Assembly (NCBI GenBank): GCA_963768295.1
Contig: CAVYHN010000009.1
Coordinates: forward strand, 262,548 to 326,547
Length of the DNA stretch: 64,000 nt
Origin: an uncultured Gammaproteobacteria bacterium
GTDB taxonomy: Bacteria > Pseudomonadota > Gammaproteobacteria > GCA-001735895
Reading direction: 5' to 3'
Shown one piece after another: positions 1 through 64,000 of the stretch. The position numbers were made by a program, and so were the translations under genes. Each line of letters starts with the position of its first letter. Positions within the stretch are counted from its first letter, which is position 1. The notes under the pieces are model-generated. The model did no database searches and was not told where the DNA came from. It worked only from the letters and a program-made list of their open reading frames with translations.

Positions 1-658
1 TACGTACCACCTGGCTGATGACTTCGGCCACTTCACGCAGTACCTGGTCACCGACATCGTGGCCGTGGCCGTCATTAATTGCCTTGAAACCATCGAGATC
101 CATCACCAGTACCGCCATCGCCTGACTATGACGTTTCGCCAGGTCTATTTCGCGCGGCAGGTTCATTTCCATCGCCAGACGATTGTTCAATCCGGTCAAC
201 GGATCGCGGTAAGCCGACTTGAGCGCGATCTGATACATCAATGCATTCTTGATCGGGTAAATCAGCGAGCACAGCAAATCCTCGAGTTCGCAAAGCTCAA
301 GGCTGTTGAAACTGGAAAGTTTGAACAGGGTGAGTTCACCCAACATCCGGTTTTGAATCTTGAGTCGGTAGTTGGCGTTGAAGCCCTCGATCACGCCGTG
401 TTCTAAGGTGGCATTGATATCGCTACAGCTGAATCGATATCCACAGTAATTCACGTCATCCGCTATTTCGGCCATGAAGGCTTCGATTATCTGCGTAATG
501 TCCAGATGGCGTGATAACAGATCCGACAGCTGCAAAATGCGGAGATGCTTTTTATTCCCCTGTGTCTGCTCAGCCGAACGCGGGTCCAGTGCGATGACCT
601 GCGCCGGCACCTGCGGTACGGATTTATCGGTGTTAACCAGTTGTGTAGTTTGCGACAT
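1..658 (-). CDS. GGDEF-domain diguanylate cyclase, partial (start codon at 658; C-terminus beyond window edge)
   Basis: Reverse-strand translation from the ATG at 658..656 gives MSQTTQLVNTDKSV...DPLTGLNNRLAMEMNL...VLVMDLDGFKAINDGHGHDVGDQVLREVAEVIS, the classic GGDEF N-terminal half. It is absent from the ORF track because it runs off the edge. The + ORF 59..406 is its antisense shadow. Confidence 0.7.
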   Translation of the reverse strand, partial: MSQTTQLVNTDKSVPQVPAQVIALDPRSAEQTQGNKKHLRILQLSDLLSRHLDITQIIEAFMAEIADDVNYCGYRFSCSDINATLEHGVIEGFNANYRLKIQNRMLGELTLFKLSSFNSLELCELEDLLCSLIYPIKNALMYQIALKSAYRDPLTGLNNRLAMEMNLPREIDLAKRHSQAMAVLVMDLDGFKAINDGHGHDVGDQVLREVAEVISQVVR

Positions 659-835
659 TCTCAATCACCTGTGTCTTTACTGCTTTATGCATGAAAATAC
701 ATGCTAAATGCGTGCCAAGTTATAAACCTTATATATATCAGCAAGTTACATTCGGATATTTCCTACGCGAAGGAAAAATGGCAATATTTTGTCGATTTTT
801 GGCGGCAAAATACGAAAAACAGTCGGCTTTCAGGC

Positions 836-863
836 TCAAGAAGTCGTCGCAATGGCCGAATAA
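836..863 (+). promoter_or_regulatory. sigma-28 (FliA)-type promoter candidate TCAAG-N14-GCCGAATAA
   Basis: TCAA at 836-839 and GCCGAATAA at 855-863 with 15-nt spacing, in the AT-rich intergenic region about 120 nt upstream of the fliK-like ORF. Resembles the Pseudomonas-type FliA consensus TCAAG-N..-GCCGATAA, with one extra A in the -10. Confidence 0.4.
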
Positions 864-985
864 TATTGCAGGTGACAGATTTTTAACGCTTGCGCCAACC
901 AATCTGCACCGGGATTAGGCATCCGGGGCAGCAGCCTGCCGCTTAAACGGCAGCTCCTTTCCCGGGGCGGACAATATTTGCCAAT

Positions 986-2986
986 ATGGACATCAAAATT
1001 CCCAGTGATTTGCCTGCGACGAAGCCGGTAGCTGCGCAAGTCGGCGACTTGTTGGCACAACTCAAGACGGCAGGCACGATCGAAGCCGAGGTCCTCAAGC
1101 TGTTGCCGGGCAACAAGCTGCTATTGTCCAGTCGTCTCGGCGATATTCTGACCAGTAACAGCCTGAACTACCGGGCAGGCGACCGGCTCACCCTGCGATT
1201 CGACGACAGCGCGCGGCAACCGGTGCTGAAGGTGAGTCCGCGCCCGAGCAAACCGCTGCTACTGGATAGCCGGCAGAATCCTGAACTGACCCGGGCATTG
1301 ACCTCTGACCGGCCGATGCTGGCAAGCGTTATCAGGATCGTCGCCCAACAGGCCGAAATTCGGCTGGCCGACCAGACTTTGAAACTGCCGCGCGCGGTTG
1401 CGCTGGTAAAAAACCAGTTACTGAGTCTGCAACGCAATGACGTCCGCCACAGCATCGAAATTACCCGGCTCGAACCTAAGGCGTTTTACAAGGCCATATT
1501 GAAGCAGCTGGTTCCGCAACAGGCTGAAACCAGGACTTCGAGCCTGGTCAGATTGCTTAATCTGATAGCGCCGAATGCAGTCGAGCCTCGACCCGCGCTG
1601 CCACGGAGGCTCGAAACCGGCCGCTCACAATGGCCGGCCAAACCGATACCAGCGCCTGCGGCGCGCGGCCAAACCGTTACCAGAGTGAATGCCGGCAATA
1701 GCTTCGAGCAGGCGCTTGCCATACGCGCTAGCGGCGGCCCGCAAACAGCGGTCACCAGTGCATCCGGCGCGCCCGGTAAAACCAGCGAATCCAGTTCCAC
1801 GCCCGGGCCAGGCTCCGCGGCTCGGCCGTTGTCGGCAATTAGCTCGGGGAACCCGCTGCCAGGTGCCCTGCAGCCTGCTCCTGCTAACAACAGGAGCGCT
1901 CCGCTGACGCATCCCGGAAACCCAGCTACGGGCAGCAGCCAAGCCCACAAAGGCGGCGCTACCAGGTCCGTGGCCTTGCAGCAGCCGGCTAATCCAGTGC
2001 GGCCTTCGGTGCCTGTCATGCAAGCCGGCGGAGCCGCGCCGAACACCCGCGGCAGCGATATCGAAACTACGGCTAGTCAAACGCGCAGCGGGCGCGCAAT
2101 CCCGGGCAACGAGTCTTACCGGCATGCGGCAGCAGCTGTCCAGGGAGCGCAAGCTGCCGCCGGGCAAGCGACTCCGCCTGGTCCAGCGCAAGCAACAGGT
2201 CTGTCGGGGCAGCCGGTGGGTGGGAACGCGTCACTCGCACCAGCGCTGCAGCCGCTGCTGCAGCTGGTCACCCGGTTTCCCGATATCGACGCCGCCCAGA
2301 TAAAGAAATGGCTCGAATTCGCACGCCTGATATACCCCTCCAAAGCGACAGTTTCGACCGCGCCGTCGCCCGATATTTTCAGGCTGTTGAAACAGTTCAG
2401 CGAGGGCGAAAGCTTGAGCCGCGATCTGACCCAGGCATTGCAGCAGAATTCCCGGGTTTCTGCAGACGCCGATTCGCCCACGACCAGGGCACAGGCCCAG
2501 GAAGCGTTGTTAATGCAAGCCAGGGAGGGCTTCAAACTAATCGAACAAAGCCTGACGCAAAACCTGCTACAGCGTGCGACCCTCGGACTGCAGCAGGAAA
2601 CGCAGCAGCCGCTCTCGTTCGGTTTTGCCTTGCCCTATGCAGATGCTCAGCACACAAAGTCGCTTTACATCGATCTTGCGGAGCGTAACCAGGCCCAGGA
2701 CGAGGCAGACAAAAGCTGGGATATCAGGCTCAGTTTCGAGCTGGCCGGCCTGGGTCCGATAACCTGTCACCTGGTGCTTGCCGGCTGTACCGTAGGCGCG
2801 AGCTTTTACTCGGAACAGGCGCAGACCCGCGAAAGCATCGAGATGGAATTGCCCCAGTTGAGACAACAATTGTCCCGCGCCGGGTTTACTCCCGGAGAGT
2901 TTCACAGCTTCCCGGGCAAGCCGGCGCCGAAGCAGGCGCCGACTGCTGCCGACTTTTCCGAAGCGCTGGTCGACATCGAGGTGTAA
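986..2986 (+). CDS. FliK-like protein: C-terminal flagellar hook-length-control (Flg_hook-type) domain, long Pro/Ala/Gly/Ser-rich low-complexity middle
   Basis: 666-aa ORF. The C-terminal ~120 aa (SWDIRLSFELAGLGPITCHLVLAGCTVGASFYSEQAQTRESIEMELPQLRQQLSRAGF) has the typical FliK C-terminal domain pattern. The N- and middle regions are low complexity. It is distinct from the bona fide fliK at 17823..19490. Confidence 0.7.
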   Translation: MDIKIPSDLPATKPVAAQVGDLLAQLKTAGTIEAEVLKLLPGNKLLLSSRLGDILTSNSLNYRAGDRLTLRFDDSARQPVLKVSPRPSKPLLLDSRQNPELTRALTSDRPMLASVIRIVAQQAEIRLADQTLKLPRAVALVKNQLLSLQRNDVRHSIEITRLEPKAFYKAILKQLVPQQAETRTSSLVRLLNLIAPNAVEPRPALPRRLETGRSQWPAKPIPAPAARGQTVTRVNAGNSFEQALAIRASGGPQTAVTSASGAPGKTSESSSTPGPGSAARPLSAISSGNPLPGALQPAPANNRSAPLTHPGNPATGSSQAHKGGATRSVALQQPANPVRPSVPVMQAGGAAPNTRGSDIETTASQTRSGRAIPGNESYRHAAAAVQGAQAAAGQATPPGPAQATGLSGQPVGGNASLAPALQPLLQLVTRFPDIDAAQIKKWLEFARLIYPSKATVSTAPSPDIFRLLKQFSEGESLSRDLTQALQQNSRVSADADSPTTRAQAQEALLMQAREGFKLIEQSLTQNLLQRATLGLQQETQQPLSFGFALPYADAQHTKSLYIDLAERNQAQDEADKSWDIRLSFELAGLGPITCHLVLAGCTVGASFYSEQAQTRESIEMELPQLRQQLSRAGFTPGEFHSFPGKPAPKQAPTAADFSEALVDIEV

Positions 2987-2988
2987 GC

Positions 2989-3324
2989 ATGAAAGGGCTG
3001 CCGAAATTCGCGATTGCGCTGGAGTACGACGGTAAACAGGCGCCGCAGGTTACCGCCAAGGGGCACGACGAGATCGCGAATCAAATTCTGAAACTGGCGC
3101 AGGAAGCCGATGTGCCGATTCACCTGGACAAGGATCTGGCGCTGGTGCTCGACCAGATCGATCTCGGCGAGCATATACCCGAAGCCCTTTATGTCGTCAT
3201 CGCCGAAATCCTGACTTTCGCCTACCGCCTTTCCGGCAAGCACAAGGACTTCATGGACGATATCAAACCGCGGGCGCAGCCGCGGCTTGAGCAATTGCCC
3301 GCGGACGAACTCGACTTCGACTGA
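2989..3324 (+). CDS. FlhB C-terminal-domain-like small protein (FlhX/YlqH-like type III export switch paralog)
   Basis: 111 aa. AIALEYDGKQAPQVTAKGHDEIANQILKLAQEADVPIHLDKDLALVL...IPEALYVVIAEILTFAYRL closely matches the FlhB cytoplasmic C-terminal fold (YlqH/FlhX family) but lacks an NPTH autocleavage motif. Starts 2 nt after the fliK-like stop. Confidence 0.75.
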   Translation: MKGLPKFAIALEYDGKQAPQVTAKGHDEIANQILKLAQEADVPIHLDKDLALVLDQIDLGEHIPEALYVVIAEILTFAYRLSGKHKDFMDDIKPRAQPRLEQLPADELDFD

Positions 3325-3490
3325 CCCCCGCCCCACGGTATGCGCTGACGCAGGCGCAATCCGTTACCGGTCGGCCGTGTACCGACATCGGCCTGGCAAA
3401 TTCGATATAATCTGAGCATCGCGAGACCTGCCGCGCGCCTCGAGCGCGCCCGCACAACAAACATGACCCCATCAGTAAAATGTTAATCTT

Positions 3491-4033
3491 TTGCAGCAAG
3501 GAACCCTGTCCGTGTTTTCAATAAAAGCCTGCCCGATTCCAGATCAGGCGCTGCTGCGAGAATATGTCCGCACCGATACCTATACCGATTGCTATCGCAC
3601 GCAAGCACAGCGCGAAGTAACCCTGAGCGAGTTTGTGCGCGCTTTTTACACCACCTGGATTTTCAAGCTGGAAAGAAGCATTCTGCAGTGGGCTCTGGCA
3701 AAACCTTCATCTGACGATCAGGCAAGCCGGCTAGCTGACGGCTCTATCGATCATTTTGCTGCATGGCAGGTGGAGCAACGAAGCAAAAATCAATTGCTGT
3801 TGACCGATTTTCAGGGTCGCACAAGATCCTGGTTTATGACTTTGCCCGCTAACGCTGGAAACAGCGCGCAGACAGTCCTGTACTTTGGTTCCGCGGTCAC
3901 GCCAGTGGCGGGTCCAGAAACCGGCGAAATGACGCCCGGCACGGGTTATAGCGCCCTGCTCGAATTTCATAAAATATACTCCAGGGTATTACTCTCCTCG
4001 GCAAGGTCAAGGCTCACGAGGCAACTCCGCTGA
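3491..4033 (+). CDS. hypothetical protein (TTG start in ORF track; possibly DUF2867-like)
   Basis: 180-aa ORF with reasonable codon usage and no recognisable catalytic motif. Confidence 0.35.
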   Translation: MQQGTLSVFSIKACPIPDQALLREYVRTDTYTDCYRTQAQREVTLSEFVRAFYTTWIFKLERSILQWALAKPSSDDQASRLADGSIDHFAAWQVEQRSKNQLLLTDFQGRTRSWFMTLPANAGNSAQTVLYFGSAVTPVAGPETGEMTPGTGYSALLEFHKIYSRVLLSSARSRLTRQLR

Positions 4034-4193
4034 AGCCGGGACAAGCGGGCGCGCTCCAGGATATGGAATCGTTGACGCCAGGCGATGCTTGACCAGCCAC
4101 TGCAGGCTAAGCATCGACTCGCCGCGAATCAGGTTTAACATCAACCCGGAGAATATGTGTTTATAATCAGGGCTTATATTTCGGGAGAATCAA

Positions 4194-4355
4194 GTGAAGA
4201 AAATTCTGTTCCTGTGCCTGCTATTGACCCAGCTGGTCGCCTGCTCTGCCGAAGTAGGCAGTGAGGCATGGTGTAAAGACCTGAAACAAAAGCCGAAGGG
4301 CGAATGGTCGGCAAACGAGGCGAAAGATTACGCCAAGCACTGCCTGTTCAATTAA
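4194..4355 (+). CDS. small putative lipoprotein (53 aa, GTG start)
   Basis: VKKILFLCLLLTQLVACSAEVGSEAWCKDLKQKPKGEWSANEAKDYAKHCLFN: signal peptide plus lipobox LVAC, DUF3012-like. Below the ORF-track size cutoff. Confidence 0.35.
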   Translation: MKKILFLCLLLTQLVACSAEVGSEAWCKDLKQKPKGEWSANEAKDYAKHCLFN

Positions 4356-4384
4356 GACGAATGCCGGGCCGCGGGATGATTAAC

Positions 4385-5314
4385 TTAACTGTCCGGGTCA
4401 GCGCCGAACAGGTTGAACAAATTAAACGAATTGCGGTAAGGCACCAGTTGGGGTGACTCCATTTTTTCCCTGACCCGGTCCAGATAGATATTCATGTAGT
4501 GGTTATTCAAGTTATCTTCATTCAACGCTTTCTGGGTAAAACTGGTCGCACGTAACATGCTGTCGGCGCCTTCCAGCACCGCGTACCGATTTTTATTCAG
4601 CAGGATAACTTCCTTGCCCGCATGCCAGTAAATGTCGATATTTTTGATATCCAGCGGATCGAACGGCGGTACCAGGGGCACCAGGTCGCCAGGCGTGACC
4701 ACGCGAATGACATTGAGGTGCTGAATTTTCATCGCGCCGGGAAAATTGGTGACCTTGGGCTGGCCAAAAGTGATGACCTGTTCGATATTGAAGCGATCGG
4801 CATCCAGGTACATCGCCAGTATCAGGGCAACCGCGCCGCCCAGGCTGTGGCCCGTGGCATAAATTTTATAATCCGCCTTAAACAGGGGCTTCAGCTCGGC
4901 ATATACCCGCTTTGCCGCGTATGCAAAGCCCTCGTGCAGGCGGGTCCCGGTTTTCTCATCGGTCATTAATTTAAGCGCTACGTCGAGCATTGCATTTTCG
5001 ACATTGGAAGTGCCGCGTACCGCTATCACCTGGGTTTTGCTCGAATCGTTGGTGGCAAGAAAAAACGACATTTGAATATCTGCAATCGTGTGATAAAGCC
5101 CGAGGCGGTAATTTTTTGACTCGACCAGATCGCGCACCCGATCTTCCGGCTGGTAGGCCGCAGCAGCAAACTCGGCCTGCTGCTGAATCACGGCAAAGTC
5201 AATCACGCCGCTCGCCGCAAGCGGCGGGCTCGCGCAAAAAAACAAAACAACCAGCGCGCTCAGGTGGCGGCTAAATTTTGCTAACTGGCGTATTCGTTTT
5301 GGCTGGCTGCGCAT
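4385..5314 (-). CDS. secreted class-3 lipase / alpha-beta hydrolase
   Basis: N-terminal signal sequence, GHSLGG nucleophile elbow, lipase_3-type organisation. Confidence 0.8.
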   Translation of the reverse strand: MRSQPKRIRQLAKFSRHLSALVVLFFCASPPLAASGVIDFAVIQQQAEFAAAAYQPEDRVRDLVESKNYRLGLYHTIADIQMSFFLATNDSSKTQVIAVRGTSNVENAMLDVALKLMTDEKTGTRLHEGFAYAAKRVYAELKPLFKADYKIYATGHSLGGAVALILAMYLDADRFNIEQVITFGQPKVTNFPGAMKIQHLNVIRVVTPGDLVPLVPPFDPLDIKNIDIYWHAGKEVILLNKNRYAVLEGADSMLRATSFTQKALNEDNLNNHYMNIYLDRVREKMESPQLVPYRNSFNLFNLFGADPDS

Positions 5315-5492
5315 CTGATCGGGCGGATCGTAACTGATTCGGGGCTAGATTATAGTTTTATACACAAGCCGCAAGTTCAGGATTTCACAAAAGGCGCAAT
5401 TGGCGGTGCATCAAGCCGATCGCACTGGCGTATATGTAAGCGATCGAAGCTGGCTTATACTTGCTAGCTAGCAGGATCTGCCGGGAGGCGAG

Positions 5493-5915
5493 ATGAGTGT
5501 AAAAGTTGAGGAACTGATGACGGCATCAGTCATTACGGCGCAGCCCCATCAAAGCGTCGAACACGTGCGCAACATGCTCGAGAAGAACTCGATCAGCGCC
5601 GTGCCGGTGGTCGATAGCGATGGTCACCCGATCGGGATCGTGTCGTCTACCGACCTGGCGCATGACGTAAAACCAGGCAAGCCAATCAGCCAGATCATGA
5701 CCAGGAAAGTATTTACAGTGCCCCAGTACGACGATACCAGTATCGCCGCGCGGGTGATGCGCAATCATGGCATCCACCGGGTTGTGGTTACCCACGAACA
5801 GAAAGTGGTTGGCATGTTGAGTGCTTTCGATCTGCTCAAACTCGTGGAAAGCCACCGCTACGTGGCCAAAAACGCGCCGACAAAGTCAAAACGCAAAGGC
5901 GCAAACCGCCGCTGA
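5493..5915 (+). CDS. CBS-pair domain protein
   Basis: Two CBS motifs (VITAQPHQSVEHVRNMLEKNSISAVPVVDSDGHPIGIVSSTDL ... RVMRNHGIHRVVVTHEQKVVGMLSAFDLLK). Confidence 0.8.
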   Translation: MSVKVEELMTASVITAQPHQSVEHVRNMLEKNSISAVPVVDSDGHPIGIVSSTDLAHDVKPGKPISQIMTRKVFTVPQYDDTSIAARVMRNHGIHRVVVTHEQKVVGMLSAFDLLKLVESHRYVAKNAPTKSKRKGANRR

Positions 5916-5925
5916 GGGATATGAC

Positions 5926-6081
5926 CTAGGCGTAGGTATCGATGATTCGTTTCGAATCTTTCTTTCTGCGCTCTTTCTTTTGCTGCCGAGACTTGTGCTG
6001 TTTATCCGGCTCGGGCTTCTTCAAGGCGTCGCGTACCCGCGGGGATTGATTTACCGATTTGATGAGTGGATCGTCAGCCAT
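5926..6081 (-). CDS. small highly basic hypothetical protein (51 aa)
   Basis: MADDPLIKSVNQSPRVRDALKKPEPDKQHKSRQQKKERRKKDSKRIIDTYA, convergent with the CBS gene. Only ORF evidence. Confidence 0.2.
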   Translation of the reverse strand: MADDPLIKSVNQSPRVRDALKKPEPDKQHKSRQQKKERRKKDSKRIIDTYA

Positions 6082-6488
6082 GGTTACGGTCTCTCGATTT
6101 CAGGTAGCGCGGCCTGAACCTGCATTCGCCTGATGCCGTATGCCTCGCCCTCCCGCGTGAAGGTGAAGTAGCGTATTTGATCCTGCAGGTCGTTTGCCAA
6201 TCGCCTGGCCATCATGACTCCTGATAATCCTGTACCTTCGCTCTATCGGCCGATTGCCCAAAAAGTTAACCCTGCATGCGATCAACGGGGCCGGCGACAG
6301 GCTTCAGGACTTACCCGGCGCCGCCACGCTCATGCAGCAGCTGAGTAATACGCGGTGGACTCAACCAGGTCGCCCGGGGGTTTGCGAGCAGGTTGTCGCC
6401 CGACGCTATCGCGGCGCTAACATCGGCCGAACGCTCCATCTACTGCTCCGCCAGGTAACGGCTTGCGCCAGTTATGCGGGCGCCGCTG

Positions 6489-6875
6489 TCAGGCTTCGCA
6501 CCGCTGGATAATCCTTTCGATTTTCTCTTTCAGCGTCGCCGCGGTGCAGGGTTTGACGACGTAATCATTGACGCCTGCCTCGGCGGCTATGACGATTTGA
6601 TCGCGCGTGGCCTCGGCGGTCACCATTAATACCGGCATGTCGCAGAGTGCATCGTCGGAACGTATTTTCTTGAGCAGGGTCAACCCGTCCATGCCGGGCA
6701 TATTCCAGTCGGTAACCAGGAAATCGAACTCGCCCGACCTGAGCATCGGCAGGGCGGTCTGTCCGTCGTCGGCTTCGAGCGTATTGTTAAAGCCCAGATC
6801 GCGCAGTAAATTCTTGATAATACGCCGCATGGTTGAAAAATCGTCAACGATAAGAATTTTCATGTCTTTATCCAT
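6489..6875 (-). CDS. cheY: chemotaxis response regulator CheY
   Basis: 128 aa, single receiver domain: DDFSTMRRI...DWNMPGMDGL...KP, a CheY-like pattern. Last gene of the flhF-flhG-fliA-cheY block. Confidence 0.9.
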   Translation of the reverse strand: MDKDMKILIVDDFSTMRRIIKNLLRDLGFNNTLEADDGQTALPMLRSGEFDFLVTDWNMPGMDGLTLLKKIRSDDALCDMPVLMVTAEATRDQIVIAAEAGVNDYVVKPCTAATLKEKIERIIQRCEA

Positions 6876-6997
6876 ACAGGCAACCCTCCGTCATATGGCA
6901 TTACTGTGATATCGAATAAACGGGAGTCCGTGGCTGAAATTGAACCCCGCTTTAATGTCGATACCCGCATCCTGTTTCACGCCGGCGGTTCGGCGCT

Positions 6998-7711
6998 TTA
7001 ACCCTGTTTGCTCCACTCCGACATACGCGACTTGATGCGCAGCAGGGCCTGGCCATGCAGCTGGCAAATGCGCGACTCGGTGACATCGAGAATTTCCCCG
7101 ATTTCGCGAAAGTTGAGTTCATCGTCGTAGTAAAGCGACATCACCAACTGTTCCTTCTCGGGTAGCTGGCGGATACTTTCAGCCAGCTGCCGCTGGTACT
7201 CGCCACTGCCAAAGGCTTCTTCCGGAGTTTGCTCGGACGAACTCGGAATCGCGGCATCCTGCGTGTTTTCTTCCATGGTTTCGATGCTGTAGATTCGCGA
7301 TGACGACGAATCGATCAGGATCTGGTGATACTCGCCGAGGCTGATACCGAGCGCCTGCGCGACGTCGGCATCGCGCGCGTCTTCACCGGTTTCATTTTCG
7401 ATCTGGCGAATCGCATCGGATACGGAACGAAACTTGCGGTGCACCGAGCGCGGAGTCCAGTCGGAACGACGAATCTCGTCGATCATCGAACCGCGAATAC
7501 GAATACCCGCGAAGGTTTCGAAACTGGCGCCCATTTCGGGGTTGAAATTACTGGCTGCCTCGAGCAGTCCGACCATCCCGGCCTGAATCAGGTCATCGAT
7601 TTGCACCGTCGGCGGCAATCGATTGAGCAAGTGATAGGCGATTCGTTTTACCAGCGAAGCATGCCGGATAATCTGGTCGTCTGCGCCCAGATTTTCGACT
7701 TCGGCATACAT
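6998..7711 (-). CDS. fliA: RNA polymerase sigma factor FliA (sigma-28)
   Basis: Sigma-70 regions 2, 3 and 4 (…DLIQAGMVGLLEAASNFNP…, …EKEQLVMSLYYDDELNFREIGEILDVTESRICQLH…). Start placed at the internal Met (MYAEV...) 11 nt after the flhG stop, not at the longer ORF-track start that overlaps flhG. Confidence 0.9.
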   Translation of the reverse strand: MYAEVENLGADDQIIRHASLVKRIAYHLLNRLPPTVQIDDLIQAGMVGLLEAASNFNPEMGASFETFAGIRIRGSMIDEIRRSDWTPRSVHRKFRSVSDAIRQIENETGEDARDADVAQALGISLGEYHQILIDSSSSRIYSIETMEENTQDAAIPSSSEQTPEEAFGSGEYQRQLAESIRQLPEKEQLVMSLYYDDELNFREIGEILDVTESRICQLHGQALLRIKSRMSEWSKQG

Positions 7712-7722
7712 CGCGTGCCCGT

Positions 7723-8583
7723 TCACAGGCGATCTTCCCGCGCGCTGAAATTCACCAGGCGCTCGATGAAGAACTCGAGATGTCCTTCTATGGAACTGGG
7801 GGACGGCCATTGCTGGGTCTTCTTCGCGATCTGCTTGAACGCGTTTGCTGACTGGCTGCGGGGAAAGGCCTCAACCACCGATTTCTGCTTTTGCACGGCT
7901 TTTTTCAGGCAATCGTCGTAGGGGATGCAGCCGAGATAATTGAGGGTAACGTCGAGGAAACGCTCCGACACCCGCGCCAGCTTGTTATACAGTTCGCGGC
8001 CCTGGGTCGCACCCTGCGCCTGGTTGGCCAGCACGTGAAATCGCTCGACGCCATAATCGCGATTCATGACTTTGACCATGGCGTAGGCATCGGTAATCGA
8101 CGCCGGTTCGTCGCAGACCACGACGATGACCTCGCGCGCGGCGCGCGTGTAGCTGACGACACTGTCGGACAAGCCGGCCGCGGTATCGATCAGCAGCGTG
8201 TCCACCGGTTCGGTCAGCTCGGAGAACGAGCGGATGATGCCCGCGTTTTGCGCCGGCGTCAGATCCGACATCGCCGCGACGCCCGAAGACGCCGGCACGA
8301 TCTTGATGCCGGCCGGACCTTCGATAATAGTTTCCTCGAGCGAACATTCGCCATTGATCACATGCGACAGGTTGAGCCCGGGGCTCAAGCCGAGTAATAC
8401 GTCGATGTTGGCGAGACCCATGTCCGCGTCCATGACCATGACTTTCTCGCCGGACTGTGCAAGCGTCACCGCGAGATTGATGGTGACGTTGCTTTTGCCG
8501 ACGCCGCCCTTACCGCTGGTCACCGCAATTACCCGCACCGGGTGTTGCGCTCTCATCTGTCTGATACCTTGGGCCTGATCCAT
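7723..8583 (-). CDS. flhG: flagellar number regulator FlhG/FleN (MinD-like ATPase)
   Basis: Deviant Walker A VTSGKGGVGKSN, MinD/ParA fold, position between flhF and fliA. Confidence 0.9.
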   Translation of the reverse strand: MDQAQGIRQMRAQHPVRVIAVTSGKGGVGKSNVTINLAVTLAQSGEKVMVMDADMGLANIDVLLGLSPGLNLSHVINGECSLEETIIEGPAGIKIVPASSGVAAMSDLTPAQNAGIIRSFSELTEPVDTLLIDTAAGLSDSVVSYTRAAREVIVVVCDEPASITDAYAMVKVMNRDYGVERFHVLANQAQGATQGRELYNKLARVSERFLDVTLNYLGCIPYDDCLKKAVQKQKSVVEAFPRSQSANAFKQIAKKTQQWPSPSSIEGHLEFFIERLVNFSAREDRL

Positions 8584-8594
8584 TAGTTCTCTAC

Positions 8595-10076
8595 CTATGC
8601 GTGATTCTTGTTAATGATGTGGTTATAACGCAGCGCCAGCGCCTCCTGGTCAAAATGCTCGCCGTGTTGCTGCATCAGCGACACCGCCCGGCTAATCAGG
8701 CGATGACTCTTCGCCGGTTCCAGGTCTTCCGGCACCTGCTGCCCGGTACCGCAGTAAGCCAGCACCAGTTGATGGCGAATCGATGCGGTAATAATGCCGC
8801 CGAGGCTGGCGGCTTCGTCCAGCTTGGTGACAATCGCGCCCGCCAGCTTTACCTTGTTGAAATTGAGAATGGTCTGGTTCAGCGCCGCCAGCTGGGTATT
8901 CGCCGACAGCACCAGGTACGGCTTGATCTGGGGTGCGCCGGCCTGCAGCCGATGAAACTGTTCGCTCAAACGCAAATCACGTTGACTCATGCCGGCGGTA
9001 TCGATCAATACCAGCTTCTTGTCGGCCAGCATGTCGAGTCGATCGCCGAGCTCTTCGCTATTGCTCGCCGTCAGCATCGGCACTTCCAGCAAACGCGCAA
9101 AATGCTGTAATTGTTCCTGCGCGCCGATCCTGAACTGGTCGGTGCTGATCATCGCCACCGAGCGCTTGCCATGGGTATGCGCAAAACGCGCCGCGAGCTT
9201 GGCAATGGTGGTGGTCTTGCCCACCCCGGTGGATCCCACCAGCGCGATGCGGCCACCCTCGGCCAGCAGGTCGCGACGGTTGATCGGCAGACAGGAGGCG
9301 ATAATGCCAAGCGCCTGCTGCCAGACCTTGTGCGGATCTTCGTTCAGCTTATCCAGGTGCGACAGTACGGTTTCACAAATATCTGCGCCCAGACCCATTT
9401 CCGACATCAGGTTCAATAACACGGTCCGCACCGGATGTTTTTGGCTGAATCGATCCCACTGCAAAACCGACAGCTGGCTTTCCATCAGATCGCGCAGGTT
9501 TTGCAACTCGTTTTTGACTTCATCGATAACCGGCCTTTCGGGTGCGGGCCTGACCGCGGCTGGTTGCTGCCTTTTGACCGCCGGTTTCCTGGCAACCGGC
9601 TTTTGTGCGACCGGCTTTCTGGCGGCCGGCTTTGGCGCCGGCCTGGCGACAGGCGGTTTGCTGCGAGCCTTCGCCGCCGCCGGTTTGATAGCTGGCCGAC
9701 GCACGGGCTGCGCTTGAGCCTGGCTGATGGGCTCCGCTAGCGGCGCCTGCCGGAACTGCGATCTGGAACCGCCGGCTGCCACCGGCCCAAGCGTTGGCTC
9801 CCTGCGGCCATCGTTAAGCGTCGAGCCAACCCAGGCATCGCTGGCCACGTCGTTAGCCGCGCCAGTGCTGGCAACGGGCCTTGATTCCCTGCGCGGCGCC
9901 GGCGCCTGGCTCGCCATGCTGGCGATTGCCGCTTCGTCATAGTCGACCGCGGACAGGATTTCGACACCTCCGGGCACCTTTTTGTTACCCAGGATAACCG
10001 CGTCCGGACCCTGTTCCTGTTTGACCAGGATCAGTGCGTCGCGCATGGTTGCTGCAAACGTACGTTTAATTCTCAT
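8595..10076 (-). CDS. flhF: flagellar biosynthesis GTPase FlhF (SRP-family)
   Basis: C-terminal SRP-type GTPase (GSTGVGKTTTIAKLAA...), basic Pro/Ala-rich linker; overlaps the flhA end. Confidence 0.9.
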   Translation of the reverse strand: MRIKRTFAATMRDALILVKQEQGPDAVILGNKKVPGGVEILSAVDYDEAAIASMASQAPAPRRESRPVASTGAANDVASDAWVGSTLNDGRREPTLGPVAAGGSRSQFRQAPLAEPISQAQAQPVRRPAIKPAAAKARSKPPVARPAPKPAARKPVAQKPVARKPAVKRQQPAAVRPAPERPVIDEVKNELQNLRDLMESQLSVLQWDRFSQKHPVRTVLLNLMSEMGLGADICETVLSHLDKLNEDPHKVWQQALGIIASCLPINRRDLLAEGGRIALVGSTGVGKTTTIAKLAARFAHTHGKRSVAMISTDQFRIGAQEQLQHFARLLEVPMLTASNSEELGDRLDMLADKKLVLIDTAGMSQRDLRLSEQFHRLQAGAPQIKPYLVLSANTQLAALNQTILNFNKVKLAGAIVTKLDEAASLGGIITASIRHQLVLAYCGTGQQVPEDLEPAKSHRLISRAVSLMQQHGEHFDQEALALRYNHIINKNHA

Positions 10077-12183
10077 TACCAGTCCTCACTTCACTCTGGG
10101 CTTCGGGTGCGCCGATATTGGCGACCACCCGCAGTTGCTTGTCATCCGGTACTTCGTCGTAGCTGAGCACGTGCAGCCCTGGAATCGCATGCCGCACCAT
10201 GCGCGCCAACAGCGTTCTGAGGTTTTGCGAGACCAGCAGCACCGCGGCTTCACCACGTGCCTGCTGCATCTCAGATGCCTGTTTTAGCGAGCTATGTATC
10301 ATTTGCGCCATCCCCGGTTCGAATGCCATGACGTTAGTGTCCTGTCCTGGTATTGATTGAAGCAAAATCTGTTCCAAGGTTGGGTGCAAGGTCATGACAG
10401 TGAGCTCTGACGCCATTCCAAAGATGTTTTGCACGATCTGACGGCCAAGGCTGATGCGTACCTGGGCGCTGAGGACGCCGGCATCTTGACTCTTGCTGCC
10501 ATGTTCTGCCAATGTTTCGGCGATCGTGCGTAAATCGCGTATCGCGATCTGCTCCTGCAGCAGATTTTGCAATACCTTGACGATAATGCTGAGTTCGAGC
10601 GGTTTGGGCGTCAGGCCATCGACCAGTTTGGGCGATGAGCGCTTCAGCACTTCGAGTAATTCCTGAACTTCCTCGTGCCCGATCAATTCATGCGCATTGT
10701 CCTGCAGCAACTGACTCAGGTGGGTCGCGATTACGGTCGAGGCGTCGACCACGGTGTAACCCAGGGTTTGTGCGTGATCGCGCTGCGACGGCTCGATCCA
10801 GAAGGCATCGAGACCGAAGGCGGGGTCCTTGGTCGGAGTGCCGCTGAGCTCCCCGTAAACTGAGCCTGGATTGATCGCGAGGTCGCGGTTGGGCAGCACC
10901 TCGGCTTCGCCCATGGGCACCCCGAGCAGGCTCAGGCGATAACTGTTCGGCGACAGATCCAGGTTGTCGCGGATATGCACGGGCTGAATCAGGAAACCGA
11001 GTTCCTGCGACAATTTTTTGCGCACGCCCTTGATGCGCGTCATCAATTCGCCACCCTGGCGCGCATCCACCAGCGGAATCAGGCCATAACCGACTTCGAG
11101 TCCAATGATGTCGACGGTCTGTACATCGTCCCAGCTCAGTTCACGCTGCTCAGGACGCGGTTCCACTTCTTCCGGCTCGACTTCGACCAGCTCGCCGCGC
11201 TGTTTCTTGCGGTACAGCATGTAGGCCAGGCCGCCGCCGATCGCCGCGATTGTCAAAAACGCGAAGTTAGGCATGCCTGGAATCAGGCCCAGCAGCATGA
11301 TAATGACAGCCGCCACGACGAGCGCGCGCGGATTGTCGAACATCTGGCTGAATACCTGGCTCGACATGGACTCAGAATTGGAAACGCGGGTCACGATGAT
11401 CGCGGTCGCGGTCGACAGCACCAGTGACGGAATCTGCGCCACCAGGCCGTCACCGATGGTCAGCAAGGTGTAGTTACGCACCGCGACCCCGACCTCGAGG
11501 TCGTGCTGAAACACGCCGATCGCAAGCCCGCCAATGATATTGATAAACAGAATCAGGATGCCGGCGATGGCGTCGCCGCGCACAAATTTGCTGGCGCCGT
11601 CCATGGAACCGTAAAAATCCGCCTCCTGGGCAATTTCGGTACGCCGTTGACGCGCCTCCTCCTGGCTGCAGAGACCGGCATTCAGATCGGCGTCGATCGC
11701 CATTTGCTTACCCGGCATGGCGTCGAGGGTAAAACGGGCGCTAACCTCAGACACCCGACCGGCACCCTTGGTAACCACGACAAAGTTGATAATGACGAGA
11801 ATCGCGAACACCACCAGGCCGACCGCGTAGTTGCCACCGATGACAAAATCGCCGAAGGCTTCGATCACCTTGCCCGCGGCCTCGGTGCCGGTGTGGCCTT
11901 CGAGCAGAACCACCCGCGTCGAAGCGATGTTGAGCGCCAGCCGCAGCAGCGTTGCCACCAGCAATATGGTCGGAAACACGGTGAAATCGAGTGGTCGCAG
12001 AGCGTAAACCGACACCAGCAGCACCACCAGGCCAAATGCGATGTTGAAGGTAAACAGCATATCCAGCGCCATCGGCGGCAGCGGTATGACCACCATCGCC
12101 AGCATCATGATGACGATTATCGGGGCGCCCAGACCCTGGGGATTAAAGCCCCTGAGTTGCGCGGTTAATGTCTCTCCGGCCAT
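10066..12183 (-). CDS. flhA: flagellar type III export gate protein FlhA
   Basis: 705 aa, 8 N-terminal TM helices plus cytoplasmic FlhA C-domain; conserved FHIPEP region. Confidence 0.95.
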   Translation of the reverse strand: MAGETLTAQLRGFNPQGLGAPIIVIMMLAMVVIPLPPMALDMLFTFNIAFGLVVLLVSVYALRPLDFTVFPTILLVATLLRLALNIASTRVVLLEGHTGTEAAGKVIEAFGDFVIGGNYAVGLVVFAILVIINFVVVTKGAGRVSEVSARFTLDAMPGKQMAIDADLNAGLCSQEEARQRRTEIAQEADFYGSMDGASKFVRGDAIAGILILFINIIGGLAIGVFQHDLEVGVAVRNYTLLTIGDGLVAQIPSLVLSTATAIIVTRVSNSESMSSQVFSQMFDNPRALVVAAVIIMLLGLIPGMPNFAFLTIAAIGGGLAYMLYRKKQRGELVEVEPEEVEPRPEQRELSWDDVQTVDIIGLEVGYGLIPLVDARQGGELMTRIKGVRKKLSQELGFLIQPVHIRDNLDLSPNSYRLSLLGVPMGEAEVLPNRDLAINPGSVYGELSGTPTKDPAFGLDAFWIEPSQRDHAQTLGYTVVDASTVIATHLSQLLQDNAHELIGHEEVQELLEVLKRSSPKLVDGLTPKPLELSIIVKVLQNLLQEQIAIRDLRTIAETLAEHGSKSQDAGVLSAQVRISLGRQIVQNIFGMASELTVMTLHPTLEQILLQSIPGQDTNVMAFEPGMAQMIHSSLKQASEMQQARGEAAVLLVSQNLRTLLARMVRHAIPGLHVLSYDEVPDDKQLRVVANIGAPEAQSEVRTGNEN

Positions 12184-12199
12184 TTATTCTACTCCTCGC

Positions 12200-13330
12200 T
12201 CAGGCTTCTTCGTCGGTTGGCATATAGGGATCGGGGCGCTCTGGCATGTCACTGCCGTGTTGTCGTGCGAGGCGCAGCTGAAAAACGAAGGCAAGCACCT
12301 GGGCCACCGCAAAATAGAGATGAGACGGGATTTCCTGGTCGATCTTGCAGTTGGCGTAAAGCGCGCGCGCCAGCGGCGGTGCCTCGAAAATTTCGATTTC
12401 GTGGAATGCGGCAATTTCCCTGATCTTGAGTGCGATCAGATCCTTGCCCATTGCCAGTACCAGCGGCGCCGCCATGTTGTCGTGGTCATATTTCAGCGCC
12501 ACTGCGTAATGCGTCGGGTTGGTGATGATGACGTCGGCTTCGGGCACTGATTCCATCATGCGGCGCTGCGCCATTTCCTGCTGCACCTGGCGCACCCTGG
12601 ATTTGACTTCCGGCTTGCCCTCGGTGTCTTTCATTTCGTCGCGTACTTCCTGCAGCGTCATCTTCAACTTTTGCGAGTGATCCCACAGCTGGAACGGCAC
12701 GTCGATCGCGGCGATCAGAATCAGCGTCGAGGAAACTACCAGGAAGCTCTGGCCAATCAACCAGGCGCCGTTTTGCAACGCCAGCGCCAGCGACTGCGCA
12801 CCCAGGCCGAGAAAGTCGTCGGCCTTGCTCCATAAAAAAGTCACGGCAACCACCGACACCACCAGGAATTTGGCCACGGCCTTGATCAATTCCATCAATC
12901 CCTTGGAGGAAAACATGCGCTTGAAGCCGTTGATCGGATTGATGCGGTCGGTTTTGAACGCCATCGCGTCGACGCTGAAGGCCCAGCCGCCGATGGCCAG
13001 TGGCGTAAAAATTGCGACCACCGTCATCAGGACCATGAATGGGCCGATCGCAGCGAGCGCATCGTATATCGTGACAGTGAAGCGCTCTAACAGGGCCTGC
13101 GATGAAAAAACCTCGGCGCGCGAGAGCCTGAATCCCTGCGTCATGAAACCCGAAATATCGGCGATCATTTGCGCGCCCATGAAGAGCAAGCCGAGCGCGC
13201 CGAATACCATGACGGTCATGCTGTTGAGTTCCTTGGAGCGCGGCACCTGCCCCTTTTGCTTCGCGTCGCGAAGTTTTTTCGGGGTTGGTTGTTCGGTTTT
13301 TTCCTGACCCGAGTCGCTTTCGTTCGCCAT
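12200..13330 (-). CDS. flhB: flagellar export switch protein FlhB
   Basis: 376 aa, 4 TM helices plus cytoplasmic domain with an NPTH autocleavage motif (…ITNPTHYAVALKY…). Confidence 0.95.
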   Translation of the reverse strand: MANESDSGQEKTEQPTPKKLRDAKQKGQVPRSKELNSMTVMVFGALGLLFMGAQMIADISGFMTQGFRLSRAEVFSSQALLERFTVTIYDALAAIGPFMVLMTVVAIFTPLAIGGWAFSVDAMAFKTDRINPINGFKRMFSSKGLMELIKAVAKFLVVSVVAVTFLWSKADDFLGLGAQSLALALQNGAWLIGQSFLVVSSTLILIAAIDVPFQLWDHSQKLKMTLQEVRDEMKDTEGKPEVKSRVRQVQQEMAQRRMMESVPEADVIITNPTHYAVALKYDHDNMAAPLVLAMGKDLIALKIREIAAFHEIEIFEAPPLARALYANCKIDQEIPSHLYFAVAQVLAFVFQLRLARQHGSDMPERPDPYMPTDEEA

Positions 13331-13342
13331 CGCCGGTCGTCC

Positions 13343-14125
13343 TTACGGAGTCACTATGGATTGCGACAGTTGCATCGCCTGCAGCATCATCTGGTTGATA
13401 CGCGGCAAAAATCCCGGCAGCACCAGTAACAGGATAATGAACCCCATGAACATGGTGACCGGGAAACCCACCGAAAAGATGTTCAGCTGTGGCGCGGCGC
13501 GGGTCATAACGCCCATCGCCAGGGTGATGACCAGCATCGAGATCAGCGCCGGGATAGCCACCCATATAGCCCCGACAAACATTTGGCTGCCCCAGGAAAT
13601 CAACGCCCAGAAACTGTCGCGACCGACACCGGTGGACGAGATCGGCAGGGTTTCGAAGCTGCTCACGACCAGCTGGATCAGCATCAGATGCCCGCCCAGC
13701 GCAAGAAACAGCAGGGTGCCGATAATGATCAGGAATTGCGATATTACCGGCACGTTAACCCCGTTGGTCGGATCGACCATCGAGGCGAAGCCGAGGCCCA
13801 TGCTCATGGCGATCGCTTCACCGGCAATCATCAACGCGCCAAATACCAGCTGCAGGGTGAAGCCAATCGACAGGCCGATCAGGATTTGTTGCACGGAGAC
13901 AAAGATCCCCGCCAGCGAAAGCGCTTCCACCTGGGGCAGGTCGGGCAATAGCGGTACCACCAGCACCGACAGCACGAAGGTGATAATGATCTTGACGCGA
14001 ATCGGCACCAGGCGTGTGCCGATAACCGGCATCGCCAGCAGCATCGCACCGATACGCATCATCGGCCAGATCAGAGACCCAACAAATGCGGTGGCCTGGG
14101 CGAAATCGAAATCCATCTGCGTCAA
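13343..14125 (-). CDS. fliR: flagellar export apparatus protein FliR
   Basis: 260-aa polytopic membrane protein directly upstream of flhB. Confidence 0.9.
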   Translation of the reverse strand: MTQMDFDFAQATAFVGSLIWPMMRIGAMLLAMPVIGTRLVPIRVKIIITFVLSVLVVPLLPDLPQVEALSLAGIFVSVQQILIGLSIGFTLQLVFGALMIAGEAIAMSMGLGFASMVDPTNGVNVPVISQFLIIIGTLLFLALGGHLMLIQLVVSSFETLPISSTGVGRDSFWALISWGSQMFVGAIWVAIPALISMLVITLAMGVMTRAAPQLNIFSVGFPVTMFMGFIILLLVLPGFLPRINQMMLQAMQLSQSIVTP

Positions 14126-14391
14126 CCGATAAGTCCCGGAATGCTGAGGTACAGGCGCTGGGTAAAACTCAGCAACAGATTCAGCATCCAGGGACCGGCG
14201 ATCAGAATCGACAGCAGCAGGACCATGAGTTTGGGAATAAAGCTCAGCGTCTGTTCATTGATCGAGGTCGCGGCCTGGAACATACCGATCAATAAACCGA
14301 TCCCCAGCGCCGACAGCAACATCGGCGCCGCGATCAGCGCGATCAGGTAGAGCGCCTGCTGTGACAGGTCGATTACCATGTCGGGCGTCAT
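14122..14391 (-). CDS. fliQ: flagellar export apparatus protein FliQ
   Basis: 89-aa two-TM protein between fliP and fliR. Confidence 0.9.
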   Translation of the reverse strand: MTPDMVIDLSQQALYLIALIAAPMLLSALGIGLLIGMFQAATSINEQTLSFIPKLMVLLLSILIAGPWMLNLLLSFTQRLYLSIPGLIG

Positions 14392-14392
14392 C

Positions 14393-15136
14393 TCAGGCGC
14401 CTATCAGGAAACTCGATGCCAACGTCCCCATGATCAGCGCCCAGCCATCGACCAGTACGAACAGCATCAATTTGAATGGCAGGGAGATAATCATCGGTGA
14501 CAGCATCATCATACCCATCGACATCAGCACGCTGGCGACTACCAGGTCGATAACGACGAAGGGGATGAAAATCAGAAAACCGATCTGGAAAGCCGTTTTC
14601 AGCTCGCTGGTGACGAAGGCGGGCATCAGCAGGGTCAGCGGCGTTTTTTCCGGGGATTCGATTTCCGTGACTCCGGCGATATCGGCAAACATGCGAATAT
14701 CGGTTTCGCGCGTCTGGGCCAGCATGAAAGTCTTGAAGGGTTCGGTCGCCGCGCGCAATGCGTCCAGCGCCGTCAGCGAGCCATCCAGGTATGGCTGCAC
14801 CGCCAGCAGGTAGACCTGGTCGAACACCGGAGACATGATGAAGAGCGTCAGAAACAGGGCCAGCCCCAGAATGATCTGATTAGACGGTGTTTGCGCGGTA
14901 CCGAGCGCCTGGCGCAGTATCGACAGCACGATAATGATGCGGGTGAACGACGTCATCATCAGCAAAATTGCTGGCAACAGCGTCAACATCGTCATCAGCG
15001 CCAGAATTTCCAGGGTCACGCTATAGGTTTGACCCGCACCGCTGCCCGCGTCGACCGAAATTGCCGGGATGCCGAGCGATTGCGCCTGCGCTGCAGGCAC
15101 CAGCAACATCAGGCAGAGGGCAATCAGATATTTCAT
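14393..15136 (-). CDS. fliP: flagellar export apparatus protein FliP
   Basis: 247 aa with signal peptide and conserved FliP core (…[28 protein letters not shown]…). Confidence 0.9.
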
Positions 15137-15552
15137 GAAGTCTCCCGATCACCCATCAGGCGATTGATTTTGCTGGCGAAAGAGCCGGCAACCACCTGCT
15201 CTCCAGATGCCTCCAGCGGTTGTGTCAGCGTATGCAGCTTTTCGATCCGTCCCGGGGTTAATCCGACCAGGATTTGCTCCTCACCGATTTGCAGCAAGAC
15301 AATGCGGTCGCGCGTGCCGATCGACAGCCCGGCGATAATCTTTATCAGGCCGCTATGCGACTGCTGGTTCAGATTGAATTTCTTCACCAGCCACGCCAGC
15401 AGCAGGATCAGGGCCACGATCAGGATCAGGCCACCGGTCAGCTTCAACAGATAGGGAGAGGAAATCGGCTCCAGCGGTGCCGCCGCCAGATTCTCTGTCT
15501 GCGCCCGCAGTACCCCGGAGAACAAACCAATTGTCAGTAACAACCAGCGCAT
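15133..15552 (-). CDS. fliO: flagellar protein FliO
   Basis: 139-aa single-TM protein between fliN and fliP. Confidence 0.7.
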
Positions 15553-15977
15553 TAGCGTAGATTCTTGATTCGATCGGCCGGGCTGATGACATCGGTCAGC
15601 CGAATACCAAACTTTTCATTGACCACGACCACCTCGCCGTGCGCCACCAGGGTGCCGTTGACCAGCACATCCATCGGCTCGCCGGCGAGCCGGTCGAGCT
15701 CGACGATCGAACCCTGGTTGAGCTGCAGCAAATTGCGAATGCTGAGCTGGGTGCGCCCGATTTCCATCGCAATAGTGACCGGGATATCGAGAATAACGTC
15801 GAGCTTGACGTCACCCGACCCGGGTTTCGAGCTATCGTTTAAATGCTTGGCGCTAACCTGCTGAAAACCGTCATCAGCGCTAGCGTCGGACGCGTCATCG
15901 CCCTGCTCGTCCACGGCTGCCGCCCATTCTTCTGCCAGCGCATCTTGATCCACGGCTTCTTCTGTTTCAGTACTCAT
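15552..15977 (-). CDS. fliN: flagellar motor switch protein FliN
   Basis: Acidic N-terminus plus C-terminal SpoA/FliN domain (…VTIAMEIGRTQLSIRNLLQLNQGSIVELDRLAGEPMDVLVNGTLVAHGEVVVVNEKFGIRLTDV…). Start moved to the internal Met 17 nt after the fliM stop. Confidence 0.9.
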   Translation of the reverse strand: MSTETEEAVDQDALAEEWAAAVDEQGDDASDASADDGFQQVSAKHLNDSSKPGSGDVKLDVILDIPVTIAMEIGRTQLSIRNLLQLNQGSIVELDRLAGEPMDVLVNGTLVAHGEVVVVNEKFGIRLTDVISPADRIKNLR

Positions 15978-15993
15978 ATCAATCTCCTGCAGA

Positions 15994-17013
15994 CTATTCG
16001 GGTTGCGCAATTGCGCTTTTGATATCTTCGTTTTCGGGATCGTAGATTTCGACGATTTCTTCGACCTTGACCGCGGTATTACCCTGGTGCTCACCATACT
16101 GGCCGCGAATGATCGGCATCTCTTCGGCGAGCAGAATCACCTGCTCGGGCATATCGATGGGGATGATGTCACCGGCCTTGAAATTGATCAGATCGGATAC
16201 CGGCAGCTGCTTTTCGATAAACAACGCCTGCAAATTTATCCTGGCGTGCATCAGCTCTTCCTTGAGCAGAATCGGCCAGCGTTGGTCGACATCGCCATGG
16301 TCGCTCTGTAAACCCGCATCGAGTACGGTGCGGATCGGTTCGATCATCGAGTAGGGGTAAACCACGTGCAGATCGCCACCGCCGCCTTCGAGCTCGACGT
16401 GAAACGTTGAAACCACGACCACTTCGCTGGGGCTGACGATGTTCGCCATATTCGGATTGACTTCGTGATTGTGATAACTGTATTTCACCGCCATCACCGG
16501 CTCCCAGGCTTTCATCAGATCGATGAAGCACATTTGCACGACCTTTTCGATGACCCTGAGTTCGGTGGAGGTGAATTCCCGACCCTCGATCTTGTCCTGA
16601 ATCGTGCCATCGCCACCGAAAAAATTATCCACCAGAATGAAAACCAGTTTGGGATCGAGCATGATCAAGCCGGTGCCGCGCAGCGGCGCCATTTTAAGCA
16701 TGCTCAGACTGGTAGGAACAAACAGGGTACTGATGTACTTGGAAAACTTGATCATCTCGATGCCGTTGACCGAGATTTCCGGAGACTTACGCAGCAGGTT
16801 GAAAAAGCTGACGCGAAAATAGCGCGCAAAGCGATCGTTAATCATTTCCAGGGTCGGTAAACGCCCCCGGACGATGCGTTCCTGGTCGTTGAAGTCGAAA
16901 GGCCTGGCTTCGCCATCGAGTGCGGATTCTTCCGCGGCGGTATCGATAGCGCCTTCGTCGACGCCACCAAGCAAGGCATCGACTTCGTCCTGGCTGAGAA
17001 TATCAGTACTCAA
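15994..17013 (-). CDS. fliM: flagellar motor switch protein FliM
   Basis: 339 aa. The N-terminal CheY-P binding motif LSQDEVDALL is present; C-terminal SpoA domain. Confidence 0.9.
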   Translation of the reverse strand: MSTDILSQDEVDALLGGVDEGAIDTAAEESALDGEARPFDFNDQERIVRGRLPTLEMINDRFARYFRVSFFNLLRKSPEISVNGIEMIKFSKYISTLFVPTSLSMLKMAPLRGTGLIMLDPKLVFILVDNFFGGDGTIQDKIEGREFTSTELRVIEKVVQMCFIDLMKAWEPVMAVKYSYHNHEVNPNMANIVSPSEVVVVSTFHVELEGGGGDLHVVYPYSMIEPIRTVLDAGLQSDHGDVDQRWPILLKEELMHARINLQALFIEKQLPVSDLINFKAGDIIPIDMPEQVILLAEEMPIIRGQYGEHQGNTAVKVEEIVEIYDPENEDIKSAIAQPE

Positions 17014-17022
17014 GCTGACCCC

Positions 17023-17538
17023 CTATTGCATCACGAAACTGGTGAAGAAGACGTTGTCGACTTCGCCACCCGAACCATGCTCATTGATCACCGTCTGCAC
17101 TGTTTTCAGGGCCGATTTCTGCAACTGCTCCTTGCCCTCGGGCGCGCGCAGTTCAGCGGATGTCTGTTGGCCGAACAAAACCAGGAGGTTGTTGCGAATC
17201 AGGGGTTTGTGTTTCTCCAGATCCTCGGCGACATCATCGTTAAAGGTTAGAACCTGCATCGATATCTGCAGGAACCCGACTGGATCTTCGGGGGCCAGGT
17301 TAACGGTGAAGGCGGGCTTCAGATCGATGTAACTGGGGTCATCGCGAACGGCCACGACTTCCTCTTCGACTCCAGCCTCGGCGCTGTCGTCTCCGCCCCC
17401 GACAATTAACAGGGTGCCACCGATCGAACCACCAACGAGCAACACCGCGCCAATAATTATAAAGATCATTTTCTTTTTGCTACCGCCCGCGGCCGCTGTC
17501 TCTTCTCCAGCTTCTGCCTGTTGCGCTTCTTCTGCCAT
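17023..17538 (-). CDS. fliL: flagellar basal-body-associated protein FliL
   Basis: 171 aa, single TM after an acidic N-terminus, FliL family pattern, first gene of the fliLMNOPQR-flhB block. Confidence 0.85.
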   Translation of the reverse strand: MAEEAQQAEAGEETAAAGGSKKKMIFIIIGAVLLVGGSIGGTLLIVGGGDDSAEAGVEEEVVAVRDDPSYIDLKPAFTVNLAPEDPVGFLQISMQVLTFNDDVAEDLEKHKPLIRNNLLVLFGQQTSAELRAPEGKEQLQKSALKTVQTVINEHGSGGEVDNVFFTSFVMQ

Positions 17539-17568
17539 GTTGCTTCCTCAAGCTGTCTCTATACCTAA

Positions 17569-17590
17569 GGCAGAGCAATTCCTGTGCCAA
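17569..17590 (-). promoter_or_regulatory. sigma-54 promoter (TGGCAC-AGGAA-TTGCT) upstream of fliL
   Basis: Reverse complement reads TTGGCACAGGAATTGCTCTGCC, a perfect match to the -24/-12 consensus, about 34 nt upstream of the fliL ATG. Confidence 0.6.
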
Positions 17591-17822
17591 TAAACTAAAT
17601 TCTTATTTATCAATGGCTTATATAAACAGATTGGCAGGTAGGCAGTTTTTTGACGGATGAATTCTGGCGCAGAGACAATAGTTTGTCGGCCAGCGGAACC
17701 TGCCGAGGACACAATACTTAATTCGAAGCAGTAACTATGCTGTCCGCGAAACTCCTGGTGTCCTCGCAACTACCCCTGTTCATCGAAAAAAATTGCGGCG
17801 CGGACGCCGCAACAAGGGGTAA

Positions 17823-19490
17823 TCAGGCGAAGGTATCTAGCAGACCGTCGCCAGTGAAATAGTTTGCCGGATGCTGCTGTGCCCGGGCCTTGTCCTGTTC
17901 CGGGTTCAATTCTTCACCGTTAGCAGAAGTTTCGTCAGAAGCGGTTTGCGAGCGGGACTGCTGCTGATCCTGGCGCTGTGACACATCGACATTCACGTTT
18001 TGATAACCACTTTCCTGCAGTAAATCACGCAGGCGCACCGAGGCGGATTCGATCAGGTCGCGGGTTTGCGCATGCTGCGTCTGAATCGTAATCGTGGTCG
18101 CGTCATCGGCGATTTTTATTTGCACATCGAGTTTGCCGAGCATCGGCGGATCGAGCCGAATGGTTGCGCTATTCTGCTTCTGGTTGATCATCCAGTTGAC
18201 CCGTTCACCCAGGCCATTGCTCAATTCGCCGGCGTCCGAGGTGCGCGTCAGATTCATGGTTTCAAGCTGAGCCGGCAATGCATTCTGGTTTACCGGCGGC
18301 GCCGTCACCGCGGCGCTAATCGCGTGGCTGTGTCCGCTCACAGACGAGGCTGTTAGCGACTGCTGCGTCTGGCTGCTCGAAATTTGTTGCGCCAGTTCCA
18401 GGTTACGGTTAGCGCCAAGCTCCGGACCGGCGGCTTCGGAATGGGTTTTTACCGCTTGCGCCGGCAGCCTGAAAGTCTCAGCCAGGTCGCTGTAATCTAC
18501 GTTTTCCACGCCGGCGGTCACTATTCCGGTTTGCCTGAGCGGGATCGGAACCGCAGCGTCCAGGCCGCGCGGCAATGGCAGGTCGCGCAGCAATGGCAAC
18601 TCCTTGCTGACGGATTCACGAACTGGATTTGCGCTGACCGCCAGCCCGTCTGGCCGGGTATCGGTCAAGCTTACGGGGTTCGGCATCCGCTCGCCGGCTC
18701 CATCCGCCCGGGTTATCGTGGCCCGGGTCTCGAACGCGGGTATTTTCAGCCTGGCGTCAGGCTCGCTGCGGGTGGCGTTTTCTGCAGCTAAAGTTGCGTT
18801 GAGCGACGCCTGGACATCAGGTGAAGGCTGACCGCCGGCAAGTCGTGCCGAGCTCGACTCGGCAACGATCGATTGTATTCCGTTGCCAGTTAAACTGGCC
18901 GCTGCTGTGGCAACGCTACCACCGCTATCGGTGGCGACTGCGGGCGTCGGTGCTGGCGCAAGCGGATTAACCAGGGCTTCGGCAGCGACCGACGCGGGGT
19001 TGATCGCGGCGCTGGCGGAACCTGGCCGGAGTGCTGCCGGCATGATTTCAGCGCGCGGCATTGCGAGCCCGCCGATCGCTGCATCGGGCAATAAATTTCC
19101 GCCGACAGGCAATGGTTCGCCGGTCCCGATCGGTATTTGAGCGCCTGCCACAGCAAACGCTCGTGGCTGATCCAGCAGGGACGTATCAATATCGACCGGG
19201 GTTAGCGCAACCGGATCGGCATCTGTCGAAATATGGATTTGCTGCTGTGACAGGAAGTCCTGCCAGGCCGCGGCCGCCGGGCCGACAGGGTTCAACTCCG
19301 AAGTCTGGGCCGCGCTCGAAAAATTTTCAAAAAACTCTTTAAATTCAATAATTTGATCGGCATTCTCGGGATCAGCAGGGAGTTGTTGCCGAGGTAAACC
19401 GGTAAAGCCGTCACCGCCTCCCGGCGCGACCACGGGCATATCCTGCATCTCCAGGGTCAGGGAGCGTATCTCGGTAAGCATTATGTTCAT
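17823..19490 (-). CDS. fliK: flagellar hook-length control protein FliK
   Basis: 555 aa, low-complexity N-terminal and middle regions, conserved C-terminal Flg_hook domain (…TIRLDPPMLGKLDVQIKIADDATTITIQTQHAQTRDLIESASVRLRDLLQESGYQNVNV…). Position between fliJ and fliL. Confidence 0.85.
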   Translation of the reverse strand: MNIMLTEIRSLTLEMQDMPVVAPGGGDGFTGLPRQQLPADPENADQIIEFKEFFENFSSAAQTSELNPVGPAAAAWQDFLSQQQIHISTDADPVALTPVDIDTSLLDQPRAFAVAGAQIPIGTGEPLPVGGNLLPDAAIGGLAMPRAEIMPAALRPGSASAAINPASVAAEALVNPLAPAPTPAVATDSGGSVATAAASLTGNGIQSIVAESSSARLAGGQPSPDVQASLNATLAAENATRSEPDARLKIPAFETRATITRADGAGERMPNPVSLTDTRPDGLAVSANPVRESVSKELPLLRDLPLPRGLDAAVPIPLRQTGIVTAGVENVDYSDLAETFRLPAQAVKTHSEAAGPELGANRNLELAQQISSSQTQQSLTASSVSGHSHAISAAVTAPPVNQNALPAQLETMNLTRTSDAGELSNGLGERVNWMINQKQNSATIRLDPPMLGKLDVQIKIADDATTITIQTQHAQTRDLIESASVRLRDLLQESGYQNVNVDVSQRQDQQQSRSQTASDETSANGEELNPEQDKARAQQHPANYFTGDGLLDTFA

Positions 19491-19557
19491 GTCGTCATCC
19501 GGTCAGTACCTGTTTTGCAATGGCTTTGCGGGCTATTGCCTGTATTGCCTGTACTGA

Positions 19558-19575
19558 ATGCATCTTGCGTGCCAG
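19558..19575 (-). promoter_or_regulatory. sigma-54 promoter candidate (TGGCAC-GCAAG-ATGCA) upstream of fliK
   Basis: Reverse complement CTGGCACGCAAGATGCAT. GG and GC spaced exactly 10 nt, in the 100-nt fliJ-fliK gap. Confidence 0.5.
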
Positions 19576-19591
19576 TTTTATCAATCTGGTT

Positions 19592-20026
19592 TTAACGTCG
19601 CCTGGTGTTGCGCTGGGAGAATTCATCGAGCGCTTTCTGTTCCTTGCGCTCCTGCTCGACAAACTCCTGCTGTTGCAGCTTTTCCACGACCTTGTGCATC
19701 TTCTTCGAATCGATTCGCGTTGCCGTCCATAGCTGACGCTTGTATTCCAGTTCCTGCTGACGCAGCGCGACCAGCTCCAATTGCCTTTCGATGGTCTGAT
19801 CGAGTTGCTGCATGAAGCGATTGAACTCCTGCAATTCGATAGGCGTGAAGACCCCGATATCATATTTTTTCTTTTGCAGGTACTCGAGCTTGTAATCCTG
19901 CAGCTGTCTCAGCCGGGTTTGCTCGCCGTCGAGCACCGCCTGGCTCTGCGCAACTTCCTGCAGCGCACGCTTCTCTTTTTTGTCGGTATGCTGCACAACC
20001 GGACGTAAGCGCTGGGTTCGAGTCAT
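19592..20026 (-). CDS. fliJ: flagellar export chaperone-like protein FliJ
   Basis: 144-aa coiled-coil protein rich in Q/E/K/R, directly downstream of fliI. Confidence 0.8.
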   Translation of the reverse strand: MTRTQRLRPVVQHTDKKEKRALQEVAQSQAVLDGEQTRLRQLQDYKLEYLQKKKYDIGVFTPIELQEFNRFMQQLDQTIERQLELVALRQQELEYKRQLWTATRIDSKKMHKVVEKLQQQEFVEQERKEQKALDEFSQRNTRRR

Positions 20027-20029
20027 GGT

Positions 20030-21451
20030 TTAGCTTTCACCCTGTTTCAGGTCCTGCACCAGCAGCGTATCGACTGCCTGCGGCTGCTCCTCATCGCCGG
20101 TTTGACTGAGCACCTGCGCCAGCTGATCGCGGCTGCCGCCGAAGTCTACCGACTGATTCATGTCCTGGCGGATGAAATCGATTATTTGCGGATGCATGCG
20201 CACCGCCCGATCGATGGCGGGGTCGGTTCCCGGCTGGTAAGCGCCGACGCTGATCAGGTCTCGATTTTGCTGGTAAAGACTGTAGAGTCCCCTGAAATTC
20301 TGCGTCATGCCCATGTGTTCCGGGGTTGTAATCTGCGGCGTCAGCCGGCTGATGGAAGCCTCGATATCGATTGCCGGGTAAACGCCGGTTTCCGCCAGCT
20401 GCCGCGATAGCACGATATGCCCATCGAGTATTGCGCGCGCGGCATCGGCAATCGGGTCGGCATGGTCGTCGCCCTCTACCAGCACCGTGTAAAACGCGGT
20501 TATCGAACCCGAATTCCGGGCCCCGTTACCGGCGCGCTCGACCAGCTGCGGCAGGCGCGCGAATACCGACGGCGGGTAGCCCTTGGTTGCCGGGGGTTCG
20601 CCAATCGCGAGCGCGATTTCGCGTTGCGCCTGGGCAAAGCGGGTAAGCGAATCCATCAACAACAACACGTTCTTACCCTGATCGCGAAAATACTCGGCGA
20701 TGCTGGTCGCCTGCATTGCGCCATGAATACGCATCAACGGCGATGAGTCCGCCGGCGCGGCAACCACGACCGCTTTTTTCAGCCCCTGTTCACCCAAAAT
20801 TTCCTGCACGAATTCCTTGACCTCACGCCCGCGTTCGCCGATTAGTCCAACCACGACGATATCGGCCTCGGTATAACGCGTCATCATACCCAGCAGCACC
20901 GATTTGCCGACGCCGCTGCCGGCGAACAAACCCATGCGCTGGCCGCGGCCAATCGGGCACAGCGCGTTAATCGCGCGCACGCCGACGTCGAGTTCCTCGC
21001 GAATCGGAGTCCGCGCCAGGGGATTGATTTCCTTACCCTGCAAGGCGATTTTATTACGCGCGCGCAGTGGCCCCTTGTCGTCCAGCGGTCGGCCACGCCC
21101 ATCGATGACGCGACCCAGCAGTTCCGGGCCAACCAGCACGTCCGATCCATGCCGGGTCGGAATCACGCGCGCATTCGGCACCAGGCCATGCACTTCGGAG
21201 GTCGGCATCAGGTAAAGGCTGTCGCCGGAAAAACCGACAACTTCGGTTTCGACACGCTCACCCACGGAGTTGACGACGTCACAGCGCGCGCCGATCGGCG
21301 CCTGGCAGCCGGCCGCCTCCAGGGTCAAACCGACCATGCGAGTCAACACGCCCTCGACCACAGGCTTGCCGTAACGCCTGGCTTCGCTACCAACCCGCGC
21401 CAACGCGGTCATCCAGTCGCGGCTCGCTTTTTCAATAAAAGCGTCCGCCAT
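20030..21451 (-). CDS. fliI: flagellum-specific ATP synthase FliI
   Basis: Walker A GSGVGKS and Walker B, F1-ATPase beta-like fold. Start set at the Met of MADAFIEK, whose ATG overlaps the fliH TGA by 1 nt (ATGA coupling). The ORF-track start 21553 would overlap fliH by 100 nt. Confidence 0.95.
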
Positions 21452-22080
21452 CAATCCTGCTCCCTTTCGCCGCCGAGCACCGAGGCCGCGAGTTCGGACA
21501 ACCGATTCTCCAGGGTGGCGTTGATCGACGACGGCGGTGCGCTGATCTGACAACCGCCACGCGTAATTATCGGATCTTCCACCAGTTTCCAGCTATGCTC
21601 CTCGTCGCCGGATTCCAGCGACAGCGCATTACGCACCAGGCGGGCATCCTCGGGATGCAGCTGAATCGAAATGTTGCGCATATTGCCGGGCAGCAACTTG
21701 ACCGAATCGCGGATCAGACCGATTATTTCGCCGGGCTCGATCTTCAGCTCGCGCCGCACCAGCTGCTGCGCCAGCGTCACCGCGAGCTGCGTCAACTGGT
21801 GTTCGATGTCTTCGTTCAGCGATTGCAGCGGGTGCTCGAAAAAATCAATCAATTGCAACAGGCGGCGCTGTAACGCCTCGGCTTCCTGCTGCGCGCGTAT
21901 CAGACCCTGCTGGAATCCCTCTTCCTCGGCCTGCTGGCGCCATTGCTCGATATCGCCCGCGGTTGGCATCGAAGCTTCTTCTGCTTCGCGATGCCGCAGC
22001 ACCTGGCTAGGATCGGCCTGCATTATCGGTGCACGCCATTTCTCGACTATTTTGTCAGCCACGATTCCAGATTCACTCAT
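21451..22080 (-). CDS. fliH: flagellar assembly protein FliH
   Basis: 209 aa, FliH/YscL-like C-terminal region, between fliG and fliI. Confidence 0.8.
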
Positions 22081-22118
22081 CTATTCTTGTCATCAGGCGA
22101 TACCCCGCAACGGCGTGG

Positions 22119-23135
22119 TTAAACCATTTCCTCGCCACCACCCATCAACACGATCTCCCCGGATTCTTCCAGTTTGCGCGCGACCGCCAGAATTTCCTTT
22201 TGCGCCGCCTCGACCTCGCTGAGTTTGACCGGACCCTTTGCTTCCATGTCCTCGGCCAGCATTTCCGCGGCTCGCGATGACATGTTCTTGAGGAATTTCT
22301 TTTGCATTTCGTCGTCGACGCCCTTGAGCGCGAGCGACAGCAGATCGGTGGATACCTCGCGCATCATGGTCTGGATGCCGCGGTCGTCGACCGCGCGCAG
22401 GTTGTCGAAGACAAACATCTGGTCCTCGATGCGTGCCGCGAGATCTTCGTTTTCGGTGCGAATCTGTTCCATCATCTTGTTTTCGATCGAACTGTCGATG
22501 AGGTTAAGGATATTGGCGGCGGTTTTCTCACCACCCACCATCGATGACTTGACGTTTTCGCTGTCACTGAAATATTTTTCCATGATCGAGTCGAGCTCCT
22601 TGATCGCCGCCGGCTGCACGCCTTCCAGCGTGGCGATACGCATCAAAATCCCCGCACGGGTGCTTTCCGGCAGGTTGGCAAGCACCTGCGCCGCGCTGTC
22701 GGCCTCGAGATACGACAGCACAATAGCGATAATCTGGGGATGCTCGAGGCGGATAATTTCGGCAATCGATCTCGGATCCATCCACTTCAACGACTCCAGG
22801 CCGTTGCTGCCGCTATCCATCAGGATGCGATTGATCACGCCGCCGGCTTTTTCACCCAGCGCTTTCTCGAGCATGCCGCGAATATAGGCATCATTACCGA
22901 TGCCAAGCGCAGTTTGCGACTCGAGCGTATCGAAAAAATCGTCGATAACATTTTCCACCGTCGGGCGCGAGACATCGTTCATCGTTGCCATAGTGGAACC
23001 GACCAGCTGCACTTCTCTCGGATTCATGTGCTGCAGTATCTCCGCGGCCACGTCTTCACCGAGCGTCAGCAACAGCACCCCGGCTTTTTCCGGCCCCTTG
23101 ATCGTAGCCCCCTTTTGCGCCTGATCGTCCGCCAC
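22119..23135 (-). CDS. fliG: flagellar motor switch protein FliG
   Basis: 338 aa, three armadillo-like FliG domains, C-terminal torque helix region conserved. Confidence 0.9.
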   Translation of the reverse strand: MADDQAQKGATIKGPEKAGVLLLTLGEDVAAEILQHMNPREVQLVGSTMATMNDVSRPTVENVIDDFFDTLESQTALGIGNDAYIRGMLEKALGEKAGGVINRILMDSGSNGLESLKWMDPRSIAEIIRLEHPQIIAIVLSYLEADSAAQVLANLPESTRAGILMRIATLEGVQPAAIKELDSIMEKYFSDSENVKSSMVGGEKTAANILNLIDSSIENKMMEQIRTENEDLAARIEDQMFVFDNLRAVDDRGIQTMMREVSTDLLSLALKGVDDEMQKKFLKNMSSRAAEMLAEDMEAKGPVKLSEVEAAQKEILAVARKLEESGEIVLMGGGEEMV

Positions 23136-24892
23136 TATTCGTCACCCACCCAGTTTTTCATCACGTTTGCGACTCGCGCCGGATCGTCCATCACCATCGA
23201 CCGCGCCATGTCCAGCTTTTGCTCGTAGGTTGCATCCTTGCGCCTGACCATGACGGCCGGATTATTGGGATCCTGGGCAAGATTGGGGATTCCGATATTC
23301 CCGCTGCCCGGGTATTGCCCAGCCATGGCCGCAGACTGCTGCATCGGCATCGCGGTACCCAGGTTCTGCGCCGCGCCCTCGCCGGCAGATGCCGGCGTAT
23401 CACTGTTCTTCAGCGACAGCGAGCGCAAAAGGGGGCGCACAAAAATAAAATAGACCAGCAGAACACCGAGCGCGCCGAGCACCTGCTTGATCAGGTTGAC
23501 GATCCAGGCTTCGCTCAGCAGGCTTTTCCATGCAGGCACCGCCTCGATTTCCGGTGCCGCCACCTCGAGGAATGAGGCATTGATCACGCTGACCGAATCA
23601 CCGCGGTTGGCGTCGTATCCGATGGTTTCCTGGACCAGGTTGACGAAGCGCGCGATTTCCTCATCGCTATAGGGCGTTTTACTGATACTGCCATCGTCGG
23701 CGGTGACCTGCTTGTCGTCGATGATAACCGCGACCGACAGCCGTTGTATGCTGCCAACGGGGTTACTGGTATGGCTGATAACCCGATCGACTTCGTAGTT
23801 ACGCGTCGCCGAGCGGTTCTGGTTGGACGGAATGTCGTCATTGATGGCCGTGTCGACACCGAGTTCGGCTGCCGGTTCGATCGTGCCAGCGGCCGGCGGC
23901 TGGTTGCTCAACGCTCCCGGAATGCCCAGGGCCTGCGACAGGCTGCGGTTTTCTTCTTCCTTGATTTGCTCGCTGCGGATGACGCTGCGTTCCGGGTCGA
24001 AGGCTTCGCGGGTCGATTCGACCGCGGAGAAATCAAGCTGTGCGGCGACCTGTGCATTGACGTTTCCCTGGCCGACAATCGGTTGCAACAGGTTGATGAT
24101 GCGATCGACGAAGCTGTCTTCGAGTCGGCGTGAGTAGTCGAACTGGCGCGTGGTCTGCGCCATGCCCTTGTCTTCATCATCGGTTAGCAGGCGGCCGAAC
24201 TGATCGACCACCTTGACTTCGGTACTCTCCAGCATCGGGATACTGGAAGCGATCATTTGCACGATGGCTTCAACCTGTCCATCGTTGAGCGAACGGCCCG
24301 GATACAGCTTGACCACCACCGAGGCGCTCGGCCGGGTGCGGTTACGAATGAAAATAGACTGTTCTGGAATCGCCAGATGCACGCGCGCCTTTTCGACCGC
24401 ATGGATAGATTCAACCGAACGCACCAGTTCGGCTTCGAGCGCGTGATTGTAACGGGCGGTCTCCATGAACTGGCTGGTGCCGAGACCCTGCTCTTCCTGC
24501 AGCATCTCCATACCGGGCTGGCCACCACCGGCCAGGCCCTGCGAGGCCAGCAGCAAGCGCGCTTCCGACAAGCGGCTCTGATCGACCATCAGGGTACCGC
24601 TGGCGGCGTCGAGTCTGAAATCGATATCGCGTGACATCAGCGCATCGGCAGCCTGGGCGGCATCCTTGCCTGACATATTGTCAAATAGCGGAGCAAAATT
24701 CGGCTCCGCCGACCACAGCACCACGACCATACCGATGGCGATGGCTCCCGCCAGCCCGATCAGCTTGCTGAAGTGGCGCACCGCGCGCGACTGCGCCACG
24801 ACGTCGATGGCATTGATCTGACGTGGCGCGACAGCGACCATGCCTCCATCCGCACCGGCCATCATCTGTTGATTAACGCTTGCTTCAGCCAT
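23135..24892 (-). CDS. fliF: flagellar M-ring protein FliF
   Basis: 585 aa, N-terminal TM, periplasmic RBM domains, C-terminal TM plus FliG-binding tail. Confidence 0.9.
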   Translation of the reverse strand: MAEASVNQQMMAGADGGMVAVAPRQINAIDVVAQSRAVRHFSKLIGLAGAIAIGMVVVLWSAEPNFAPLFDNMSGKDAAQAADALMSRDIDFRLDAASGTLMVDQSRLSEARLLLASQGLAGGGQPGMEMLQEEQGLGTSQFMETARYNHALEAELVRSVESIHAVEKARVHLAIPEQSIFIRNRTRPSASVVVKLYPGRSLNDGQVEAIVQMIASSIPMLESTEVKVVDQFGRLLTDDEDKGMAQTTRQFDYSRRLEDSFVDRIINLLQPIVGQGNVNAQVAAQLDFSAVESTREAFDPERSVIRSEQIKEEENRSLSQALGIPGALSNQPPAAGTIEPAAELGVDTAINDDIPSNQNRSATRNYEVDRVISHTSNPVGSIQRLSVAVIIDDKQVTADDGSISKTPYSDEEIARFVNLVQETIGYDANRGDSVSVINASFLEVAAPEIEAVPAWKSLLSEAWIVNLIKQVLGALGVLLVYFIFVRPLLRSLSLKNSDTPASAGEGAAQNLGTAMPMQQSAAMAGQYPGSGNIGIPNLAQDPNNPAVMVRRKDATYEQKLDMARSMVMDDPARVANVMKNWVGDE

Positions 24893-24895
24893 GGG

Positions 24896-25216
24896 TTACA
24901 CCGACATATTCATCACGTCCTGATAGGCGCTCAGGAGCTTGTTACGGACCTGGGTCAAGGCCTCGAAGGAAACCCGGGACTTGTTGACAGCGATCATGAC
25001 TTGCGACAGATCGATATTCTCACCCAGTTCGAAGGCGGTGGTCAGGGACGACGCCTGCATCTGGGTTTCGTTTACCTGGTTGATCGCCTGTTGCATCAAC
25101 TCGCCGAATTCAGGGCCCTGATCGGTTTTGATCTCGGGCTGCATCTGCTGGCTTTTAGCCAGCGACTCGAGCGCCTGCATCTGGTTCAACAAGCTATTTT
25201 GCGTCTTACTAATCAT
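24896..25216 (-). CDS. fliE: flagellar hook-basal body protein FliE
   Basis: About 107 aa (…FGELMQQAINQVNETQMQASSLTTAFELGE…VMIAVNKSRVSFEALTQVRNKLLSAYQDVMNM). Internal Met chosen; the longer ORF to 25267 is possible. Confidence 0.8.
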   Translation of the reverse strand: MISKTQNSLLNQMQALESLAKSQQMQPEIKTDQGPEFGELMQQAINQVNETQMQASSLTTAFELGENIDLSQVMIAVNKSRVSFEALTQVRNKLLSAYQDVMNMSV

Positions 25217-25341
25217 GCAACTACCCCTATCGGTCGATTTCTTGACGAATTTGACCCGCAAATCCATTGCAGGCTAAAAACCGTTAACATTTTGACATTC
25301 AGTCGTGCAAACCGGCCTTGTTCGGGCCTGTTTATATAGCG

Positions 25342-25358
25342 AGCAACAATCGCGCCAA
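25342..25358 (-). promoter_or_regulatory. sigma-54 promoter candidate (TGGCGC-GATTG-TTGCT) upstream of fliE
   Basis: Reverse complement TTGGCGCGATTGTTGCT, one mismatch to TGGCAC-N5-TTGCW, about 75 nt upstream of the fliE ORF. Confidence 0.5.
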
Positions 25359-25442
25359 CTTTAGTCCTCACGCGGCATGGAAGCCGCGCGGGGAAACTGG
25401 ACTTTTTTTATAGTGGCGCCTGGAAAGCATTAACAAGGAAAA

Positions 25443-26771
25443 TTATTCGGGGACCGGGGCGCCGGCTTCGCGCAGCTTGGCCAGCTTGTAGCGCAGCGTA
25501 CGCGGGCTGATACCCAGTTTTTCCGCGGTCTTCTTGCGGCTGCCCTTGAACAGTCGCAGGGTTTCGAGAATGACTTCGGTTTCACGGCCACGCAGATCTG
25601 AATGCAGCATGCCGTTATCTTCCAGCAATGGCTCGAGCTGAACTTCATCGATCGCGTTGTTCTCCAGCATGATGTCCTGCGGCAGGATTTCCTTACCCTG
25701 CTTCATGATCAATGCGCGCTGGATCACGTTGTCCAGTTCGCGCACGTTGCCGGGCCAGTCGTGCTGGCACAGCTTGTCGCAGGCCGCCTCGGAAAGCCGA
25801 ATCGATTCGCCCGCCGCGCGGCTGTACTGGGCCAGGATCTTGTGCGCGATAGGCACGATATCGTCAGGACGCTGGCGCAGCGCGGGTATTGTGATTGGAA
25901 ACACGTTGAGTCGATAAAACAGGTCTTCGCGAAAATTCTTAGCGCGCACTTCCTGGCGCAGATCGCGATTGGTGGTGGCGATAATGCGCACGTCGAGGTC
26001 GATGATTTTGCTGCTGCCGAGACGCTCGACTTCCTTTTCCTGCAACACGCGTAGAATTTTCGCCTGCAGCCCAAGATCCATTTCGGTTATCTCATCGAGT
26101 AAAAGGGTGCCGCCCTGCGCCTGCTCAAACTTACCCATGGTAGCCTTATGGGCGCCGGTAAACGCGCCCTTTTCATAACCGAACAAAACCGCCTCGAGCA
26201 TGTTTTCCGGAATCGCCGCGCAATTGATCGCGACGAAGGCCTGCTCGCTGCGCACCGACTGCTGATGGATGAAGCGCGAGTAGACTTCCTTGCCCACCCC
26301 GCTCTCGCCGTTGAGCAAGACCGAAGCATCGGTCTGGGCGACACGCTTCGCCATTACCAGGGTTTCCTGGCTGGCGCGATCGACCGCTACCAGCCCCTGG
26401 TCGCTTGGCACCGGATGACGGATTTGTTTGCGCACCGTATTGACCAGGCTTCTCACTTCGAAAGGCTTGACCAGGTAATCCGCGGCACCCGCCTGAATCG
26501 CATCGACCGCCTGGGGTATCGAGCCGTAGGCGGTCATCAGAATGACCGGCACATCGATCTGCTTCTTGCGGATAGACGATAGCAGTTCGTAACCGTTACC
26601 CGGACTCATCTGTACATCGCTCAACACCAGCGAAGCCGAGTGGCTTGCCAGAAAGCGTTCCGCGGCCTGGCCGTTTTCCGCTTCGTGAAAGCTGATTTCA
26701 TTGAGCTGCAGCGTATCGCAAATTGCTTCGCGCAGATCGGCATCGTCTTCTACTACCAGTACATCTACCAT
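25443..26771 (-). CDS. fleR: sigma-54-dependent two-component response regulator FleR/FlrC
   Basis: Receiver (D…LVLSDVQMSPGNG) plus AAA+ sigma-54 activator domain (GESGVGKE, GAFTGA) plus C-terminal HTH. Confidence 0.9.
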   Translation of the reverse strand: MVDVLVVEDDADLREAICDTLQLNEISFHEAENGQAAERFLASHSASLVLSDVQMSPGNGYELLSSIRKKQIDVPVILMTAYGSIPQAVDAIQAGAADYLVKPFEVRSLVNTVRKQIRHPVPSDQGLVAVDRASQETLVMAKRVAQTDASVLLNGESGVGKEVYSRFIHQQSVRSEQAFVAINCAAIPENMLEAVLFGYEKGAFTGAHKATMGKFEQAQGGTLLLDEITEMDLGLQAKILRVLQEKEVERLGSSKIIDLDVRIIATTNRDLRQEVRAKNFREDLFYRLNVFPITIPALRQRPDDIVPIAHKILAQYSRAAGESIRLSEAACDKLCQHDWPGNVRELDNVIQRALIMKQGKEILPQDIMLENNAIDEVQLEPLLEDNGMLHSDLRGRETEVILETLRLFKGSRKKTAEKLGISPRTLRYKLAKLREAGAPVPE

Positions 26772-26774
26772 GGT

Positions 26775-27968
26775 CTAACTCCCTTCTTGGGTATCAATTT
26801 CTCGAGTGTTGCTAATTTGGGTTTTCAGCGCCTGGCGGCAGGGCAGAAATATTCGAAAGCGACAGCCTCGCCCGGGGCGCGAGTAAACCGCGATGCGGCC
26901 CTGGTGCGATTCGATTACCGCCTTGACCACCGCGAGACCAAGCCCGGTGCCATCGGTCTTGGTGCTGTAAAAAGGATCGAAGATATGCGCCCGCGTGTCC
27001 CGGTCCATTCCGCAACCGTTATCCCGGATCGATATCGACAGCAGGCCGCGCATCGTCATCCCGATGCTGATTTCGATACGCGGTGCCTGCGCACAGGCCT
27101 GTAACGCGTTCATGCACAGATTCGCGAGCGCGCCGAGCAGCGCATCCTTGTTGCCCTGCAACTCGACTGCGGCTTCCTGTCCTTCCAGTTGCAGCAGCGC
27201 GTCGCGCTGCTGTAGCTGCGGCAGGAGTTGTTCATTCAGTTCTTCGATCAATTCATTAACCGAAAAGCGGGTGGTCACGAACTGGCCACCATGCGCAAAC
27301 ACCAGCATATCGTTGATTAGTTTTTCGATATGACGATTGCGCGCTAACGCCTTTTCACAAAAGGCCTGGCTGGTGTCCTGATCGAGCTGGCCGTCGACGC
27401 ATTGCGACAGGTATAACATCGACGAGGCCAGCGGCGTCCTGATCTGGTGCGCGAGACTGGCCATCATCTTGCCCATCGTGACCAGGTGCAGGTTTTGCTG
27501 CGCGGTGCGCTGCAGCTCACGAGTTTGAGTTACATCGCTGAGGAGTAAAACCTGGCCGGGCGCATATCCCAGCGGACGGGTCGAGATACTGAACTGGCGA
27601 CCGTCGGCGGTTTTCAGCTCACCCTGGTCGAGTTCGGGCAGAAAGACGCGTTGCACGATATCGCGCCAGGCCTGCCGCTCCGGTGATGTGCCCAGCAACT
27701 CACGCGCGCTCTGGTTCGCCTCGGCAACCTCGCCGTGTCGATCGAGCACCACGACGCCACCCGGAATTGCATCCAGCAGGCGCGGATTGACATCATCGGT
27801 CGACGCTGCAGACGGATTGACGCGCTCGACATTCTGGTTGATCTGATCGACGCTGGCATAGAGCTGCGCCGACAGTCGATTGAATTGATCAAACGCCTGC
27901 TGCAGGTCCTGCAGCGAGCGAGCGTCGCTATGTACATTCTGGTTATCCACAGCCGATAAGGTGCACAA
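26775..27968 (-). CDS. fleS: sensor histidine kinase FleS/FlrB (PAS-HisKA-HATPase, cytoplasmic)
   Basis: PAS-like N-terminus, H-box AHQIRTPLASSML, HATPase G-boxes; immediately upstream of fleR. Confidence 0.85.
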   Translation of the reverse strand: MCTLSAVDNQNVHSDARSLQDLQQAFDQFNRLSAQLYASVDQINQNVERVNPSAASTDDVNPRLLDAIPGGVVVLDRHGEVAEANQSARELLGTSPERQAWRDIVQRVFLPELDQGELKTADGRQFSISTRPLGYAPGQVLLLSDVTQTRELQRTAQQNLHLVTMGKMMASLAHQIRTPLASSMLYLSQCVDGQLDQDTSQAFCEKALARNRHIEKLINDMLVFAHGGQFVTTRFSVNELIEELNEQLLPQLQQRDALLQLEGQEAAVELQGNKDALLGALANLCMNALQACAQAPRIEISIGMTMRGLLSISIRDNGCGMDRDTRAHIFDPFYSTKTDGTGLGLAVVKAVIESHQGRIAVYSRPGRGCRFRIFLPCRQALKTQISNTREIDTQEGS

Positions 27969-28203
27969 GCCAAACCAATTGCAATAACTTGAACAATATC
28001 AACTAGTTAAAAAGCGATCTTGATTCGCGATGCCATAAAAATGACGCTATATCGCGGTTCTGCACAGGATAATGCTGACAGGTGTCAGAATTCTGCTGCT
28101 ATAGCGCGAGTCGAGTTTAGAGCGGTGCTGCTGCAGGGGCGCAAGCGGCCATGCAGGGCGCAGTGGGACGGGGTCAGGTTAATTGGGGAGCGAGTGTGAC
28201 CGA

Positions 28204-29622
28204 CTACTCGCTGCGTTCGATTTCGTACTTGCGCATTTTTTCGACCAGCGTGGTACGGCGCATATTGAGCATGGTGGCGGCGCGGGCGACCACGTTGTTG
28301 GTGGCGGACAGGGCCTGTTCAATCAATGCGATTTCGATATCGGTGAGATACTTCTTCATATCGATGCCATCGGTTGGCAATTCACTCAGATGCGAATTTA
28401 TCGGGGCCAGAATGGCGTCTTCATCGTTGATTTCGACATCCGCGGTTAGCATGCCCGGCGTCTGGTATTTTTCCGGGAGGTCCTTGGAATCGACCACGCC
28501 ATGGGGAAACAGGATAGCCAGCCGCTCGATCAGGTTGGCGAGTTCGCGCACATTGCCCGGCCAGGCATATTGCTGCAGCATGGCAATCGCTTTCTTGCTC
28601 AACCGCACCGAACCGCGATTCTCGCGTTCGATTCGAGATATCATTTCGTGTATCAACAGTGGGATATCCGACCTGCGCTCCTGTAGCGGCGGCACTTCGA
28701 TCGGGAACACGTTAAGCCGATAAAACAGGTCTTCGCGGAAATTGCCCTCGGCTATCAGATCCTCGAGGCGACGATGGGTTGCAGCAATGACCCGCACATC
28801 AGCTTTAATCGACTTGTTGCTACCCACCTTTTCATAACAGCGCTCCTGCAGTACCCGCAACAGCTTGACCTGCATCGGCAGCGGCATATCGCCTATTTCG
28901 TCGAGGAATATGACCCCGCCCTCGGCCAGTTCAAAACGTCCCTGGCGTGAGCTGATGGCACCGGTGAAAGCGCCTTTTTCATGGCCGAATAGTTCACTCT
29001 CGAGCAATTCTGCCGGTATCGCACCACAGTTAATCGGAATAAAGGGCTTCTTGTTACGCGAGGATTGCGCATGAATATTTCGCGCGATAACTTCCTTGCC
29101 GGTGCCCGAGTCACCGAGAATCAGGACCGAGGCGTTGGTGTCGGAGACCTGGTCGATCATCAGGTTAATGCGTTCGATCGCATTGCTATTCCCGATCAAT
29201 GGCTGGCATTCCCGGTTTTGCATACGGCGTTCGCGCTTGTTGTGTTTGCGCGCCTGATCCAGCACCTGCGACAGTGAATAGTAATCCGACTGAAAGCACA
29301 GGCCCGAGATAAAGGGCAGTTGCACGACAATTTCGAGAGCGCTCAGTTCCGATTTATCGGCCAGTAGAACGACAGGATACTGACACTTGTCCTGCTTGTT
29401 GCGTTCCAGGAAAAACTTTGAAATATCATCGCCGCCAATACTGAAGATGGCGAGGTAGTTGAACAGTTCACGGCGCGGAATGTCGGGTAGTTGCTCGGGC
29501 GTGATCAGCTTGGCTTCGACCTTGATGAAGCCCAGCACGGCCAGGAAAGAGTGTCCTCGCGTATAGTTGGAATCGACAACCAGAACCTCGTTGCTGTCTT
29601 GGTTTCCACTATGTTCCATCAT
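28204..29622 (-). CDS. fleQ: sigma-54-dependent master flagellar regulator FleQ/FlrA
   Basis: Degenerate FleQ-type N-terminal domain without a phospho-acceptor context, AAA+ sigma-54 activator core ([14 protein letters not shown]), C-terminal HTH. Confidence 0.85.
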
Positions 29623-29756
29623 CTGCTGTGACCCTGGTTACTTTGATCAAACTCCAGCCAGTTTTTTGACGACTCTGGAATTTATAACTTTAAGTCTAGT
29701 TCAGGCTGCCAGTTTTTCGACGGTGGAAAGTGATTTTTTTACATTGTATTTATTAA

Positions 29757-30080
29757 TCAAACAGCAGCCGAACTATTGGGGCCTGAGTCGTTGCTCAGGT
29801 AAGCCCGGGCCGCTTTCGATGAGGTTCGAAGCCGAGTCTGCTGCAGTACTATCGACTGTTTGAATAGGTTTAATTTATCGACTACCTGTTGATTAAGGTT
29901 TTTCAAATGCTGCGCCTTGATTACGTCGATTTCCTCGATAGAAACCATAAAAGCCTGTTCTATAAGCGGTTTCCTTTGAGCCTCGAGTTCATTGACACGT
30001 TGAAACTCGCCCTGCTCGAGCACTTCGAGTATTTCATCCGTTAGCGCAATCGCCTCGGCCAGCGCAGTTTTATCATTCAT
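29757..30080 (-). CDS. putative flagellar chaperone FliT-like protein
   Basis: About 107-aa helical protein immediately downstream of fliS (the usual fliT position); low sequence conservation. Start moved to the internal Met after the fliS stop. Confidence 0.45.
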   Translation of the reverse strand: MNDKTALAEAIALTDEILEVLEQGEFQRVNELEAQRKPLIEQAFMVSIEEIDVIKAQHLKNLNQQVVDKLNLFKQSIVLQQTRLRTSSKAARAYLSNDSGPNSSAAV

Positions 30081-30096
30081 CGATAGTCTGCCTTTA

Positions 30097-30501
30097 CTAG
30101 GCACTGACTGTCTGGCTCTGGGCGGGAATTTGCTCCCAGGCCGATTTGATTTTAAGCAAAAGTCCGCTTATTTCATTGAGCTTGGCTATGTCGTCCTCGA
30201 TATTAGCCTGGGTCAGAGAAATGATCATGTAGTGGTAGAGGTCTGAAAGATTTGTTGACAATGTCCCTTCATGAGAATGATCGAGGCAACCATCCAGTCC
30301 GCCGATGATCGAAATAGCCTTGCCGAGGAACTCGCCTTTTTGCGTCAAGTCACCGTGCTGCATGGCACCCTTGGCCTGGGCAATGCGTTCGATCGCGCCA
30401 TTCATCAGGCGCAGTATCAGTTCATGCGGATCGGCGTACTGGATTGAGCTATTGTCAGCGGACTGATATTGGTTGACGGCGTTTACTGCGAGGTTACTCA
30501 T
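30097..30501 (-). CDS. fliS: flagellin-specific chaperone FliS
   Basis: 134-aa FliS four-helix pattern (…QYADPHELILRLMNGAIERIAQAK…). Confidence 0.9.
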   Translation of the reverse strand: MSNLAVNAVNQYQSADNSSIQYADPHELILRLMNGAIERIAQAKGAMQHGDLTQKGEFLGKAISIIGGLDGCLDHSHEGTLSTNLSDLYHYMIISLTQANIEDDIAKLNEISGLLLKIKSAWEQIPAQSQTVSA

Positions 30502-30571
30502 TGATTATCTCTCCATTGTTTCTTAACTAGGTTATCGTCTTGCGATCGATATTCTTTAGAAAAGAAAGTCG

Positions 30572-32620
30572 TTAACTAGTGCCACCAATTGAATTGGGCT
30601 TGGGCAGGTTCGCCAGCTGCTGTGTCAAAAAACTGCTGGTCTGATTGAACTGTGCCACCAGTGCGTCCAGCGCTGCAAACTGCCGAATCAGTCTCGCTTC
30701 GAGGCTGCTAATTCTGTCATCAAGCTTGAAGCGCTCGTCTTCGATGTCTTCCAGCCGCTCGTTGATGTTGTTTTCACGGGAAGCGATGAAACCGTCCGCC
30801 TGAAGGAAACGATCCAGCAGCGAATCCAGCGTTCCCGCCAGGCCACGCGTCACGCTGACCGTGCCCCGGTTGCCGGTTAGACCCGCAAAAACCTCGACCG
30901 ACAGCCCCTTGCTGTCCCCCGACTCGCTGGTCAGCACTTTCCCCTCCGCCGTCGCCGGAATACCGTTGATGCTGCCGATGAAGTCGGTGCCGTCGACCCC
31001 GCTGCCGACCTCCAGGCCGTAGCGATTATCAACCTGGGGATCAATCGCGGTGATTTCCACCGAGGAGCCCACGCCGCTACTGTTTGAAGTAATTACGAAA
31101 CGGTCGCTGGGCAGATCGTAGTTCACCGTTACCGATACGCCGTTCGCGATCAGCGTCGCCGCCGCATTGATCTGGGTTTCGATTTCGGCGGCGAGCGCAT
31201 CCTCGTTGGGGTAGGTGGCATTGGTCAGGGTGATGTTGCCAGTCGAGAAACCATCTACCAGCAGTGTCATATTGTTACTGTTGTTACGCACCCTGAGGTC
31301 GGTTACGGGACCGGTGCCGGTTAAGGTTCCCTGGGTTAGGAACGAGGTCACGTTGACCGCATAGTCGCCGGAGAGGGTTTCCGGCGTTGCCGCAAGATAG
31401 CGCACGCCCGGATCTGAGGTACTGCCCTGCAGCGAAAACAGGGCTTCGACTTGCGCCCCATTATTGGTCAGCGCATCCTTGAGCCTGGTGTTATCGACGT
31501 CCAGCTTGCCACTGGAACTGGTGGTAATCCCGATATCGACCAGTGATCTGATATTGCCGTCGAGTCCCGAGACGCTGCCGAAGATAGTGTTTCGAATCTG
31601 GCTGCTGATGCTGCGCACGGTGAAGTCACCGATCAGGATGTTGCCGCTCTCGGTCTCGGGATTATAGGCGGTCAGCGCGTCGATATTTTCCGCCAGGTCA
31701 TTATAGGCCTGCACGAAACCGTTAATCGAAGCGGTCACTTCCGACAGGTTTTCTTCGACATCGACATTCACGATATTGCCGACATCCGCCTTGATTAGAT
31801 CGAGGGTGACGCCGTTGATCGCACCCGACACGGTATTCGTATCCCGGGTGATATTCAGTCCGTTAATCGACAGGGCCGCATCCTGTGCCGACACGGTCTG
31901 AAACATACCGGTTTGCGCCGCGGCGTTAAATGCGAATTGTGACAACCCCGAGTTATCGTTGTCATTGCCGTCACCGTCACCGGTGACGGTGAGTTCCATG
32001 CTGTTCAGGGCGCCAGTTCTTTCCGAGCTGAGCACCATGCGATAGCCGCTGCCGTCGTTGACGATCGATGCCTGGACGTCGAAGTCATTGTCATTGATAT
32101 AGTCGCGCAGTCCACTCAGCGTATTGTTGCCGTTGGCGGCGCTCACGGTTATCGCCTGGGGTCCCTGTTCAGGATCCGGGGTGAAGCCGTAGGGCGCGGG
32201 CGCGGTGGTAGTGGTGCCGAATTGTATCGTCAGGATACCGTCGCCAATAACGTCGTCGACCGTGGTAAACGCCGTCGCGGCGCTGGAAGCCAGCGATTGC
32301 GCCCTGGCGATCGCCGTGACCTCGACAGAGTAGCTGCCAATATCGGCAAAGTTTTCCACCGAGGCAGAAAAAGGCCCGTCATTGGAAAGCGAAATTGATT
32401 TGGCATCGAAGGCGGTGGAAGACTGCAGGCCGCCCAGGCTGGTTTGAAACTGGGATAGCGAGCTGCGCAATAAACCAAACGCCGACAGCTCGGCGGTCAG
32501 ATCCTGTTCCTTGGCCGACAGGCGATTGGCGACCGGAGCCCGTTCTGCTTCGATCAGGCCTGAAACCAGTGAGCCCAGATCGAGTCCGGAGCCAACACCC
32601 AGTGAGCTGATTGCAGCCAT
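30572..32620 (-). CDS. fliD: flagellar filament cap protein FliD (HAP2), unusually long
   Basis: 682 aa. Conserved FliD N-terminus (MAAISSLGVGSGLDLGSLVSGLIEAERAPV…) and C-terminus, with a long Thr/Gly/Asn/Ser-rich central insertion. Confidence 0.9.
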   Translation of the reverse strand: MAAISSLGVGSGLDLGSLVSGLIEAERAPVANRLSAKEQDLTAELSAFGLLRSSLSQFQTSLGGLQSSTAFDAKSISLSNDGPFSASVENFADIGSYSVEVTAIARAQSLASSAATAFTTVDDVIGDGILTIQFGTTTTAPAPYGFTPDPEQGPQAITVSAANGNNTLSGLRDYINDNDFDVQASIVNDGSGYRMVLSSERTGALNSMELTVTGDGDGNDNDNSGLSQFAFNAAAQTGMFQTVSAQDAALSINGLNITRDTNTVSGAINGVTLDLIKADVGNIVNVDVEENLSEVTASINGFVQAYNDLAENIDALTAYNPETESGNILIGDFTVRSISSQIRNTIFGSVSGLDGNIRSLVDIGITTSSSGKLDVDNTRLKDALTNNGAQVEALFSLQGSTSDPGVRYLAATPETLSGDYAVNVTSFLTQGTLTGTGPVTDLRVRNNSNNMTLLVDGFSTGNITLTNATYPNEDALAAEIETQINAAATLIANGVSVTVNYDLPSDRFVITSNSSGVGSSVEITAIDPQVDNRYGLEVGSGVDGTDFIGSINGIPATAEGKVLTSESGDSKGLSVEVFAGLTGNRGTVSVTRGLAGTLDSLLDRFLQADGFIASRENNINERLEDIEDERFKLDDRISSLEARLIRQFAALDALVAQFNQTSSFLTQQLANLPKPNSIGGTS

Positions 32621-32690
32621 AACTAATTTCCTATTCCAGTCCTTTTAGCGTCCAAGACCAGGTCAGACGCCTGGTCGCTGAAGCAGAAAC

Positions 32691-32722
32691 GAGAAGGGGC
32701 CGTAGAACCACACCCCTTCTCG
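32691..32722 (-). terminator. GC-rich hairpin between flaG and fliD (possible flaG terminator or 5'UTR structure)
   Basis: On the minus strand GAGAAGGGG-(loop)-CCCCTTCTC, followed by GTTTCTGCTTC, 45-75 nt after the flaG stop. Confidence 0.35.
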
Positions 32723-32765
32723 ATATTGCTTTACATTTAGTGAGCAAGAAACAGACCAGTTTTGA

Positions 32766-33176
32766 TCAGGTACTATCAGAAAATAGTAACCCCTGCCCTA
32801 TTTCACCTCGACCAACTGCATTCTTCTGAAAATCACGAAGCTGGGTTGCAATTGCCAGTAAATCCTCGGAAGGAATCTGTCGAATCAATTCACCGCTTTC
32901 CGAATCTATGACGCTGATTATGGTCCTGCCGCTGTCTTCATCGACATTGAAGGCCAAATCCCGCTGTACACTGCGGATAATGTCATTGATCTCGCTAACC
33001 GTTTCACTGATTTCAGCAGTATCGACAACCGGGGCGGGCTGTTCCTTGCCCTTCGGCGGCAAACCCTCGCCACCGTTTACTGGGGATTTGGCTACGTCAG
33101 GCTTCGCGACCTGTCCTGAGTTTTTAGCAGAGCTCAATGCTTTGATCGACGCTATGCTTGTAATCTCGTTAGCCAT
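32766..33176 (-). CDS. flaG: flagellar protein FlaG
   Basis: 136 aa, FlaG family C-terminal pattern (…NVDEDSGRTIISVIDSESGELIRQIPSEDLLAIA…), between fliC and fliD. Confidence 0.85.
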   Translation of the reverse strand: MANEITSIASIKALSSAKNSGQVAKPDVAKSPVNGGEGLPPKGKEQPAPVVDTAEISETVSEINDIIRSVQRDLAFNVDEDSGRTIISVIDSESGELIRQIPSEDLLAIATQLRDFQKNAVGRGEIGQGLLFSDST

Positions 33177-33235
33177 GTTAATTCTCCGCTTGAAGAGAGG
33201 ACTGGCACCAGCGGTGCCAGTCCCTCATTCACCTG

Positions 33236-34615
33236 TTACTGAAGTAGAGCCAGAACATTCTGCGGCAGGGCATTGGCCTGCGACAGGATCGATATACCGG
33301 CCTGCTGCAGGATCTGACTACGCGTCAACTCGGCAGTCTCCGCCGCGAAATCCGCGTCTCGAATACGTGAGCGTGCAGCCGACTGGTTCTCGGTGGTCAC
33401 GGCCAGGTTTGCGATAGTGGATTCGAAGCGAGTCTGTACCGCGCCGAGCTCTGCCCGCAGGCCACTGACCTGTTGCAGCGCAAAGTCAAGCGTCAGCAAT
33501 GCGTCGTTGGCGGTGCTACCGGTGAGCACGTTAACCCCGTTCAGGGTATTGGTGGTCAGCGTCTGCGCACCAGCGGCCAATCCAAGCGCGGTGGTAATTT
33601 GCGTACCTGCCAGGGTGATGCTTTGGCCAACGTCGGCAACCAGCTTGATGCCCGCACTGAAGGTGTCGTCACCATTCGCGGCCAGCACACCGGTCGCGCC
33701 GTCGGCGAGGACAATGTCCGAACCGTCGGTATTGGAGAACGTCAGGTTACCGGCGGCCTGGGCGACGGTTACGCCTGTCTGAGTGCTGAAGGCATTAATC
33801 GCTGCTTCAACCGCACCAGCGGCAACGTTATTCAACGCAATGCTGACACCATTCAACGTGATTGACCCGCTAGCGGCTGCCGTGTAGGCAACTGTTGGGC
33901 TGGTCACAGTCGACTGCTTGAGCGCGGTAACACCGCTATCGGCGGACACGGCGTTGATCTGAGTGATCACGTCGCTGACGGTCGGGCTGGCTGCGGCAAT
34001 AACACCTGCAAGGTCAACCGCAATACCGTTAACAGTCACGTCGTTTGCGGCCAGCGTAGTGCCGAGCCCAATTCCTGTGACCGAAGCTCCATCCACGAAG
34101 GAGGCGCCGAGCTGCGAACCACGAGAGTCCACGCCGTCTACCTGGATCGTTTGATTCTGGTTGGCGCCAACCTGGAAAGTCAGGGTGGACAGCGAACCAT
34201 CGAGAATGTTTTGACCGTTAAACTGGGTTGCACCTGCAATCCGGTTAACTTCAGCAATCAGCTGGTTAACCTCGTTGTTCAGCGCCTGACGGTCTGAAGA
34301 CGAGTTGGTATCGTTGATTGACTGCACCGCCAGTTCACGAATACGCTGCAGGGCGTCACCCGTCGTGCTCAACGCGCCTTCCGCGGTCTGGGCGAATGAC
34401 ACGCCGTCGTTAGCATTACGAATCGCCTGGTTCAAACCACGAATCTGCGTGGTGAAGCGTTCCGAAATTGCCAGGCCCGCAGCATCATCTTTAGCACTAT
34501 TGATGCGCAGACCAGTCGACAAACGCTGTAACGAGGTGGTCAATGTACTTTGAGAACCGTTGAGGTTTCTCTGCGCCGTTAGCGACGCTATATTGGTATT
34601 AATAATTTGAGGCAT
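33236..34615 (-). CDS. fliC: flagellin FliC
   Basis: 459 aa, canonical flagellin N-terminus (MPQIINTNIASLTAQRNLNGSQSTLTTSLQRLSTGLRINSAKDDAAGLAI…) and C-terminus (…LLQ). Confidence 0.95.
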   Translation of the reverse strand: MPQIINTNIASLTAQRNLNGSQSTLTTSLQRLSTGLRINSAKDDAAGLAISERFTTQIRGLNQAIRNANDGVSFAQTAEGALSTTGDALQRIRELAVQSINDTNSSSDRQALNNEVNQLIAEVNRIAGATQFNGQNILDGSLSTLTFQVGANQNQTIQVDGVDSRGSQLGASFVDGASVTGIGLGTTLAANDVTVNGIAVDLAGVIAAASPTVSDVITQINAVSADSGVTALKQSTVTSPTVAYTAAASGSITLNGVSIALNNVAAGAVEAAINAFSTQTGVTVAQAAGNLTFSNTDGSDIVLADGATGVLAANGDDTFSAGIKLVADVGQSITLAGTQITTALGLAAGAQTLTTNTLNGVNVLTGSTANDALLTLDFALQQVSGLRAELGAVQTRFESTIANLAVTTENQSAARSRIRDADFAAETAELTRSQILQQAGISILSQANALPQNVLALLQ

Positions 34616-34703
34616 TGTTCTCTCCTAAAATACACGCTTCAATAGCGTCGAATTTCAATTTTCGGAAAATCCAAAGCGTTTATGGATTCTCCGCTCAGAA
34701 GCT

Positions 34704-34730
34704 TTAACGACCGGGAGAGAATAAACTTTA
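34704..34730 (-). promoter_or_regulatory. sigma-28 promoter (TAAAGTTT-N11-GTCGTTAA) upstream of fliC
   Basis: Reverse complement CTAAAGTTTATTCTCTCCCGGTCGTTAAAG matches the FliA consensus TAAAGTTT-N11-GCCGATAA (6/8 in the -10), about 90 nt upstream of the fliC ATG. Confidence 0.6.
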
Positions 34731-34742
34731 GAAAATTAGTAA

Positions 34743-35942
34743 TTATTTTAGGAAGTTGAATAACGAAGAACTGGTAATTCTGGCAAATACCGCCTGCGCC
34801 GCGTCGAGCGTCGTCTGCTCAAGCGTCAGCTGGCTGATAGCTTCGGCGAGATCGGTATCGCGCAAACTGCTCAATGTTTTTCGCGCCACCAGCACCTGCG
34901 CATCGTTCTCGTCGCGCTGGCTTTCGATCGCATTCAACTTGCCGCCAACCGTGGTGCGGGTATTCAGGGAAACGTCGAGCGCCGCGTCGAGGTCGACCAG
35001 CGACTGGGCGATGTTGGCGGCGCGAACCGCATCGGTGGGCGCTGTGCGCAGGGTATCCGCCAGGTTCGAAACCATCGAGAAGACATCCTGGTACTGCCCG
35101 GCGCTGACGGTAAAAACATCGCCCACCGCGGGCACGCCCGTGATCGAAGTCTGAACGCCCTGAAAATTGATATCCTGGCTGTCGGTATAGGTTGCGCCGG
35201 TGACGATGTTAACCCCGCCGGCGACGTCGAAGACATCGTAAACTCCAGGCGCGACGAAGCGGATTTCATAATCGCCCGGCACATAAACCGAACTGTCCAC
35301 CACGCTGGCCGGGGCGATTACCCCGCTACCGGCGTTGCCCACGGCCGGAATCTCTCGCAGCGCCGCCGCGGATGGAACTGCCATGAAGACACTCTGTCCA
35401 GAGATATCGATCTCCATCTGGCGCACCTTGCTGATCTGGATCGAACGGGTGCCGGCGTCACCGTTAAAACTGGCGTGGTCTATCGAACCGGTGGTCGCCT
35501 GGGTAAACGGCAGGTTGTCGTTTTGATAGCCGGCAAACAAATAGTCGCCATTGGCATCGGTGGTATTCGCCAGGGAATAGAGTTCGCTCAGGCGCTCATC
35601 GAGTTCCACCGCGATGGCGTTACGCGATACTGGATCGAGCGGACCATTATTGCCCTGGAGCGCAAGCTCGCGCACTCGGTTCAGCAGGTCGGCATAGGTT
35701 TTCATGACGGCATCCTGCTGTCCCAGGCGTTGTTCCGCGAGGTTGATGTTGGACTGGTACTGCAGGTTGAGCGATACGTCCTGCTCCAGTTCTAGCACTC
35801 TCGACGCGGCCGCGGGATCGTCCGACGGCTTGTTCAGACGAACCCCGCTGGAGATCTGCTGCTGCAGCTTCGCCAGCTTTTGCTGCTGTTGCTGAAAAGC
35901 CTCGATGCCCTGCGTGTAAATTTGCCTGGTTGAAATTCTCAT
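34743..35942 (-). CDS. flgL: flagellar hook-associated protein FlgL (HAP3)
   Basis: 399 aa, flagellin-like N- and C-terminal helices (MRISTRQIYTQGIEAF…). Confidence 0.9.
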   Translation of the reverse strand: MRISTRQIYTQGIEAFQQQQQKLAKLQQQISSGVRLNKPSDDPAAASRVLELEQDVSLNLQYQSNINLAEQRLGQQDAVMKTYADLLNRVRELALQGNNGPLDPVSRNAIAVELDERLSELYSLANTTDANGDYLFAGYQNDNLPFTQATTGSIDHASFNGDAGTRSIQISKVRQMEIDISGQSVFMAVPSAAALREIPAVGNAGSGVIAPASVVDSSVYVPGDYEIRFVAPGVYDVFDVAGGVNIVTGATYTDSQDINFQGVQTSITGVPAVGDVFTVSAGQYQDVFSMVSNLADTLRTAPTDAVRAANIAQSLVDLDAALDVSLNTRTTVGGKLNAIESQRDENDAQVLVARKTLSSLRDTDLAEAISQLTLEQTTLDAAQAVFARITSSSLFNFLK

Positions 35943-35944
35943 AA

Positions 35945-37867
35945 TTACCTTACGCTATTGAGCAATGTCTCGAATATGGTCTGTGCGGTGCTGATTAAAC
36001 GGGCGGTTGCTTCATAGGCCTGCTGATAACGCACCAGATCAGCTGCTTCTTCGTCCAGATTGACCGAAGCTTTAGCCGATAGTCGGTCGATTGCCTGAAT
36101 TAAAAGCGATTCCTGGGCATCGCGCTCGAGGTTTGCGGCCAGTGTTTGCGAGCCGACGAAACCAACCAGGGTACCGTAATCTTCCTGGTAGGTGGCGATA
36201 CCGCCATCGAATACGCCGACGTTTTGCAGATTGCCGAGGATGAGTGCGTTGCGATTATCGCCGCTGCCGCCAACATTGGATTCGACGCTAAACACATCAC
36301 CGGCCTGCGGCGCTCCGTTCAGGCTTACCTGCCAGCCATTGGCGTCGACCAGCATGTTGTTGCTGAACGGAATCGCGGCGCCGGCCAGGTAAGACACGCC
36401 TCCGACCACGACGTCGGCATCGGCGCGCAATGTCGTTGGTGGATTGTCGAAGGTCAGGGTCGTCGTATTGAGTAAATTGGGGTCGGTGACATCGGTCACG
36501 ATGCCGGCGCTAATATCGAGGCTGCCGAGATTGTTCAGCGAAGCGTTGCTGCGTATGGGCGCCGCCGCGGCTATTTCATTGGGATCGCTGGTCAGCACCT
36601 GCAACCCGCCCGAGGCCGCCAGCGTCGGTTTGATGGTAAAGCGATCGCCCGCAACCGCGGTGGCGCCGTCGATGGTCAGGGTCAATCCCTCAAACACCAG
36701 CGTCGCCGGCGCGCCGTTGGCAACCGTGGCGCTACTGCCGCTGTCCGAGGTCAGGCTCCAGTTGACGCCATCGAAATCCAGTTCGTAATTATCGATGGTC
36801 AACGCGCTTACGTCGCTGACCACGGTGGAGACAGTCGGCGTGCCCAGATTGCTGGAAAAGGCGATCGACTGCGGCGCGTCGTAGCTGAAGAAATCCTGCC
36901 CCAGGTTGCCGTTTAAATCCATGCCTTCGCGCATCTGCGCATTGAAGGTCTCAGCCAGGCCGATCGCCGTGCGTCCGAGCGCATTGCGCGTCGGTTCCAG
37001 CACATTGTTGCGAAAATCGAGCAAGCCGCCGAGTTCGCCACCGGTCAGGTTGGAACTGATATCGAAAACGCTGATCAGGCCGCTGTAGGAAATCACGTCG
37101 CGACTGGGGTCGCCGTTGTCGGGTTGCGCCGCCAGGCTGAAGGCGCTGGTGCCGCTGAGCATGGTCTGCCCGTTACCGATGAATATCGACAGGTTGTTTT
37201 CGCCTTCGTCGACCACGCTGATATCGACCTTTTGCGCGAGTTCGGCGAGCAGCGCGTCACGCTTGTCCAGCAGATCCGCTGATTGCTGGGTCGAGGCCGC
37301 CGACGGCGCAAAATCGTTGAGCGTGACATTGACGTCGCGAATCTGGCCCACCAGGGAGTTGATTTCGTCAACCGTGCTGCGAATATCGGCGCCGGTGTTG
37401 CGCGTCAACTCTTCGAAGCGTTGGTCGAAGCTCTGGAAACGGGCCGCCAGAGTATCCGCGGTGTTGATCAGGGCGAAGCGCGCGGTGCTCGACGCCGGAT
37501 CGTCGGCGACATCCTGCACCGACGCGAAGAAGTCTTGCAGTATCGGCGAGATTCCGCCCAGGGGGTCTGCCAGCACATCATCGATATAGCCGGAGAGTTC
37601 GCTAAACTTTTGCGAACGCGTGAAAATAGAAGTCGAATCGCGCACCTCGCTGGTCAGGAACTGATCGTAGGCGCGCGTAACCGACGCAATCGACGTCCCG
37701 TTACCAAAATAGTTGCCGCCAAAAAATGCCGGCGGATTGGTTACGAACTCAGTAGTCTGGCGACTGTAGCCCGGCGTATTGACATTGGCGATATTATGAC
37801 TGGTAGTGCTCAGCGCGCGCTGAAAAGCCATCAGGCCGCTAACCGCGTTGTTTAACAGATCAGCCAT
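35945..37867 (-). CDS. flgK: flagellar hook-associated protein FlgK (HAP1)
   Basis: 640 aa; N-terminal MADLLNNAVSGLMAFQRALSTTSHNIANVNTPGYSRQ and conserved C-terminus. Confidence 0.9.
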   Translation of the reverse strand: MADLLNNAVSGLMAFQRALSTTSHNIANVNTPGYSRQTTEFVTNPPAFFGGNYFGNGTSIASVTRAYDQFLTSEVRDSTSIFTRSQKFSELSGYIDDVLADPLGGISPILQDFFASVQDVADDPASSTARFALINTADTLAARFQSFDQRFEELTRNTGADIRSTVDEINSLVGQIRDVNVTLNDFAPSAASTQQSADLLDKRDALLAELAQKVDISVVDEGENNLSIFIGNGQTMLSGTSAFSLAAQPDNGDPSRDVISYSGLISVFDISSNLTGGELGGLLDFRNNVLEPTRNALGRTAIGLAETFNAQMREGMDLNGNLGQDFFSYDAPQSIAFSSNLGTPTVSTVVSDVSALTIDNYELDFDGVNWSLTSDSGSSATVANGAPATLVFEGLTLTIDGATAVAGDRFTIKPTLAASGGLQVLTSDPNEIAAAAPIRSNASLNNLGSLDISAGIVTDVTDPNLLNTTTLTFDNPPTTLRADADVVVGGVSYLAGAAIPFSNNMLVDANGWQVSLNGAPQAGDVFSVESNVGGSGDNRNALILGNLQNVGVFDGGIATYQEDYGTLVGFVGSQTLAANLERDAQESLLIQAIDRLSAKASVNLDEEAADLVRYQQAYEATARLISTAQTIFETLLNSVR

Positions 37868-38885
37868 AGTCGCTTACTCCTGGGTTGATGCCGGCCAGCG
37901 TTTGCTGCAACAGCTCACCGCGCAATATGCCGATTACCTTGTCTGCATACCGTGGATCCGTGGCATAACCGGCATCCTGAATGGCGCGGATATAGGCCTG
38001 ATCGTTACCGGCGCTGGACAGCGCCTGCTGGTAGCGCGGATTGGTCTGGATGAAGTCGACATAGTCGGCCAGGCTGTCCGCCGGCGAGGCATAGGCGCGA
38101 AATCGCGAAACCTGGTTTTGCAGAATCCCGTCGCGAAACTCCAGCGACTGGCGCTTTAGCGCAGCGCCCTGCCAGTCAGCGCTCGCCTTGATGCCAAACA
38201 GGTTGTAACTGCTGCGACCATCGTCGAACTTCATCGTGTGCCTGCCCCAGCCAGTTTCCAGTGCGGACTGCGCCACCAGCAGTTCAGGGCTGACGCCGAG
38301 CTGCTGTGCCGCGACGCGGGCGCCGGGCCATAGATCGGCGATAAAATTATCCGGTTTGTGCCAGCGATTGTTGGCGCGCTCAATCTGCGCCACTTCGGCA
38401 AAATCGTCATCGACTACCCGGCCAAGCACGACGCTACTGACGGGCGTTGCTGCTGCGGCAGCCGCTGGTGGCGCGGCCTCGACCGGTGCTGCTGTCGCCA
38501 TAGCCACGGATTGTACCGGCAGTGGAACGCTGACTGGATTCGCGGCTGCGGGATCGATTGCGGTGGCTGTGGCTGCGGCTGTCTGCTCAGCGCCGGGTAT
38601 CTGCTGCATGATCAGTTTCGCCACCCCGAGACGGTCCTGCCCGGCGATGGTTTGCGCCAGTTGTTTGTCGTACATCTCCTGGTAAAAGTCCATGTACGAA
38701 CTTTGCTGCGCGCCATCGACCCTGGAAGCCGAGCGCATCGCAGCCAGCATTTGCTGCACGAACAAGCCTTCAAACTGCCGCGCGACCGTCGCCGCGGCAT
38801 CCTCCGAGTTTTCACGCGCGCGCAGCTTCATTTCGCCAAACTGCTGAAAATTAAGGAAAAAATCTGCCTGAGTGTTTATCGCCAT
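37860..38885 (-). CDS. flgJ: flagellar rod assembly protein / peptidoglycan hydrolase FlgJ
   Basis: 341 aa, N-terminal rod-binding domain plus C-terminal glucosaminidase domain (…LFGIKASADWQG…). Confidence 0.9.
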   Translation of the reverse strand: MAINTQADFFLNFQQFGEMKLRARENSEDAAATVARQFEGLFVQQMLAAMRSASRVDGAQQSSYMDFYQEMYDKQLAQTIAGQDRLGVAKLIMQQIPGAEQTAAATATAIDPAAANPVSVPLPVQSVAMATAAPVEAAPPAAAAAATPVSSVVLGRVVDDDFAEVAQIERANNRWHKPDNFIADLWPGARVAAQQLGVSPELLVAQSALETGWGRHTMKFDDGRSSYNLFGIKASADWQGAALKRQSLEFRDGILQNQVSRFRAYASPADSLADYVDFIQTNPRYQQALSSAGNDQAYIRAIQDAGYATDPRYADKVIGILRGELLQQTLAGINPGVSDYG

Positions 38886-38898
38886 GAAACCTTTCCGC

Positions 38899-40002
38899 TT
38901 AAATCACGATCAGTTCTGCGCTCAGCGCACCGACCTGTTTGAGCGATTCGAGAATCGCTACCAAGTCACCGGGAGAGGCCCCGACCTGGTTAACCGCGCG
39001 CACTATCTCACTTAAGGTCACACCCTTGGGAAAGCGAAACATGCGGTTATTTTCCGCGCTTACCTCGATGTCGGACTGCACATTCTCGGTCGTGGTGCCG
39101 CTGCTGAGGGGCCCCGGTTGTTCGACGTCGACAGTATTGGTAATAGTTACGCTGAGGTTGCCATGCGATACCGCCGCGGAGTAAACCTTGACGTGATTGC
39201 CGATGACAACAGTGCCCGAACGGGAATTAATAATGACTTTGGCCGGCGCCTCGCCGGGCTGGAATTCCAGATTTTCGATAAACGACATGAAACCGACGCG
39301 TTGCGATATGTCTTTGGGCGCGTTTATCGAGACCGTTACGCTGTCCTGCGCGCGCGCATTATTCGGTCCCAGAATCTGGTTGATGGTATCGGCCAGGCGC
39401 TTGGCGGTGGTGAAATCGGCGCGCGTCAGGTTCAGCGTCAGTTTATCGCCGTCGCCGAAGGGATTGGCGATCTCGCGTTCGATGCTGGCTCCGCCTGGAA
39501 TACGGCCCACGCTGGGCACGTTGATAGTCACCGAGGAACCGTCGGCGCCCTCGACGCCGAGCCCGCCCACGATCAGGTTGCCCTGCGCCATCGCATAGAT
39601 ATTGCCATCGGCACCTTTAAGTGGCGTCATCAGCAGCGCACCGCCGCGCAGACTCTTGGCATTGCCCAGCGAGGCAACGGTGATATCAATGGTTTGACCA
39701 ATCTTGGCAAACGGCGGCAGGTCGGCATGAACCGACACCGCGGCCACGTTTTTGACCTGGGGATTCACGTCGGGCGGCAGGGTAATACCATACTGCGACA
39801 ACATGCTTTTCAGGCTTTGCACGGTAAACGGCGTCTGCGAAGTCTGATCGCCCGACCCGTCCAGTCCCACGACCAGGCCATAGCCAACCAGCTGGTTGCT
39901 GCGCACGCCCTTGATCGAGGTAATATCCTTGATGCGTTCGGCCCAGGCTGGCTGCAGAAACCCTATTAAAATCAACAATATAAAAAGCTTACTAAGTCTC
40001 AT
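38899..40002 (-). CDS. flgI: flagellar P-ring protein FlgI
   Basis: 367 aa with signal peptide and conserved FlgI core. Confidence 0.95.
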
Positions 40003-40011
40003 GTCGAACTC

Positions 40012-40701
40012 CTAGAACGGGAACAGCGGGCTGTCGAAGAAGCGCGCCAGCCAGCCCCTGGAATTGGATTCGGCGACCACGCCGCCGCCGCCATAGTAAA
40101 TCCGCGAATTGGCGATCTTGCGTGACATCACGGTATTGTTGGAACTGACGTCCTGCGGGCGCACCAGCCCGGAAATGCGGATGAATTCTGATCCCTGGTT
40201 CAGGCCAATAATCTTTTCGCCGCGCACCACCAGGTTGCCGCTCGGCAATATGTCGGTCACGGTTACCGCGATCTCGCCGTTCAGGCTGTTGCTTTGCGCA
40301 CTGTCGCCGCTGCCGCTGAAATCACGTTCACCATCCAGGTTGTTGCTGAACACGTTGTTGCCATTGATGGTTGGTCCGGTGCTGCCCAGGATGGCCAGCG
40401 CGCTGAGATCGATTGCATCATCCTTGCTGGTGCTGGTCTCCGCCGACTTGGAGGCATTGGTCGACTCCGACAGGGTTACGCTGAGCACATCGCCGATACG
40501 AAAGGCCTTGTTGTCCTCGAACAGCCGGACCGAGCGCCCGGCCTGGAAGATGGAACCGTTGGCCTCGGGTTTGAAAGCGGTCGCGGTCAGGTCTACCGGG
40601 GCGTACTGCGGGTCCGGTTGCACTACCATCTGGGTTTGCGCGCAGCCGCCGGCCAGGCATGCCAGCAACAGCGGAAGAATCAACTTGCTTGTAGCCATCA
40701 T
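40012..40701 (-). CDS. flgH: flagellar L-ring lipoprotein FlgH
   Basis: 229 aa, lipoprotein signal (…LLACLAGGCAQ) and FlgH family core. Confidence 0.9.
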   Translation of the reverse strand: MMATSKLILPLLLACLAGGCAQTQMVVQPDPQYAPVDLTATAFKPEANGSIFQAGRSVRLFEDNKAFRIGDVLSVTLSESTNASKSAETSTSKDDAIDLSALAILGSTGPTINGNNVFSNNLDGERDFSGSGDSAQSNSLNGEIAVTVTDILPSGNLVVRGEKIIGLNQGSEFIRISGLVRPQDVSSNNTVMSRKIANSRIYYGGGGVVAESNSRGWLARFFDSPLFPF

Positions 40702-40709
40702 CAGATCAC

Positions 40710-41495
40710 CTAGGTGTTATTGTTGAGGTATTGCAGCATGCCGTCGGCGGTTGCGATCAGCTTGGAGTTCATTTCGTAAGCCCGCTGGGTTTCAATCATG
40801 CTCACCATTTCTTCAACGATGTTGACGTTGGAACCTTCGAGCGAACCCTGACGCAGGCGACCGAGCCCGCTCTGACCGGGGCTGCCTTCCTGGGCGGCGC
40901 CACTGGCGGCCGATTCGACGTAGAGATTCTCACCGATGGGCTGCAGGCCGGTCGGATTGACGAAATTGGCCAGCTGGATGTTACCCACGTTGGCCGGTGA
41001 GGCCTGGCCCTGCAGCTGCGCGCTGACGACGCCGTCGATGCCGATGGTTATCGACTGCGTGTCGGCCGGCAAGGTAATGCCGGGCTGCAATTCATAGCCG
41101 CTGGCGGTAACCAGTTGCCCCTGGTCGGAAACCATGAAGCTGCCGTCGCGGCTATAGGCCTGGGTGCCGTCGGGCAGTAAAATCGGGAAAAAACCCTGAC
41201 CGTCGATCGCGATATCGAGACTTTTGCCGGTATTTTCGATGTTGCCCTGGGTGTGGATCTTTTCCGTTGCCACCACGCGGGTACCGGTGCCGAGCATAAG
41301 CCCGGACGGCAGGCGCGTATCTTCGGAAGTTTGCCCGCCCACCTGGCGCAGGTTCTGGTACAAAAGGTCTTCGAATACCGCGCGCGACTGCTTAAAGCCG
41401 GTAGTGCTGACGTTGGCAAGGTTATTGGAAATCACCGAAAGACGCGTCTGTTGCGCGTCGAGTCCGGTTTTTGCAATCCAAAGGGCCTGATTCAT
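40710..41495 (-). CDS. flgG: flagellar distal rod protein FlgG
   Basis: 261 aa, rod/hook N-terminal (…[14 protein letters not shown]…) and C-terminal (…[20 protein letters not shown]…) motifs. Confidence 0.95.
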
Positions 41496-41530
41496 GATAC
41501 TTCTCCATCGATTGGTTCTTGATGAAGAAA

Positions 41531-41549
41531 TATGCAGTTACCGTGCCAA
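41531..41549 (-). promoter_or_regulatory. sigma-54 promoter (TGGCAC-GGTAA-CTGCA) directly upstream of flgG
   Basis: Reverse complement TTGGCACGGTAACTGCATA, about 35 nt upstream of the flgG ATG. GG/GC spacing exact. Confidence 0.6.
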
Positions 41550-41805
41550 CAATTCACAGGGAAGTTAGTCGCAAGCATCTCGGTTCGGCGCCAACCGGCC
41601 GTTGCCCTGGCCTCGGCCAGTTACTGCAACCTGCTATTCAAATCCCGCGGGGCATGGCTTTTATTCTCGGTTCCGGGTTGCAGGGCTAAAGCCGCGAACC
41701 AGCGGCTGACAGATGGATAGACATCCCGTTTTATCGCTAATTTCCTTCACTGGAATAGCAACCAGGGTTACCATGTTGGACATTCGATATTTTGCGAAAA
41801 CCGTT

Positions 41806-42354
41806 ATGTCTTCACTACAGGATCAATTGCTCAAAGCCGGATTGGTAGACCAGAAAAAGGTTGCCAAAGCCAACCGGGATAAAACCAGAAAAGACAATCT
41901 CGCCCGTAAAAATAAAAGCCGAAAAAATGTGGAGCCGACTTCACAGCCAAATCGACTGGATAAAAAGTCGCAACGAGATCGCGAACTCAACCAGCAGCGG
42001 CAGGAGGCGGCCCGGCGCAAGGAACTCGCAGCCCAGGCAAAACAATTGATCGAAGATAACAAGCAGGACAGGACCCAGGGAGAACATCCCTATGGTTTCG
42101 TCTACAAAAACAAGGTGAAAAAAATCTTCGTCACCGAAGCGCAAAAGAAACAACTCGTCCTGGGGCAGCTTGCCATCGTTACCTACGTCACCAACGATGG
42201 TCGGAAATTTGAACTTGTGCCTGGGCCCGTGGGTGAAAAAATAGCCCAGCGTGATACGACCTGCAGCGTGGAAATCCAACAGCAGGAGGAATCCGAGGCG
42301 AATGCAGACGACAGCTATGCAGACTATCCGGTTCCGGATGATTTAACCTGGTAG
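41806..42354 (+). CDS. DUF2058-family protein (YaiL-like)
   Basis: MSSLQDQLLKAGLVDQKKVAKANRDKTRK… Lys/Arg/Gln-rich middle then C-terminal globular part. The ORF-track start 41713 is probably too far upstream. Confidence 0.55.
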   Translation: MSSLQDQLLKAGLVDQKKVAKANRDKTRKDNLARKNKSRKNVEPTSQPNRLDKKSQRDRELNQQRQEAARRKELAAQAKQLIEDNKQDRTQGEHPYGFVYKNKVKKIFVTEAQKKQLVLGQLAIVTYVTNDGRKFELVPGPVGEKIAQRDTTCSVEIQQQEESEANADDSYADYPVPDDLTW

Positions 42355-42591
42355 CACAAACCCCCAGGGCATCATTTTCTCGAGGCTATCTTTCTACTTA
42401 AAGCTAAGGTTTTACGTTGCGCAGTTGACCCCACCGCAGGCAGCGGCAGCCTGGCTATTTACGCTGAGTAGCAAAAAAACCGAGCCAATGCAGATTCTGC
42501 AGGCAAGCAATAAGAACTCATTTCAGAAACGGTCAAGCCGAGGTATGACGAGGGTTGGCAACGGAGATGTCTGCCAGGCAACGGGCGTATG

Positions 42592-42837
42592 CTAAATCGG
42601 TTCCAGCGGCGGATCGAGCAGGTTGAACAGGCGTTCCATGTGTTCGACGGCCTCGCGTCCGCTGTCGGTCAGCTGACCGCCGTCGGGCGCGGTGATCAGG
42701 CCTTTCGCGTGCATGCGACCGGCCGCGGCCAGGATTGCCGGGTCCGAATTGTCGTGGACATTCATCGCTATCGGTCCACCCATGCTGAAACGCCGCAGCA
42801 GGTTCAATTCGTCGATGAGTTCGGGATCTACATGCAT
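42592..42837 (-). CDS. small conserved hypothetical protein (81 aa) downstream of secF
   Basis: MHVDPELIDELNLLRRFSMGGPIAMNVHDNSDPAILAAAGRMHAKGLITAPDGG… Start placed at the internal Met after the secF stop. Confidence 0.4.
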   Translation of the reverse strand: MHVDPELIDELNLLRRFSMGGPIAMNVHDNSDPAILAAAGRMHAKGLITAPDGGQLTDSGREAVEHMERLFNLLDPPLEPI

Positions 42838-42853
42838 GCTTTCCTCCCAGGGC

Positions 42854-43786
42854 TCACGGCCTGGCCAGGTCTTCGCCTTCTTTTTCCGGCACCAGCAGAT
42901 CGCTGCGACTGATGCCGAGCACCAGCGCCGTGGTGGTGGCGACATAGATAGAAGAATAGGTTCCGACCAGGACCCCGATGATCAACGCCGTGGCAAAAGC
43001 GTGGATCACCTCGCCACCAAGGAAGAACAACGATAGCAATACCAGCAGGGTGGTGAAGGACGTCATCAAGGTACGTGAAATGGTCTGATTGATCGAGGTA
43101 TTGACCACTTCGAGCGATGTTTTTTTGCGAATCTTGCGGAAGTTTTCGCGCACGCGGTCGAACACGACGATGGTGTCGTTGAGCGAGTAACCGATAACCG
43201 CGAGAATCGCGGCCAGCACGCTCAGGTCGAAATTCAGCTGCAGCAGCGAAAACACGCCCAGCGTGATCATCACGTCATGGATCAGGGCCGCCACCGCGCC
43301 GAGCGAAAAACGATACTCGAAGCGAAACGCGACATATACCAGGATTGCGATCAGCGCGTATAGCACCGCCAGCCCGCCGTCCTCGGTGAGTTCCTCGCCA
43401 ACCTGGGGCCCGACGAAGTCGACCCGGCGGACTTCGATCTCGGTTTCGCTAACGGCTTCCAGCAGGCCGATAATCTGTGAACTCAGTTCAGCCTTGTCCT
43501 TACCGGACTCGGGGACCAGTCGAATCAATACTTCGCTGGCGCTGCCGAAATGCTGCACGATGGCATCGCCGAAACCCTCGCCTTCCAGCGCCTGACGAAT
43601 GGGCTCGAGCTCGACCGACTGCGGGTAGCCGACCTCGATAATGCTGCCGCCGGTGAAATCGATGCCGACATTCAGCTTCAGAGTAACCAGGCTAATAACT
43701 GAAACCAGCAACAAAGCCGCCGATATCAGCATCGCCGGTTTGCGCAGCGCCATGAAATCAAAGTTGTTGAGTAATGTCTTGGCCAT
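42854..43786 (-). CDS. secF: protein translocase subunit SecF
   Basis: 310 aa, 6 TM helices, SecD/SecF family. Confidence 0.9.
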   Translation of the reverse strand: MAKTLLNNFDFMALRKPAMLISAALLLVSVISLVTLKLNVGIDFTGGSIIEVGYPQSVELEPIRQALEGEGFGDAIVQHFGSASEVLIRLVPESGKDKAELSSQIIGLLEAVSETEIEVRRVDFVGPQVGEELTEDGGLAVLYALIAILVYVAFRFEYRFSLGAVAALIHDVMITLGVFSLLQLNFDLSVLAAILAVIGYSLNDTIVVFDRVRENFRKIRKKTSLEVVNTSINQTISRTLMTSFTTLLVLLSLFFLGGEVIHAFATALIIGVLVGTYSSIYVATTTALVLGISRSDLLVPEKEGEDLARP

Positions 43787-43788
43787 AA

Positions 43789-45658
43789 TCAGATCGCCAG
43801 CCGGGTTACCTGTTTACGTCCGTAAATCAGGTTGATGATTGCGCGCGTGCCGAATATCGCGGTGAACATCGACGACACGATACCGATCATCAGCGTCACC
43901 GCGAATCCCTGGATCGGACCGGTGCCGAAGCCGAACAATACGATGGCGGCGATAAAGGTTGTGATATTGGCGTCGGCAATGGTGCCAAAGGCCTTTTCAT
44001 AGCCGGCGAAAATTGCCGCCTGCGGCGTGTTGCCGTTACGCAATTCCTCGCGAATGCGCTCGAATATCAGTACGTTGGCGTCGACCGCCATACCGACGGT
44101 GAGGACGATACCGGCGATGCCGGGCAAAGTCAGGGTCGCCTGAAAAATCGACAGGATAGCCACCATCAGCACCAGGTTCAGGCTCAGCGCAAGGTTTGCC
44201 ACCAGGCCGAATACCTTGTAATAAACCGCCATGAATACCAGCACCAGCACAAAACCGACCAGTACCGAGAGGAAACCGCGATCGATGTTTTCCTGTCCCA
44301 GGCTCGGGCCCACGGTGCGTTCTTCGACGATCACCATCGGTGCGCGCAGCGCGCCGGCGCGCAGTAACAATGCCAGGTCACGGGCTTCACGGGTGCTGTC
44401 GAGGCCGGTGATATGGAAACGCTTGCTCAGCTGATCGCGAATCGTGGCGACATTGATGACCTGCGACTCGGTGGTCCTGATGCGCTGCTTTTCCCCTTCG
44501 ATCTCGCGAAATTCGAACTTGTCCTCGATGAAAACAACGCCCATCGGCTTGCCGATGTTATCGCGCGTGATTTTCGCCATGCGGTCGGCGCCCTTGGCAT
44601 TCATCGTAATCGTGACATCCGGCGTGCCACTCTGCTGGTCGATACCCGAAGCCGCGCCGACGATCTGGTCACCGGTAACGATGACGCTACGCTTGAGCAA
44701 GACCGGGTCGCCGTTACTCTGACTGTAGAGCCGGGTTCCGATGGGCGCCTTGCCGGCAGCCTGGGCCGCACTCCAGTCGGAGAAACTGCCGTGCACCAGG
44801 CGAAACTCGAGGGTTGCGGTCGCGCCCAGGATTTCCTTGGCGCGTACCGTGTCCTGCACGCCCGGTAACTGCACCACGACGCGCTCGTCACCCTGGCGCT
44901 GGATTACCGGCTCGGCGACACCGAGTTCGTTGACGCGATTCTTGAGGGTGGAAATATTCTGTTCAATCGCGGCGCGACGCTCTTCTTCGAGCGCAGTGGG
45001 ATTGTAGCTGATGTCGATAAACCAGCTGCGATCGTCGTTGCTGTCGACAAACTCGAAGTCACGAAACTCCTCTTCCAGTATCGGGCGCGCGGCATCGCGG
45101 GTTTCGGCGGAGGTAAAACGAATGCTGATCGATTCTTTACTCGCCTGCACCGCCTTGTAGCGCACTTTTTCTTCACGCATGAAGCTGCGCAGCTCGCCGG
45201 AGGCGCGATTCAACGACTTTTCGATCGCCGACTCCATATCGACTTCCATCAAAAAATGCACCCCGCCGCGCAGATCGAGGCCGAGGTACATCGGTAATGC
45301 GTTCAGCGCCGTCAGCCAGTCCGGTGTCGCCGGCGCCAGGTTAAGCGCAATGCTGTAACGCTTGTCGCTGGCGTGGAGCACATCGCGCATCTGCGTGGCC
45401 GCCTTGAGCTGGGCGTCTTCCGAAGCGAAACGCACCAGTACGTTGTTGCCATCCAGTTCGGCCGAAAGATACTCGATATCCTCGGACTGCAGCAGGCTTT
45501 TGATATTGTTTAACTCGCGCCTCATCGACGAGATTGACCCGATGCGTAATCTGCAGCGCGGGATCTTCACCATACAGATTGGGCGTGGCGTAAACCGCGC
45601 CAATGGCAATAATCAGGATGAGGAGAATATATCTCCAGGGGGCGTAACGATTAACCAT
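43789..45658 (-). CDS. secD: protein translocase subunit SecD (apparent frameshift near 45530-45570)
   Basis: The N-terminal 40 aa (MVNRYAPWRYILLILIIAIGAVYATPNLYGEDPALQI, ATG 45658) are in one frame. The remaining ~590 aa (…SSMRRELNNIKSLLQ… to the C-terminus) are in the -1/+1 frame (ORF 43789..45609). Both segments align collinearly to SecD. Confidence 0.8.
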
Positions 45659-45663
45659 CGGGA

Positions 45664-45993
45664 TTATAGATTCTTGATGGTGCCCTTGGGCAATACGGAG
45701 GCAATCGCGTGCCGCTGAATCTTGACTTCGACGTTGTCGGAAATCTTGCAGGTCAGGAAATTATCATCAACGTCGGTGATCTTGGCCAGCAAGCCGCCAT
45801 TGGTGATGATTTCATCGCCCTTGTTGAGCGCTTCGACCATGTTCTTGTGCTCTTTTGCCTTTTTCTGCTGTGGACGGATCAGCAGGAAGTAAAATATGCC
45901 GAACATCAACAGCAGCGGCAAAATCAGCTCCAGGGTGCCGGCTGACCCCCCTTCGGCTCCCTGCGCTAGCGCATCACTTATAAAGAAACTCAT
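45664..45993 (-). CDS. yajC: preprotein translocase subunit YajC
   Basis: 109 aa, single TM plus conserved YajC motif (…LLIRPQQKKAKEHKNMVEALNKGDEIITNGGLLAKI…). Confidence 0.9.
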   Translation of the reverse strand: MSFFISDALAQGAEGGSAGTLELILPLLLMFGIFYFLLIRPQQKKAKEHKNMVEALNKGDEIITNGGLLAKITDVDDNFLTCKISDNVEVKIQRHAIASVLPKGTIKNL

Positions 45994-46103
45994 TTCGATA
46001 AACCCCTGGTTTGCGATTGATTAGCCCGGGGCCCTGCCACCAAGCGGCGCGTATTATGGCACTAGGGCGGTCATCCCACAAGACGGAAGCGAATTTTTAC
46101 TCG

Positions 46104-48244
<2,141 letters not shown>

Positions 48245-48380
48245 GGTCGGGCCGGGTTAAAAACGCCGTATAATAACCCCAATGCCCGGGACACCAAACT
48301 TAATTTGCGCTTCGAGCGCGTAGTGCGCTCTCGGGATCACTACCACTTGCCCTGATTTTGAATTAGAATGCGCCCTCTTT

Positions 48381-48466
48381 GCCGGGGTGGCGGAACTGGT
48401 AGACGCGGCGGATTCAAAATCCGCTGGTGGTAACACCTTGGGGGTTCGAGTCCCCCCCCGGTACCA
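48381..48466 (+). tRNA. tRNA-Leu (anticodon CAA)
   Basis: GCCGGGGTGGCGGAACTGGTAGACGCGGCGGATTCAAAATCCGC…GGGGTTCGAGTCCCC…ACCA. Long variable arm, anticodon loop TT-CAA-AA, encoded CCA. Confidence 0.85.
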
Positions 48467-48485
48467 GCCTCGAGCAGGCTGAGTT
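48463..48485 (+). terminator. rho-independent terminator after tRNA-Leu
   Basis: CAGCCT-CGAGC-AGGCTG hairpin followed by AGTTTT immediately after the tRNA 3' end. Confidence 0.45.
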
Positions 48486-48642
48486 TTAACGCTAGACCAG
48501 CCCCTCTTTACTGCAGGCTTACCCCCTTGCTGACATCCTGTCGCAGTGTCAGATGTTCGCTATAGCGTCCCATCAAATGCCAATGGGGTATCTAGTCAGT
48601 GGCAAGCGCACAAGCTCAGGTCAATCCAGATGCAGGTATCTG

Positions 48643-50535
48643 TTACCCGAAGTTCAATATTAATCGAACCTGCGTTCCTGTCAGGGATCCGTTTATTTCA
48701 AGCTTTGCTCCAAGTTGCCCTGCGCGGTAGTGCATGTTCTTTATGCCCCGCCCTGCACTATTGCCGCCGGTGCTATTCTGCAAACCCCGGCCATAGTCGA
48801 TGATGTCAATATAAATCTGTGAATGTTCTGTTGCCAGCACCCCCGTCGTTAAGGTCAATTTCGCGGACCCAGAATGTTTGGCGCTATTGTTAATCGCCTC
48901 CTGCAGGATGCGCATGATGTGCAAACACTCGCCAGGCCCAATTGCCTCGCATTCGGGAAGATCAGTCACCGCCCACTCAAGTTCCATATTCGCCGAGCTA
49001 AGCTGCTCGGTAAATCGCATCCTCATCATTCCCAACAAGGTCGGCAAATCGCTGAGTACCGGGTCGAGCGAATCAATGACCAGACGCAAATCGGTTAAAC
49101 TGTGCTGCACCTTGTCACGAACGTTTCCAAAAACCTCTCCGCTTTTATCCTGCAACTGCGCGACGATGGATACCAGTTGCCCGCCGATACCATCATGCAT
49201 GTCACGCATGATTCGCTCACGCTCCTCTGCAAGCAGCCGTTTTTGCTCCGATATCCGCAGTTCCTGGTACTGGTTCTCCAGAGTCATCTGCTTTTCCCTT
49301 ACCCGTTGCTCGAGCACGGCAGTCATTTCTTCGGCCTGATTTATCGAACGCACGAAACGTCTGATCATGAACCAGCTGAATAACATGATTGATGGGATAA
49401 CACTGTACTGGACGATCAGTCCGTCAAGGCGGTCGATTAAATTATTCAGCAGCAAATAGTCATGCAGGCCTGAGACCAGGATGGGCATGCCGACTAAAAG
49501 CATCAGAAAAGCATCCTGAGCCGTTTTGTGATTTTTCTCTTCGCGGTAGTAAACAAATAGCAGATGCGAAATAGCGTAAATACCCAGCAGGCAAATACCG
49601 GTATCAAGAATGTGATAACCGACGTAATGGACGCTACTGACATCCGGAAGAAAAAGTAAACCGATGCTGGCGAGCGCGAAATACAGAATGATCTTTTCTA
49701 TTTTTTTATTCGCATAACCTACATAGCTGTGATTGAAGAAAATCATGGTCACGATCGTCCACACAAACGAAACCAGAATAACGGCCTCCCACAGACGAGT
49801 AGACACCGGCACGCCGGTGACAAACAGGTTTAGGTTATGCGTAGCCCAGAGAAACAGTTCCAGAGAAAACAAGGCGTAGACAATATCCTTGCGCCTGGCC
49901 AGCCAGAAGGCAAAAACGATCATCGACATGAAATACATCGCGGCGGTAATCCACTGAATAAATTCAAAACGGACCAGCCGCTTCCAGTCATAGGCAGGCT
50001 GTAGCTTTTTTGCCGGGCCGAAATAAAAACGATCGAGTAGACCCTGCTTGCCGACGGTGGTCTGCATTCGAATGTGAATACGGTTTTCACCCGAACGTAA
50101 CAGGTTTGACGAAAAGTTGATCATTAGTGGCTGATTGTGATGCCGCGACAAGGGCTCATCAAAACTGCCACCCTGGCCCACCCAGAGGCCATTGACATAC
50201 ACCGCGGCATTGTGAAAAACCATGGGCAAGTACACGGCCCATGCCGCCTCGGATCTGTCTTCAACGACAATTGTGGCCCGATACCAGGCACGATCCACCT
50301 GGGAATCTCGTTTCGCCCAGTCATCGGGTAACGACGCGGGCTGCCAATCCCCGGTTGGTAATTGAGCGGGTTCAGACAAATCGCTTGCGAGGTATTCGAG
50401 TTTTTCGATAGCCGGCAACTGTGGTTCGAAAAAAATACTGAATGGGGTATGAAAAACGACGACATTTAACAATGCCAGATAGATAAACAGAATCGAAAAC
50501 GCTGTGATTTTATGCCGGGTAAACCATGAAAACAT
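48643..50535 (-). CDS. 7TM-receptor-type sensor histidine kinase (periplasmic 7TMR-DISM-like sensor + 7 TM + HisKA_3 + HATPase), copy 1
   Basis: 630 aa: N-terminal extracellular domain, 7 TM helices, H-box RIMRDMHDGIGGQL (NarX/DegS-type), ATPase G-boxes. Confidence 0.85.
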   Translation of the reverse strand: MFSWFTRHKITAFSILFIYLALLNVVVFHTPFSIFFEPQLPAIEKLEYLASDLSEPAQLPTGDWQPASLPDDWAKRDSQVDRAWYRATIVVEDRSEAAWAVYLPMVFHNAAVYVNGLWVGQGGSFDEPLSRHHNQPLMINFSSNLLRSGENRIHIRMQTTVGKQGLLDRFYFGPAKKLQPAYDWKRLVRFEFIQWITAAMYFMSMIVFAFWLARRKDIVYALFSLELFLWATHNLNLFVTGVPVSTRLWEAVILVSFVWTIVTMIFFNHSYVGYANKKIEKIILYFALASIGLLFLPDVSSVHYVGYHILDTGICLLGIYAISHLLFVYYREEKNHKTAQDAFLMLLVGMPILVSGLHDYLLLNNLIDRLDGLIVQYSVIPSIMLFSWFMIRRFVRSINQAEEMTAVLEQRVREKQMTLENQYQELRISEQKRLLAEERERIMRDMHDGIGGQLVSIVAQLQDKSGEVFGNVRDKVQHSLTDLRLVIDSLDPVLSDLPTLLGMMRMRFTEQLSSANMELEWAVTDLPECEAIGPGECLHIMRILQEAINNSAKHSGSAKLTLTTGVLATEHSQIYIDIIDYGRGLQNSTGGNSAGRGIKNMHYRAGQLGAKLEINGSLTGTQVRLILNFG

Positions 50536-50600
50536 AACTGTCCGCCCGCTTCTTTGGAGCTAGTGCATATAGCTCACAAGAGAAATATCCGCTGATACCG

Positions 50601-51245
50601 CTAAGGTAAGAGCCCCTGTTGAATCGCCTGGTAAATAGCTTCTGATCGGCTGTTAACCTGCAGCTTATTATATATATTTTTGATATGCGTGGTGACGGTG
50701 TAATACGTGATGCCCAGTTTCTCGGAAACCTCTTGCGCCGAGAAACCCTGGCTCAACAGTTTCAGAATCTTTGTTTGCCTTGGGGTTAAGGCTTCGGGCA
50801 AAGGAATCGTCTGGGTTTGCACATTATGAAACTTCAACAGCATCAGCCGCGCAATAACCGGGCTCATCGGGGCACCGCCATCGATCATGGCGAGAATGGC
50901 ATCGGTGATTTTCTGACTCTTATCGTGTTTTAGAATATAGGCTTTGGCACCCGCTTCCAGTGCCTTGAACACCAGGTTTTCATCCTGAAAACCGGAAATC
51001 ACCATCGCGTCGCAATCCAGGTGCTGTTGCTCGATGGCCCTGATAATGTCGATACCGGAACCATCCGGCAAGCCGAGATCGGTGAGCAACACATCCGGTT
51101 TATGTTGAGATAAGGCCGACAAACCCTGCTCCATCGTGCCGCAGGCATCGAGCAGCTCGAACTGCTCGTGCTCCGCAATCAGGCTTGATAAACGACCCCG
51201 TACATCGGCATCATCCTCGACCAGCGTCACGGTATATTTATGCAT
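50601..51245 (-). CDS. NarL/FixJ (LuxR)-family response regulator, copy 1
   Basis: 214 aa, receiver (…DVLLTDLGLPDGSG…) plus C-terminal LuxR HTH (…ALTPRQTKILKLLSQGFSAQEVSEKLGITYYTVTTHIKNIYNKLQVNSRSEA…). Confidence 0.9.
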   Translation of the reverse strand: MHKYTVTLVEDDADVRGRLSSLIAEHEQFELLDACGTMEQGLSALSQHKPDVLLTDLGLPDGSGIDIIRAIEQQHLDCDAMVISGFQDENLVFKALEAGAKAYILKHDKSQKITDAILAMIDGGAPMSPVIARLMLLKFHNVQTQTIPLPEALTPRQTKILKLLSQGFSAQEVSEKLGITYYTVTTHIKNIYNKLQVNSRSEAIYQAIQQGLLP

Positions 51246-51347
51246 TGTTCATTAATCCGGAAAACATGCCTGTTATTGTAATGGCTGGCAGCGGCGTATC
51301 ACATTCACCCAGGGCATTGAGGGACAGATCGGAACCGAGATCCGCAG

Positions 51348-52221
51348 CTAGTAAATATACACCGAGCCGGCAAAGGAAGCGCTGTTATCCGACTGATCGC
51401 CACCGATACCGGTGGTCACACTATCCTCATCAGTGGCCCCCACTGCCAGGGTGCCGCCGTCTCCAGATAAGGCCAGGTTTAGACCGAACTCATCATTATC
51501 CTCGGTATTTGAAGCCTTGACGTAACCGATAGCCTCGACCAGATTAGCCGATAAGACCAACTCCGCAGAGGCGCATACCATCAACTTGACCAGAATGTTC
51601 CTTTGCAATCAGTTGATTATTATGCTCGATATCCTGATTGTATTGTAAACTAAAGTAATTATTTTCTATTCGACCTTCTTGCAATTCACCGCGACAAGAA
51701 TTCTTAAGACAAAAATTCACGACTTTCCAATTATATTTCGTCTTACATTGTCGACATTCTTGTTGAGGACCATTAACCGATTTTTTAACAACTAAAATAT
51801 CCGGATGCAACAACAATGCTTCTTGATTTCGATGCATATAATTTTCTATATAACCCATTTCGGTTAAAAAGGCAACAGCTTCATTCAAGTATGCTTCTTG
51901 GTTTTGAATATCATCACCGAAACATCTTCGGGTCCAGGTAGTCAAAGTTCGAGAAGTTCTTAATGCGAATGTATTAAAACGGTCCCCAAGCAATCTTCTT
52001 TGCTGCGGTTCAGCATTTGAAAAACATCCGGGTTTTGTTCCTTCAACAGCTTCAAATATTCTTTTGTCCGGAAGTATTTGACTTATTGGAACTATTACTT
52101 GTTGACCAAATGTTTCTCTATCAAGTAAGTTAGGATGGTTAAAGGCATTCTCTCTTCGGAATATATCCATTATCCCCTTGAGGTAATCATGCGCCAGATC
52201 AGGATTTTCAGCCGAAAGCAA
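51348..52221 (-). pseudogene. low-GC gene X copy 1: Cys-rich N-domain plus C-terminal FG-GAP-like repeat, split by a 2-nt indel
   Basis: ORF 51544..52221 (…CRQCKTKYNWKVVNFCLKNSC…NNQLIAKEHSGQVDG) and ORF 51348..51608 (…CASAELVLSANLVEAIGYVKASN…FG…LALSGDGGTLAVGATDEDS…VYIY) are contiguous in the right-arm copy but out of frame here (GGTATGCGCC versus GGTTGTTGCGCC). GC content drops to about 35-40%. Confidence 0.45.
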
Positions 52222-52416
52222 ATCATTACTCTTTAAATTAAATGAGTCTAATTTGCTTTCGGGTGAAAATCCAGATCTGACGCATGATTATCTCAAGGGT
52301 ATAATGGATATTTTCATAAGAGAAATGCTTTTAACCATTCTAACTTACTTGATAGAGAAACATTTGTCAACAGGTAATAATTCCAATTAGTCAAATACTT
52401 CCGGATAAAAGAATAT

Positions 52417-53118
52417 TTGAAGCTGTTGAAGGAACAAAAGTTCAGGGGTGTTTTTCAAACGCTGAACCGCAGCAAAGAAGAATTGCTTGGGTGCCGTTTT
52501 AATCCTTTCGCATTAAGAATTTCTCGAACTTTGAATACCTGGACTCGAAGATGTTTTGGTGATGATATTCAAAACCAAGCATACTTGAATGAAGCTGTTC
52601 CTTTTTAACCGAAATGGGTTATATAGAAAATTATATGAGTCGAAAGCATTGTTGTTGCATCCGGATATTTTAGTTGTTAGGAATTCGGTAATAGGTCCTC
52701 AACAAGAATGTCGACGATGTAAGACGAAATATAATTGGAAAGTCAGTGAATTTTTGTCTTAAGAATTCTTGTCGCGGTGAATTGCAGAAGGTCGAATAGA
52801 AATAATTACTTTAGTTTACAATATCAATCAGGATATCGACGTAATAATCAACTGATTGCAAAGGAACATTCTGGTCAAGTTGATGGTTGTTGCGCCTCTG
52901 CGGAGTTGGTCTTATCGGCTAATCTGGTCGAGGCTATCGGTTACTTCAAGGCGTCGAATGCTGAAGCAAGTGATGAGTTCGGCACGACCCTGGCCTTATC
53001 CGCTGATGGCAGCACCATGACAGTGGGGACTGTTGATGAGGATAGTGCCTCGACCGGGATCGGTGGCGATCAGCCGGATAACAGCGCTACCTCTGCAGGT
53101 GCGGTGTATATTTACTAG
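52417..53118 (+). pseudogene. low-GC gene X copy 2: N-domain degraded by multiple frameshifts and stops, FG-GAP tail intact
   Basis: ORF fragments 52417..52608 (…FALRISRTLNTWTRRCFGDDIQNQAYLNEAV…) and 52777..53118 (…NNQLIAKEHSGQVDGCCASAELVLSANLVEAIGYFKASN…AVYIY) match copy 1. Intervening frames are broken but still show similarity (LLLHPDILVV…GPQQECRRCKTKYNWKV). Confidence 0.4.
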
Positions 53119-53219
53119 CTGTGGATCTCAGCTCAGACCCGTTTGCCAATGCCTGGCCGAATGTGAAATATTGGTGTCAGCCATTACAATAACAGGCATG
53201 TTTTCCGGATTAATGAACA

Positions 53220-53864
53220 ATGCATAAATATACCGTTACGCTGGTTGAGGATGATGCCGATGTACGGGGTCGTTTATCAAGCCTGATTGCGGAGCACGAG
53301 CAGTTTGAGCTGCTCGATGCCTGCGGCACGATGGAGCAGGGTTTATCGGCCTTATCGCAACATAAACCCGATGTGTTGCTCACCGACCTCGGCTTGCCGG
53401 ATGGTTCCGGTATCGACATTATCAGGGCCATTGAGCAACAACATCTGGATTGCGACGCGATGGTGATTTCCGGTTTTCAGGATGAAAACCTGGTGTTCAA
53501 GGCACTGGAAGCGGGGGCCAAAGCCTATATTCTAAAACACGACAAGAGCCAGAAAATCACCGACGCCATTCTCGCCATGATCGATGGCGGTGCTCCGATG
53601 AGCCCGGTTATCGCGCGACTGATGCTGTTGAAGTTTCATAATGTGCAAACCCAGACGATTCCCTTGCCCGAAGCCTTGACCCCGAGGCAAACCAGGATTC
53701 TGAAACTGTTGAGCCAGGGTTTCTCGGCGCAGGAGGTTTCCGAGAAACTGGGTATCACTTATTACACTGTCACCACGCATATTAAAAATATATATAATAA
53801 GCTGCAGGTTAACAGCCGATCAGAAGCTATTTACGAGGCGATTCAACAAGGGCTCTTACCTTAA
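53220..53864 (+). CDS. NarL/FixJ (LuxR)-family response regulator, copy 2
   Basis: 214 aa, differs from copy 1 at 2 residues (K to R, Q to E). Confidence 0.9.
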   Translation: MHKYTVTLVEDDADVRGRLSSLIAEHEQFELLDACGTMEQGLSALSQHKPDVLLTDLGLPDGSGIDIIRAIEQQHLDCDAMVISGFQDENLVFKALEAGAKAYILKHDKSQKITDAILAMIDGGAPMSPVIARLMLLKFHNVQTQTIPLPEALTPRQTRILKLLSQGFSAQEVSEKLGITYYTVTTHIKNIYNKLQVNSRSEAIYEAIQQGLLP

Positions 53865-53928
53865 CGGGTCAGCGAAAATTTTTCTTGTAAGCTATATGTA
53901 GTAGCTGCAGAGGGAGTGGCAGACATAT

Positions 53929-55821
53929 ATGTTTTCATGGTTTACCCGGCATAAAATCACAGCGTTTTCGTTTCTGTTTGCCTATCTGGTATTGTTAAAT
54001 GTCATCGTTTTTCATACTCCATTCAACATTTTTTTCGAACCACAGCTGCCGGCTGTTGAAAAACTCGAATACCTTGAAAGTGATTTATCTGAGCCCGCTC
54101 AATTACCAACCGAGGATTGGCGGCCCGCGTCGTTACCCGATGACTGGGCGAAACGAAATACCCAGGTAGATCACGCCTGGTATCGGGCCACAGTTATCGT
54201 TGAAGACAGACCCGAGTCAGTATGGGCCGTGTACCTGCCCATGGTTTTTCACAATGCCGCGGTGTATGTCAATGGCCTCTGGGTGGGCCAGGGCGGCAGT
54301 TTTGATGAGCCGTTGTCACGGCATCACAATCAGCCACTAATGATCAACTTTTCATCAAGCCTGTTACGTTCGGGTGGGAACCGTATTCACATTAGAATGC
54401 AGACCACCGTCGGCAAGCAGGGTTTACTCGATCGTTTCTATGTCGGCCCGGCAAAAAAGCTACAGTTTGCCTATGACTGGAAGCGGTTAATCCGGTTTGA
54501 ATTTATTCAGTGGATTACCGCCGCGATGTATTTCATGTCGATGATCGTTTTTGCCTTCTGGCTGGCCAGGCGCGCGGATATTGTCTACGCCTTGTTTTCC
54601 CTGGAACTGTTTCTCTGGGCTACGCATAATCTAAACCTGTTTGTCACCAGCGTGCCGGTGTCTACTCGTCTGTGGGAAGCCATAATTCTGGTTTCGTTTG
54701 TCTGGACGATCGTAACGATGATTTTCTTCAATCACAGCTATGTTGGTTATGCGAACCGGAAAATAGAGAAGATAATTCTGTATTTCGCGCTCGCCAGCAT
54801 CGGTTTACTTTTTCTTCCGGATGTCAGTAGCGTTCATTACGTCGGTTATTACATTCTTGATACCGGTATTTGCCTGTTGGGTATTTACGCTATTTCACAT
54901 CTGCTATTTGTTTACTATCGCGAAGAGAAAAATCACAAAACAGCCCAGGATGCTTTTCTGATGCTTTTAGTCGGCATGCCCATCCTGGTTTCAGGCTTGC
55001 ATGACTATTTGCTGCTGAATAATTTGATCAATCGCCTGGACGGACTTGTCGTTCAGTACAGTGTCATCCCATCAATCATGTTATTCAGCTGGTTCATGAT
55101 CAGACGTTTTGTGCGTTCGATAAATCAGGCTGAAGAAATGACTGCCGTGCTCGAGCAACGGGTAAGGGAAAAACAGATGACCCTGGAGAGCCAGTACCAG
55201 GATCTGCGAGTATCGGAGCAAAAAAGGCTGCTTGCAGAGGAGCGTGAGCGAATCATGCGTGACATGCATGATGGTATCGGCGGGCAACTGGTATCCATCG
55301 TCGCGCAGTTGCAGGATAAAAGCGGAGAGGTTTTTGGAAACGTTCGTGACAAGGTGCAACACAGTTTAACCGATTTGCGTCTGGTCATTGATTCGCTCGA
55401 CCCGGTGCTCAGCGATTTGCCGACCTTGTTGGGAATGATGAGGATGCGATTTGCCGACCAGCTAAGCGCGGCGAATATGGAACTTGAGTGGGCGGTGACC
55501 GATCTTCCCGAATGCGAGGCTATCGGACCTGGCGAGTGTTTACATATCATGCGTATCTTGCAGGAGGCTATTAACAATAGCGCCAAACATTCTGGATCCG
55601 CTAAATTGACCTTAACGACGGGAGTGCTGGCTGCAGAACATCCGCAGATTTATATTGACATCATCGATTATGGCCGGGGTTTGCCGAATAACACCGGCGG
55701 CAATCATGCAGGGCGGGGCATAAGGAACATGCACTACCGCGCAGGGCAACTTGGAGCAAAGCTTGAAATAAATGGATCCTTAACGGGAACACTGGTTAGA
55801 TTAATATTGAATTTTCGATAA
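53929..55821 (+). CDS. 7TM-receptor-type sensor histidine kinase, copy 2
   Basis: 630 aa, same architecture as copy 1 with about 40 substitutions, concentrated in the N-terminal extracellular sensor domain and the C-terminal ATPase tail. Confidence 0.85.
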   Translation: MFSWFTRHKITAFSFLFAYLVLLNVIVFHTPFNIFFEPQLPAVEKLEYLESDLSEPAQLPTEDWRPASLPDDWAKRNTQVDHAWYRATVIVEDRPESVWAVYLPMVFHNAAVYVNGLWVGQGGSFDEPLSRHHNQPLMINFSSSLLRSGGNRIHIRMQTTVGKQGLLDRFYVGPAKKLQFAYDWKRLIRFEFIQWITAAMYFMSMIVFAFWLARRADIVYALFSLELFLWATHNLNLFVTSVPVSTRLWEAIILVSFVWTIVTMIFFNHSYVGYANRKIEKIILYFALASIGLLFLPDVSSVHYVGYYILDTGICLLGIYAISHLLFVYYREEKNHKTAQDAFLMLLVGMPILVSGLHDYLLLNNLINRLDGLVVQYSVIPSIMLFSWFMIRRFVRSINQAEEMTAVLEQRVREKQMTLESQYQDLRVSEQKRLLAEERERIMRDMHDGIGGQLVSIVAQLQDKSGEVFGNVRDKVQHSLTDLRLVIDSLDPVLSDLPTLLGMMRMRFADQLSAANMELEWAVTDLPECEAIGPGECLHIMRILQEAINNSAKHSGSAKLTLTTGVLAAEHPQIYIDIIDYGRGLPNNTGGNHAGRGIRNMHYRAGQLGAKLEINGSLTGTLVRLILNFR

Positions 55822-56355
55822 TTGATACCTGCATCTGGATTGACCTGAGCCTGAAAGTATCTTCACTCAGAGTAAAGCATTCGGATTCAACAGGCCATCA
55901 TCCGTGAACCGCTATACGCAGCCGGACATGGCGCCGTGGTCGGTGAACTTAACCAGGTGACCAATAGGGCGGTGCGGGCAAAACAGGGGTCGAGGTCATT
56001 CTCGATTATTTGGGATCCTCCGCCGGCGCTGAAAAAAAACTTCAAGCCCATACAATCGCACAAATAGAAAACCCCAGGGGACTTGTCGCGGGGAAAATCC
56101 GGGCGGCTCATTCCTGGTTGCGAGAATAGGGCAGAAATCGAATTAGTCGGACAGGCTATTTATAACAAAGATCTTTGACAGGGAGCAATCGAGCAGATAG
56201 CAAATCCAGAAACAGGGTTTCTTCGTACGGAGTTTTGCGGGGATTGGTTGTGCATTGTTATGCTTCGTGGTGCAAAGCCTGGAATCGCGCGCCACATAAG
56301 CTCATGAAAAATAGAGAAGTATAAGTTGGTTTGTAATCTGAAAATCCCCGTGTCG

Positions 56356-56396
56356 GTGCCGAGCGCGGACCGGTTCGATTCCGCCCCTGGGCACAA
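56356..56396 (+). other. tRNA 3'-end-like remnant (T-loop GGTTCGATTCC plus acceptor-like CCCTGGGCACAA)
   Basis: GTGCCGAGCGCGGACCGGTTCGATTCCGCCCCTGGGCACAA resembles the T-arm and acceptor 3' strand of a tRNA-Leu(CAG)-type gene (…GTTCGAGTCTCGCCCTGGGCACCA). No matching 5' half upstream. The intact tRNA-Leu(CAA) 3' end at 48466 is different. Confidence 0.3.
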
Positions 56397-56739
56397 TTTT
56401 TTTCCCATCAACCAGCAATAGCTAATCGAGTGCCTGGCCTGTATCAAATGCTGGTCGCTAGCCTCGATTCTCTTGCGAGCCTTAAAATAGTGCTGTCAAT
56501 ATCGCGGCGCAAATAAAGGTCGAATCGCAAGTTACCTGTTAATCGCAGATTTGCCATCTCTGGAATTGCTTCTGAATCCCGATGACCCGGGAGTATGTGT
56601 CCCTTAGTAACTTCCTTTAGGAAGCAGTGAACGGCATCCATCCGTGCAACATTTCGACGTGTGGCTCGGCATACTACGGCAAGCCTGATTGATCACCTGG
56701 CTTAAATCGTCCAGAGCAGGGCGACAAAATCGATGTTAA

Positions 56740-57468
56740 TCAATAGCTGCGCTTACGTGGCATGTCGTAGGCACTGCCACTATAGGCGAAAGGCGTGGTC
56801 CTGCCGACCAGTTCCTCGATCAAGGCAAGCTCGGCATCACTGTGGTTGATGAATGGAGCCGGCACGATCAACTTGCTGCCGGCAGAGGCAGGTAATACGT
56901 ATACGGGTTCATCGTGATGTTCCGACACGATGTCCTTGCTGACGTTGGGATCAGCGTTGGCGTCAATGCGGGTATGCCCGTAACAGGTGCACACATAGGA
57001 TTTCTCGGGATCGGATTCGACGTAGATTCCGGTACCACGAATTCCGATGGTCGCGGTCGGAGTCAGAATCTGGCGTGGCTGCTCACGCTTGCCGAACACC
57101 GACAGTAAAGCGCCCGAGACTATGCGCAAACTGTCGACCAACAGACCATTGCTACTCTTCATGCGAATTTCACTATTGCCACGCAGAATAAAAGCCTCCT
57201 CGTCGACCACAAATATGATTAGCCCATCCGCTCCGGTTTGAACCCGGGATCCCGGCCCGATGCGCGTGTTGATGTTAGCCTTGCGGTCATCGACGGTTAC
57301 CGATCCCTGCAGCTTGTAAATCGACCGACCGTCCGGCAATTTTCGTGGGATCTCGCCCATCGCATGACTTTGCTGCAATATTTGCGCTACCCCGGTGGAG
57401 GCGAACAGACCCATGGACAAGGCGCGGATCAAAAAAATCCGTCTCGGGTCTTCGGTATTGTTGGTCAT
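56740..57468 (-). CDS. TAT-signal (RRIFLIRAL) periplasmic protein, FecR-domain-like
   Basis: Twin-arginine signal peptide DPRRIFLIRALSMGLFASTGVAQ followed by a beta-rich domain (…IGIRGTGIYVE…). Start set at the internal Met preceding the signal peptide. Confidence 0.5.
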   Translation of the reverse strand: MTNNTEDPRRIFLIRALSMGLFASTGVAQILQQSHAMGEIPRKLPDGRSIYKLQGSVTVDDRKANINTRIGPGSRVQTGADGLIIFVVDEEAFILRGNSEIRMKSSNGLLVDSLRIVSGALLSVFGKREQPRQILTPTATIGIRGTGIYVESDPEKSYVCTCYGHTRIDANADPNVSKDIVSEHHDEPVYVLPASAGSKLIVPAPFINHSDAELALIEELVGRTTPFAYSGSAYDMPRKRSY

Positions 57469-57641
57469 TATATTTAGCCCGTCTGAGATTTCTGCATACT
57501 TTAGTAAGTTACTCCATAAATGTAAATTGGCCGCTTGCCGATGGAAACTGATTTTATGGTTGCAACTCATAATCAGGCTGTTAATAATAACTTCGAATAA
57601 TGAAAATCAACCGGGCGAAATTTCCCCAGGGCGGATTCAAA

Positions 57642-58484
57642 ATGACTCCTTGGATACGATCGATCACTGCATCTGTAGTCATGCTGGCTTCAACGAGTCT
57701 GTGGGCTTTGTCACCGATATATACCGTGCAAACGGGCCTTGGCAGCGTCGCTATTGATGATGAGAGTGACAGTTACCACTATCTGACCGGCGCCGCGTTG
57801 CTCTCGACAGGCGTGGGTAATAACAGCCTGATCGATTTGCAGGGCGAAGTCTCGACCTGGAATTATTCCGACGACGACCACCTCGACAGCGAGGAAATTT
57901 TCCTGCAGGGCACCTACAGCTACACACCCACGGCAGGCTTTCGAGTGCCGACCTATTCCCTCGCGCTGCGTTATCTCGAGGAATTCGGTGCCGAGGACGC
58001 GCTCGACGCCTCGACTGTTACGCTGATCCTGTCACTTGCCTATCGCATCGACGATCGCACCAGCATTCGCGGTGGTGTGAAATTCGGTGATCGGGATTCC
58101 GAATCCGAGATCGACTCAGATATCTTCGGTTACTTCGTCAACCTCGATCTTATCTACAGTGAAAACCTGTTGTTTTACACCACCGTCGGTCTCGACGAGG
58201 GCGCCGAGAATAATCGCTCTTACTGCTCCGGCGCTTATCTCGGAGAGTCGAATAGCGCGAACAGGCAACCTGGGAGTATCAGGAACAGACAGCATTTCCA
58301 GAATTCAAACCGCGAAGACGCCTTTTCCGGCGAATGCGATAATACCTATTTCGTGTTAGGCGCCAATTACGCCCTGAACGCGAATCACAGCTTCGACGCT
58401 TCAGCGACCTTCCAGGATTACGACACTCCGGTCGGTTCGCTCGACGTCGAAATCTACGCAATCGACTATTTCTACCGCTTTTAG
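57642..58484 (+). CDS. outer-membrane beta-barrel protein (porin-like), C-terminal YRF
   Basis: Signal peptide MTPWIRSITASVVMLASTSLWA, alternating amphipathic beta-strands with Asp/Gly/Asn-rich loops, terminal aromatic F (…AIDYFYRF). Confidence 0.55.
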   Translation: MTPWIRSITASVVMLASTSLWALSPIYTVQTGLGSVAIDDESDSYHYLTGAALLSTGVGNNSLIDLQGEVSTWNYSDDDHLDSEEIFLQGTYSYTPTAGFRVPTYSLALRYLEEFGAEDALDASTVTLILSLAYRIDDRTSIRGGVKFGDRDSESEIDSDIFGYFVNLDLIYSENLLFYTTVGLDEGAENNRSYCSGAYLGESNSANRQPGSIRNRQHFQNSNREDAFSGECDNTYFVLGANYALNANHSFDASATFQDYDTPVGSLDVEIYAIDYFYRF

Positions 58485-58541
58485 CGACGAATTGCCAAAC
58501 CCCACCCGTCGTAGCCCGTAAGAATCTAATTTAATTCGGCG

Positions 58542-58558
58542 GAAATCAGTCTGATTTC
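58542..58558. promoter_or_regulatory. perfect 17-bp palindrome GAAATCAGTCTGATTTC
   Basis: Exact inverted repeat (7-bp arms with 3-nt centre) 57 nt downstream of the OMP gene and about 230 nt upstream of the HDOD gene. Operator-like. Confidence 0.3.
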
Positions 58559-58790
58559 GGATGCCCATGGCTGGACGGCGTCGTTAATATCTTTATTTAC
58601 TTTTTGGAATAATCGAAAAAGAGTGATAATTCTTCCTATACTTTAATGCCGTACCTTAAAGCAGGTTTGCCGGGCAAAGTATGTGAGACTCAGTAGCGAT
58701 ATATCCAGGGATTATTGCCATAGCGTGATGTCTGATGCGGTCTCTGGGGCCATTTAGAAGTTAAACAATATAATTCAATGAGGGAAATAC

Positions 58791-59630
58791 ATGAGCGAAA
58801 AAGCAGAACTTTTTTTTGAGGAATTAAAAATTGCTATTGAAACGGACAAACTGGTTCTGCCCTCATTGCCCGAAGTAGCACTAAAAATTCGTGATGTGGT
58901 CGATAGTGAAACTGCTTCTGCACAACAAGTGTCAGAAATTCTGGCTCAGGATGCGGCGCTTTCTGCACGGCTAATTCAGGTTGCGAATAGCCCGCTGTAT
59001 CGCACGCGAAACCCAATCGAAGATCTACAAATGGCCATTACGCGAATGGGTCTACGGTTAGTGCGCGATCTGGTTATGAGTCTGGCTATGAAACAAATAT
59101 TTCAGGCAACATCTGATGTGTTAGATGAACAATTTCGTGCCACCTGGAATACATCTGTCACCATGGCTGCTATCTGTCGGATGTTATCTAATACGGTTCC
59201 AGGCATGAATTCTGAACAGGCGTTATTAGCTGGATTGATACATAATATTGGCGCATTACCCATACTGGTATTAGCGGAAAAAGATGATGATCTGGTTATG
59301 GATGCCGGCACACTAAATGACATGATCTGGGAATTACAGGGCCGTGTTGGGGAGTTGATACTGGAAAGCTGGCATTTCCCCAAACCAATGATTGATGTGG
59401 TTAAAGAGTGCCATAACTTTGATTATACGCACGACGATGCTGCGGATTATGTCGATCTGGTACAAGCGGCTTTATTGCAAAGCCACCTGGTGGGCGAGAA
59501 ACATGCTCCATCCGATTGGTCTACTGTACCGGCATTTGCAAAACTGGGAATGGACACAGAAATAAACATTATTGATATAAAAGAAAATAAGGAAATTATT
59601 GAAGAAACCAAAGAGTCTTTGATGATTTAA
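58791..59630 (+). CDS. HDOD-domain protein
   Basis: 279 aa: LPSLPEVALKIRDVV…SAQQVSEILAQDAALSARLIQVANSPLY… matches the HDOD signalling domain. Confidence 0.85.
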   Translation: MSEKAELFFEELKIAIETDKLVLPSLPEVALKIRDVVDSETASAQQVSEILAQDAALSARLIQVANSPLYRTRNPIEDLQMAITRMGLRLVRDLVMSLAMKQIFQATSDVLDEQFRATWNTSVTMAAICRMLSNTVPGMNSEQALLAGLIHNIGALPILVLAEKDDDLVMDAGTLNDMIWELQGRVGELILESWHFPKPMIDVVKECHNFDYTHDDAADYVDLVQAALLQSHLVGEKHAPSDWSTVPAFAKLGMDTEINIIDIKENKEIIEETKESLMI

Positions 59631-59786
59631 ATCTGCAATCTCGAATCTAAAGTATGCAATTCCACAAACTAAACGTTAATTACTCAACTTCTTAATCTTT
59701 TTACCATTTCAGGTATAAGCATCACCAGAGCTGGCATCCCAACGTCTGCAGCAATATTATAAATTGCTCTATTCGTGAGTAACCGG

Positions 59787-59821
59787 AGTGCCATCCCGCA
59801 GTGCCATCCCGCAGTGCCATC
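59787..59821. repeat. 13-nt tandem repeat AGTGCCATCCCGC x2.7
   Basis: AGTGCCATCCCGC AGTGCCATCCCGC AGTGCCATC in the AT-rich region about 140 nt upstream of the SDR::FAD-oxidase gene. Confidence 0.5.
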
Positions 59822-59957
59822 TTTCTTTGAAAGAGATCGGCGAACACTATCGAAAGCATTACACGACGACAGTCGGATTGTAAAAAGTGTTAGAGTTATG
59901 ACTTTGAAAGACCTGACCCCGATAATTTATTGATTGTCGGAAAGATGTGGAGACTGT

Positions 59958-62150
59958 ATGAGTAAACATACATTTTCATTTGGTGGCAAGGTTGCAGTAG
60001 TCACTGGTGCTTCCCGTGGCATCGGCAAGTCTGTTTGTATCGAACTGGCGCGAAGAGGTTGTAGCATTGTCGCAATTGCAAGACCTTCAGATGAACTCAA
60101 TGAAGTCGTAGATGTGCTGCGTGGGCAGGGGCACGACGCTCAGGCGTTCCCTTGTGACCTGAATGATACCGACGCAATTGAAACATTGTGTAAACAATTA
60201 TTACACCAATATGTGCATATAGATATTCTGGTTAACTGCGCAGGAGTTGGTAAATTCGGCCCGATAGATTCGTTGACATTTGCTGAAACACGCGCACCTA
60301 TCAACGTGCCTTTTACTGCTGCAGTTTGCCTGTCCAGGGGGCTGTTGCCGGCAATGATCAATCGGGGTGAAAGTCGGATTATCAACGTGGTTAGTCCGGC
60401 CGGGTATTTCGATTTGCCGTATATGGCCGCATATACGGCGTCACGTTCGGGGCTGTTAAGCTTTACGCGTTCACTGGATGAAGAAGTCAAGTTGCAAGGT
60501 GTCAGGGTACGTTCAGTTTGTCCGGCCTGGGTGGACAGCGAGTATATCAGTCGAAATCAGACCGATGGTGACTGGCTGCCGAAAATGTCGAAATATTTTC
60601 CAGTGGCAAGCACTGACGAAGCAGCGGGCATGGTCATTAAATCTATAGTCGGCAATCGACGGGAATACAAAGCGGGTTGGATACTCAACCTGTGCGTACT
60701 CTGCTATCGCTGGTTTCCACGCCTTTCTGTTGGGAGTTTCAAGATACTGGGACTCTATGCTCCTCCTGCATTAAGCGCAGTCGCAAAAAATCGCAAGGAT
60801 GCCGATGAGTGGACGAATTGGGAAGAAAGTATCTCACTGGAGGCATCGCGCACGACGTTTCCCACCAGCGTCGAGGAAGTCGCTGCCATCGTTGCAAACA
60901 CCAAAGAATATCCATCGCCGCTGCGCGCCGCCGGTTCTCGGCATACAACGACACATTGTGGTGTTGCTGATCGAGGTACCCTGGTCATCATGCGCGATAT
61001 GGATCGTGTCATCGACATCGATGTTGATGCGTTAACGGTTACCGTGCAGGCGGGCGCCCTGTATATCGATGTCTCGGAAGCGCTCAAAGCAAAAGGACTG
61101 CAGTTCTATGTAAACGTTGAAATCGGTAACCTGACCATGGGTAGTGCCGCCTCGACCGGGACGAAAGATGCATCCATGCCGGGCGAATATGGGCAGGTAT
61201 GTTCGTATTGTGTTGGCGTTACCATGGTCATGGCCGACGGCGAAGTGCGCAGCATAAACGAGGATGAACCCGAATTGATGCAGGCAGTTCGTTCCAGCTA
61301 TGGTTTACTCGGTGTGATTGTTGAAACCACTTTCCGCGTGCAATTATTGCGACCGATGTTGGTCAAACACCAAACCTACAGTCTGGATCAGTTTGAGCGT
61401 GTCTTGCCGGAATTGCGCCAACGGAACCAGTCCATCATGTACTACCTGTTTCCATTCCAGAATAAATTAACGGTCGAATTCCGGCAGTATGTTGATGGAC
61501 CAATAACTCGACCCAATCGCTGGAAGTGGCGGCTGCGAAATTTCTTCTGGAAAACACTGGCGCCCAGCTTTTCTTTTTTAGCGACGCGCTTTGTCAGCCA
61601 TCGGCGAATTCGTTACCTGTTAATCGACACCTTCTTCCAGCTTATTCCATTCTTGACCAGGTGGGTTATCAGTAGTCAGAACACATTGGCAGGTGATCAG
61701 ATAATTCGCTATCCGGAGCACAAGAATTTCTCCAAATATACGTTCAGCATCTGGGCATTTCCTGAAGAGAAAATAATGCCCACCATGCGCGCCTATTTCA
61801 GTTTCTGCCAGGACTATTATCGCGATCATGGGTTTCGGTGTGATTTGCTGAACGTGGGGTATCGGATCGAAGCCGACACAAATCCTCTTTTTTCTTATTC
61901 GTATGATGGCACGGTGATGACGCTGGATCCGGTGACTACCGGCGCGCCGGGTTGGGATGACTTTCTAAAGGCCTATAATGAGTTTTGTTCTCAACATGGC
62001 GGTGTACCCCTGTTTAATCAGACAAAGTGGTTAACCCAAAGCCAGGTGCACAAGGCTTTTGGCGATAAAATTGATGATTTTCAAAAAATTCGTCGCAGCA
62101 TGGATCCTGAGGACCGATTATTGAATCGATATTTCAGGGAGTTGTTATAA
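59958..62150 (+). CDS. fusion protein: N-terminal short-chain dehydrogenase/reductase (SDR) plus C-terminal FAD-linked oxidase (PCMH FAD-binding plus ALO/GULO-type C-domain)
   Basis: N-terminus GKVAVVTGASRGIGKS… and …YTASRSGL… give the SDR cofactor and catalytic Tyr-x3-Lys motifs. The middle …VEEVAAIVANTKEYPSPLRAAGSRHTTTHCGVADRGTLVIMRDM… is an FAD-binding PCMH domain. The C-terminus …PLFNQTKWLTQSQVHKAFGDKIDDFQKIRRSMDPEDRLLNRYF matches sugar-1,4-lactone/alditol oxidase tails. GGAG RBS 6 nt before the ATG at 59958. Confidence 0.75.
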   Translation: MSKHTFSFGGKVAVVTGASRGIGKSVCIELARRGCSIVAIARPSDELNEVVDVLRGQGHDAQAFPCDLNDTDAIETLCKQLLHQYVHIDILVNCAGVGKFGPIDSLTFAETRAPINVPFTAAVCLSRGLLPAMINRGESRIINVVSPAGYFDLPYMAAYTASRSGLLSFTRSLDEEVKLQGVRVRSVCPAWVDSEYISRNQTDGDWLPKMSKYFPVASTDEAAGMVIKSIVGNRREYKAGWILNLCVLCYRWFPRLSVGSFKILGLYAPPALSAVAKNRKDADEWTNWEESISLEASRTTFPTSVEEVAAIVANTKEYPSPLRAAGSRHTTTHCGVADRGTLVIMRDMDRVIDIDVDALTVTVQAGALYIDVSEALKAKGLQFYVNVEIGNLTMGSAASTGTKDASMPGEYGQVCSYCVGVTMVMADGEVRSINEDEPELMQAVRSSYGLLGVIVETTFRVQLLRPMLVKHQTYSLDQFERVLPELRQRNQSIMYYLFPFQNKLTVEFRQYVDGPITRPNRWKWRLRNFFWKTLAPSFSFLATRFVSHRRIRYLLIDTFFQLIPFLTRWVISSQNTLAGDQIIRYPEHKNFSKYTFSIWAFPEEKIMPTMRAYFSFCQDYYRDHGFRCDLLNVGYRIEADTNPLFSYSYDGTVMTLDPVTTGAPGWDDFLKAYNEFCSQHGGVPLFNQTKWLTQSQVHKAFGDKIDDFQKIRRSMDPEDRLLNRYFRELL

Positions 62151-62323
62151 CGGCATGACTAGCGAACTGTCCATTTGGTGGAACTTCCAGAAACACCACT
62201 GATTTACGGATAGTCCAGAGAAAATCCTGTAACGTTTGAGCAGCAAATGCCGAACCCATATCGATTGCTGCCGGGGAATATACGCGCAACCCGATAGGTT
62301 GGCGCACATGAGGAGTGCCAGGA

Positions 62324-64000
62324 ATGCAATTACCCGAAGAATACCAAAGACTTGATGCACAGGAACAAAGTGTATTGTTAGATAGCTTGCAGCGACAGAC
62401 AGTACCAATCTGGTGAATGTATTTTCAAGGCAGGTGATGCCGGGGACTATGCCCTGTTTATCGAATCCGGGGATGTTCGGCTGGAATTTGAAGAGCACGA
62501 ACTCGATTGCGAATTAGTTGTTGCAACGATGTGTGCGGGTGACATTGTTGGTGAACTTTCTTTGCTGGATGAAGAAGTTCGATCACTTTCTGCATACGCT
62601 GAAAACGATGTGGAGGTACGCTTACTGAGTCGCCAGGTACTGGATCAGCTAAAGCAGACTAATCCGAAGTTTGCTGCCTCCATGTTCCAGGCACTCGGCA
62701 TGAGTGCCTCTGTAAAGTTACGTAAGGCCAACGATAAAGTAGAAGAGTCGTTGCTGATGCAGCATGGCCATTTAAGTCAGGTCGATGACAAAGTCACCAG
62801 GGCGAGTGACGCGCAAGCAGCTTTCATCGGATGGAGTGAGGCACAAATTGACGAACTTTTATTTCGTATGTGCCAGGTCATTCTGGAAAACAGCCTGACA
62901 CTGGCAGAGCAGGCGGTTAAGGAAACCCGGCTTGGAAACGCAAAAGACAAACAACAAAAGCATGCCAGCGCATGCCTCGGTGTATACGGCGATATCGTTG
63001 CAAAAAAAGGATCGGGTGTTGCTAAAAAACATTTTCATAACGGGGTTACGGAAATCTATGATGCGATGGGCGTCATATTCGGATTGATACCGATGACAAA
63101 CCCGGTATCCACGACAGTTTTCAAGGCGCTTATTTCGGTCAAATCACGTAACAGTATCATTCTCAGTCCGAATCGAATGGGTAGTGTCGTCGTTATGAAA
63201 GTAGTCGATATGCTTCGAGCGGTACTCGCGGAGCACGGAGCACCGGCTGATCTCATTCAGGTCGTTGAAGAGCGACAAAGTCGTCAAATGACGTCAGCAT
63301 TTATGCGTCATTCGGGCGTCGCTTTAGTGCTGGCAACGGGCGGCGCTTCGATGGTCAAAGCGGCTTATAGCTCCGGCACACCGACCATTGGCGTCGGGCC
63401 GGGCAATACGCCCTGTATGATCGCTCATGATGCAAATCTCAAGCATGCAGCAACGTCCATCATTCGCAGTAAAGCTTTCGACAACGGTATTATTTGTGGA
63501 TCAGAACACAATCTGGTTGTTCCAGAATCGATTCATTCTTCACTGTGTGAAAATTTACAAAGCTGCGGGGCAGCGGTTTTGAATGCGGATGAAACGGAAC
63601 TGTTCACCCAGAAAGCATTCACGCCAAAGGGGCATCTGAACCGACGCATAATCGGTCAGGATGCTGTCAAGATTGCCGAATTCATCGGTATAAAACGAGA
63701 CTACCCGATCAAGTTGATTGTCGTGCCCGCAGAAGGCGTTCACGGCAACAATCCATTGGCAAAAGAAAAATCAGCACCGATCGTCAGTTTGTTTACTGTT
63801 TTGGATGATCAAGCAGGCAATCAAACTGTGCGCCGCTATTCTGGAAATAGACGGCGCTGGTCATACTGCGGTTATCCATACGCGCGATCGAAAACTTGCG
63901 CGACAATTTGCCAATACGATCAAAGCGAGCCGGATTCTGGTGAATAGTCCTGGACTACAGGGTATTACCGGTGGTTGCACCGGTTTGATACCGTCTTTCA
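62324..64000 (+). CDS. fusion protein: cyclic-nucleotide-binding (CAP-type) domain plus AdhE-type acetylating aldehyde dehydrogenase domain; two apparent frameshifts; continues beyond window
   Basis: AGGAG-8nt-ATG at 62324. Frame A: MQLPEEYQRLDAQEQSVLLDSLQRQ…stop. Frame B (ORF 62529..63947 and its upstream extension): …YQSGECIFKAGDAGDYALFIESGDVRLEFE…GELSLL…RSLSAYAENDVEVRLLSRQVLDQL… is the cNMP-binding fold. Then …GVIFGLIPMTNPVSTTVFKALISVKSRNSIILSP…ATGGASMVKAAYSSGTPTIGVGPGNTP…FDNGIICGSEHNLVV… is the AdhE ALDH domain. The last 170 nt continue in frame C (…ILEIDGAGHTAVIHTRDRKLARQFANTIKASRILVNSPGLQG…). Confidence 0.7.

Follow-up and report, generated by a model that had tools for sequence, protein, structure and literature searches.

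A probable late-class fliK2-flhX flagellar operon pairing a FliK-like protein with a free-standing homolog of the cleaved FlhB subdomain in an uncultured gammaproteobacterium

Analysis of a 64,000-nucleotide stretch of DNA from an uncultured Gammaproteobacteria bacterium (GCA_963768295.1 CAVYHN010000009.1:262548-326547, hereafter the window) gives good support for a late-class fliK2-flhX flagellar operon that is translationally coupled, lies behind a FliA/sigma-28-type promoter and is additional to the canonical fliK and flhB. The fliK2-flhX pair is already known and was named in Pseudomonas putida; what we describe here is a further example of the known P. putida-type operon and not a new system, because its layout matches that of the P. 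putida fliK2-flhX operon. Gene structure, domain identities, conservation of the promoter motif and synteny were observed directly, and the features of the window to which they refer are listed below.

836..863, plus strand: sigma-28 (FliA)-type promoter motif, with a -35 element TCAAG (836-840), a 14-nt spacer and a -10 element GCCGAATAA (855-863)
870..985, plus strand: 5' untranslated leader of ~115-125 nt, from an alignment of 12 leaders
986..2986, plus strand: fliK2, a FliK-like ORF of 666 aa
2989..3324, plus strand: flhX, an ORF of 111 aa encoding a free-standing homolog of the cleaved C-terminal FlhB subdomain (FlhB_CC/CCD)
5926..6081, minus strand: orf51, a candidate associated part, encoding a 51-aa basic protein ending ...KRIIDTYA
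6998..7810, minus strand: fliA (sigma-28), with Sigma70 r2/r3/r4 domains, within the flhA-flhF-fleN-fliA-cheY string
12200..13330, minus strand: canonical full-length flhB with NPTH, matching Bac_export_2 at positions 1-335 of 335 (E 9e-130)
17823..19490, minus strand: canonical fliK, 555 aa, with a Flg_hook match (6.7e-23) and ending ...GDGLLDTFA

The two ORFs of the pair have exactly the coordinates and the 2-nt gap given in a preliminary description of this DNA made from the sequence alone. Their junction reads ...GAG GTG TAA GC ATG and a GAGG Shine-Dalgarno sequence for flhX is embedded in the final fliK2 codons. Profile HMM searches returned Flg_hook for the 666-aa protein and the C-terminal region of Bac_export_2 for the 111-aa protein, and the bona fide fliK and flhB, which had been described as separate from the pair, are both present in the same window. 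The expected domains are therefore found in both proteins and the pair is not the sole fliK/flhB.

The match of FlhX to Bac_export_2 is confined to positions 261-334 of the 335-position profile (E 5.6e-18, 65.7 bits vs a gathering score of 24.4). Among NCBIfam models TIGR00789 (flhB_rel) scores highest, with positions 4-81 of 84 covered and an E-value of 1.2e-20, and as the score of 73.4 bits lies under the curated cutoff of 117.35 we regard FlhX as a member of a divergent subfamily. When aligned with the FlhB of the window (...EADVIITNPTHYAVALKYD...) FlhX starts MKGLPKFAIALEYD, directly after the NPTH position, and NPTH together with everything N-terminal to it is absent. The last ~75 residues of FlhB are matched, which bears out the earlier proposal that the 111-aa protein corresponds to an FlhB C-domain without NPTH. 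The transmembrane region, the linker and the beta1 strand are likewise missing, and sequence matches in the PDB fall on FlhB residues 289-370 (12du_A) and on chain B, the post-cleavage fragment, of crystallised FlhB (3b0z) and EscU (3bzy). FlhX has no hydrophobic segment, with a maximum Kyte-Doolittle 19-residue mean of 1.32 vs 2.25 for the FlhB of the window, and is acidic, carrying 12 K/R vs 21 D/E.

Proteins of the FlhX type have appeared on lists of flagellar proteins since 2005 with an undefined role. We recovered 356 close homologs, and 48 columns are invariant among 14 sequences at 67-89% identity. Searching with an FlhX profile at E<=1e-3 retrieves 6518 cluster representatives, a figure that counts full-length FlhB proteins too. 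Of the 150 best-scoring 50%-identity representatives nearly all stand alone as proteins of ~50-170 aa; in the loci examined the match starts directly after the NPTH position. A natural fusion of FliK2 with FlhX, which would have spoken for an interaction of the two, was found neither among 61 FliK2 homologs nor among the 356 FlhX homologs and the best 150 representatives of the profile search, in which the lone long hit (P0222) proved to be an FlhB-fragment artefact.

The sole Pfam match of FliK2 is Flg_hook (PF02120) at aa 567-640 (E 6e-14, 52.1 bits vs a gathering cutoff of 29.8), no NCBIfam model is matched, and Flg_hook is also the only domain carried by the 61 FliK2 homologs. This single family domain is in keeping with the preliminary description, in which a FliK C-terminal domain was the only recognisable part of the 666-aa protein. 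A second conserved part can nonetheless be delimited in the N-terminal ~175 aa, modelled as two beta-barrels and matched by no family profile; the N-terminal 196-205 aa gave no Pfam or NCBIfam match even at E<=10. From AF2 models, conservation and composition the protein is divided as follows.

aa 1-18, plus strand: disordered N-terminus (AF2 model)
aa 19-175, plus strand: helix and two predicted beta-barrel domains (AF2 models, conservation map)
~aa 196-415, plus strand: disordered P/A/S/T/G/Q-rich spacer (70% PASTGQ)
aa 418-532, plus strand: predicted helical region (AF2 model)
aa 544-643, nt 2615-2914, plus strand: T3S4 (Flg_hook) domain (AF2, Pfam, Foldseek)
nt 2963-2983, plus strand: terminal motif ...ALVDIEV (conservation map)

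The full-length AF2 model is of low overall confidence (pLDDT 50), and within it aa 544-643 reach pLDDT 74-83 and are predicted to adopt the T3S4 alpha/beta fold. Foldseek relates this domain to the SS domain of PscP (5cuk; prob 1.0, rmsd 2.1 over 68 columns) and to FliK_C (2rrl; prob 0.99), with E-values of only 0.07-0.1 because the query was the full-length FliK2 model. The predicted N-terminal part resembles tandem OB-like folds, and a flagellar structural match to its modelled beta-barrels was not found by Foldseek. Between lineages FliK2 ranges in length from ~390 to 1036 aa. BLASTP of FliK2 against the canonical FliK of the window found no similarity, and on this basis a recent fliK/fliK2 duplication was ruled out. 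Given this lack of pairwise similarity and the score of FlhX below the TIGR00789 cutoff, equivalence of the two proteins to characterised FliK and FlhX is an extrapolation.

The C-terminal tail of FliK2 follows L[ILV]D[ILV][EK][VA], a motif kept from locus to locus that is similar to, yet differs from, the LLDTFA tail of the FliK of the window. Conservation of the final codons may in part reflect the embedded flhX ribosome-binding site. The residues A-L-V-D-I-E-V share an alternating pattern with the FlhB beta1 strand A-D-V-I-I-T-N, which is the strand that FlhX lacks. An origin of the FliK2 tail and FlhX as a split FlhB_C was considered and ruled out, since a tail of this type is also found on canonical FliK, whose gene does not adjoin flhB.

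The promoter motif is the sole intergenic match on its strand of the window. It recurs upstream of fliK2 in 14 of 53 related loci where 0.6 would be expected from shuffles, so that as a sequence pattern the recurrence of the sigma-28-type motif is well beyond chance. Among the closest full-length loci 11 of 12 carry TCAAGAA-N11-GGCCGA[AT], always 125-126 nt 5' of the ATG and with a spacer sequence that varies. The equivalent promoter of P. putida, PfliK2, is FliA-dependent in vivo (bioRxiv 10.1101/2021.08.29.457346). The FliA control proposed in the preliminary description is thus backed by a predicted motif that is conserved in position and, by analogy, by the P. putida experiments. Upstream of more distant homologous pairs the sigma-28 motif was not found, relaxed patterns included, and late timing may therefore not be universal.

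The 12 aligned leaders share an invariant block at 947-990, CGGCAGCU..UACCCGGGGYGGAMAA..AUUGCCA..AUGGA, in which RNAalifold predicts a stem, 949-953/978-982, formed by the invariant GGCAG and UUGCC; a second hairpin with 4 compensatory pairs is predicted further upstream. No Rfam family was matched by the leader. A regulatory role for it, for example through binding of CsrA/RsmA at the GGA motifs, is conceivable.

A synteny survey of the kind that the preliminary description had called for shows that coupling of the two genes recurs. Of 77 related loci, ~70 have a FliK-like gene whose end either lies no more than a few nt from flhX or overlaps it, an overlap that typically reads ATGA. As a rule the pair lies at the outer margin of the flagellar genes, with the flhA-flhF-fleN-fliA-cheY operon running towards it, and related loci that reach far enough keep this arrangement (CheY in 34, FliA in 27). 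Assignment of the host cluster to the Pseudomonas/Vibrio polar type is well supported, and no second flagellar gene set was found near the pair.

Between flhX and cheW/cheY/fliA the survey located orf51, which recurs in 25 related loci, where its C-terminal IIDTYA never varies. Its terminal motif is the same as that of canonical FliK (...GLLDTFA), and among 895 six-frame segments a FliK-type terminal motif occurs only in FliK, orf51 and FliK2. The 85 database homologs of orf51 are all unnamed or 'hypothetical', and it matched nothing in Pfam or NCBIfam.

By layout the locus is likened to fliK2-flhX of P. putida KT2440 (PP_4328-PP_4329; bioRxiv 10.1101/2021.08.29.457346). Both have the same gene order and a FliA-type promoter, known here from the conserved motif, both lie at the outer edge of a polar cluster and convergent with the flhA-flhF-fleN-fliA-cheY... 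operon, both supplement canonical fliK and flhB, and in both the interval that separates flhX from the end of the convergent operon tends to take up extra genes. They differ in that here no cheZAB-motCD-parCP separates cheY from the pair, only a 43-aa remnant of cheW is left and the 51-aa ORF occupies the place of P. putida flrD. Among named organisms the Olavius algarvensis Gamma 3 symbiont is closest to the host, an uncultured gammaproteobacterium of marine type. The preliminary description had held that such pairs are annotated in some genomes with no defined function, and the literature agrees: the pair goes by the name fliK2-flhX there and is termed 'uncharacterized' (bioRxiv 10.1101/2021.08.29.457346), and our literature search turned up no functional study of it and, for any organism, no data on interaction, localisation, secretion or phenotype. 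The name 'fliK2' in Vibrio papers denotes a lateral-flagella gene or is a reference-number artefact.

Like members of the FlhX/YlqH family (H. pylori HP1575, C. jejuni Cj0848c, B. subtilis YlqH; TIGR00789), which are soluble and of ~85-130 aa, FlhX is a protein of ~100 aa with exclusively post-NPTH homology. The genes flhX and fliK lie apart in H. pylori and C. jejuni, whereas here and in most of the surveyed loci it is coupled to a FliK-like gene; flhX-fliK linkage has also been recorded in Nitratiruptor (PMC9321776). H. pylori FlhX (HP1575) can substitute for deleted FlhB_CC and has been termed a 'spare part' (PMC3040844, citing Wand 2006; bioRxiv 10.1101/2021.08.29.457346), with the latter describing flhX as a partial replacement only. 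Among injectisomes (Xanthomonas HpaC-HrcU_C, Pseudomonas PscP) the T3S4 fold of FliK2 is matched by that of PscP, and the C-terminal cleavage product of HrcU works in trans and binds the T3S4 protein. In virulence injectisomes the C-domain normally arises by cleavage of the full-length protein, whereas here it has its own gene.

The same two modules, a T3S4 domain with a short C-terminal tail and a cleaved FlhB subdomain, make up the FliK-FlhB_CC switch of Salmonella (PMC13344023; PMC6972891). In the current model of that switch FlhB_CCD is an inhibitory lock that holds the export gate in its early mode, and the T3S4 domain of FliK together with its last five residues ejects FlhB_CCD at hook completion, coincident with sigma-28 activation (PMC13344023). 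In the present locus both modules are separate soluble proteins, predicted to be made late from the sigma-28-type promoter; FlhX lacks the membrane anchor and FlhB_CN as well as NPTH, FliK2 has an N-terminus predicted to be folded in place of the canonical ruler N-terminus, and its tail is LVDIEV where that of canonical FliK is LLDTFA. The pair had been suggested to form a 'ruler-plus-switch module'. As FlhB_CCD is in that model an inhibitory lock that is ejected by FliK, a free lock subdomain is a better name for FlhX than a switch.

That FliK2 binds FlhX, that FlhX docks on FlhB and that there is any effect on secretion are steps that we infer. Since the T3S4 domain and last residues of FliK are established partners of FlhB_CC, FliK2 and FlhX by analogy most likely bind each other as cognate partners and are produced in equal amounts. 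FlhX would arrive only once the native lock is gone, because FliK ejects FlhB_CC when sigma-28 becomes active, and would be a spare lock able to fill the vacated site on FlhB; this proposal draws on its arrival after ejection and on the replacement of deleted FlhB_CC by H. pylori FlhX. FliK2 may hold, deliver or remove FlhX, and together the two proteins would tune or reset the specificity of the export gate after the hook-to-filament switch. As a whole, a late operon in which FlhX is a spare FlhB_CC lock, FliK2 its partner and retuning of the gate the outcome is the best explanation we can offer, and we put its chance of being correct at about even.

A more elaborate version is a sigma-28-timed re-locking circuit for the export gate built on FlgM/sigma-28 logic, which we consider improbable. 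FliK2 would grip FlhX through its T3S4 domain and terminal strand-like residues and would itself be exported, so that export activity would set the amount of free FlhX available to re-lock gates at FlhB. In such a circuit orf51, through its IIDTYA terminus, might be a third player that competes for the same site on FlhB_CC or FlhX.

The late, sigma-28-type timing and the fact that each protein has a domain for binding the other canonical partner would also suit a role away from the gate, in which FlhX binds leftover cytoplasmic FliK and FliK2 binds ejected FlhB_CC without either touching the gate directly. The switch would thereby be made irreversible and newly assembling basal bodies spared premature switching, in line with the 2026 model (PMC13344023), which needs removal of FlhB_CCD and treats the switch as irreversible. 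Such mopping up has no need of a conserved FliK2 N-terminal domain or a 220-aa spacer, however, and the strict 1:1 coupling suggests mutual binding and not binding to third parties; we judge it unlikely. FlhX is also small, acidic, soluble, directly downstream and translationally coupled, as is typical of T3S chaperone-substrate pairs, and FliK2 resembles secreted FliK-family rulers in its disordered 18-aa N-terminus and long unfolded spacer, and varies in length (~390 to 1036 aa between lineages). FliK2 might then be exported as a late substrate, perhaps to measure or sense a structure built after the hook, with FlhX as its own cytoplasmic chaperone or escort that has no independent role at FlhB. 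We hold this to be rather improbable, as FlhX is homologous to FlhB_CC and to no known chaperone fold, the N-terminal part of FliK2 is predicted to be folded, unlike that of canonical FliK, and H. pylori FlhX functionally replaces FlhB_CC at the apparatus.

Divergence of FliK2 from FliK beyond BLASTP recognition, and the description of H. pylori flhX as a partial replacement only, might be taken to mean that the pair is a functionless remnant, a truncated flhB pseudogene and a degenerate fliK left by a duplicated or second flagellar system. This is largely refuted by the conservation data and we regard it as very improbable. FlhX is strongly conserved (the 48 invariant columns), nearly all of the best 150 profile representatives are stand-alone proteins of ~50-170 aa with locus matches starting after the NPTH position, the pair, its spacing, promoter and neighbors are conserved across dozens of genomes, and there is no second flagellar gene set nearby.

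Beyond the pair itself the survey adds the near-universal coupling of FliK-like genes to flhX in the sampled loci, the conserved terminal motif of FliK2 and, as a new lead, the linked small unannotated protein orf51 with the terminal residues of FliK. FlhX-type proteins are widespread and the 2026 study of the lock (PMC13344023) makes no mention of them. A separately encoded copy of the lock that would be produced only once the switch has occurred, and that is coupled to a FliK-like partner of its own, is an obvious test of the lock model, and we found no such test using FlhX in the literature. Should FlhX prove able to re-occupy the gate, strict irreversibility of the switch would not hold for the many bacteria with this pair.

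Inspection of the reading frames bore out the preliminary description of a coupled pair at 986..3324 with a 2-nt gap, and profile searches did the same for a bona fide fliK and flhB separate from it; the possibility raised there that the latter two were something else was checked, and both proved canonical. The genes concerned are as follows.

986..2986, + strand: fliK2, ORF of 666 aa
2989..3324, + strand: flhX, ORF of 111 aa
12200..13330, - strand: canonical flhB (full-length Bac_export_2, 9e-130)
17823..19490, - strand: canonical fliK (Flg_hook, 6.7e-23)

The order of fliA, fleN, flhF and flhA is of the Pseudomonas/Vibrio type, with flagellin, fliD and flgK farther along the window. The fliK2/flhX junction reads GAG GTG TAA GC ATG and the ribosome-binding site of flhX (GAGG) lies within the final codons of fliK2.

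FlhX, which had been described as an FlhB C-domain lacking NPTH, matched Pfam Bac_export_2 over profile positions 261-334 of 335 only (E 5.6e-18), and its top NCBIfam model was TIGR00789 'FlhB-like flagellar biosynthesis protein' (E 1.2e-20) with a score of 73 bits, under the curated 117-bit cutoff. When aligned with the window FlhB (...EADVIITNPTHYAVALKYD...) the protein begins MKGLPKFAIALEYD and therefore starts directly past NPTH, without the transmembrane domain, linker, beta1 strand or cleavage site. Among PDB structures it aligned to FlhB residues 289-370 and also, in FlhB 3b0z and EscU 3bzy, to 'chain B', the fragment that autocleavage releases. FlhX is acidic (12 K/R vs 21 D/E) and has no hydrophobic segment.

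The FliK C-terminal domain ascribed to the larger protein was recovered as Flg_hook at aa 567-640 (E 6e-14, 52 bits vs a gathering score of 29.8), the sole Pfam match of FliK2; the full-length protein matched nothing in NCBIfam, and at a threshold as loose as E<=10 neither Pfam nor NCBIfam had a model that matched its first ~200 residues. An alignment of 32 homologues showed conservation of the N-terminal region (aa 1-195) and of the C-terminal ~250 aa, flanking a weakly conserved spacer (~aa 196-415) with a composition of 70% P/A/S/T/G/Q. The full-length AF2 model is of low overall confidence (pLDDT 50), with several regions still resolved.

aa 31-94 and 110-162: two beta domains (pLDDT 70-83)
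aa 172-436: disordered stretch
aa 418-532: helices
aa 544-643: beta/alpha domain (pLDDT 74-83)
tail: disordered

By Foldseek the C-terminal domain groups with 5cuk, the switch domain of PscP (prob 1.0, rmsd 2.1 Å, 68 columns), and with 2rrl, FliK_C of Salmonella (prob 0.99). Modelled by itself (pLDDT 71) the N-terminal region resembled tandem OB-type barrels (Mpa inter-domain, S1 repeats, IF1), at E 4e-4 to 2e-2 with low TM scores and with no flagellar match among structures, and we tentatively assign it a tandem OB-type fold. BLASTP found no similarity between FliK2 and the canonical FliK of the window, which excludes a recent copy and argues that FliK2 is an old paralogue of FliK.

The pair has the arrangement of PP_4328 (with a FliK C-terminal domain) and PP_4329 of P. 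putida KT2440, named fliK2 and flhX, which are co-transcribed by RNA-seq from a FliA-dependent promoter and sit on the edge of the cluster facing the flhA...flrD operon, with a flhX-flrD junction prone to insertion of extra genes (bioRxiv 10.1101/2021.08.29.457346). All structural features of the Pseudomonas-type operon that could be tested were found in the window, and its two proteins have the testable structural features of the FlhX and FliK/T3S4 families (T3S4 being the switch domain type of FliK) except for the curated TIGR00789 score, so that the locus is another case of a known, functionally unexplained kind. The earlier statement that such pairs have no defined function held up: our literature search found no functional study of any fliK2-flhX pair, and that of P. 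putida is called 'still uncharacterized' (bioRxiv 10.1101/2021.08.29.457346). Linkage of flhX and fliK is also reported in Nitratiruptor (PMC9321776).

The sigma-28-type element noted upstream of fliK2 is present as TCAAG (836-840)-N14-GCCGAATAA (855-863), the single intergenic match of its type on the + strand of the window. The flagellin gene is preceded by a classical TAAAGTTT-N11-GTCGTTAA and the probable fliS by TAAAG...GACGATAA, and to judge from these the sigma-28 promoters of this genome are of the usual consensus. In related loci whose upstream gene is full-length (53 in all), a sigma-28-type motif precedes the FliK-like gene in 14 (0.6 expected from shuffles); TCAAGAA-N11-GGCCGA[AT] recurs in 11 of the 12 closest of these, and in those 11 the -10 ends exactly 125-126 nt from the ATG and the spacer varies in sequence. 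No such motif was found in more distant loci. We regard 836-863 as a conserved putative promoter of late (sigma-28) type. Ectopic FliA raises the activity of PfliK2, its counterpart in P. putida, 4- to 33-fold (bioRxiv 10.1101/2021.08.29.457346).

The 5' leader of fliK2 (870..990, + strand) is of fixed length in 12 genomes (125-126 nt from -10 to ATG) and hardly varies over its last ~40 nt (CGGCAGCU..UACCCGGGGYGGAMAA..AUUGCCA..AUGGA). Within this 3' block are a predicted GGCAG/UUGCC stem and a pair of GGA motifs, of which one overlaps the start codon; a further hairpin upstream shows 4 compensatory pairs. No Rfam family matched; the leader may be a translational control site of the CsrA/RsmA type.

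Close homologues of FlhX number 356, those listed being of 92-132 aa with Bac_export_2 only. When its profile was run against 1.84 billion cluster representatives, 6518 matched at E<=1e-3, of which the best 150 are nearly all stand-alone proteins of ~50-170 aa. Databases annotate FlhX as 'flagellar biosynthesis protein' and FliK2 as 'hypothetical protein'. One genome per species was scanned, giving 80 loci (3 hits were true FlhB) from uncultured Gammaproteobacteria, Aquisalimonas, Ectothiorhodospiraceae, Methylophaga, Bosea and two Clostridia MAGs; the nearest named relative is the Olavius algarvensis Gamma 3 endosymbiont (83%), and a JGI metagenome contig carries exactly the same pair. Coupling proved near-universal in the loci sampled: in ~70 of 77 FlhX loci (JGI contig included) flhX is preceded at 2-4 nt, or overlapped (by ATGA or 14 nt), by the end of an ORF whose C-domain is of FliK2 type. 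The partner varies from ~390 to 1036 aa and has a conserved C-terminus, ...L[ILV]D[ILV][EK][VA]*, or ...LLDVRT* and ...LLDLEA* in more distant loci; the canonical FliK of the window ends ...GLLDTFA*.

Neighbours were likewise conserved. A divergent GGDEF (diguanylate cyclase) gene lies upstream in 39 of 81 loci (2..658, - strand, in the window), which suggests a stable link of the pair with a c-di-GMP enzyme, and downstream runs a convergent cheY-fliA-fleN-flhF-flhA string (CheY in 34 loci, FliA in 27), behind inserts that vary among loci. In the window four non-flagellar genes at 3325..5915 separate flhX from the cheY end (a 180-aa ORF with no family match, a DUF3012 lipoprotein-like ORF, a class-3 lipase and a CBS-pair protein); they occur in only a few close relatives, in agreement with the insertion hot-spot reported for the Pseudomonas flhX-flrD junction. 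Outside Gammaproteobacteria and in different contexts, too, the gene upstream of FlhX and coupled to it is FliK-like or bears a FliK tail, namely at L058 (Thiotrichaceae MAG), L073/L076 (Clostridia MAGs) and L075/L077 (Bosea), which hints that the FliK-FlhX linkage is ancient and not a 'second copy' phenomenon. The L058 pair runs divergently from fliLMNOP, and its FliK-like gene may be the sole fliK.

Between flhX and cheY lies orf51 (5926..6081, - strand), a lysine/arginine-rich ORF of 51 aa (MADDPLIKSV...KRIIDTYA) with no Pfam or NCBIfam match. It is conserved in 25 related loci, where its place is between flhX and cheW/cheY/fliA, and databases hold 85 homologues, none with a name other than 'hypothetical'. 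The C-terminus, IIDTYA, is invariant and almost identical to the FliK terminus GLLDTFA, a region reported essential for flipping the export switch (PMC13344023); of the 895 six-frame segments in the window with 40 aa or more, FliK, orf51 and FliK2 alone end in a FliK-type motif. The gene comes immediately after cheW in several loci, and some loci have a sigma-28-like motif for orf51 itself; its product may be a small protein that binds FlhB_CC or FlhX (FlhB_CC being the cleaved C-terminal part of FlhB). Adjacent to it a 43-aa ORF (6084..6215, - strand; ..YFTFTREGEAYGI..) with no Pfam or NCBIfam match is CheW N-terminus-like by eye, and since the gene just upstream of orf51 in related loci has a CheW-like C-terminus, also judged by eye, it looks like a deletion remnant of cheW. 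Just upstream is a sigma-28-like motif, TTAAC-N14-GCCGATAG (6243..6269, - strand), of a type that precedes orf51 in 5 other loci. Elsewhere the window holds an inverted duplication (48611-51821 / 52644-55853; arms ~3.2 kb, 83-95% complementary, inner ends ~0.8 kb apart), each arm encoding a 630-aa protein with no Pfam match and a LuxR-type response regulator.

Two domain identities, tight coupling, a conserved late-type promoter motif and cluster-edge synteny mark the locus, which is very probably a fliK2-flhX pair. T3S4 domains bind FlhB_CC, and domains of the FlhB_CC type are able to act in trans. The homologous HrcU C-domain is functional in trans and binds its own T3S4 partner (PMC3040844), and H. 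pylori FlhX (HP1575) partially replaces FlhB_CC (Pallen 2005, Wand 2006 and Smith 2009, as summarised in bioRxiv 10.1101/2021.08.29.457346). [quoted passage not shown]

On this background FliK2 and FlhX might form a complex, FlhX being produced only after the native lock is ejected and able to fill the vacated site on FlhB, with FliK2 holding, delivering or removing it, and the pair would thereby tune or reset gate specificity after the switch. We put this forward tentatively, as a reading with a reasonable chance but short of probable; a natural FliK2-FlhX fusion was sought among FliK2 homologues and the best 150 FlhX-profile matches and none was found. The pair could instead be a post-switch sponge taking up free FliK and ejected FlhB_CC, which we consider unlikely, or FliK2 could be secreted with FlhX merely its chaperone, which seems to us slightly less likely again. 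That the pair is a decayed remnant is contradicted by the conservation data and is highly improbable. The existence of the pair will be no surprise to a specialist; what makes it valuable is that it puts the 2026 lock-ejection model to a sharp test.

Follow-up and report, generated by a model that had tools for sequence, protein, structure and literature searches.

A 7.2-kb near-palindrome beside a tRNA-Leu gene is probably a fold-back inverted duplication of a response regulator-histidine kinase operon

The 7.2-kb near-palindrome found in the window (the whole stretch of DNA analyzed, 64,000 nucleotides long) probably originated as a fold-back, head-to-head segmental duplication of a single response regulator-histidine kinase (RR-HK) operon, with recombination acting on the copies afterward. 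The structure is unusual but explicable as a rearrangement, and no new kind of genetic element is needed to account for it. The original prediction could name no described element with this architecture; fold-back inverted duplication is a described explanation that is available. Coordinates are collected in Table 1.

Table 1. Features of the near-palindrome and its tRNA-proximal flank (positions in the window)
Feature	Position	Strand	Remarks
tRNA-Leu(CAA)	48380..48465	+	ARAGORN; Rfam tRNA, 46 bits
Unique spacer between tRNA and left arm, 145 nt	48466..48610		Arm homology starts at 48611
Left arm	48611..52236	-	Putative relocated copy; genes run toward lower coordinates
HK1, 630 aa	48643..50535	-	Pfam, hydropathy profile
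RR1, 214 aa	50601..51245	-	REC plus GerE/LuxR helix-turn-helix, NarL/FixJ class
FG-GAP/RR intergenic region, ancestral, retained	51246..51347	-	Same sequence as in environmental contigs L081 and L082
FG-GAP stump, left	51348..51581	-	Leader (aa 104-122 of the intact protein), one repeat, stop codon
Helicase fragment, left	51577..52235	-	Intact ORF 51544-52221, 225 codons
Center of symmetry	52224..52250		AT-rich, imperfect over ~27 nt, no unique spacer
Right arm	52237..55853	+	Copy in ancestral context
Helicase fragment, right	52236..52887	+	Decayed, frameshifted; 36 private substitutions and all 12 indels
FG-GAP stump, right	52885..53118	+	Leader and helicase junction as in the left copy
RR2	53220..53864	+	Versus RR1: 2 aa (K159R, Q206E), 30 nt
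HK2	53929..55821	+	Versus HK1: 43 aa, 130 nt, no indels

An inverted-repeat search and global alignment bore out the predicted imperfect palindrome and its two diverged, head-to-head operon copies. The reverse complement of the left arm is collinear with the right arm and agrees with it at 3337 positions, against 268 mismatches and 21 gaps that leave 33 bases unaligned (92.6% identity), a similarity far beyond chance, and the near-palindrome is genuine. From the center outward, each arm carries a fragment of a helicase gene, the stump of an FG-GAP lipoprotein gene, the RR, and the HK. No spacer separates the arms, which meet at about 52236/52237 and depart from symmetry only over the innermost nucleotides; folding predicts that the central 201 nt form one DNA hairpin with a 3-nt loop (-75 kcal/mol, z = -18). 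The low-GC core expected between the RR genes was also found (33 to 39% GC in 51600-52950 versus 50 to 60% in the flanks), as was its excess of indels, which occur only in the noncoding core. Substitutions under purifying selection separate the arms, not the homopolymer indels that would have refuted the prediction.

The two-component genes have been well conserved. RR1 matches Response_reg (8e-20) and GerE (1.5e-16) in Pfam, and its NCBIfam matches all fall under the equivalog cutoffs. HK1 has an N-terminal transmembrane (TM) segment and a ~150-aa periplasmic domain, together with a 7TM block and the HisKA_3 and HATPase_c domains; the kinase is a predicted 7TMR-DISM-type histidine kinase, the family originally proposed, and 13 of 30 full-length homologues match PF07695. 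The RR proteins are nearly identical, as predicted, with residues 1 to 158 entirely so, and the kinase DHp region (aa 429-508) is the same in HK1 and HK2. Because dS is equal in the RR and HK genes (0.21 and 0.22, respectively), the RR has not been homogenized but is simply more constrained (dN/dS of 0.02 versus 0.15 for the HK), which contradicts the gene-conversion-like homogenization proposed for it. The estimate of about 40 differences among the 630 kinase residues was close to the 43 counted, but their placement mostly in the sensor was overstated: the N-terminal 188 residues (TM1 and periplasmic domain) account for 22 of the 43, and the ATPase domain for 11. Both operons appear to be intact and under purifying selection, and each seems to have kept its ancestral upstream region; a promoter-like site (51302-51275, mirror partner 53163-53190), which is a consensus match only, lies upstream of each RR. 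As judged from these sequences, the arms are most likely two functional, noninsulated paralogues. Given that the receiver domains and the kinase DHp are identical, two slightly different sensors probably phosphorylate one shared pool of regulator.

A single copy of the operon is the ancestral state. Each of the 109 related loci examined has a single RR-HK pair. In the closest environmental contigs (L081-L085 and L159-L161; 86 to 96% identical), a repeat protein gene, the RR, and the HK occur once, in that order, the upstream gene being an intact FG-GAP gene. These single-copy contigs continue to match for 16 nt beyond the end of the right arm, to 55869, and share a further 60-nt patch at 56338-56403; the right arm therefore holds the ancestral downstream flank. 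At the other end, the outer junction of the duplicated copy (48610/48611) is novel and nonhomologous, and the spacer between it and the tRNA gene matches none of the fetched loci and no other part of the window. Synteny with close relatives breaks exactly at the tRNA-Leu 3' end, homology to L164 (93%) and L165 (91%) stopping at 48467 and 48470, and GC is lower to the right, where foreign DNA is found. The palindrome adjoins the tRNA-Leu gene, as had been noted, and sits in a variable chromosomal region that starts at the 3' end of that gene. The far boundary of this region lies outside the window.

The unnamed gene "X", which had been presented as one member of a three-gene module, does not hold up as such. 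It corresponds to an internal piece (~aa 762-982 of 1608) of a DruE-like, Flavobacteriia-type defense helicase, fused to the FG-GAP stump, and the fragment is absent from all relatives. The left copy is 86.0% identical, without gaps, to nucleotides 12305-12946 of a Formosa (Flavobacteriia) locus, L087, and shares a 90% protein cluster with the 1608-aa Formosa helicase WP_091422963.1, although the fragment protein alone has no family match. The right copy, whose frameshift corrects the earlier description, aligns to 12285-12946 at 78.4% identity with 12 gaps. Both copies stop at the same donor position (L087 12946), and the donor-type gene in Formosa is located in a defense island. Relative to Formosa, the two arms have 88 helicase changes in common, 60 of them synonymous, so that this divergence arose under coding constraint. 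The fusion point with the FG-GAP stump is a 7-nt microhomology, TGATGGT. The left FG-GAP repeat shows 100% identity with the final repeat encoded by the L081 gene, the leader matches aa 104-122 of that protein, and the right repeat is ~20% diverged from the left. The palindrome center is thus dead DNA, a scrap of foreign defense-helicase gene joined to the stump of a neighboring gene, and its AT-rich sequence is likely to be debris, neither a regulatory nor a mobile part.

These observations suggest the following course of events. The sequences show the first two steps: the ancestor carried the FG-GAP lipoprotein gene, RR, and HK in single copy, and illegitimate recombination at TGATGGT then fused a horizontally acquired DruE-like defense helicase gene (35% GC), at codon ~982, with the FG-GAP gene, at codon ~105, destroying both. 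A break in the dead helicase gene (at about codon 762) may have been repaired by fold-back, with replication from a hairpin-capped or self-primed end; the helicase stump, FG-GAP stump, RR, HK, and 30 bp would thereby have been copied in inverted orientation, making the spacerless palindromic junction. A second, nonhomologous junction lies at 48610/48611, and the old downstream flank stayed with the right arm. The arms may finally have recombined patchwise with other alleles of the population. We infer the fold-back mechanism from geometry alone, and one such event leaves the second junction unaccounted for. In E. coli, hairpin formation after a double-strand break leads to inverted chromosome duplications and is opposed by SbcCD and RecA (PMC3315005). 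Palindrome lethality stems from central symmetry, and a central asymmetry of 20 to 24 bp is tolerated in rec+ cells (PMC4245961). The structure may have persisted since exchange between the arms flips DNA without deleting it, the center is imperfect, and the arms are homeologous.

The arms have diverged in a mosaic and asymmetric pattern that points to later recombination. In the helicase fragment the left arm has only 6 private substitutions to the right arm's 36 (binomial p = 3e-6), and neutral divergence there (6.5%) is below gene dS. From the FG-GAP stump to the HK, the left arm is 94 to 96% identical to environmental single-copy alleles versus 92 to 93% to the right arm, and two of its blocks (51525-51290 and 50790-50330) reach 99 to 100% identity with those alleles. 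Plain in situ duplication with clock-like decay predicts none of these features; later recombination must be added to it. With patchwise recombination of this kind, the 7.4% divergence between the arms is not a clock. The same pattern would fit a fragment from a related strain that already had the helicase/FG-GAP junction and was inserted inverted beside the resident copy, so that the divergence predates the joining. Recombination in the population is plain to see, since L081 and L082 are mosaic themselves. We nevertheless consider such an insertion fairly unlikely: both arms end at one helicase codon without a spacer, which is what fold-back produces and an unlikely coincidence for an insertion; the shared junction, leader, and 88 helicase changes indicate a common origin after the fusion event; and in situ duplication with patchwise homologous recombination gives the same mosaic. 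An assembly artifact, in which a fold-back read, a chimeric read, or a chimera of strains joined two single-copy loci of coexisting strains, is distinctly unlikely. The junctions rest on one 338-kb contig, neither the helicase/FG-GAP junction nor the palindrome was found in any independent assembly, close relatives are all metagenomic, and the ratio of indels to substitutions in the right inner arm is unusually high (12:36 overall, 4:1 in 52717-52941). However, fold-back artifacts have identical arms, whereas here there are 268 substitutions with frames intact and dN/dS of 0.02 to 0.15; the arms differ in their outer flanks and so are not one locus from two strains; the center has no long shared k-mer able to misjoin two contigs; and the contig is not generally indel-ridden, its remainder having just 9 gaps over 12.4 kb against L164.

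We give very little credence to the adaptive model of the original prediction, in which sensors diversify under positive selection, the RR is kept uniform by gene conversion, and transcription diverges from the AT-rich center. The N-terminal 30% of the kinase does hold about half of its changes, dN/dS does peak there (0.86 for TM1, on 8 changes; 0.24 for the periplasmic sensor domain), and the RR proteins are only 2 residues apart. Yet dN/dS exceeds 1 in no domain, a single recombinant block found only in the right arm (50790-50330) makes up much of the N-terminal divergence, RR and HK have similar dS, and the center is pseudogene debris, each RR retaining its ancestral upstream region. It is barely credible that the structure is a mobile or switchable element, such as a composite transposon, the cargo of a repeat-bounded integrative island, or an invertible segment. 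Long inverted repeats, a foreign low-GC core, and a tRNA gene at a break in synteny would suit one, but no transposase or integrase (as originally noted) and no invertase is encoded in the palindrome or in the 8 kb to its right, the tRNA-Leu 3' end recurs nowhere in the window (15.5 kb available on that side), there is no invertible DNA between the arms, and the genes in the arms are ordinary chromosomal ones, present once in relatives.

Compared with known systems, the locus resembles tRNA-linked genomic islands in that synteny ends at the tRNA-Leu 3' end, with lower GC and foreign DNA to the right, but it has neither an integrase nor, in the sequence available, a direct repeat of the tRNA 3' end. 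Human Y-chromosome palindromes and plastid inverted repeats likewise have kilobase-scale inverted arms with functional genes; gene conversion holds those arms >99.9% identical, whereas 92.6% identity and a dS of 0.2 here indicate that no sustained homogenization is under way. Lineage-specific duplication of a two-component operon, with sensor divergence and pathway insulation afterward, is another known pattern. As in such cases, RR and HK were copied together, with output domains conserved and the input domain more changed, but the copies are head-to-head and palindromic rather than tandem or dispersed, and the still identical RR receiver and HK DHp mean that there is no insulation. In the tandem inversion duplications (TIDs) of Salmonella, Kugelberg et al. 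in 2010 reportedly attributed the inverted copy to template switching at short quasi-palindromes, with palindromic junctions later remodeled by deletion. A direct-inverted-direct triplication minus one direct copy would leave one palindromic and one novel junction, as here; a TID, however, has three copies and is unstable under selection, whereas this locus has two, with no trace of a third RR-HK copy within the window.

Precedents for hairpin-mediated, fold-back rearrangement include the inverted chromosome duplications that form in E. coli at a palindromic site (Darmon et al. 2010, PMC3315005) and inversions of the fold-back type in yeast (PMC10622511) and in humans (PMC3907307). In bacteria these have been laboratory events, seen in sbcCD recA mutants and spanning large chromosome segments, whereas the duplication described here, whose mechanism we infer, occurs naturally and is fixed; it is small, with 3.6-kb arms, lies interstitially with a second junction, and has diverged. 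What it has in common with them is the head-to-head arrangement of the copies and a (nearly) spacerless junction in functionless sequence, with no recombinase needed.

The structure is a two-component operon that has been duplicated as an inverted segment; pseudogene debris occupies its center, and it lies in a tRNA-linked variable region. The original prediction of an imperfect palindrome made of two head-to-head copies was correct and well described. An inverted-repeat search found continuous pairs from 48611/55853 inward to 52223/52251, and global alignment of the left arm with the reverse complement of the right arm gave 3337 matches, 268 mismatches, and 33 unaligned bases in 21 gaps (92.6% identity). 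The predicted AT-rich core was seen as well. No unique DNA separates the copies, and on folding the central 201 nt form a single DNA hairpin with a 3-nt loop (-75 kcal/mol, z = -18). Plant and animal miRNA precursor families (Rfam) matched the center (52130-52343) on both strands, but all scored well under their gathering scores and are meaningless matches of the generic long-hairpin kind.

Features of the inverted duplication and comparisons between its copies (RR, NarL/LuxR-type response regulator; HK, histidine kinase of probable 7TMR-DISM type)
Feature	Position (strand)	Observation
tRNA-Leu(CAA)	48380-48465	
Left arm	48611-52236 (-)	
HK1	48643-50535	
RR1	50601-51245	
Low-identity segment	51283-51482	arm-to-arm identity 75-79%
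Left helicase ORF	51544-52221	225 codons
AT-rich core	51.6-52.95 kb	GC 33-39%; arm-to-arm identity 87-96%; holds almost all indels
Junction of arms (center)	52236/52237	...CATTACTCTTTAAATTAAATGAGTC...
Right arm	52237-55853 (+)	
RR2	53220-53864	
HK2	53929-55821	
60-nt patch	56338-56403 (+)	
738-aa ORF	59934-62150 (+)	
Acylating aldehyde dehydrogenase	62529-63947	
HK genes		arm-to-arm identity 85-99%
RR genes		arm-to-arm identity 92-98%
RR1 vs RR2		30 nt, 2 aa differences; dS 0.21; dN/dS 0.02
HK1 vs HK2		130 nt, 43 aa differences, no indels; dS 0.22; dN/dS 0.15
HK TM1		8 changes; dN/dS 0.86
HK periplasmic		dN/dS 0.24
HK 7TM		dN/dS 0.08
HK DHp		dN/dS 0.12
HK ATPase		dN/dS 0.12
Helicase/FG-GAP junction		...CAAGTTGATGGT[TGT/--A]TGCGCCTCTGCGGAG...
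Left helicase copy vs Formosa gene		86.0% over 642 nt; 0 gaps
Right helicase copy vs Formosa gene		78.4%; 12 gaps
Helicase changes common to both arms		88, of which 60 synonymous
Helicase changes private to right copy		36 substitutions and all 12 indels
Helicase changes private to left copy		6 substitutions, 4 within 12 nt of center; right versus left, binomial p = 3e-6
Domains of WP_091422963.1 (aa)		DEAD 85-283; Helicase_C 967-1043; MrfA-Zn-binding/DUF1998 1496-1583

On the question of whether one or two copies are ancestral, the comparison of the arms with relatives pointed to one. None of 109 loci with a homologous kinase carried a second kinase copy within the retrieved flanks, and the close relatives (L081-L086 and L159-L163, 77-96% identical) have one RR-HK operon each, so the single-copy state expected before a fold-back inverted duplication is the ancestral one. 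Comparison loci L081-L086, L159, and L166 came from ENA ERZ21818090-94, ERR12380047, ERR12047046, and ERZ25043452. The source organism is an uncultured gammaproteobacterium of marine type, and a search of the E. coli genome gave no match. In the close-relative contigs, homology to the left arm covers 51525 to 48611, and homology to the right arm covers 52941 to 55869; on the right side it thus passes the end of arm-to-arm homology by 16 nt, and the contigs also contain the 60-nt patch farther out. The right arm has therefore kept the ancestral downstream flank, and the outer end of the left arm (48610/48611) is a new junction. The patch is 88-91% conserved downstream of HK in three of these relatives (L082 3798-3853, L083 3447-3505, and L159 2172-2236). 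It resembles what we take to be the 3' half of tRNA-Phe from the anticodon loop on, as in E. coli tRNA-Phe (TGAAAATCCCCGTGTC ... GGTTCGATTCCG ... GGGCAC, with a ~17-nt insert), and might be what is left of an old attachment site. It was not called as a tRNA by ARAGORN or by Rfam.

The conserved unit is RR-HK alone. A conserved three-gene module, X-RR-HK, had been proposed, but this does not hold, as the gene upstream of RR differs among relatives and X is gene debris. In the closest relatives the neighbor is a same-strand FG-GAP lipoprotein gene. In other lineages it encodes an unrelated ~600-aa protein with no Pfam match, often on the opposite strand. The loci compared for this neighbor were L160 (1497-3248), L161 (307-2139), and the distant relatives L001, L003, L007, L011, L018, and L020.

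The ORF called X matched no family in Pfam, NCBIfam, PADLOC, or PHROGs, and among 5.8 billion protein clusters searched, the only match was the ORF itself. It was recognized solely through its 90%-identity cluster, whose one other member, WP_091422963.1, is a 1608-aa DEAD/DEAH helicase of the flavobacterium Formosa sp. Hel1_31_208 that PADLOC scores as DruE (1e-106). The window has only codons ~762-982 of this DruE-like protein, from between the two helicase lobes, and a functional helicase is therefore absent; the fragment lacks DEAD, Helicase_C, and MZB/DUF1998 domains and has no PADLOC match. A Druantia/DISARM-type defense system, with its complete large helicase and partner genes, is thus not present in the window. 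The donor-type Formosa locus (L087) is complete, and both copies end at the same donor position, L087 12946. GC content of the fragment is 35%, against 55% for the window. In L087 (LT629733.1 1067014-1091840), the helicase lies inside a defense island, next to an integrase-like gene, that combines DISARM-like and Druantia-like components: a DrmD-like SNF2 helicase, a DrmMI-like/type IIG methyltransferase, the DruE-like helicase, a GmrSD-like nuclease, and DUF2779 and NERD proteins.

A stump of an FG-GAP repeat lipoprotein gene separates the helicase fragment from RR. It comprises the leader ahead of the first repeat (aa 104-122), a single repeat unit, and the stop codon. The closest environmental relatives have this gene whole (596 aa in L081), immediately upstream of RR. 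Helicase and FG-GAP sequence have TGATGGT in common at their joint, a typical microhomology junction. The 53-nt stretch between them was considered as filler DNA, but it is FG-GAP codons 104-122. Because the same junction is found in both arms, the fusion came before the duplication.

In both arms the genes run from the center outward. The 214-aa RR has the architecture of NarL/FixJ (LuxR-type) regulators, an N-terminal receiver domain (Response_reg, 71.5 bits) and a C-terminal GerE helix-turn-helix (60.1 bits), each over its Pfam cutoff. No named NCBIfam equivalog was reached (MadR, 122 versus a cutoff of 300). The 630-aa HK carries the HisKA_3 and HATPase_c pair of 7TMR-DISM-type kinases: HisKA_3 scored 24.8 bits (cutoff, 24), and HATPase_c, at 22.5 bits, was just under its cutoff of 26.4 and was found in 30/30 homologs. 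Its hydropathy profile has an N-terminal transmembrane helix, a ~150-aa periplasmic stretch, and then 6 to 7 more hydrophobic helices. HK1 itself did not match PF07695 (7TMR-DISM_7TM) even at E = 10, and the segment between TM1 and the 7TM block did not match PF07696 (7TMR-DISMED2). Among 30 full-length homologs, 46-57% identical over 96-99% of the length, 13 matched PF07695 (best E = 1e-9), which supports by homology the earlier labeling of HK as a 7TM-receptor kinase. Three of the 30 weakly matched Glyco_hydro_2_N, a sugar-binding jelly-roll domain.

The original prediction also held that the RR genes had been homogenized. The equal dS of RR and HK means that they were not; the RR genes are merely under tighter constraint than HK. 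In no domain did dN/dS exceed 1. There is no difference between the copies across RR aa 1-158 and HK aa 429-508, and thus the residues that normally set kinase-regulator specificity are undiverged. From these sequences, cross-phosphorylation between the two kinase-regulator copies would be expected. The 100 bp of ancestral sequence upstream of each RR has been kept, and the promoter-like sites there, judged by consensus match only, are mirror images.

Divergence of the arms is both mosaic and one-sided. When differences were assigned, 72 fell to the left arm, 156 to the right arm, and 85 to the environmental allele L082. Two blocks stand out, 51525-51290 and 50790-50330: there the changes are almost all specific to the right arm, and the left arm is 99-100% identical to environmental contigs; outside them, left arm, right arm, and L082 are about equidistant. 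The first block starts exactly where homology with the last repeat of the intact FG-GAP gene begins, and the leader just inside it is the same in both arms. Such a pattern is what homologous replacement by a foreign allele leaves behind. Compared with one another, the environmental contigs are mosaic too. L081 and L082, 99-100% identical elsewhere, are 3-9% apart in three adjacent 150-nt blocks at the HK start (alignment columns 1200 to 1650), which indicates that, in the natural population, this locus often undergoes homologous recombination.

The one-sidedness extends to the helicase fragment, for which no environmental homolog exists and where changes were rooted with the Formosa gene. Neutral divergence here is 6.5%, well under the dS of the genes, and by count of the listed positions 35/36 substitutions private to the right arm fall within 480 nt of the center. 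The left ORF is indel-free and, beyond the 12 nt nearest the center, has two private changes, both synonymous. There are several candidate explanations for this asymmetry. The left ORF may be under purifying selection, or an unsampled intact helicase gene may have refreshed the left copy; alternatively, the right arm may have received a recombination patch from a different strain carrying the junction, or sequence quality may be locally poor in its inner part. A mismatch-repair mutator spectrum was ruled out, since the 36 substitutions comprise 20 transitions and 16 transversions, without transition bias. This one-sided decay is the sole part of the structure that could hide something new. We regard it as quite unlikely that the palindrome is long-lived with its inner arms under different regimes, either with the left ORF selectively kept as a domesticated, interphylum-transferred helicase fragment heading one operon or with centre-linked one-sided mutation acting on bacterial palindromes. 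It is also improbable that the palindrome as a whole is an assembly artifact. It was seen in one contig alone, and scans of JGI metagenomes with X and with RR found no close relatives, and therefore no second, independent instance of either the palindrome or the helicase/FG-GAP junction. Yet a fold-back assembly error would yield arms that are identical or differ only by sequencing-type errors, and here there are 268 substitutions, with both RR-HK operons in frame at dN/dS of 0.02-0.15. Moreover, the outer flanks of the two arms are unlike each other, and the center has no long shared k-mer able to misjoin two contigs. General indel noise is unlikely because alignment of the contig to L164, a relative syntenic to the left of tRNA-Leu, has just 9 gaps over 12.4 kb.

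The predicted adjacency to tRNA-Leu was borne out, as was the absence of integrase and transposase genes. Homology to the syntenic relatives L164 (93-95% identical over 36158-48467) and L165 stops at 48467 and 48470, i.e., at the tRNA-Leu 3' end, where a tRNA-integrated island would break synteny, and thus the whole structure lies in a variable region starting at the tRNA. No integrase was found in 48.5-64 kb, and no copy of the tRNA 3' end was found within the window at up to 3 mismatches, although the far border may fall outside it; the integrase and far-border direct repeat of a tRNA-integrated island were therefore not found. The arms, made up of RR-HK genes and pseudogene debris, gave no transposase matches and do not have the transposase-bearing terminal repeats and target-site duplication of a composite transposon or IS-bounded element. 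Nucleotide identity to L164 and L165 is 91-95% across secF-secD-yajC-tgt-queA. Beyond tRNA-Leu these relatives carry HSP20 and a 1216-aa PAS/HisKA/REC/Hpt/EAL hybrid kinase (L164 3397-3870 and L165 3989-4890). All sequence to the right of tRNA-Leu in the window differs from theirs and is lower in GC, and the far end of the variable region is beyond the window. The 738-aa ORF in this region seems to be a fusion of an N-terminal short-chain dehydrogenase (aa ~15-260) and a C-terminal FAD-linked sugar-1,4-lactone-oxidase-like domain (aa ~293-731), and an acylating aldehyde dehydrogenase gene follows it.

Inverted copies that abut head to head without unique DNA are the product expected from a fold-back. 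If the dead helicase gene suffered a double-strand break, the resected or hairpin-capped end could prime on itself and then be replicated; closing the structure would require a second, nonhomologous joint at 48610/48611. A remodeled tandem inversion duplication, reportedly described by Kugelberg et al. in 2010, would likewise leave one palindromic and one novel junction. We infer both routes from the geometry of the structure.

Taken together, this is a clean natural case of a kilobase-scale, spacerless inverted duplication fixed in a bacterial chromosome, an event that can be retraced almost to the base from the microhomology fusion, the fold-back center, and the retained ancestral flank. It shows how a two-component system can be doubled in one step without help from a mobile element, and it is caught at a stage where the paralogous kinases and regulators still have identical specificity regions. 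It also documents a fragment of a Flavobacteriia-type defense helicase in a gammaproteobacterial chromosome.

No described element with this architecture could be named in the original prediction. Inverted segmental duplication is, however, a known rearrangement type, of which this structure is a further example; it does not reveal a new element class or a new mechanism. Its persistence is also less puzzling than had been thought. Exchange between abutting inverted arms inverts the DNA and does not delete it, and 7% arm divergence should lower homologous exchange. In addition, symmetry is imperfect over the innermost ~27 nt, and the complementarity of the inner 73-nt arms is 89%. In E. coli, DNA degradation followed by hairpin formation gives inverted chromosome duplications, which SbcCD and RecA suppress (PMC3315005). 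In E. coli with SbcCD, perfect central symmetry is lethal, and a central asymmetry of 20-24 bp is tolerated in recombination-proficient cells (PMC4245961). Unlike those lethal palindromes with a perfect center, the palindrome described here has a center that is imperfect.

What the first reader, a model, noticed from the sequence alone, without database searches (positions are those of the whole stretch)
51348..53118. Low-GC centre of the palindrome encodes two broken copies of an unrecognised protein with a Cys cluster and a single C-terminal FG-GAP-like repeat
Gene X (about 310 aa when reconstructed) has an N-domain with CRQCKTKYNWKVVNFCLKNSC, a possible zinc-binding cluster with no family I can name. 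Its tail is …AIGY[VF]KASN…DEFG…LALS.DG.T..VG…DEDS…GIGGDQ.DNSA…VYIY, an FG-GAP/integrin-alpha-type repeat ending exactly at the stop. Copy 1 carries a 2-nt indel separating the N-domain from the repeat. Copy 2 keeps the repeat in frame but its N-domain has multiple frameshifts and stops. The 5' ends of both copies abut at the palindrome centre. GC content and codon usage are foreign relative to the flanks. It could be a decaying acquired gene, a split or recoded gene, or a sensor accessory for the adjacent two-component system.
Basis: partly seen in the sequence, partly recalled or inferred. Interest (0 to 1): 0.7.

Follow-up and report, generated by a model that had tools for sequence, protein, structure and literature searches.

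The report
Chimeric pseudogene at a palindrome centre
"Gene X" is not a new protein: it is two mirror-image leftovers in which an internal piece of a phage-defence helicase gene from a Flavobacterium-type donor was fused to the last repeat of the host's own FG-GAP lipoprotein gene and then duplicated as a palindrome.

Summary

- **Low-GC part.** This part (35-36% GC) is an internal fragment, residues 758-982 of 1608, of a YprA-family defence helicase. It is 87% aa and 86% nt identical to WP_091422963.1 of Formosa sp. Hel1_31_208. That gene sits in a DrmD-like SNF2, DrmMI-like methylase and DruE-like helicase ("ARMADA"-type) island.
- **Cys cluster.** It is that family's conserved zinc module.
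- **Tail.** The 54-55% GC tail is the remnant of a native 596-aa, seven-repeat FG-GAP_2 lipoprotein gene. That gene is intact upstream of the same regulator-kinase pair in close metagenomic relatives.
- **Fusion point.** The two parts meet at a 7-nt microhomology, TGATGGT.
- **Palindrome.** Its centre lies on a TTAA/AATT site inside the helicase fragment, so both copies lack the helicase 5' end. The structure starts 145 nt from a tRNA-Leu, where synteny with relatives ends.
- **State of the genes.** Both kinase-regulator pairs are intact and under purifying selection. Neither helicase-derived copy can encode a working helicase.
- **Unexplained.** Copy 1 has almost no private changes, while copy 2 has 36 substitutions and 12 indels.

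Interest is low to moderate.

The parts
48380..48465 (+). tRNA-Leu(CAA). Synteny with close relatives ends exactly at its 3' end, so it marks the left edge of a variable or island region.
   Evidence: ARAGORN and Rfam. Relatives L089-L091 (89-93% nt identity) align up to window 48467-48470 and no further. In those relatives an HSP20 gene and a large PAS/HisKA/EAL sensor gene follow instead.
48611..52236 (-). Left arm of the palindrome: kinase, regulator, FG-GAP remnant, helicase fragment. It is the derived copy, and its outer joint at 48611 lies 145 nt from the tRNA.
   Evidence: Inverted-repeat families I1-I6. Homology to relatives stops at 48611 on this side, but runs 16 nt further on the right side.
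48643..50535 (-). Histidine kinase, left copy (630 aa, HisKA_3 + HATPase_c), intact.
   Evidence: ORF list. Left versus right copy: dS 0.22, dN/dS 0.15. Pfam on the right copy.
50601..51245 (-). NarL/LuxR-type response regulator, left copy (214 aa), intact.
   Evidence: Left versus right copy: dS 0.21, dN/dS 0.02. Response_reg + GerE.
51348..51521 (-). Copy 1 FG-GAP_2 repeat plus stop codon. It is 100% nt identical to the seventh (last) repeat of the intact 596-aa gene in L082.
51522..51576 (-). Copy 1 pre-repeat segment of the FG-GAP gene (...CASAELVLSANLVEAIGY). It carries the derived 2-nt deletion next to the junction.
51577..52236 (-). Copy 1 helicase fragment, matching codons about 762-982 of the Formosa YprA-family helicase. 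It is open, with no indels. The TGATGGT junction microhomology is at 51577-51583.
   Evidence: BLASTP 195/225 identical, E 1e-137. blastn 86.0% over 642 nt with 0 gaps. dN/dS against Formosa 0.069.
52232..52242 (.). Palindrome centre TTTAA-A-TTAAA. It corresponds to the AATTAAG site of the donor-type gene.
52237..52887 (+). Copy 2 helicase fragment with the same end points. It is shattered by 12 indels and 36 private substitutions. TGATGGT is at 52881-52887.
   Evidence: blastn 78.4% with 12 gap openings. Three-way alignment.
52888..53118 (+). Copy 2 FG-GAP remnant: the pre-repeat segment (52888-52944) plus one hybrid repeat and the stop codon (52945-53118). The first third of the repeat is closest to repeat 1 of L082 and the last third to repeat 7.
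53220..53864 (+). Response regulator, right copy, intact.
53929..55821 (+). Histidine kinase, right copy, intact.
55854..55869 (+). 16 nt beyond the palindrome that are still homologous to the single-copy relatives. This marks the right arm as the ancestral location.

Best explanation
The region is a genomic scar, not a gene.

1. **Foreign DNA arrives (inferred).** DNA carrying a YprA-family defence helicase gene of Flavobacteriaceae type came to lie in the variable region downstream of tRNA-Leu(CAA) of this gammaproteobacterium. The gene was ARMADA/Druantia-like, about 34% GC, and probably part of a defence island. It lay upstream of a native operon: FG-GAP lipoprotein, then NarL-type regulator, then histidine kinase.
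2. **Fusion (shown by sequence).** An illegitimate recombination at the 7-nt microhomology TGATGGT joined helicase codon 982 to about codon 104 of the FG-GAP gene. The join happens to be in frame. It removed the helicase 3' third and the lipoprotein's signal peptide and N-terminal domain.
3. **Repeat collapse (the structure is shown; how it arose is inferred).** The seven FG-GAP repeats were reduced to one by recombination between repeats.
4. **Inverted duplication (the structure is shown; how it arose is inferred).** A fold-back or template switch at a TTAA/AATT tetranucleotide in helicase codon about 762 duplicated everything from there to 32 nt past the kinase stop. This produced the 7.2-kb palindrome and removed whatever lay between the tRNA and the axis, including the helicase 5' half.
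5. **Present state (shown).** Both regulator-kinase pairs remain under purifying selection. The helicase-derived pieces cannot act as helicases: they lack RecA1, nearly all of RecA2 and the MZB/DUF1998 module. Copy 2 is riddled with frameshifts. Copy 1 is cut off by a 2-nt deletion at the fusion point.

The Cys cluster is the zinc-binding module that this helicase family carries in the domains inserted at the start of RecA2.
For: - **Helicase origin.** The 90%-identity cluster of the annotated 208-aa ORF holds one other member, the 1608-aa DEAD/DEAH helicase of Formosa sp..
- **Internal fragment.** The alignment covers residues 758-982 without gaps at 87% identity. It stops exactly at ...GQVDG, where the GC content jumps.
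- **Distant relatives.** All 26 other relatives found by exhaustive HMMER match the fragment at an internal position. Many are about 1,700-aa helicases and the rest are shorter.
- **Parent protein domains.** The parent has DEAD, Helicase_C and MZB domains and matches DruE models at E 1e-106.
- **Parent neighbourhood.** Its neighbours are a DrmD-like SNF2 protein, a DrmMI-like methylase, GmrSD and an integrase. This is the ARMADA architecture described in PMC12458937.
- **Divergence pattern.** Copy 1 versus Formosa gives dS 0.785 and dN/dS 0.069, so the divergence happened in functional genes and the captured piece is young.
- **Intact FG-GAP parent.** An intact 596-aa FG-GAP_2 gene lies directly upstream of a regulator and kinase that are 90-96% nt identical to the window's, in L082; L083-L086 are cut inside the gene upstream of the regulator, which matches FG-GAP repeats.
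- **Tail composition.** The window tail is that gene's pre-repeat segment plus its terminal repeat.
- **Shared junction.** Formosa, L082 and both copies all carry TGATGGT at the join.
- **Kinase and regulator.** Both copies are intact, with dN/dS of 0.15 and 0.02.
- **Island boundary.** Synteny breaks at the tRNA-Leu 3' end.
- **Ancestral side.** The right arm keeps the ancestral downstream flank.
Against: - **Donor not sampled.** The actual donor and any fuller island remnant have not been found. GTDB representative genomes and JGI metagenomes gave nothing. Whether a whole island or only a short fragment entered is therefore unknown.
- **Unequal decay.** The two helicase pieces are far from equally decayed. 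A simple "duplicate, then decay neutrally" history does not predict this.
- **Mosaic arms.** Relative to the metagenomic relatives the arms are mosaic, with 100%-identical patches next to 76-96% patches. Dating and ordering the events is therefore unreliable.
- **No read data.** I could not see raw reads. The palindrome itself rests on one assembly of unknown type (isolate or MAG).
Confidence: 0.85

Rival explanations
1. Copy 1 (the 208-225 aa ORF, 51544-52221 on the minus strand) is a domesticated stand-alone protein. It would be a helical/winged-helix plus zinc-ribbon module taken over from the defence helicase and kept by selection, while copy 2 is the redundant, decaying duplicate.
For: - Outside the first 15 nt, copy 1 has only 2 private substitutions, both synonymous, and no indels in 642 nt.
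- Copy 2 has 36 private substitutions and 12 indels. The binomial p values are 3e-6 and 5e-4.
- The fragment is predicted to fold as a compact unit, with pLDDT 83.5 and pTM 0.79.
- The ORF is annotated as a protein in the source record (P0001).
Against: - Selection alone does not fit. At copy 2's rate about 7 synonymous changes are expected in copy 1 and 2 are seen (my calculation from the counts).
- No protein with this architecture exists elsewhere in 5.8 billion clusters.
- The ORF ends inside a RecA2 motif, followed by 10 out-of-frame codons.
- No consensus promoter was found reading leftwards from the centre.
- In the intact helicase these domains pack against RecA2 (PMC12458937).
Confidence: 0.1
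2. Gene X is a real, once-intact gene for a novel Cys-cluster plus FG-GAP protein that was acquired horizontally and is now decaying in two copies.
For: In copy 2 the two halves are in frame across the join, and the reconstructed ORF ends at a natural stop codon.
Against: - Each half has a separate intact parent in a different phylum, and the two halves differ in GC by 19 points.
- The join sits on a 7-nt microhomology shared by both parents.
- The N part starts and ends in the middle of helicase domains.
- No homologue has the combined architecture.
Confidence: 0.02
3. The palindrome, or the heavy damage to copy 2, is an assembly or sequencing artefact. Candidate causes are a hairpin chimera, strain-mixed consensus in a metagenome-assembled genome, or poor base-calling of the second arm of an inverted repeat.
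For: - The arms are a patchwork of segments 100% identical to sequences from other metagenomes and segments only 76-96% identical.
- Copy 2's damage is confined to the 620 nt next to the axis. It stops abruptly before a stretch of about 104 nt that is identical between the arms.
- The assembly type is unknown.
Against: - The arms differ by substitutions that respect the reading frames of two intact 630-aa and two intact 214-aa genes, with dN/dS of 0.02-0.15.
- The flanks on the two sides are unrelated.
- Both novel joints lack the long exact overlap an assembler would need.
- Copy 2's private substitutions are enriched for synonymous changes, 15 of 34 against 7.1 expected (p = 0.002), and none is a nonsense change. 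Random errors would not do that.
Confidence: 0.05

Closest known systems
YprA-family defence helicases of the ARMADA/Druantia clade (ArmC / DruE), as described in PMC12458937. The nearest sequence is WP_091422963.1 of Formosa sp. Hel1_31_208.
   Same: - The low-GC part is 87% aa and 86% nt identical to residues 758-982 of this protein.
- It carries the family's conserved CxxC...C...C zinc module and the AxEHSGQVxG motif at the start of RecA2.
- The Formosa gene sits with a DrmD/BrxHII-like SNF2 helicase and a DrmMI/PglX-like methylase, as in ARMADA.
   Different: - Only 225 of 1608 residues are present.
- RecA1, nearly all of RecA2, the OB/connector region and MZB/DUF1998 are missing.
- No partner genes are nearby.
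- The host is a gammaproteobacterium with 55% GC.
- It is a relic of a family member, not a working member.
FG-GAP_2 (PF14312) repeat lipoproteins, represented by the 596-aa protein of L082.
   Same: - The tail is the pre-repeat segment plus the terminal repeat of this gene.
- Copy 1 is nucleotide-identical to its repeat 7.
- The downstream regulator-kinase pair is the same.
   Different: - One repeat instead of seven.
- No signal peptide or lipobox, and no N-terminal domain.
- It is fused to foreign sequence.
Snap-back / template-switch inverted duplications: bacterial tandem inversion duplications and the ODIRA model (PMC4689423, PMC10766183).
   Same: - The long inverted duplication has its axis on a very short natural palindrome (TTAA/AATT).
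- It has a second, unrelated outer joint.
   Different: - Only two copies are present, not the inverted triplication these models start from.
- The event is old enough for the arms to have diverged by 5-8% in most segments and about 17% in the FG-GAP remnant.
- How it formed is inferred from the structure only.
Microhomology-mediated illegitimate recombination of foreign DNA, for example homology-facilitated illegitimate recombination after natural transformation. This comparison rests on my own background knowledge and was not checked in a paper here.
   Same: The foreign and native sequences are joined at a 7-nt shared string with no other homology.
   Different: The other end of the foreign segment has been erased by the palindrome, so the mode of entry cannot be tested.

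Membership tests
YprA-family defence helicase (ARMADA ArmC / Druantia DruE-like) | RecA1 (DEAD/DEAH) ATPase domain | tested here: not met
   Pfam finds DEAD at residues 85-283 of the Formosa parent. The window fragment starts at residue about 758, and Pfam finds no helicase domain in it.
YprA-family defence helicase (ARMADA ArmC / Druantia DruE-like) | Complete RecA2 (Helicase_C) domain | tested here: not met
   Helicase_C covers residues 967-1043 in the parent. The fragment ends at residue 982 and so keeps only about 16 residues of it.
YprA-family defence helicase (ARMADA ArmC / Druantia DruE-like) | C-terminal MZB/DUF1998 zinc-binding domain | tested here: not met
   MZB is at residues 1496-1583 of the parent and is absent from the window.
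YprA-family defence helicase (ARMADA ArmC / Druantia DruE-like) | Inserted helical/winged-helix domain with a conserved Cys4 zinc module before RecA2 | tested here: met
   In the 22-sequence alignment C156, C159 and C171 are invariant and C176 is at least 90% conserved. The AF2 model is confident. Foldseek gives only weak winged-helix hits with E > 0.1. The domain description comes from PMC12458937.
YprA-family defence helicase (ARMADA ArmC / Druantia DruE-like) | Operon partners (SNF2 helicase and PglX/DrmMI-type methylase, or DruH) | tested here: not met
   They are present next to the Formosa gene. None is present in the window around the fragment.
FG-GAP_2 repeat (beta-propeller) protein | Match to PF14312 | tested here: met
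   Copy 1 scores 23.5 bits against a cut-off of 23. Copy 2 scores 21.7 bits, just below it. The intact relative scores 120.7 bits.
FG-GAP_2 repeat (beta-propeller) protein | Several tandem repeats, enough to close a propeller | tested here: not met
   Each copy has one repeat, against seven in L082.
FG-GAP_2 repeat (beta-propeller) protein | Export signal (lipoprotein signal peptide in the intact relative) | tested here: not met
   L082 starts MNHDKLMPLVFCTLILAAC.... I read this as a lipoprotein signal by eye. That part of the gene is replaced by helicase sequence in the window.
Programmed frameshift / recoded gene | One gene whose two frames together encode a conserved protein | tested here: not met
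   The two frames come from unrelated parents. The 2-nt gap is a derived deletion relative to copy 2 and L082.
Accessory component of the adjacent two-component system | Conserved gene neighbourhood with the regulator-kinase pair | tested here: inconclusive
   An FG-GAP gene is adjacent in five close relatives. Among 80 more distant kinase loci only 2 have an FG-GAP match, although 75 keep a match to the regulator.

The most novel reading that the evidence does not exclude
The near-perfect preservation of copy 1 against the heavy, partly synonymous-biased divergence of copy 2 may reflect something beyond neutral decay. One option is that the 208-225 aa winged-helix/zinc-ribbon fragment of a defence helicase has been taken over as a stand-alone protein, for example a DNA-binding regulator or a decoy. 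The other is that one arm next to a long palindrome's axis is subject to a localised, strand-biased hypermutation or repair process.
Probability: 0.12. Interest if true: 0.6.

Novelty: new member of a known kind. Interest (0 to 1): 0.3.

Why it matters
- **Annotation.** It removes a false lead. The "unrecognised Cys-cluster/FG-GAP protein" should not be annotated or pursued as a new family.
- **A documented transfer scar.** It is a clean case of cross-phylum transfer (Bacteroidota-type to Gammaproteobacteria) of a defence-system gene fragment. Both rearrangement joints are readable at nucleotide resolution: a 7-nt microhomology fusion and a palindrome axis on a 4-nt palindrome. The whole structure lies at a tRNA-linked variable region.
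- **A database trap.** The 208-aa relic is the representative of the 90% cluster and hides the 1608-aa helicase behind it.
- **An open observation.** The unequal fate of the two mirror copies is the only part that might lead somewhere new.

Tried and rejected
- **Family scans of the N part alone.** Pfam, NCBIfam and PADLOC found nothing. The identification came only from the cluster look-up.
- **Phage records.** tblastn found no match.
- **Plasmid records.** Only about 23-27% identical helicases turned up, in two haloarchaea and a Clostridium.
- **Searches for closer donors or other carriers of the chimera.** GTDB representative genomes and JGI metagenomes gave nothing, either by peptide patterns or by a degenerate 30-mer across the conserved end of the fragment.
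- **Exact-protein look-up of P0001.** No contig was returned.
- **Foldseek of the AF2 model against PDB.** There were no significant hits, only weak winged-helix matches. Sequence search finds related solved helicase chains, entries 9tu7 and 9wae, but none appeared among the fold hits.
- **Repeat of the tRNA-Leu 3' end.** The search that might have marked an island's far end failed because I mistyped the C-run. The question remains untested.
- **Organism name.** None of the looked-up window proteins carries a name in the collection. From kinase relatives it is a gammaproteobacterium.
- **Single burst of error-prone fold-back synthesis or single-strand deamination as the cause of copy 2's damage.** Rejected because about 8 events per 100 nt is far above any polymerase error rate I know of. 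This is my own estimate.
- **Gene conversion of copy 1 from an intact helicase elsewhere in the genome.** Rejected because the 90% cluster has only two members.
Full report
**1. What is in the sequence**

The window holds a 7.2-kb palindrome, 48611-55853. Reading each arm from the outside in:
- a 630-aa HisKA_3/HATPase_c histidine kinase;
- a 214-aa Response_reg + GerE regulator;
- the finding's "gene X".

GC falls from about 50-57% to 34-38% in the central 1.3 kb.

- Copy 1 (minus strand) has an open 225-aa frame with the Cys cluster, and a second frame with the repeat.
- Copy 2 (plus strand) keeps the repeat in frame, but its N part is broken by many frameshifts.
- The two 5' ends meet at TTTAA-A-TTAAA, 52232-52242.
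- The tail matches Pfam FG-GAP_2 at about the gathering score.

**2. The N "domain" is an internal piece of a defence helicase**

Family scans of the N part alone found nothing. A word-seeded search of 5.8 billion clusters found only the window's own annotated 208-aa ORF, P0001.

That cluster has one other member: WP_091422963.1, a 1608-aa DEAD/DEAH box helicase of Formosa sp. Hel1_31_208. Comparison with it shows:
- BLASTP aligns the N part to residues 758-982 at 87% identity without gaps, E 1e-137. The match stops exactly at ...EHSGQVDG.
- At the DNA level copy 1 is 86.0% identical over 642 nt with no gaps. Copy 2 is 78.4% identical with 12 gap openings.
- The fragments are 36.3% and 34.6% GC. 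The Formosa gene is 34.2% and the window as a whole is 54.7%.

An exhaustive HMMER search of 1.84 billion representatives found 26 further relatives. All match the fragment at an internal position, and many are helicases of about 1,700 aa.

The Formosa protein has these features:
- DEAD at residues 85-283, Helicase_C at 967-1043 and MZB/DUF1998 at 1496-1583.
- Matches to PADLOC DruE models at E 1e-106.
- Neighbours that are a DrmD-like SNF2 helicase (E 5.5e-115), a DrmMI-like methylase (E 1.6e-89), a GmrSD protein and an integrase-like protein.

PMC12458937 names this arrangement ARMADA. It combines DISARM-type partners with a Druantia-like YprA helicase, and is often carried by elements that integrate at tRNA genes. 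The same paper describes zinc-binding modules and a MarR-like domain inserted at the start of RecA2.

- In a 22-sequence alignment C156, C159 and C171 are invariant and C176 is at least 90% conserved. The cluster is followed by the near-invariant AxEHSGQVxG motif.
- An AlphaFold model built on that alignment is confident, with pLDDT 83.5.
- Foldseek gave only weak winged-helix hits.

**3. The tail is the stump of a native gene**

The regulator's 90% cluster led to five metagenomic contigs, L082-L086, that are 90-96% nt identical to the arms. In the longest, L082, an intact 596-aa protein sits directly upstream of the regulator and kinase. That protein starts with a lipoprotein-type signal and has seven FG-GAP_2 repeats (Pfam 120.7 bits).

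The window's tail is made of two pieces of that gene:
- the segment just before repeat 1 (L082: ...NSDGCSASAELVLSTDLVEAIGYF);
- a single repeat that ends at the natural stop codon.

In copy 1 that repeat is 100% nt identical to L082 repeat 7. In copy 2 it is a hybrid: the first third is closest to repeat 1 and the last third to repeat 7. This explains the low (83%) arm-to-arm identity there.

**4. The joints**

The four sequences at the fusion point are:
- Formosa: ...CAGGTTGATGGT|CAAACA...
- L082: ...AATAGTGATGGT|TGTAGC...
- Copy 2: ...CAAGTTGATGGT|TGTTGC...
- Copy 1: ...CAAGTTGATGGT|A--TGC...

The fusion therefore sits on a shared TGATGGT. It is in frame by chance, because both parents read Asp-Gly there. 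Copy 1's 2-nt gap is a later deletion.

The axis falls on the AATTAAG of the helicase gene, about codon 762, so both copies lack the 5' half.

Three observations fix the outer ends and the setting:
- The palindrome's outer ends lie 32 nt past the kinase stops.
- On the right, homology to the single-copy relatives continues 16 nt further, and a 57-nt element at 56338-56394 is also shared. The right arm is therefore the original site and the left arm the copy.
- On the left, synteny with three relatives (89-93% nt) runs from the flagellar, secDF, tgt and queA genes up to the 3' end of tRNA-Leu(CAA) at 48465 and stops there.

The right flank is 48.6% GC and the left flank is 56.9%. The whole structure thus lies at the edge of a tRNA-linked variable region.

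**5. State of the genes**

- The two kinases differ at dS 0.22 with dN/dS 0.15.
- The two regulators differ at dS 0.21 with dN/dS 0.02.
- Both pairs are therefore maintained by selection.
- Among 80 more distant kinase loci, 75 have a match to the regulator but only 2 have any FG-GAP match. The lipoprotein is therefore not a conserved partner of this two-component system.

**6. Most likely history**

1. Foreign helicase DNA entered, possibly as a whole island. This step is inferred.
2. A microhomology fusion joined it to the FG-GAP gene. This is shown by the sequence.
3. The repeats collapsed to one. The structure is shown; how it arose is inferred.
4. A fold-back or template-switch event at a 4-nt palindrome produced the inverted duplication and deleted the tRNA-proximal part. 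The structure is shown. The way it formed is inferred by analogy with the snap-back and ODIRA models (PMC4689423, PMC10766183).

Copy 1 versus Formosa gives dN/dS 0.069, with differences of 19, 12 and 59 at codon positions 1, 2 and 3. Almost all divergence from the known relative therefore arose in working genes, and the captured fragment is young and has not drifted toward the host's base composition.

**7. What remains unexplained**

The two helicase fragments were polarised with the Formosa gene as outgroup:

| | Copy 1 | Copy 2 |
|---|---|---|
| Private substitutions | 6: four in the first 15 nt at the axis, and two elsewhere that are both synonymous | 36, spread evenly up to 46 nt before the junction |
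| Indels | 0 | 12 |

Further features of the pattern:
- After the last copy 2 event comes about 104 nt that is identical between the arms, apart from the 2-nt deletion.
- Copy 2's private transitions are strand-biased: A>G 9 and C>T 7, against T>C 1 and G>A 2.
- Copy 2's private substitutions are enriched for synonymous changes, 15 of 34 against 7.1 expected, p = 0.002.
- The helicase pieces differ by about 6%, less than the synonymous divergence of the adjacent kinase and regulator genes.
- The arms are mosaic relative to the relatives. There are long runs where the left arm equals L082 and the right arm does not, and one stretch where the reverse holds.

Population recombination clearly blurs the clock. 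Even so, none of these explanations fits all the numbers:
- plain neutral decay;
- selection on copy 1 alone;
- random sequencing error.

I report it as an open observation and give the domestication or hypermutation reading about 12%.

**8. Verdict**

The interpretation as a novel 310-aa protein is not. The object is a chimeric relic of two known kinds of gene at the centre of a real-looking inverted duplication. Read-level validation was not possible.

It is ordinary in kind, instructive in detail, and of low to moderate interest.

Noticed in passing
window 48380-48470: Synteny with three close relatives (L089, L090, L091; 89-93% nt identity) ends exactly at the 3' end of tRNA-Leu(CAA). The relatives have an HSP20 gene and a 1216-aa PAS/HisKA/receiver/EAL sensor there instead of the palindrome. 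The right flank is 48.6% GC against 56.9% on the left. Everything right of the tRNA therefore looks like a tRNA-linked variable or island region of more than 15 kb. No integrase was seen in the ORFs I scanned.
   Followed up: partly
window 56338-56394: A 57-nt element contains GGTTCGATTCC and resembles the 3' part of a tRNA, but ARAGORN does not call it. It is conserved at about 90% identity downstream of the kinase in relatives L083 and L084. It may be an old attachment-site remnant.
   Followed up: partly
window 51577-52236 versus 52237-52887: The two mirror copies have had very unequal fates. Copy 1 has 2 private synonymous changes and no indels. Copy 2 has 36 private substitutions, strand-biased in transitions and enriched for synonymous changes, plus 12 indels. 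About 104 nt that are identical between the arms follow at the junction.
   Followed up: yes
window 48611-51525 and 52941-55869 versus L082-L086: The arms are mosaics. The left arm is 100% identical to the metagenomic relatives over the last repeat and the following intergenic stretch, and 98-100% identical around the end of the regulator gene and the start of the kinase gene. The right arm is 98% identical to them in the 5' half of the regulator. This indicates recombination with other strains, or a strain-mixed consensus assembly.
   Followed up: partly
L081 (Formosa sp. Hel1_31_208, LT629733.1 1067014-1091840): The parent helicase lies in a defence island: an integrase-like protein, a DrmD-like SNF2 helicase, a DrmMI-like methylase, the YprA/DruE-like helicase, GmrSD, DUF2779 and, further along, a NERD protein. 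The architecture is ARMADA-like, but GmrSD takes the place of the GajB/RelE-type fourth gene.
   Followed up: partly
protein cluster of P0001: The 208-aa relic ORF from this window is the representative of a 90%-identity cluster whose only other member is the 1608-aa Formosa helicase. Searches that show only representatives therefore hide the informative full-length protein.
   Followed up: yes
Pfam at E <= 0.01 finds only HisKA_3 and HATPase_c, plus a spurious Tudor hit. The N-terminal sensor and membrane part has no family match.
   Followed up: no

Follow-up and report, generated by a model that had tools for sequence, protein, structure and literature searches.

Does the end of the window (the whole stretch of DNA that was analysed, 64 kb) carry one gene in which a cyclic-nucleotide sensor is joined to an aldehyde dehydrogenase, what kind of enzyme would such a protein be, and can this copy still make it? 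The coding sequence that begins at ATG 62324 changes its reading frame twice before it reaches the window end. The best overall explanation, which we regard as fairly probable, is a single polypeptide of a cyclic nucleotide (cNMP)-gated CoA-acylating aldehyde dehydrogenase (ALDH), whose gene received two insertions in a recently inactivated copy.

Gene layout and corrected protein

The three-frame translation demonstrated that a cNMP-binding domain of the CAP/PKA type and a CoA-acylating ALDH domain are encoded by one gene from ATG 62324, with GLIPMTNPVSTTVFKALIS, ATGG, GVGPGNTP and FDNGIICGSEH in a common reading frame (Table 1). Three intact orthologues (L001, L002 and L003) begin at the aligned position. 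In the joined protein, the domain search found cNMP_binding (PF00027, 6.3e-15, residues 25-113; 55.4 bits versus a gathering score of 27.5) and Aldedh (PF00171, 9.1e-27), in agreement with the sequence-only reading, which had proposed a CAP-family cNMP domain fused to an acylating ALDH of the AdhE/EutE type. Relatives do not encode the cNMP part as a small gene of its own. Corrected for the two insertions, the protein shares 94% identity with P0121, an intact orthologue of 628 aa. Its last visible segment matches P0121 and P0001, both of which go on to residue 628 and then stop, and holds the family-invariant residues G510, G512, H513, R536, P542, G549 and L554. As had been anticipated, the gene runs past position 64000, though by homology for only about 70 further codons.

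Table 1. Coordinates of the cNMP-ALDH gene, its parts and its upstream neighbour in the window
Feature	Position	Strand	Basis or remark
Upstream partner, SDR + VAO-type flavoprotein fusion (FAD_binding_4 + ALO), intact	59934..62150	+	Pfam
Shine-Dalgarno-like GAGGAG	62310..62315	+	Sequence reading; 8 nt 5' of the start codon
cNMP-ALDH gene, 5' segment, codons 1-24, ATG frame	62324..62394	+	Base-for-base alignment with the starts of L001, L002 and L003
Frameshift 1, extra A, CAGCG(A)CAGACAG	62395	+	Gap in L001, L002 and L003 (DNA alignment); no homopolymer
Cyclic-nucleotide-binding beta-barrel, residues 25-113	62397..62663	+	Pfam PF00027
ORF of the public assembly, 472 aa, equal to P0003	62529..63947	+	Begins at internal Met69; 42 out-of-frame residues at its end
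Phosphate-binding cassette GELSLLDEEVRSLSAYA	62550-62600	+	Within the cNMP domain
Long helix, residues 114-147, sensor-to-enzyme connector	62664..62765	+	AlphaFold2 model of orthologue P0001
CoA-acylating ALDH domain, first part, residues ~150-496	62772..63812	+	PF00171, PDB and Foldseek matches
Catalytic Cys codon TGT, in FDNGIICGSEH	63495-63497	+	Invariant across the family
Frameshift 2, extra G, GATCAA(G)CAGGCA	63813	+	Gap in L001, L002 and L003; no homopolymer
ALDH domain, last visible part, residues 497-558, QAIKLCAAILEIDGAGHTAVIHT...GLIPSF	63814..64000	+	Frame-1 translation; runs off the window end

Relation to AdhE and other known proteins

The best NCBIfam match of the ALDH domain is the model of AdhE (2.4e-130), a bifunctional acetaldehyde-CoA/alcohol dehydrogenase that forms spirosomes, and the top PDB matches include AdhE structures. 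Such matches are what a cNMP-gated AdhE would give, with its iron-containing alcohol dehydrogenase (Fe-ADH) half past position 64000, as the sequence-only reading had supposed. However, the model (NF010378) gives only 435.9 bits versus its cut-off of 951 and is matched at positions 11-450 of 872. The orthologues at 85-95% nucleotide identity end at 625-628 aa (the closest being P0121, P0001 and P0002), after which comes either intergenic DNA or a gene on the other strand. Moreover, the Pfam lists contain an Fe-ADH domain in none of the best 120 homologues, nor in the longer variants, which carry C-terminal SDR (P0061 and P0258), Pyr_redox_2 (P0256) or Aminotran_3 (P0266). Full-length homologues among the best 120 measure about 590-650 aa and have no domains besides cNMP_binding and Aldedh, save one 886-aa member that adds SDR. 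Since an alcohol dehydrogenase half is absent, the protein is not an AdhE, and a continuation into such a half is very improbable. The homologous part is the ALDH half of E. coli AdhE (6ahc and 6tqh; E 2e-82 for 6ahc in the PDB sequence search). On the other hand, the cNMP-ALDH family differs by its N-terminal sensor domain, by the lack of Fe-ADH in every member seen, and by its alcohol-forming fused partner, which is SDR where present (P0061 and P0258).

The best matches in PDB, in sequence and in fold, are acetylating ALDHs, the succinyl-CoA reductase SucD and the ALDH half of AdhE, with E-values of 8e-85 for 3k9d and 9e-83 for 5j78. The AlphaFold2 model of the orthologue P0001 (mean pLDDT 92.6, pTM 0.84; connecting helix at 114-147) gave Foldseek target-normalised TM-scores of 0.93 to 5j7i and 3k9d. 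The stand-alone acylating ALDHs resemble the family in fold (0.92-0.94 for the EutE-type/acetylating 3k9d and 5j78/5j7i and for SucD, 8cei; 0.87-0.92 for the PduP-type propionaldehyde dehydrogenases 5jfl and 4c3s), in sequence over ~440 residues (31-37% identity and E 1e-85 to 1e-73 for EutE-type/SucD; 23-26% and E 1e-41 to 1e-33 for the PduP type), and in the shared catalytic Cys and GHT motifs. All 116 family members aligned have the catalytic Cys and the GHT His, and the Cys that the earlier reading called for is encoded in the window copy. This modelled fold is that of the acylating subgroup of ALDHs, with a predicted CoA- and NAD(P)-dependent interconversion of aldehyde and acyl-CoA. What the stand-alone enzymes lack are the N-terminal cyclic-nucleotide-binding (CNB) domain, the 35-residue linking helix and the C-terminal helix of the P0001 model. 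The scores also fall below equivalog cut-offs (403 versus 620 for TIGR02518, EutE-type; 331 versus 600 for NF047625, SauS), which marks a distinct subfamily whose substrate equivalence should not be assumed. No annotated microcompartment (shell-protein) genes were present at the cNMP-ALDH loci examined.

With regard to the sensor, the phosphate-binding cassette is well conserved in the 116 members (G76 100%, E77 99%, R86 91%, S87 81% and A90 98%), and the window copy keeps its G-E...R-S..A pattern, while ~9% of members have a degenerate cassette with His for Arg86. The predicted ligand is cAMP or cGMP; the RS(A/L)S sequence does not tell the preference. The CNB fold and the cassette with Gly-Glu and Arg-Ser are shared with CRP/CAP-family transcription factors, and the CRP model of NCBIfam matches residues 14-141 at 3.8e-11. 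In contrast to these regulators, the family has no helix-turn-helix DNA-binding domain, and the C-helix leads into the enzyme. Closer in arrangement are the cAMP-binding EAL phosphodiesterase Bd1971 of Bdellovibrio (6hq2-6hq7), whose CNB domain is a direct sequence match (E 6e-8), and the mycobacterial cAMP-dependent lysine acetyltransferase Rv0998/MSMEG_5458; both have CNB N-terminal to the catalytic domain in one chain. By analogy, these fused enzymes are probably a model for the action of the cNMP-ALDH family, whose output domain differs in being an acylating ALDH.

Two inserted bases and the state of the copy

DNA alignment with the intact relatives L001, L002 and L003 (85-95% nucleotide identity) revealed that each frame change is a single inserted base. 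The one further relative that the metagenome scan yielded (L011), compared at the second site only, is also intact there. The inserted A lies within the range proposed earlier for the first frame change (62395-62412). The second frame change is likewise real, though its inserted G lies ~12 nt upstream of the proposed range (63825-63840). Both insertions are +1 shifts, and the second therefore does not restore the frame lost at the first. As written, the ATG frame meets TGA at 62414-62416 after 30 codons. The 472-aa ORF exactly equals P0003 on a 338,419-bp NCBI/ENA contig, so the frameshifts are present in the public assembly. The gene as assembled is non-functional: it provides a 30-aa peptide plus, at best, a 472-aa fragment in which the sensor barrel is halved and the enzyme is short of its final ~130 residues, and the publicly annotated 472-aa 'protein' is this fragment. 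Inspection found no Shine-Dalgarno sequence before ATG 62529.

The common +1 direction of the two shifts is compatible with programmed frame changes, that is, ribosomal +1 frameshifting or transcriptional slippage that yields the full-length protein as a regulatory device. However, neither site has a homopolymer, a slippery motif or a slippery heptamer, and the extra bases are missing in all close relatives, where the protein is encoded in a single frame. There would be no precedent for a gene with two programmed sites that are not conserved. We rejected this device as hardly credible because of the lack of motif and conservation.

The corrected gene itself is well preserved. Lineage-specific changes (synonymous:non-synonymous) were 22:13 in the window copy versus 40:24 in the intact L001, giving no excess of non-synonymous change and no sign of relaxed selection. 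The corrected frame contains no stop codon. It keeps 135 of the 139 positions that are conserved in at least 90% of the family, and three of the four others match the intact P0001, which is also off the family consensus at the fourth. An old pseudogene is rejected by the lack of non-synonymous excess and the kept positions, and the absence of relaxed selection leaves room only for an artefact or an event that happened very recently. Either this copy has just died or it was assembled wrongly, two readings that are not far apart in probability.

We infer that the insertions are biological, and a very recent inactivation is the most likely state, a judgement held with slight rather than firm confidence. 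For ~35 other ORFs of the window, Pfam or NCBIfam gave no split domains; the rest of the long ORFs, on inspection, are as long as intact genes usually are. In these tested and inspected ORFs, no frameshift occurred in ~55 kb of other coding sequence, versus two in 1.7 kb here. Moreover, the low-GC segment around the gene contains another decayed gene copy, and the lack of homopolymer at both insertions was also counted for a biological origin. On the other hand, no damage is seen in the upstream partner gene, the start codon or the ribosome-binding site, which was counted against inactivation.

Alternatively, the gene may be intact and functional in the organism, and the two extra bases may be errors of consensus or assembly, arising for example from mixed strains or a local drop in coverage within the low-GC segment. 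This is a serious alternative that we judge somewhat improbable. The same preservation speaks for it, namely the ratio of non-synonymous to synonymous change equal to that of the intact L001, the kept conserved positions, the stop-free frame, and the intact partner gene, ribosome-binding site and start codon. So do the single kind of both defects (+1 insertion) and the intactness of all relatives that cover each site. The source also resembles a metagenome-assembled genome (MAG) of an uncultured gammaproteobacterium, and local consensus errors occur in MAGs. However, the clean record of the other tested or inspected ORFs in the 64-kb window opposes it; two random errors in ~55 kb of coding sequence would both fall in this 1.7-kb gene with a probability of ~0.03. 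Neither site is homopolymeric, which is the usual context of indel errors. A generally error-ridden assembly is rejected, because the flagellar cluster and the other tested ORFs have full-length domains.

Family, neighbouring genes and a possible metabolic switch

The sequence-only reading had called the architecture unusual and suggested searching related genomes for it. It is indeed unusual among characterised proteins, but genomes and metagenomes carry it commonly: over 110 protein clusters with cNMP_binding + Aldedh were found in Gammaproteobacteria, Xanthobacteraceae, Ignavibacteria and Bacteroidota. All of the best 120 homologues except two truncated entries carry both domains, and in ~35 of the best 150 representatives of 50%-identity clusters the match spans the junction of sensor and enzyme. 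The entries have generic names throughout. No solved structure was found. Full-text literature searches gave no description of a cNMP-binding/aldehyde dehydrogenase fusion and nothing relevant on cNMP-fused NDH-2; the encapsulin paper PMC8346489, which mentions both cNMP and aldehyde dehydrogenase terms, is unrelated. The window protein, ~628 aa at full length, belongs to a widespread and experimentally uncharacterised family whose members have ~600-630 residues.

The intact upstream partner of the window (adh_short 3.9e-47, FAD_binding_4 3.2e-23 and ALO 3.7e-8 in Pfam) is 100% identical to P0401, which is on the contig that carries P0003. In L001-L003, the gene that immediately precedes the cNMP-ALDH gene encodes an orthologue of this partner, an FAD oxidase. 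The FAD oxidase is also directly upstream in L012 (61% aa identity) and L013 (58%, plus a separate SDR at 40%), although the cNMP-ALDH proteins of these two loci are only ~45% identical to that of the window. At other loci of the family, the neighbours are themselves related to cyclic nucleotides. A CHASE2 class-III cyclase gene is directly upstream in L004, a cNMP-patatin gene adjoins in L018, and a gene for an NDH-2-like protein with cNMP_binding adjoins in Xanthobacteraceae, Ignavibacteria and two further metagenomic lineages, its start overlapping the stop codon of the ALDH gene in several loci.

The HDOD gene (58791-59630; 3.4e-45) and the partial GGDEF gene (2-664, minus strand), which had been offered as second-messenger context, are both present. 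However, GGDEF is 62 kb away from the cNMP-ALDH gene, another gene separates HDOD from it, and no locus of a relative that extends past the adjacent gene has HDOD. We rejected this context as functional because it is syntenic in no relative. Judging from gene order, the second-messenger context of the cNMP-ALDH is to be sought in the loci of relatives rather than in HDOD or GGDEF.

Gating by cNMP is likely, since the phosphate-binding cassette is conserved and a cyclase or other cNMP-domain enzymes (NDH-2-like, patatin) are encoded nearby. The protein is ordered as an N-terminal CNB domain, a helix of ~35 residues, the acylating ALDH domain and a short C-terminal helix. Binding of cAMP or cGMP to the sensor domain may reposition the connecting helix, and this shift would switch the ALDH domain on or off, by analogy to other fusions of CNB and enzyme. 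The enzyme would act with the SDR + VAO-type flavoprotein encoded upstream, converting acyl-CoA and aldehyde reversibly and passing the aldehyde to the partner enzyme. In other lineages, the partner may be an SDR, an aminotransferase or an NDH-2-like flavoprotein.

To our knowledge, bacterial cAMP signalling is understood almost wholly through CRP-type transcription factors, and the enzymes studied so far that a fused cNMP-binding domain gates directly are few in number. The family would add an enzyme of central metabolism, for the interconversion of acyl-CoA and aldehyde, to the short list of CNB-gated enzymes. We tentatively propose, as a possibility that falls a little short of probable, that the cNMP-ALDH family is a widespread unrecognised node at which cAMP or cGMP controls carbon and redox metabolism by gating an enzyme directly. 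If so, a cNMP-switched acyl-CoA reductase/ALDH with interchangeable partners (SDR, VAO-type flavoprotein, aminotransferase and NDH-2-like flavoprotein) would be co-encoded with other cNMP-gated enzymes (NDH-2-cNMP and cNMP-patatin) and, at one locus, with its own cyclase, as part of post-translational 'cNMP regulons' of metabolic enzymes over several phyla. For expression, the intact orthologues offer ready candidates, and for P0001 the AlphaFold2 model is already available.

Domain architecture of the cNMP-ALDH gene and its family

Three-frame translation of 62150-64000 placed the start of the gene at the ATG at 62324, preceded by GAGGAG (62310-62315). The frame of this ATG (MQLPEEYQRLDAQEQSVLLDSLQR) meets a stop after 30 codons, the second frame carries the rest of the cyclic-nucleotide-binding (CNB) domain and most of the aldehyde dehydrogenase (ALDH) domain, including all motifs quoted in the sequence-only reading, and the third frame (QAIKLCAAILEIDGAGHTAVIHT...GLIPSF) runs up to the window end. 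The joined protein matched Pfam cNMP_binding (6.3e-15) and Aldedh (9.1e-27). The fusion, the catalytic Cys and the frame changes noticed in that reading were borne out, but its interpretation stood only in part. The expected continuation into an AdhE-type alcohol dehydrogenase half was not found: the three closest orthologues end at 625-628 aa, beyond which lies intergenic DNA or a gene on the opposite strand, and probably only about 70 codons of the gene remain beyond 64000. A homologue search gave 6285 proteins at E ≤ 1e-10; among the best 120, the full-length entries have 572-684 aa with Pfam cNMP_binding and Aldedh only, besides one 886-aa entry with an added SDR and three truncated or partial entries. 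Longer variants add other domains, namely cNMP-ALDH-SDR (P0061, P0258), cNMP-ALDH-Pyr_redox_2 (P0256), cNMP-ALDH-Aminotran_3 (P0266) and FHA-cNMP-ALDH (P0304). In NCBIfam, the AdhE model scored 436 bits against a cut-off of 951, covering only model positions 11-450 of 872, and TIGR02518 (EutE-type) and SauS scored 403 against 620 and 331 against 600, respectively. AdhE identity was rejected because the orthologues stop at 625-628 aa and the AdhE score lies far under its cut-off. Homologue lengths, orthologue stops and sub-cut-off scores together indicate that the ALDH domain belongs to a separate subfamily of CoA-acylating ALDHs.

In the alignment of 116 full-length members, 45 columns are invariant, including the catalytic Cys (C391 of P0001, the intact orthologue in L003), the GHT His and the LATGG and GVGPGN motifs. 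The phosphate-binding cassette, GELSLLDEEVRSLSAYA in the window, is conserved across these members (G76 100%, E77 99%, R86 91%, S87 81%, A90 98%), which argues that the ligand site is under selection. In the AlphaFold2 model of P0001, built with this alignment (pLDDT 92.6, pTM 0.84), a beta-barrel is followed by a long helix (114-147) that runs into the ALDH fold, with a further helix (606-627) at the C-terminus. By Foldseek and PDB sequence searches, the ALDH part resembles acetylating ALDHs (5j7i, 3k9d), SucD (8cei), PduP-type enzymes and the ALDH half of AdhE, with target-normalised TM-scores up to 0.94 in Foldseek; for the CNB part, the separate matches are PKG, PKA-R, CRP proteins and Bd1971, a cAMP-binding EAL enzyme. 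The same searches found no solved chain covering both domains.

A search of the junction region (62397-63086) against 1.84 billion cluster representatives gave 11 matches at E ≤ 1e-30 and 231 at ≤ 1e-10, and about 35 of the best 150 covered the whole junction. Judged from these matches, the family is diverse yet not huge. The architecture had been regarded as unusual, but the family is already abundant in databases, under generic names such as 'aldehyde dehydrogenase family protein' and 'acyl-CoA reductase-like...'. A full-text literature search found no relevant paper on the cNMP-ALDH fusion or on cNMP-fused NDH-2. The cNMP-ALDH, which is uncharacterised, would be an addition to the known class of enzymes controlled through a fused CNB domain, and its moderate interest is owed to this family and not to the window's copy.

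Two insertions in the window's copy

The nearest intact relatives are P0121 (628 aa, L001; 94.6% nucleotide identity), P0001 (89%) and P0002 (L002; 85%). DNA alignment with them revealed exactly two length differences inside the gene. Each is a single extra base, A at 62395 and G at 63813, and neither lies in a homopolymer; a fourth relative, L011, lacks the second insertion and is intact at that site. Each insertion shifts the frame by +1, so the two do not cancel. The gene as written yields a 30-aa peptide, and the sole in-frame restart, the ATG at 62529, lacks a ribosome-binding site. The 472-aa product from there lacks some sensor-barrel strands and the last ~130 enzyme residues, ten family-invariant ones among them. 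The window's copy is broken as assembled. The 472-aa ORF is identical to the public protein P0003, encoded on a 338,419-bp NCBI/ENA contig, and the upstream gene product is 100% identical to P0401 on the same contig, so both insertions are in the public record.

We lean towards a recent inactivation of this gene copy. Random errors would be unlikely to place two insertions in this 1.7 kb and leave roughly 55 kb of coding sequence free of them (estimated probability about 0.03), and the gene lies within the lower-GC segment (48% versus 57%), which also holds a decayed gene copy; both were counted for a biological event. An assembly error is a serious alternative, though somewhat short of probable. 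Against it, about 35 other window ORFs (flagellar cluster at 6.5-41 kb, sec/tgt genes, two-component genes, HDOD, SDR-flavoprotein gene) showed no split domain in Pfam or NCBIfam, and the other long ORFs have lengths usual for intact genes. On the other hand, several features favour either an artefact or else an event that is very recent. The window has 22 synonymous and 13 non-synonymous lineage-specific substitutions, compared with 40:24 in the intact L001; the corrected frame is free of stop codons; of 139 family positions with conservation of at least 90%, the copy keeps 135; and the apparent source is an uncultured gammaproteobacterial MAG. At three of the four other conserved positions the window agrees with intact P0001, and at the fourth P0001 too departs from the consensus. 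Any further cause of the insertions seems very improbable.

Locus partners and a putative gating mechanism

The cNMP-ALDH genes have a conserved association with oxidoreductase partners and other cNMP-signalling genes. A gene for an NDH-2-like Pyr_redox_2 protein with C-terminal cNMP_binding (522-546 aa) adjoins them in four separate lineages, Xanthobacteraceae (L005-L007), Ignavibacteria (L008-L010) and two further metagenomic ones (L014-L017), with its start overlapping the ALDH stop codon in several loci. In L018, a cNMP_binding-NTE-patatin phospholipase gene lies directly downstream and an SDR is also adjacent; in L004, the gene directly upstream encodes a CHASE2 and class-III cyclase, and MMPL and TP_0789-like genes are found downstream. 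The SDR and Pyr_redox_2 gene fusions mirror these neighbourhoods; for the Aminotran_3 fusion, L002 offers at most a non-adjacent parallel. No conserved neighbourhood includes the window's HDOD gene or its distant GGDEF fragment, once proposed as second-messenger context. A short ORF downstream of the gene in L011, starting MMSNHYHLLIETG, looks like a fragment of a REP-associated or Y1-type transposase; together with L002, it indicates that the downstream neighbourhood varies among close relatives.

In the window and its close relatives, the gene is directly preceded by an SDR-flavoprotein fusion, whose flavoprotein part is distant kin of L-galactonolactone dehydrogenase and xylitol oxidase. 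In L012 and L013, where the cNMP-ALDH protein shares only about 45% identity with that of the window, the flavoprotein recurs (58-61% identity) directly upstream of the cNMP-ALDH gene, preceded in L013 by a separate SDR. The SDR-flavoprotein fusion itself is widespread (about 27 clusters of 730-757 aa among the matches) and generically annotated ('SDR family NAD(P)-dependent oxidoreductase'), and many other genomes encode the flavoprotein on its own, as a gene of about 450 aa.

The single chain joins a putatively ligand-competent sensor to a seemingly catalytically competent CoA-acylating ALDH. By analogy with Bd1971 and the mycobacterial cAMP-dependent acetyltransferase, binding of cAMP or cGMP may reposition the linking helix and gate the ALDH, whose aldehyde could be passed to an SDR (giving alcohol), an aminotransferase (giving amine) or a flavoprotein. 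Acetyl-CoA, succinyl-CoA and longer acyl-CoAs are each compatible with the nearest relatives as candidate substrates.

The low-GC segment and other window features

GC content falls from about 57% at 1-48 kb (flagellar, sec, tgt region) to about 48% at 48-64 kb, and GC3 drops from about 0.7 to about 0.5 near ~48000, which suggests that the latter part, including the cNMP-ALDH locus, is a mosaic or acquired segment. It holds a near-palindromic inverted duplication of 7.2 kb whose midpoint lies near 52.2 kb, with arms of 92-95% DNA identity, down to 83% near the centre. The 225-aa ORF at the centre matches nothing in Pfam or NCBIfam, and its GC3 is very low (0.27); its mirror copy on the other arm, broken over all three frames (pieces of 41-88% identity, tblastn), is a second decayed gene of the segment.

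Features of the window and of related loci
Feature	Positions	Strand	Remark
Flg_hook (FliK-type) protein	986-2986	+	666 aa
ORF in the flagellar cluster	17823-19490	-	555 aa
Inverted duplication	48611-55853
HisKA_3 histidine kinases	48643-50535; 53929-55821	-; +	one per arm, 93% aa identical
LuxR-type response regulators	50601-51245; 53220-53864	-; +	one per arm, 99% aa identical
Central ORF	51544-52221	-	225 aa
Mirror copy of central ORF	52250-52920	+
Two candidate ORFs	55890-56495	-	one frame, 90 and 111 codons, single stop 56160-56162 between
SDR + FAD_binding_4/ALO fusion (VAO-type flavoprotein)	59934-62150	+	738 aa as listed ORF
ORF identical to P0003	62529-63947		472 aa
L004 cyclase gene	5614-7836
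L018 phospholipase gene	7866-9755
L011 short ORF	1252-1494	-

Neither of the two candidate ORFs between the duplication and the flavoprotein gene has a Pfam match. The Flg_hook protein is encoded apart from the main flagellar cluster and on the other strand; the cluster has its own 555-aa ORF between fliL and fliJ, the usual fliK position.
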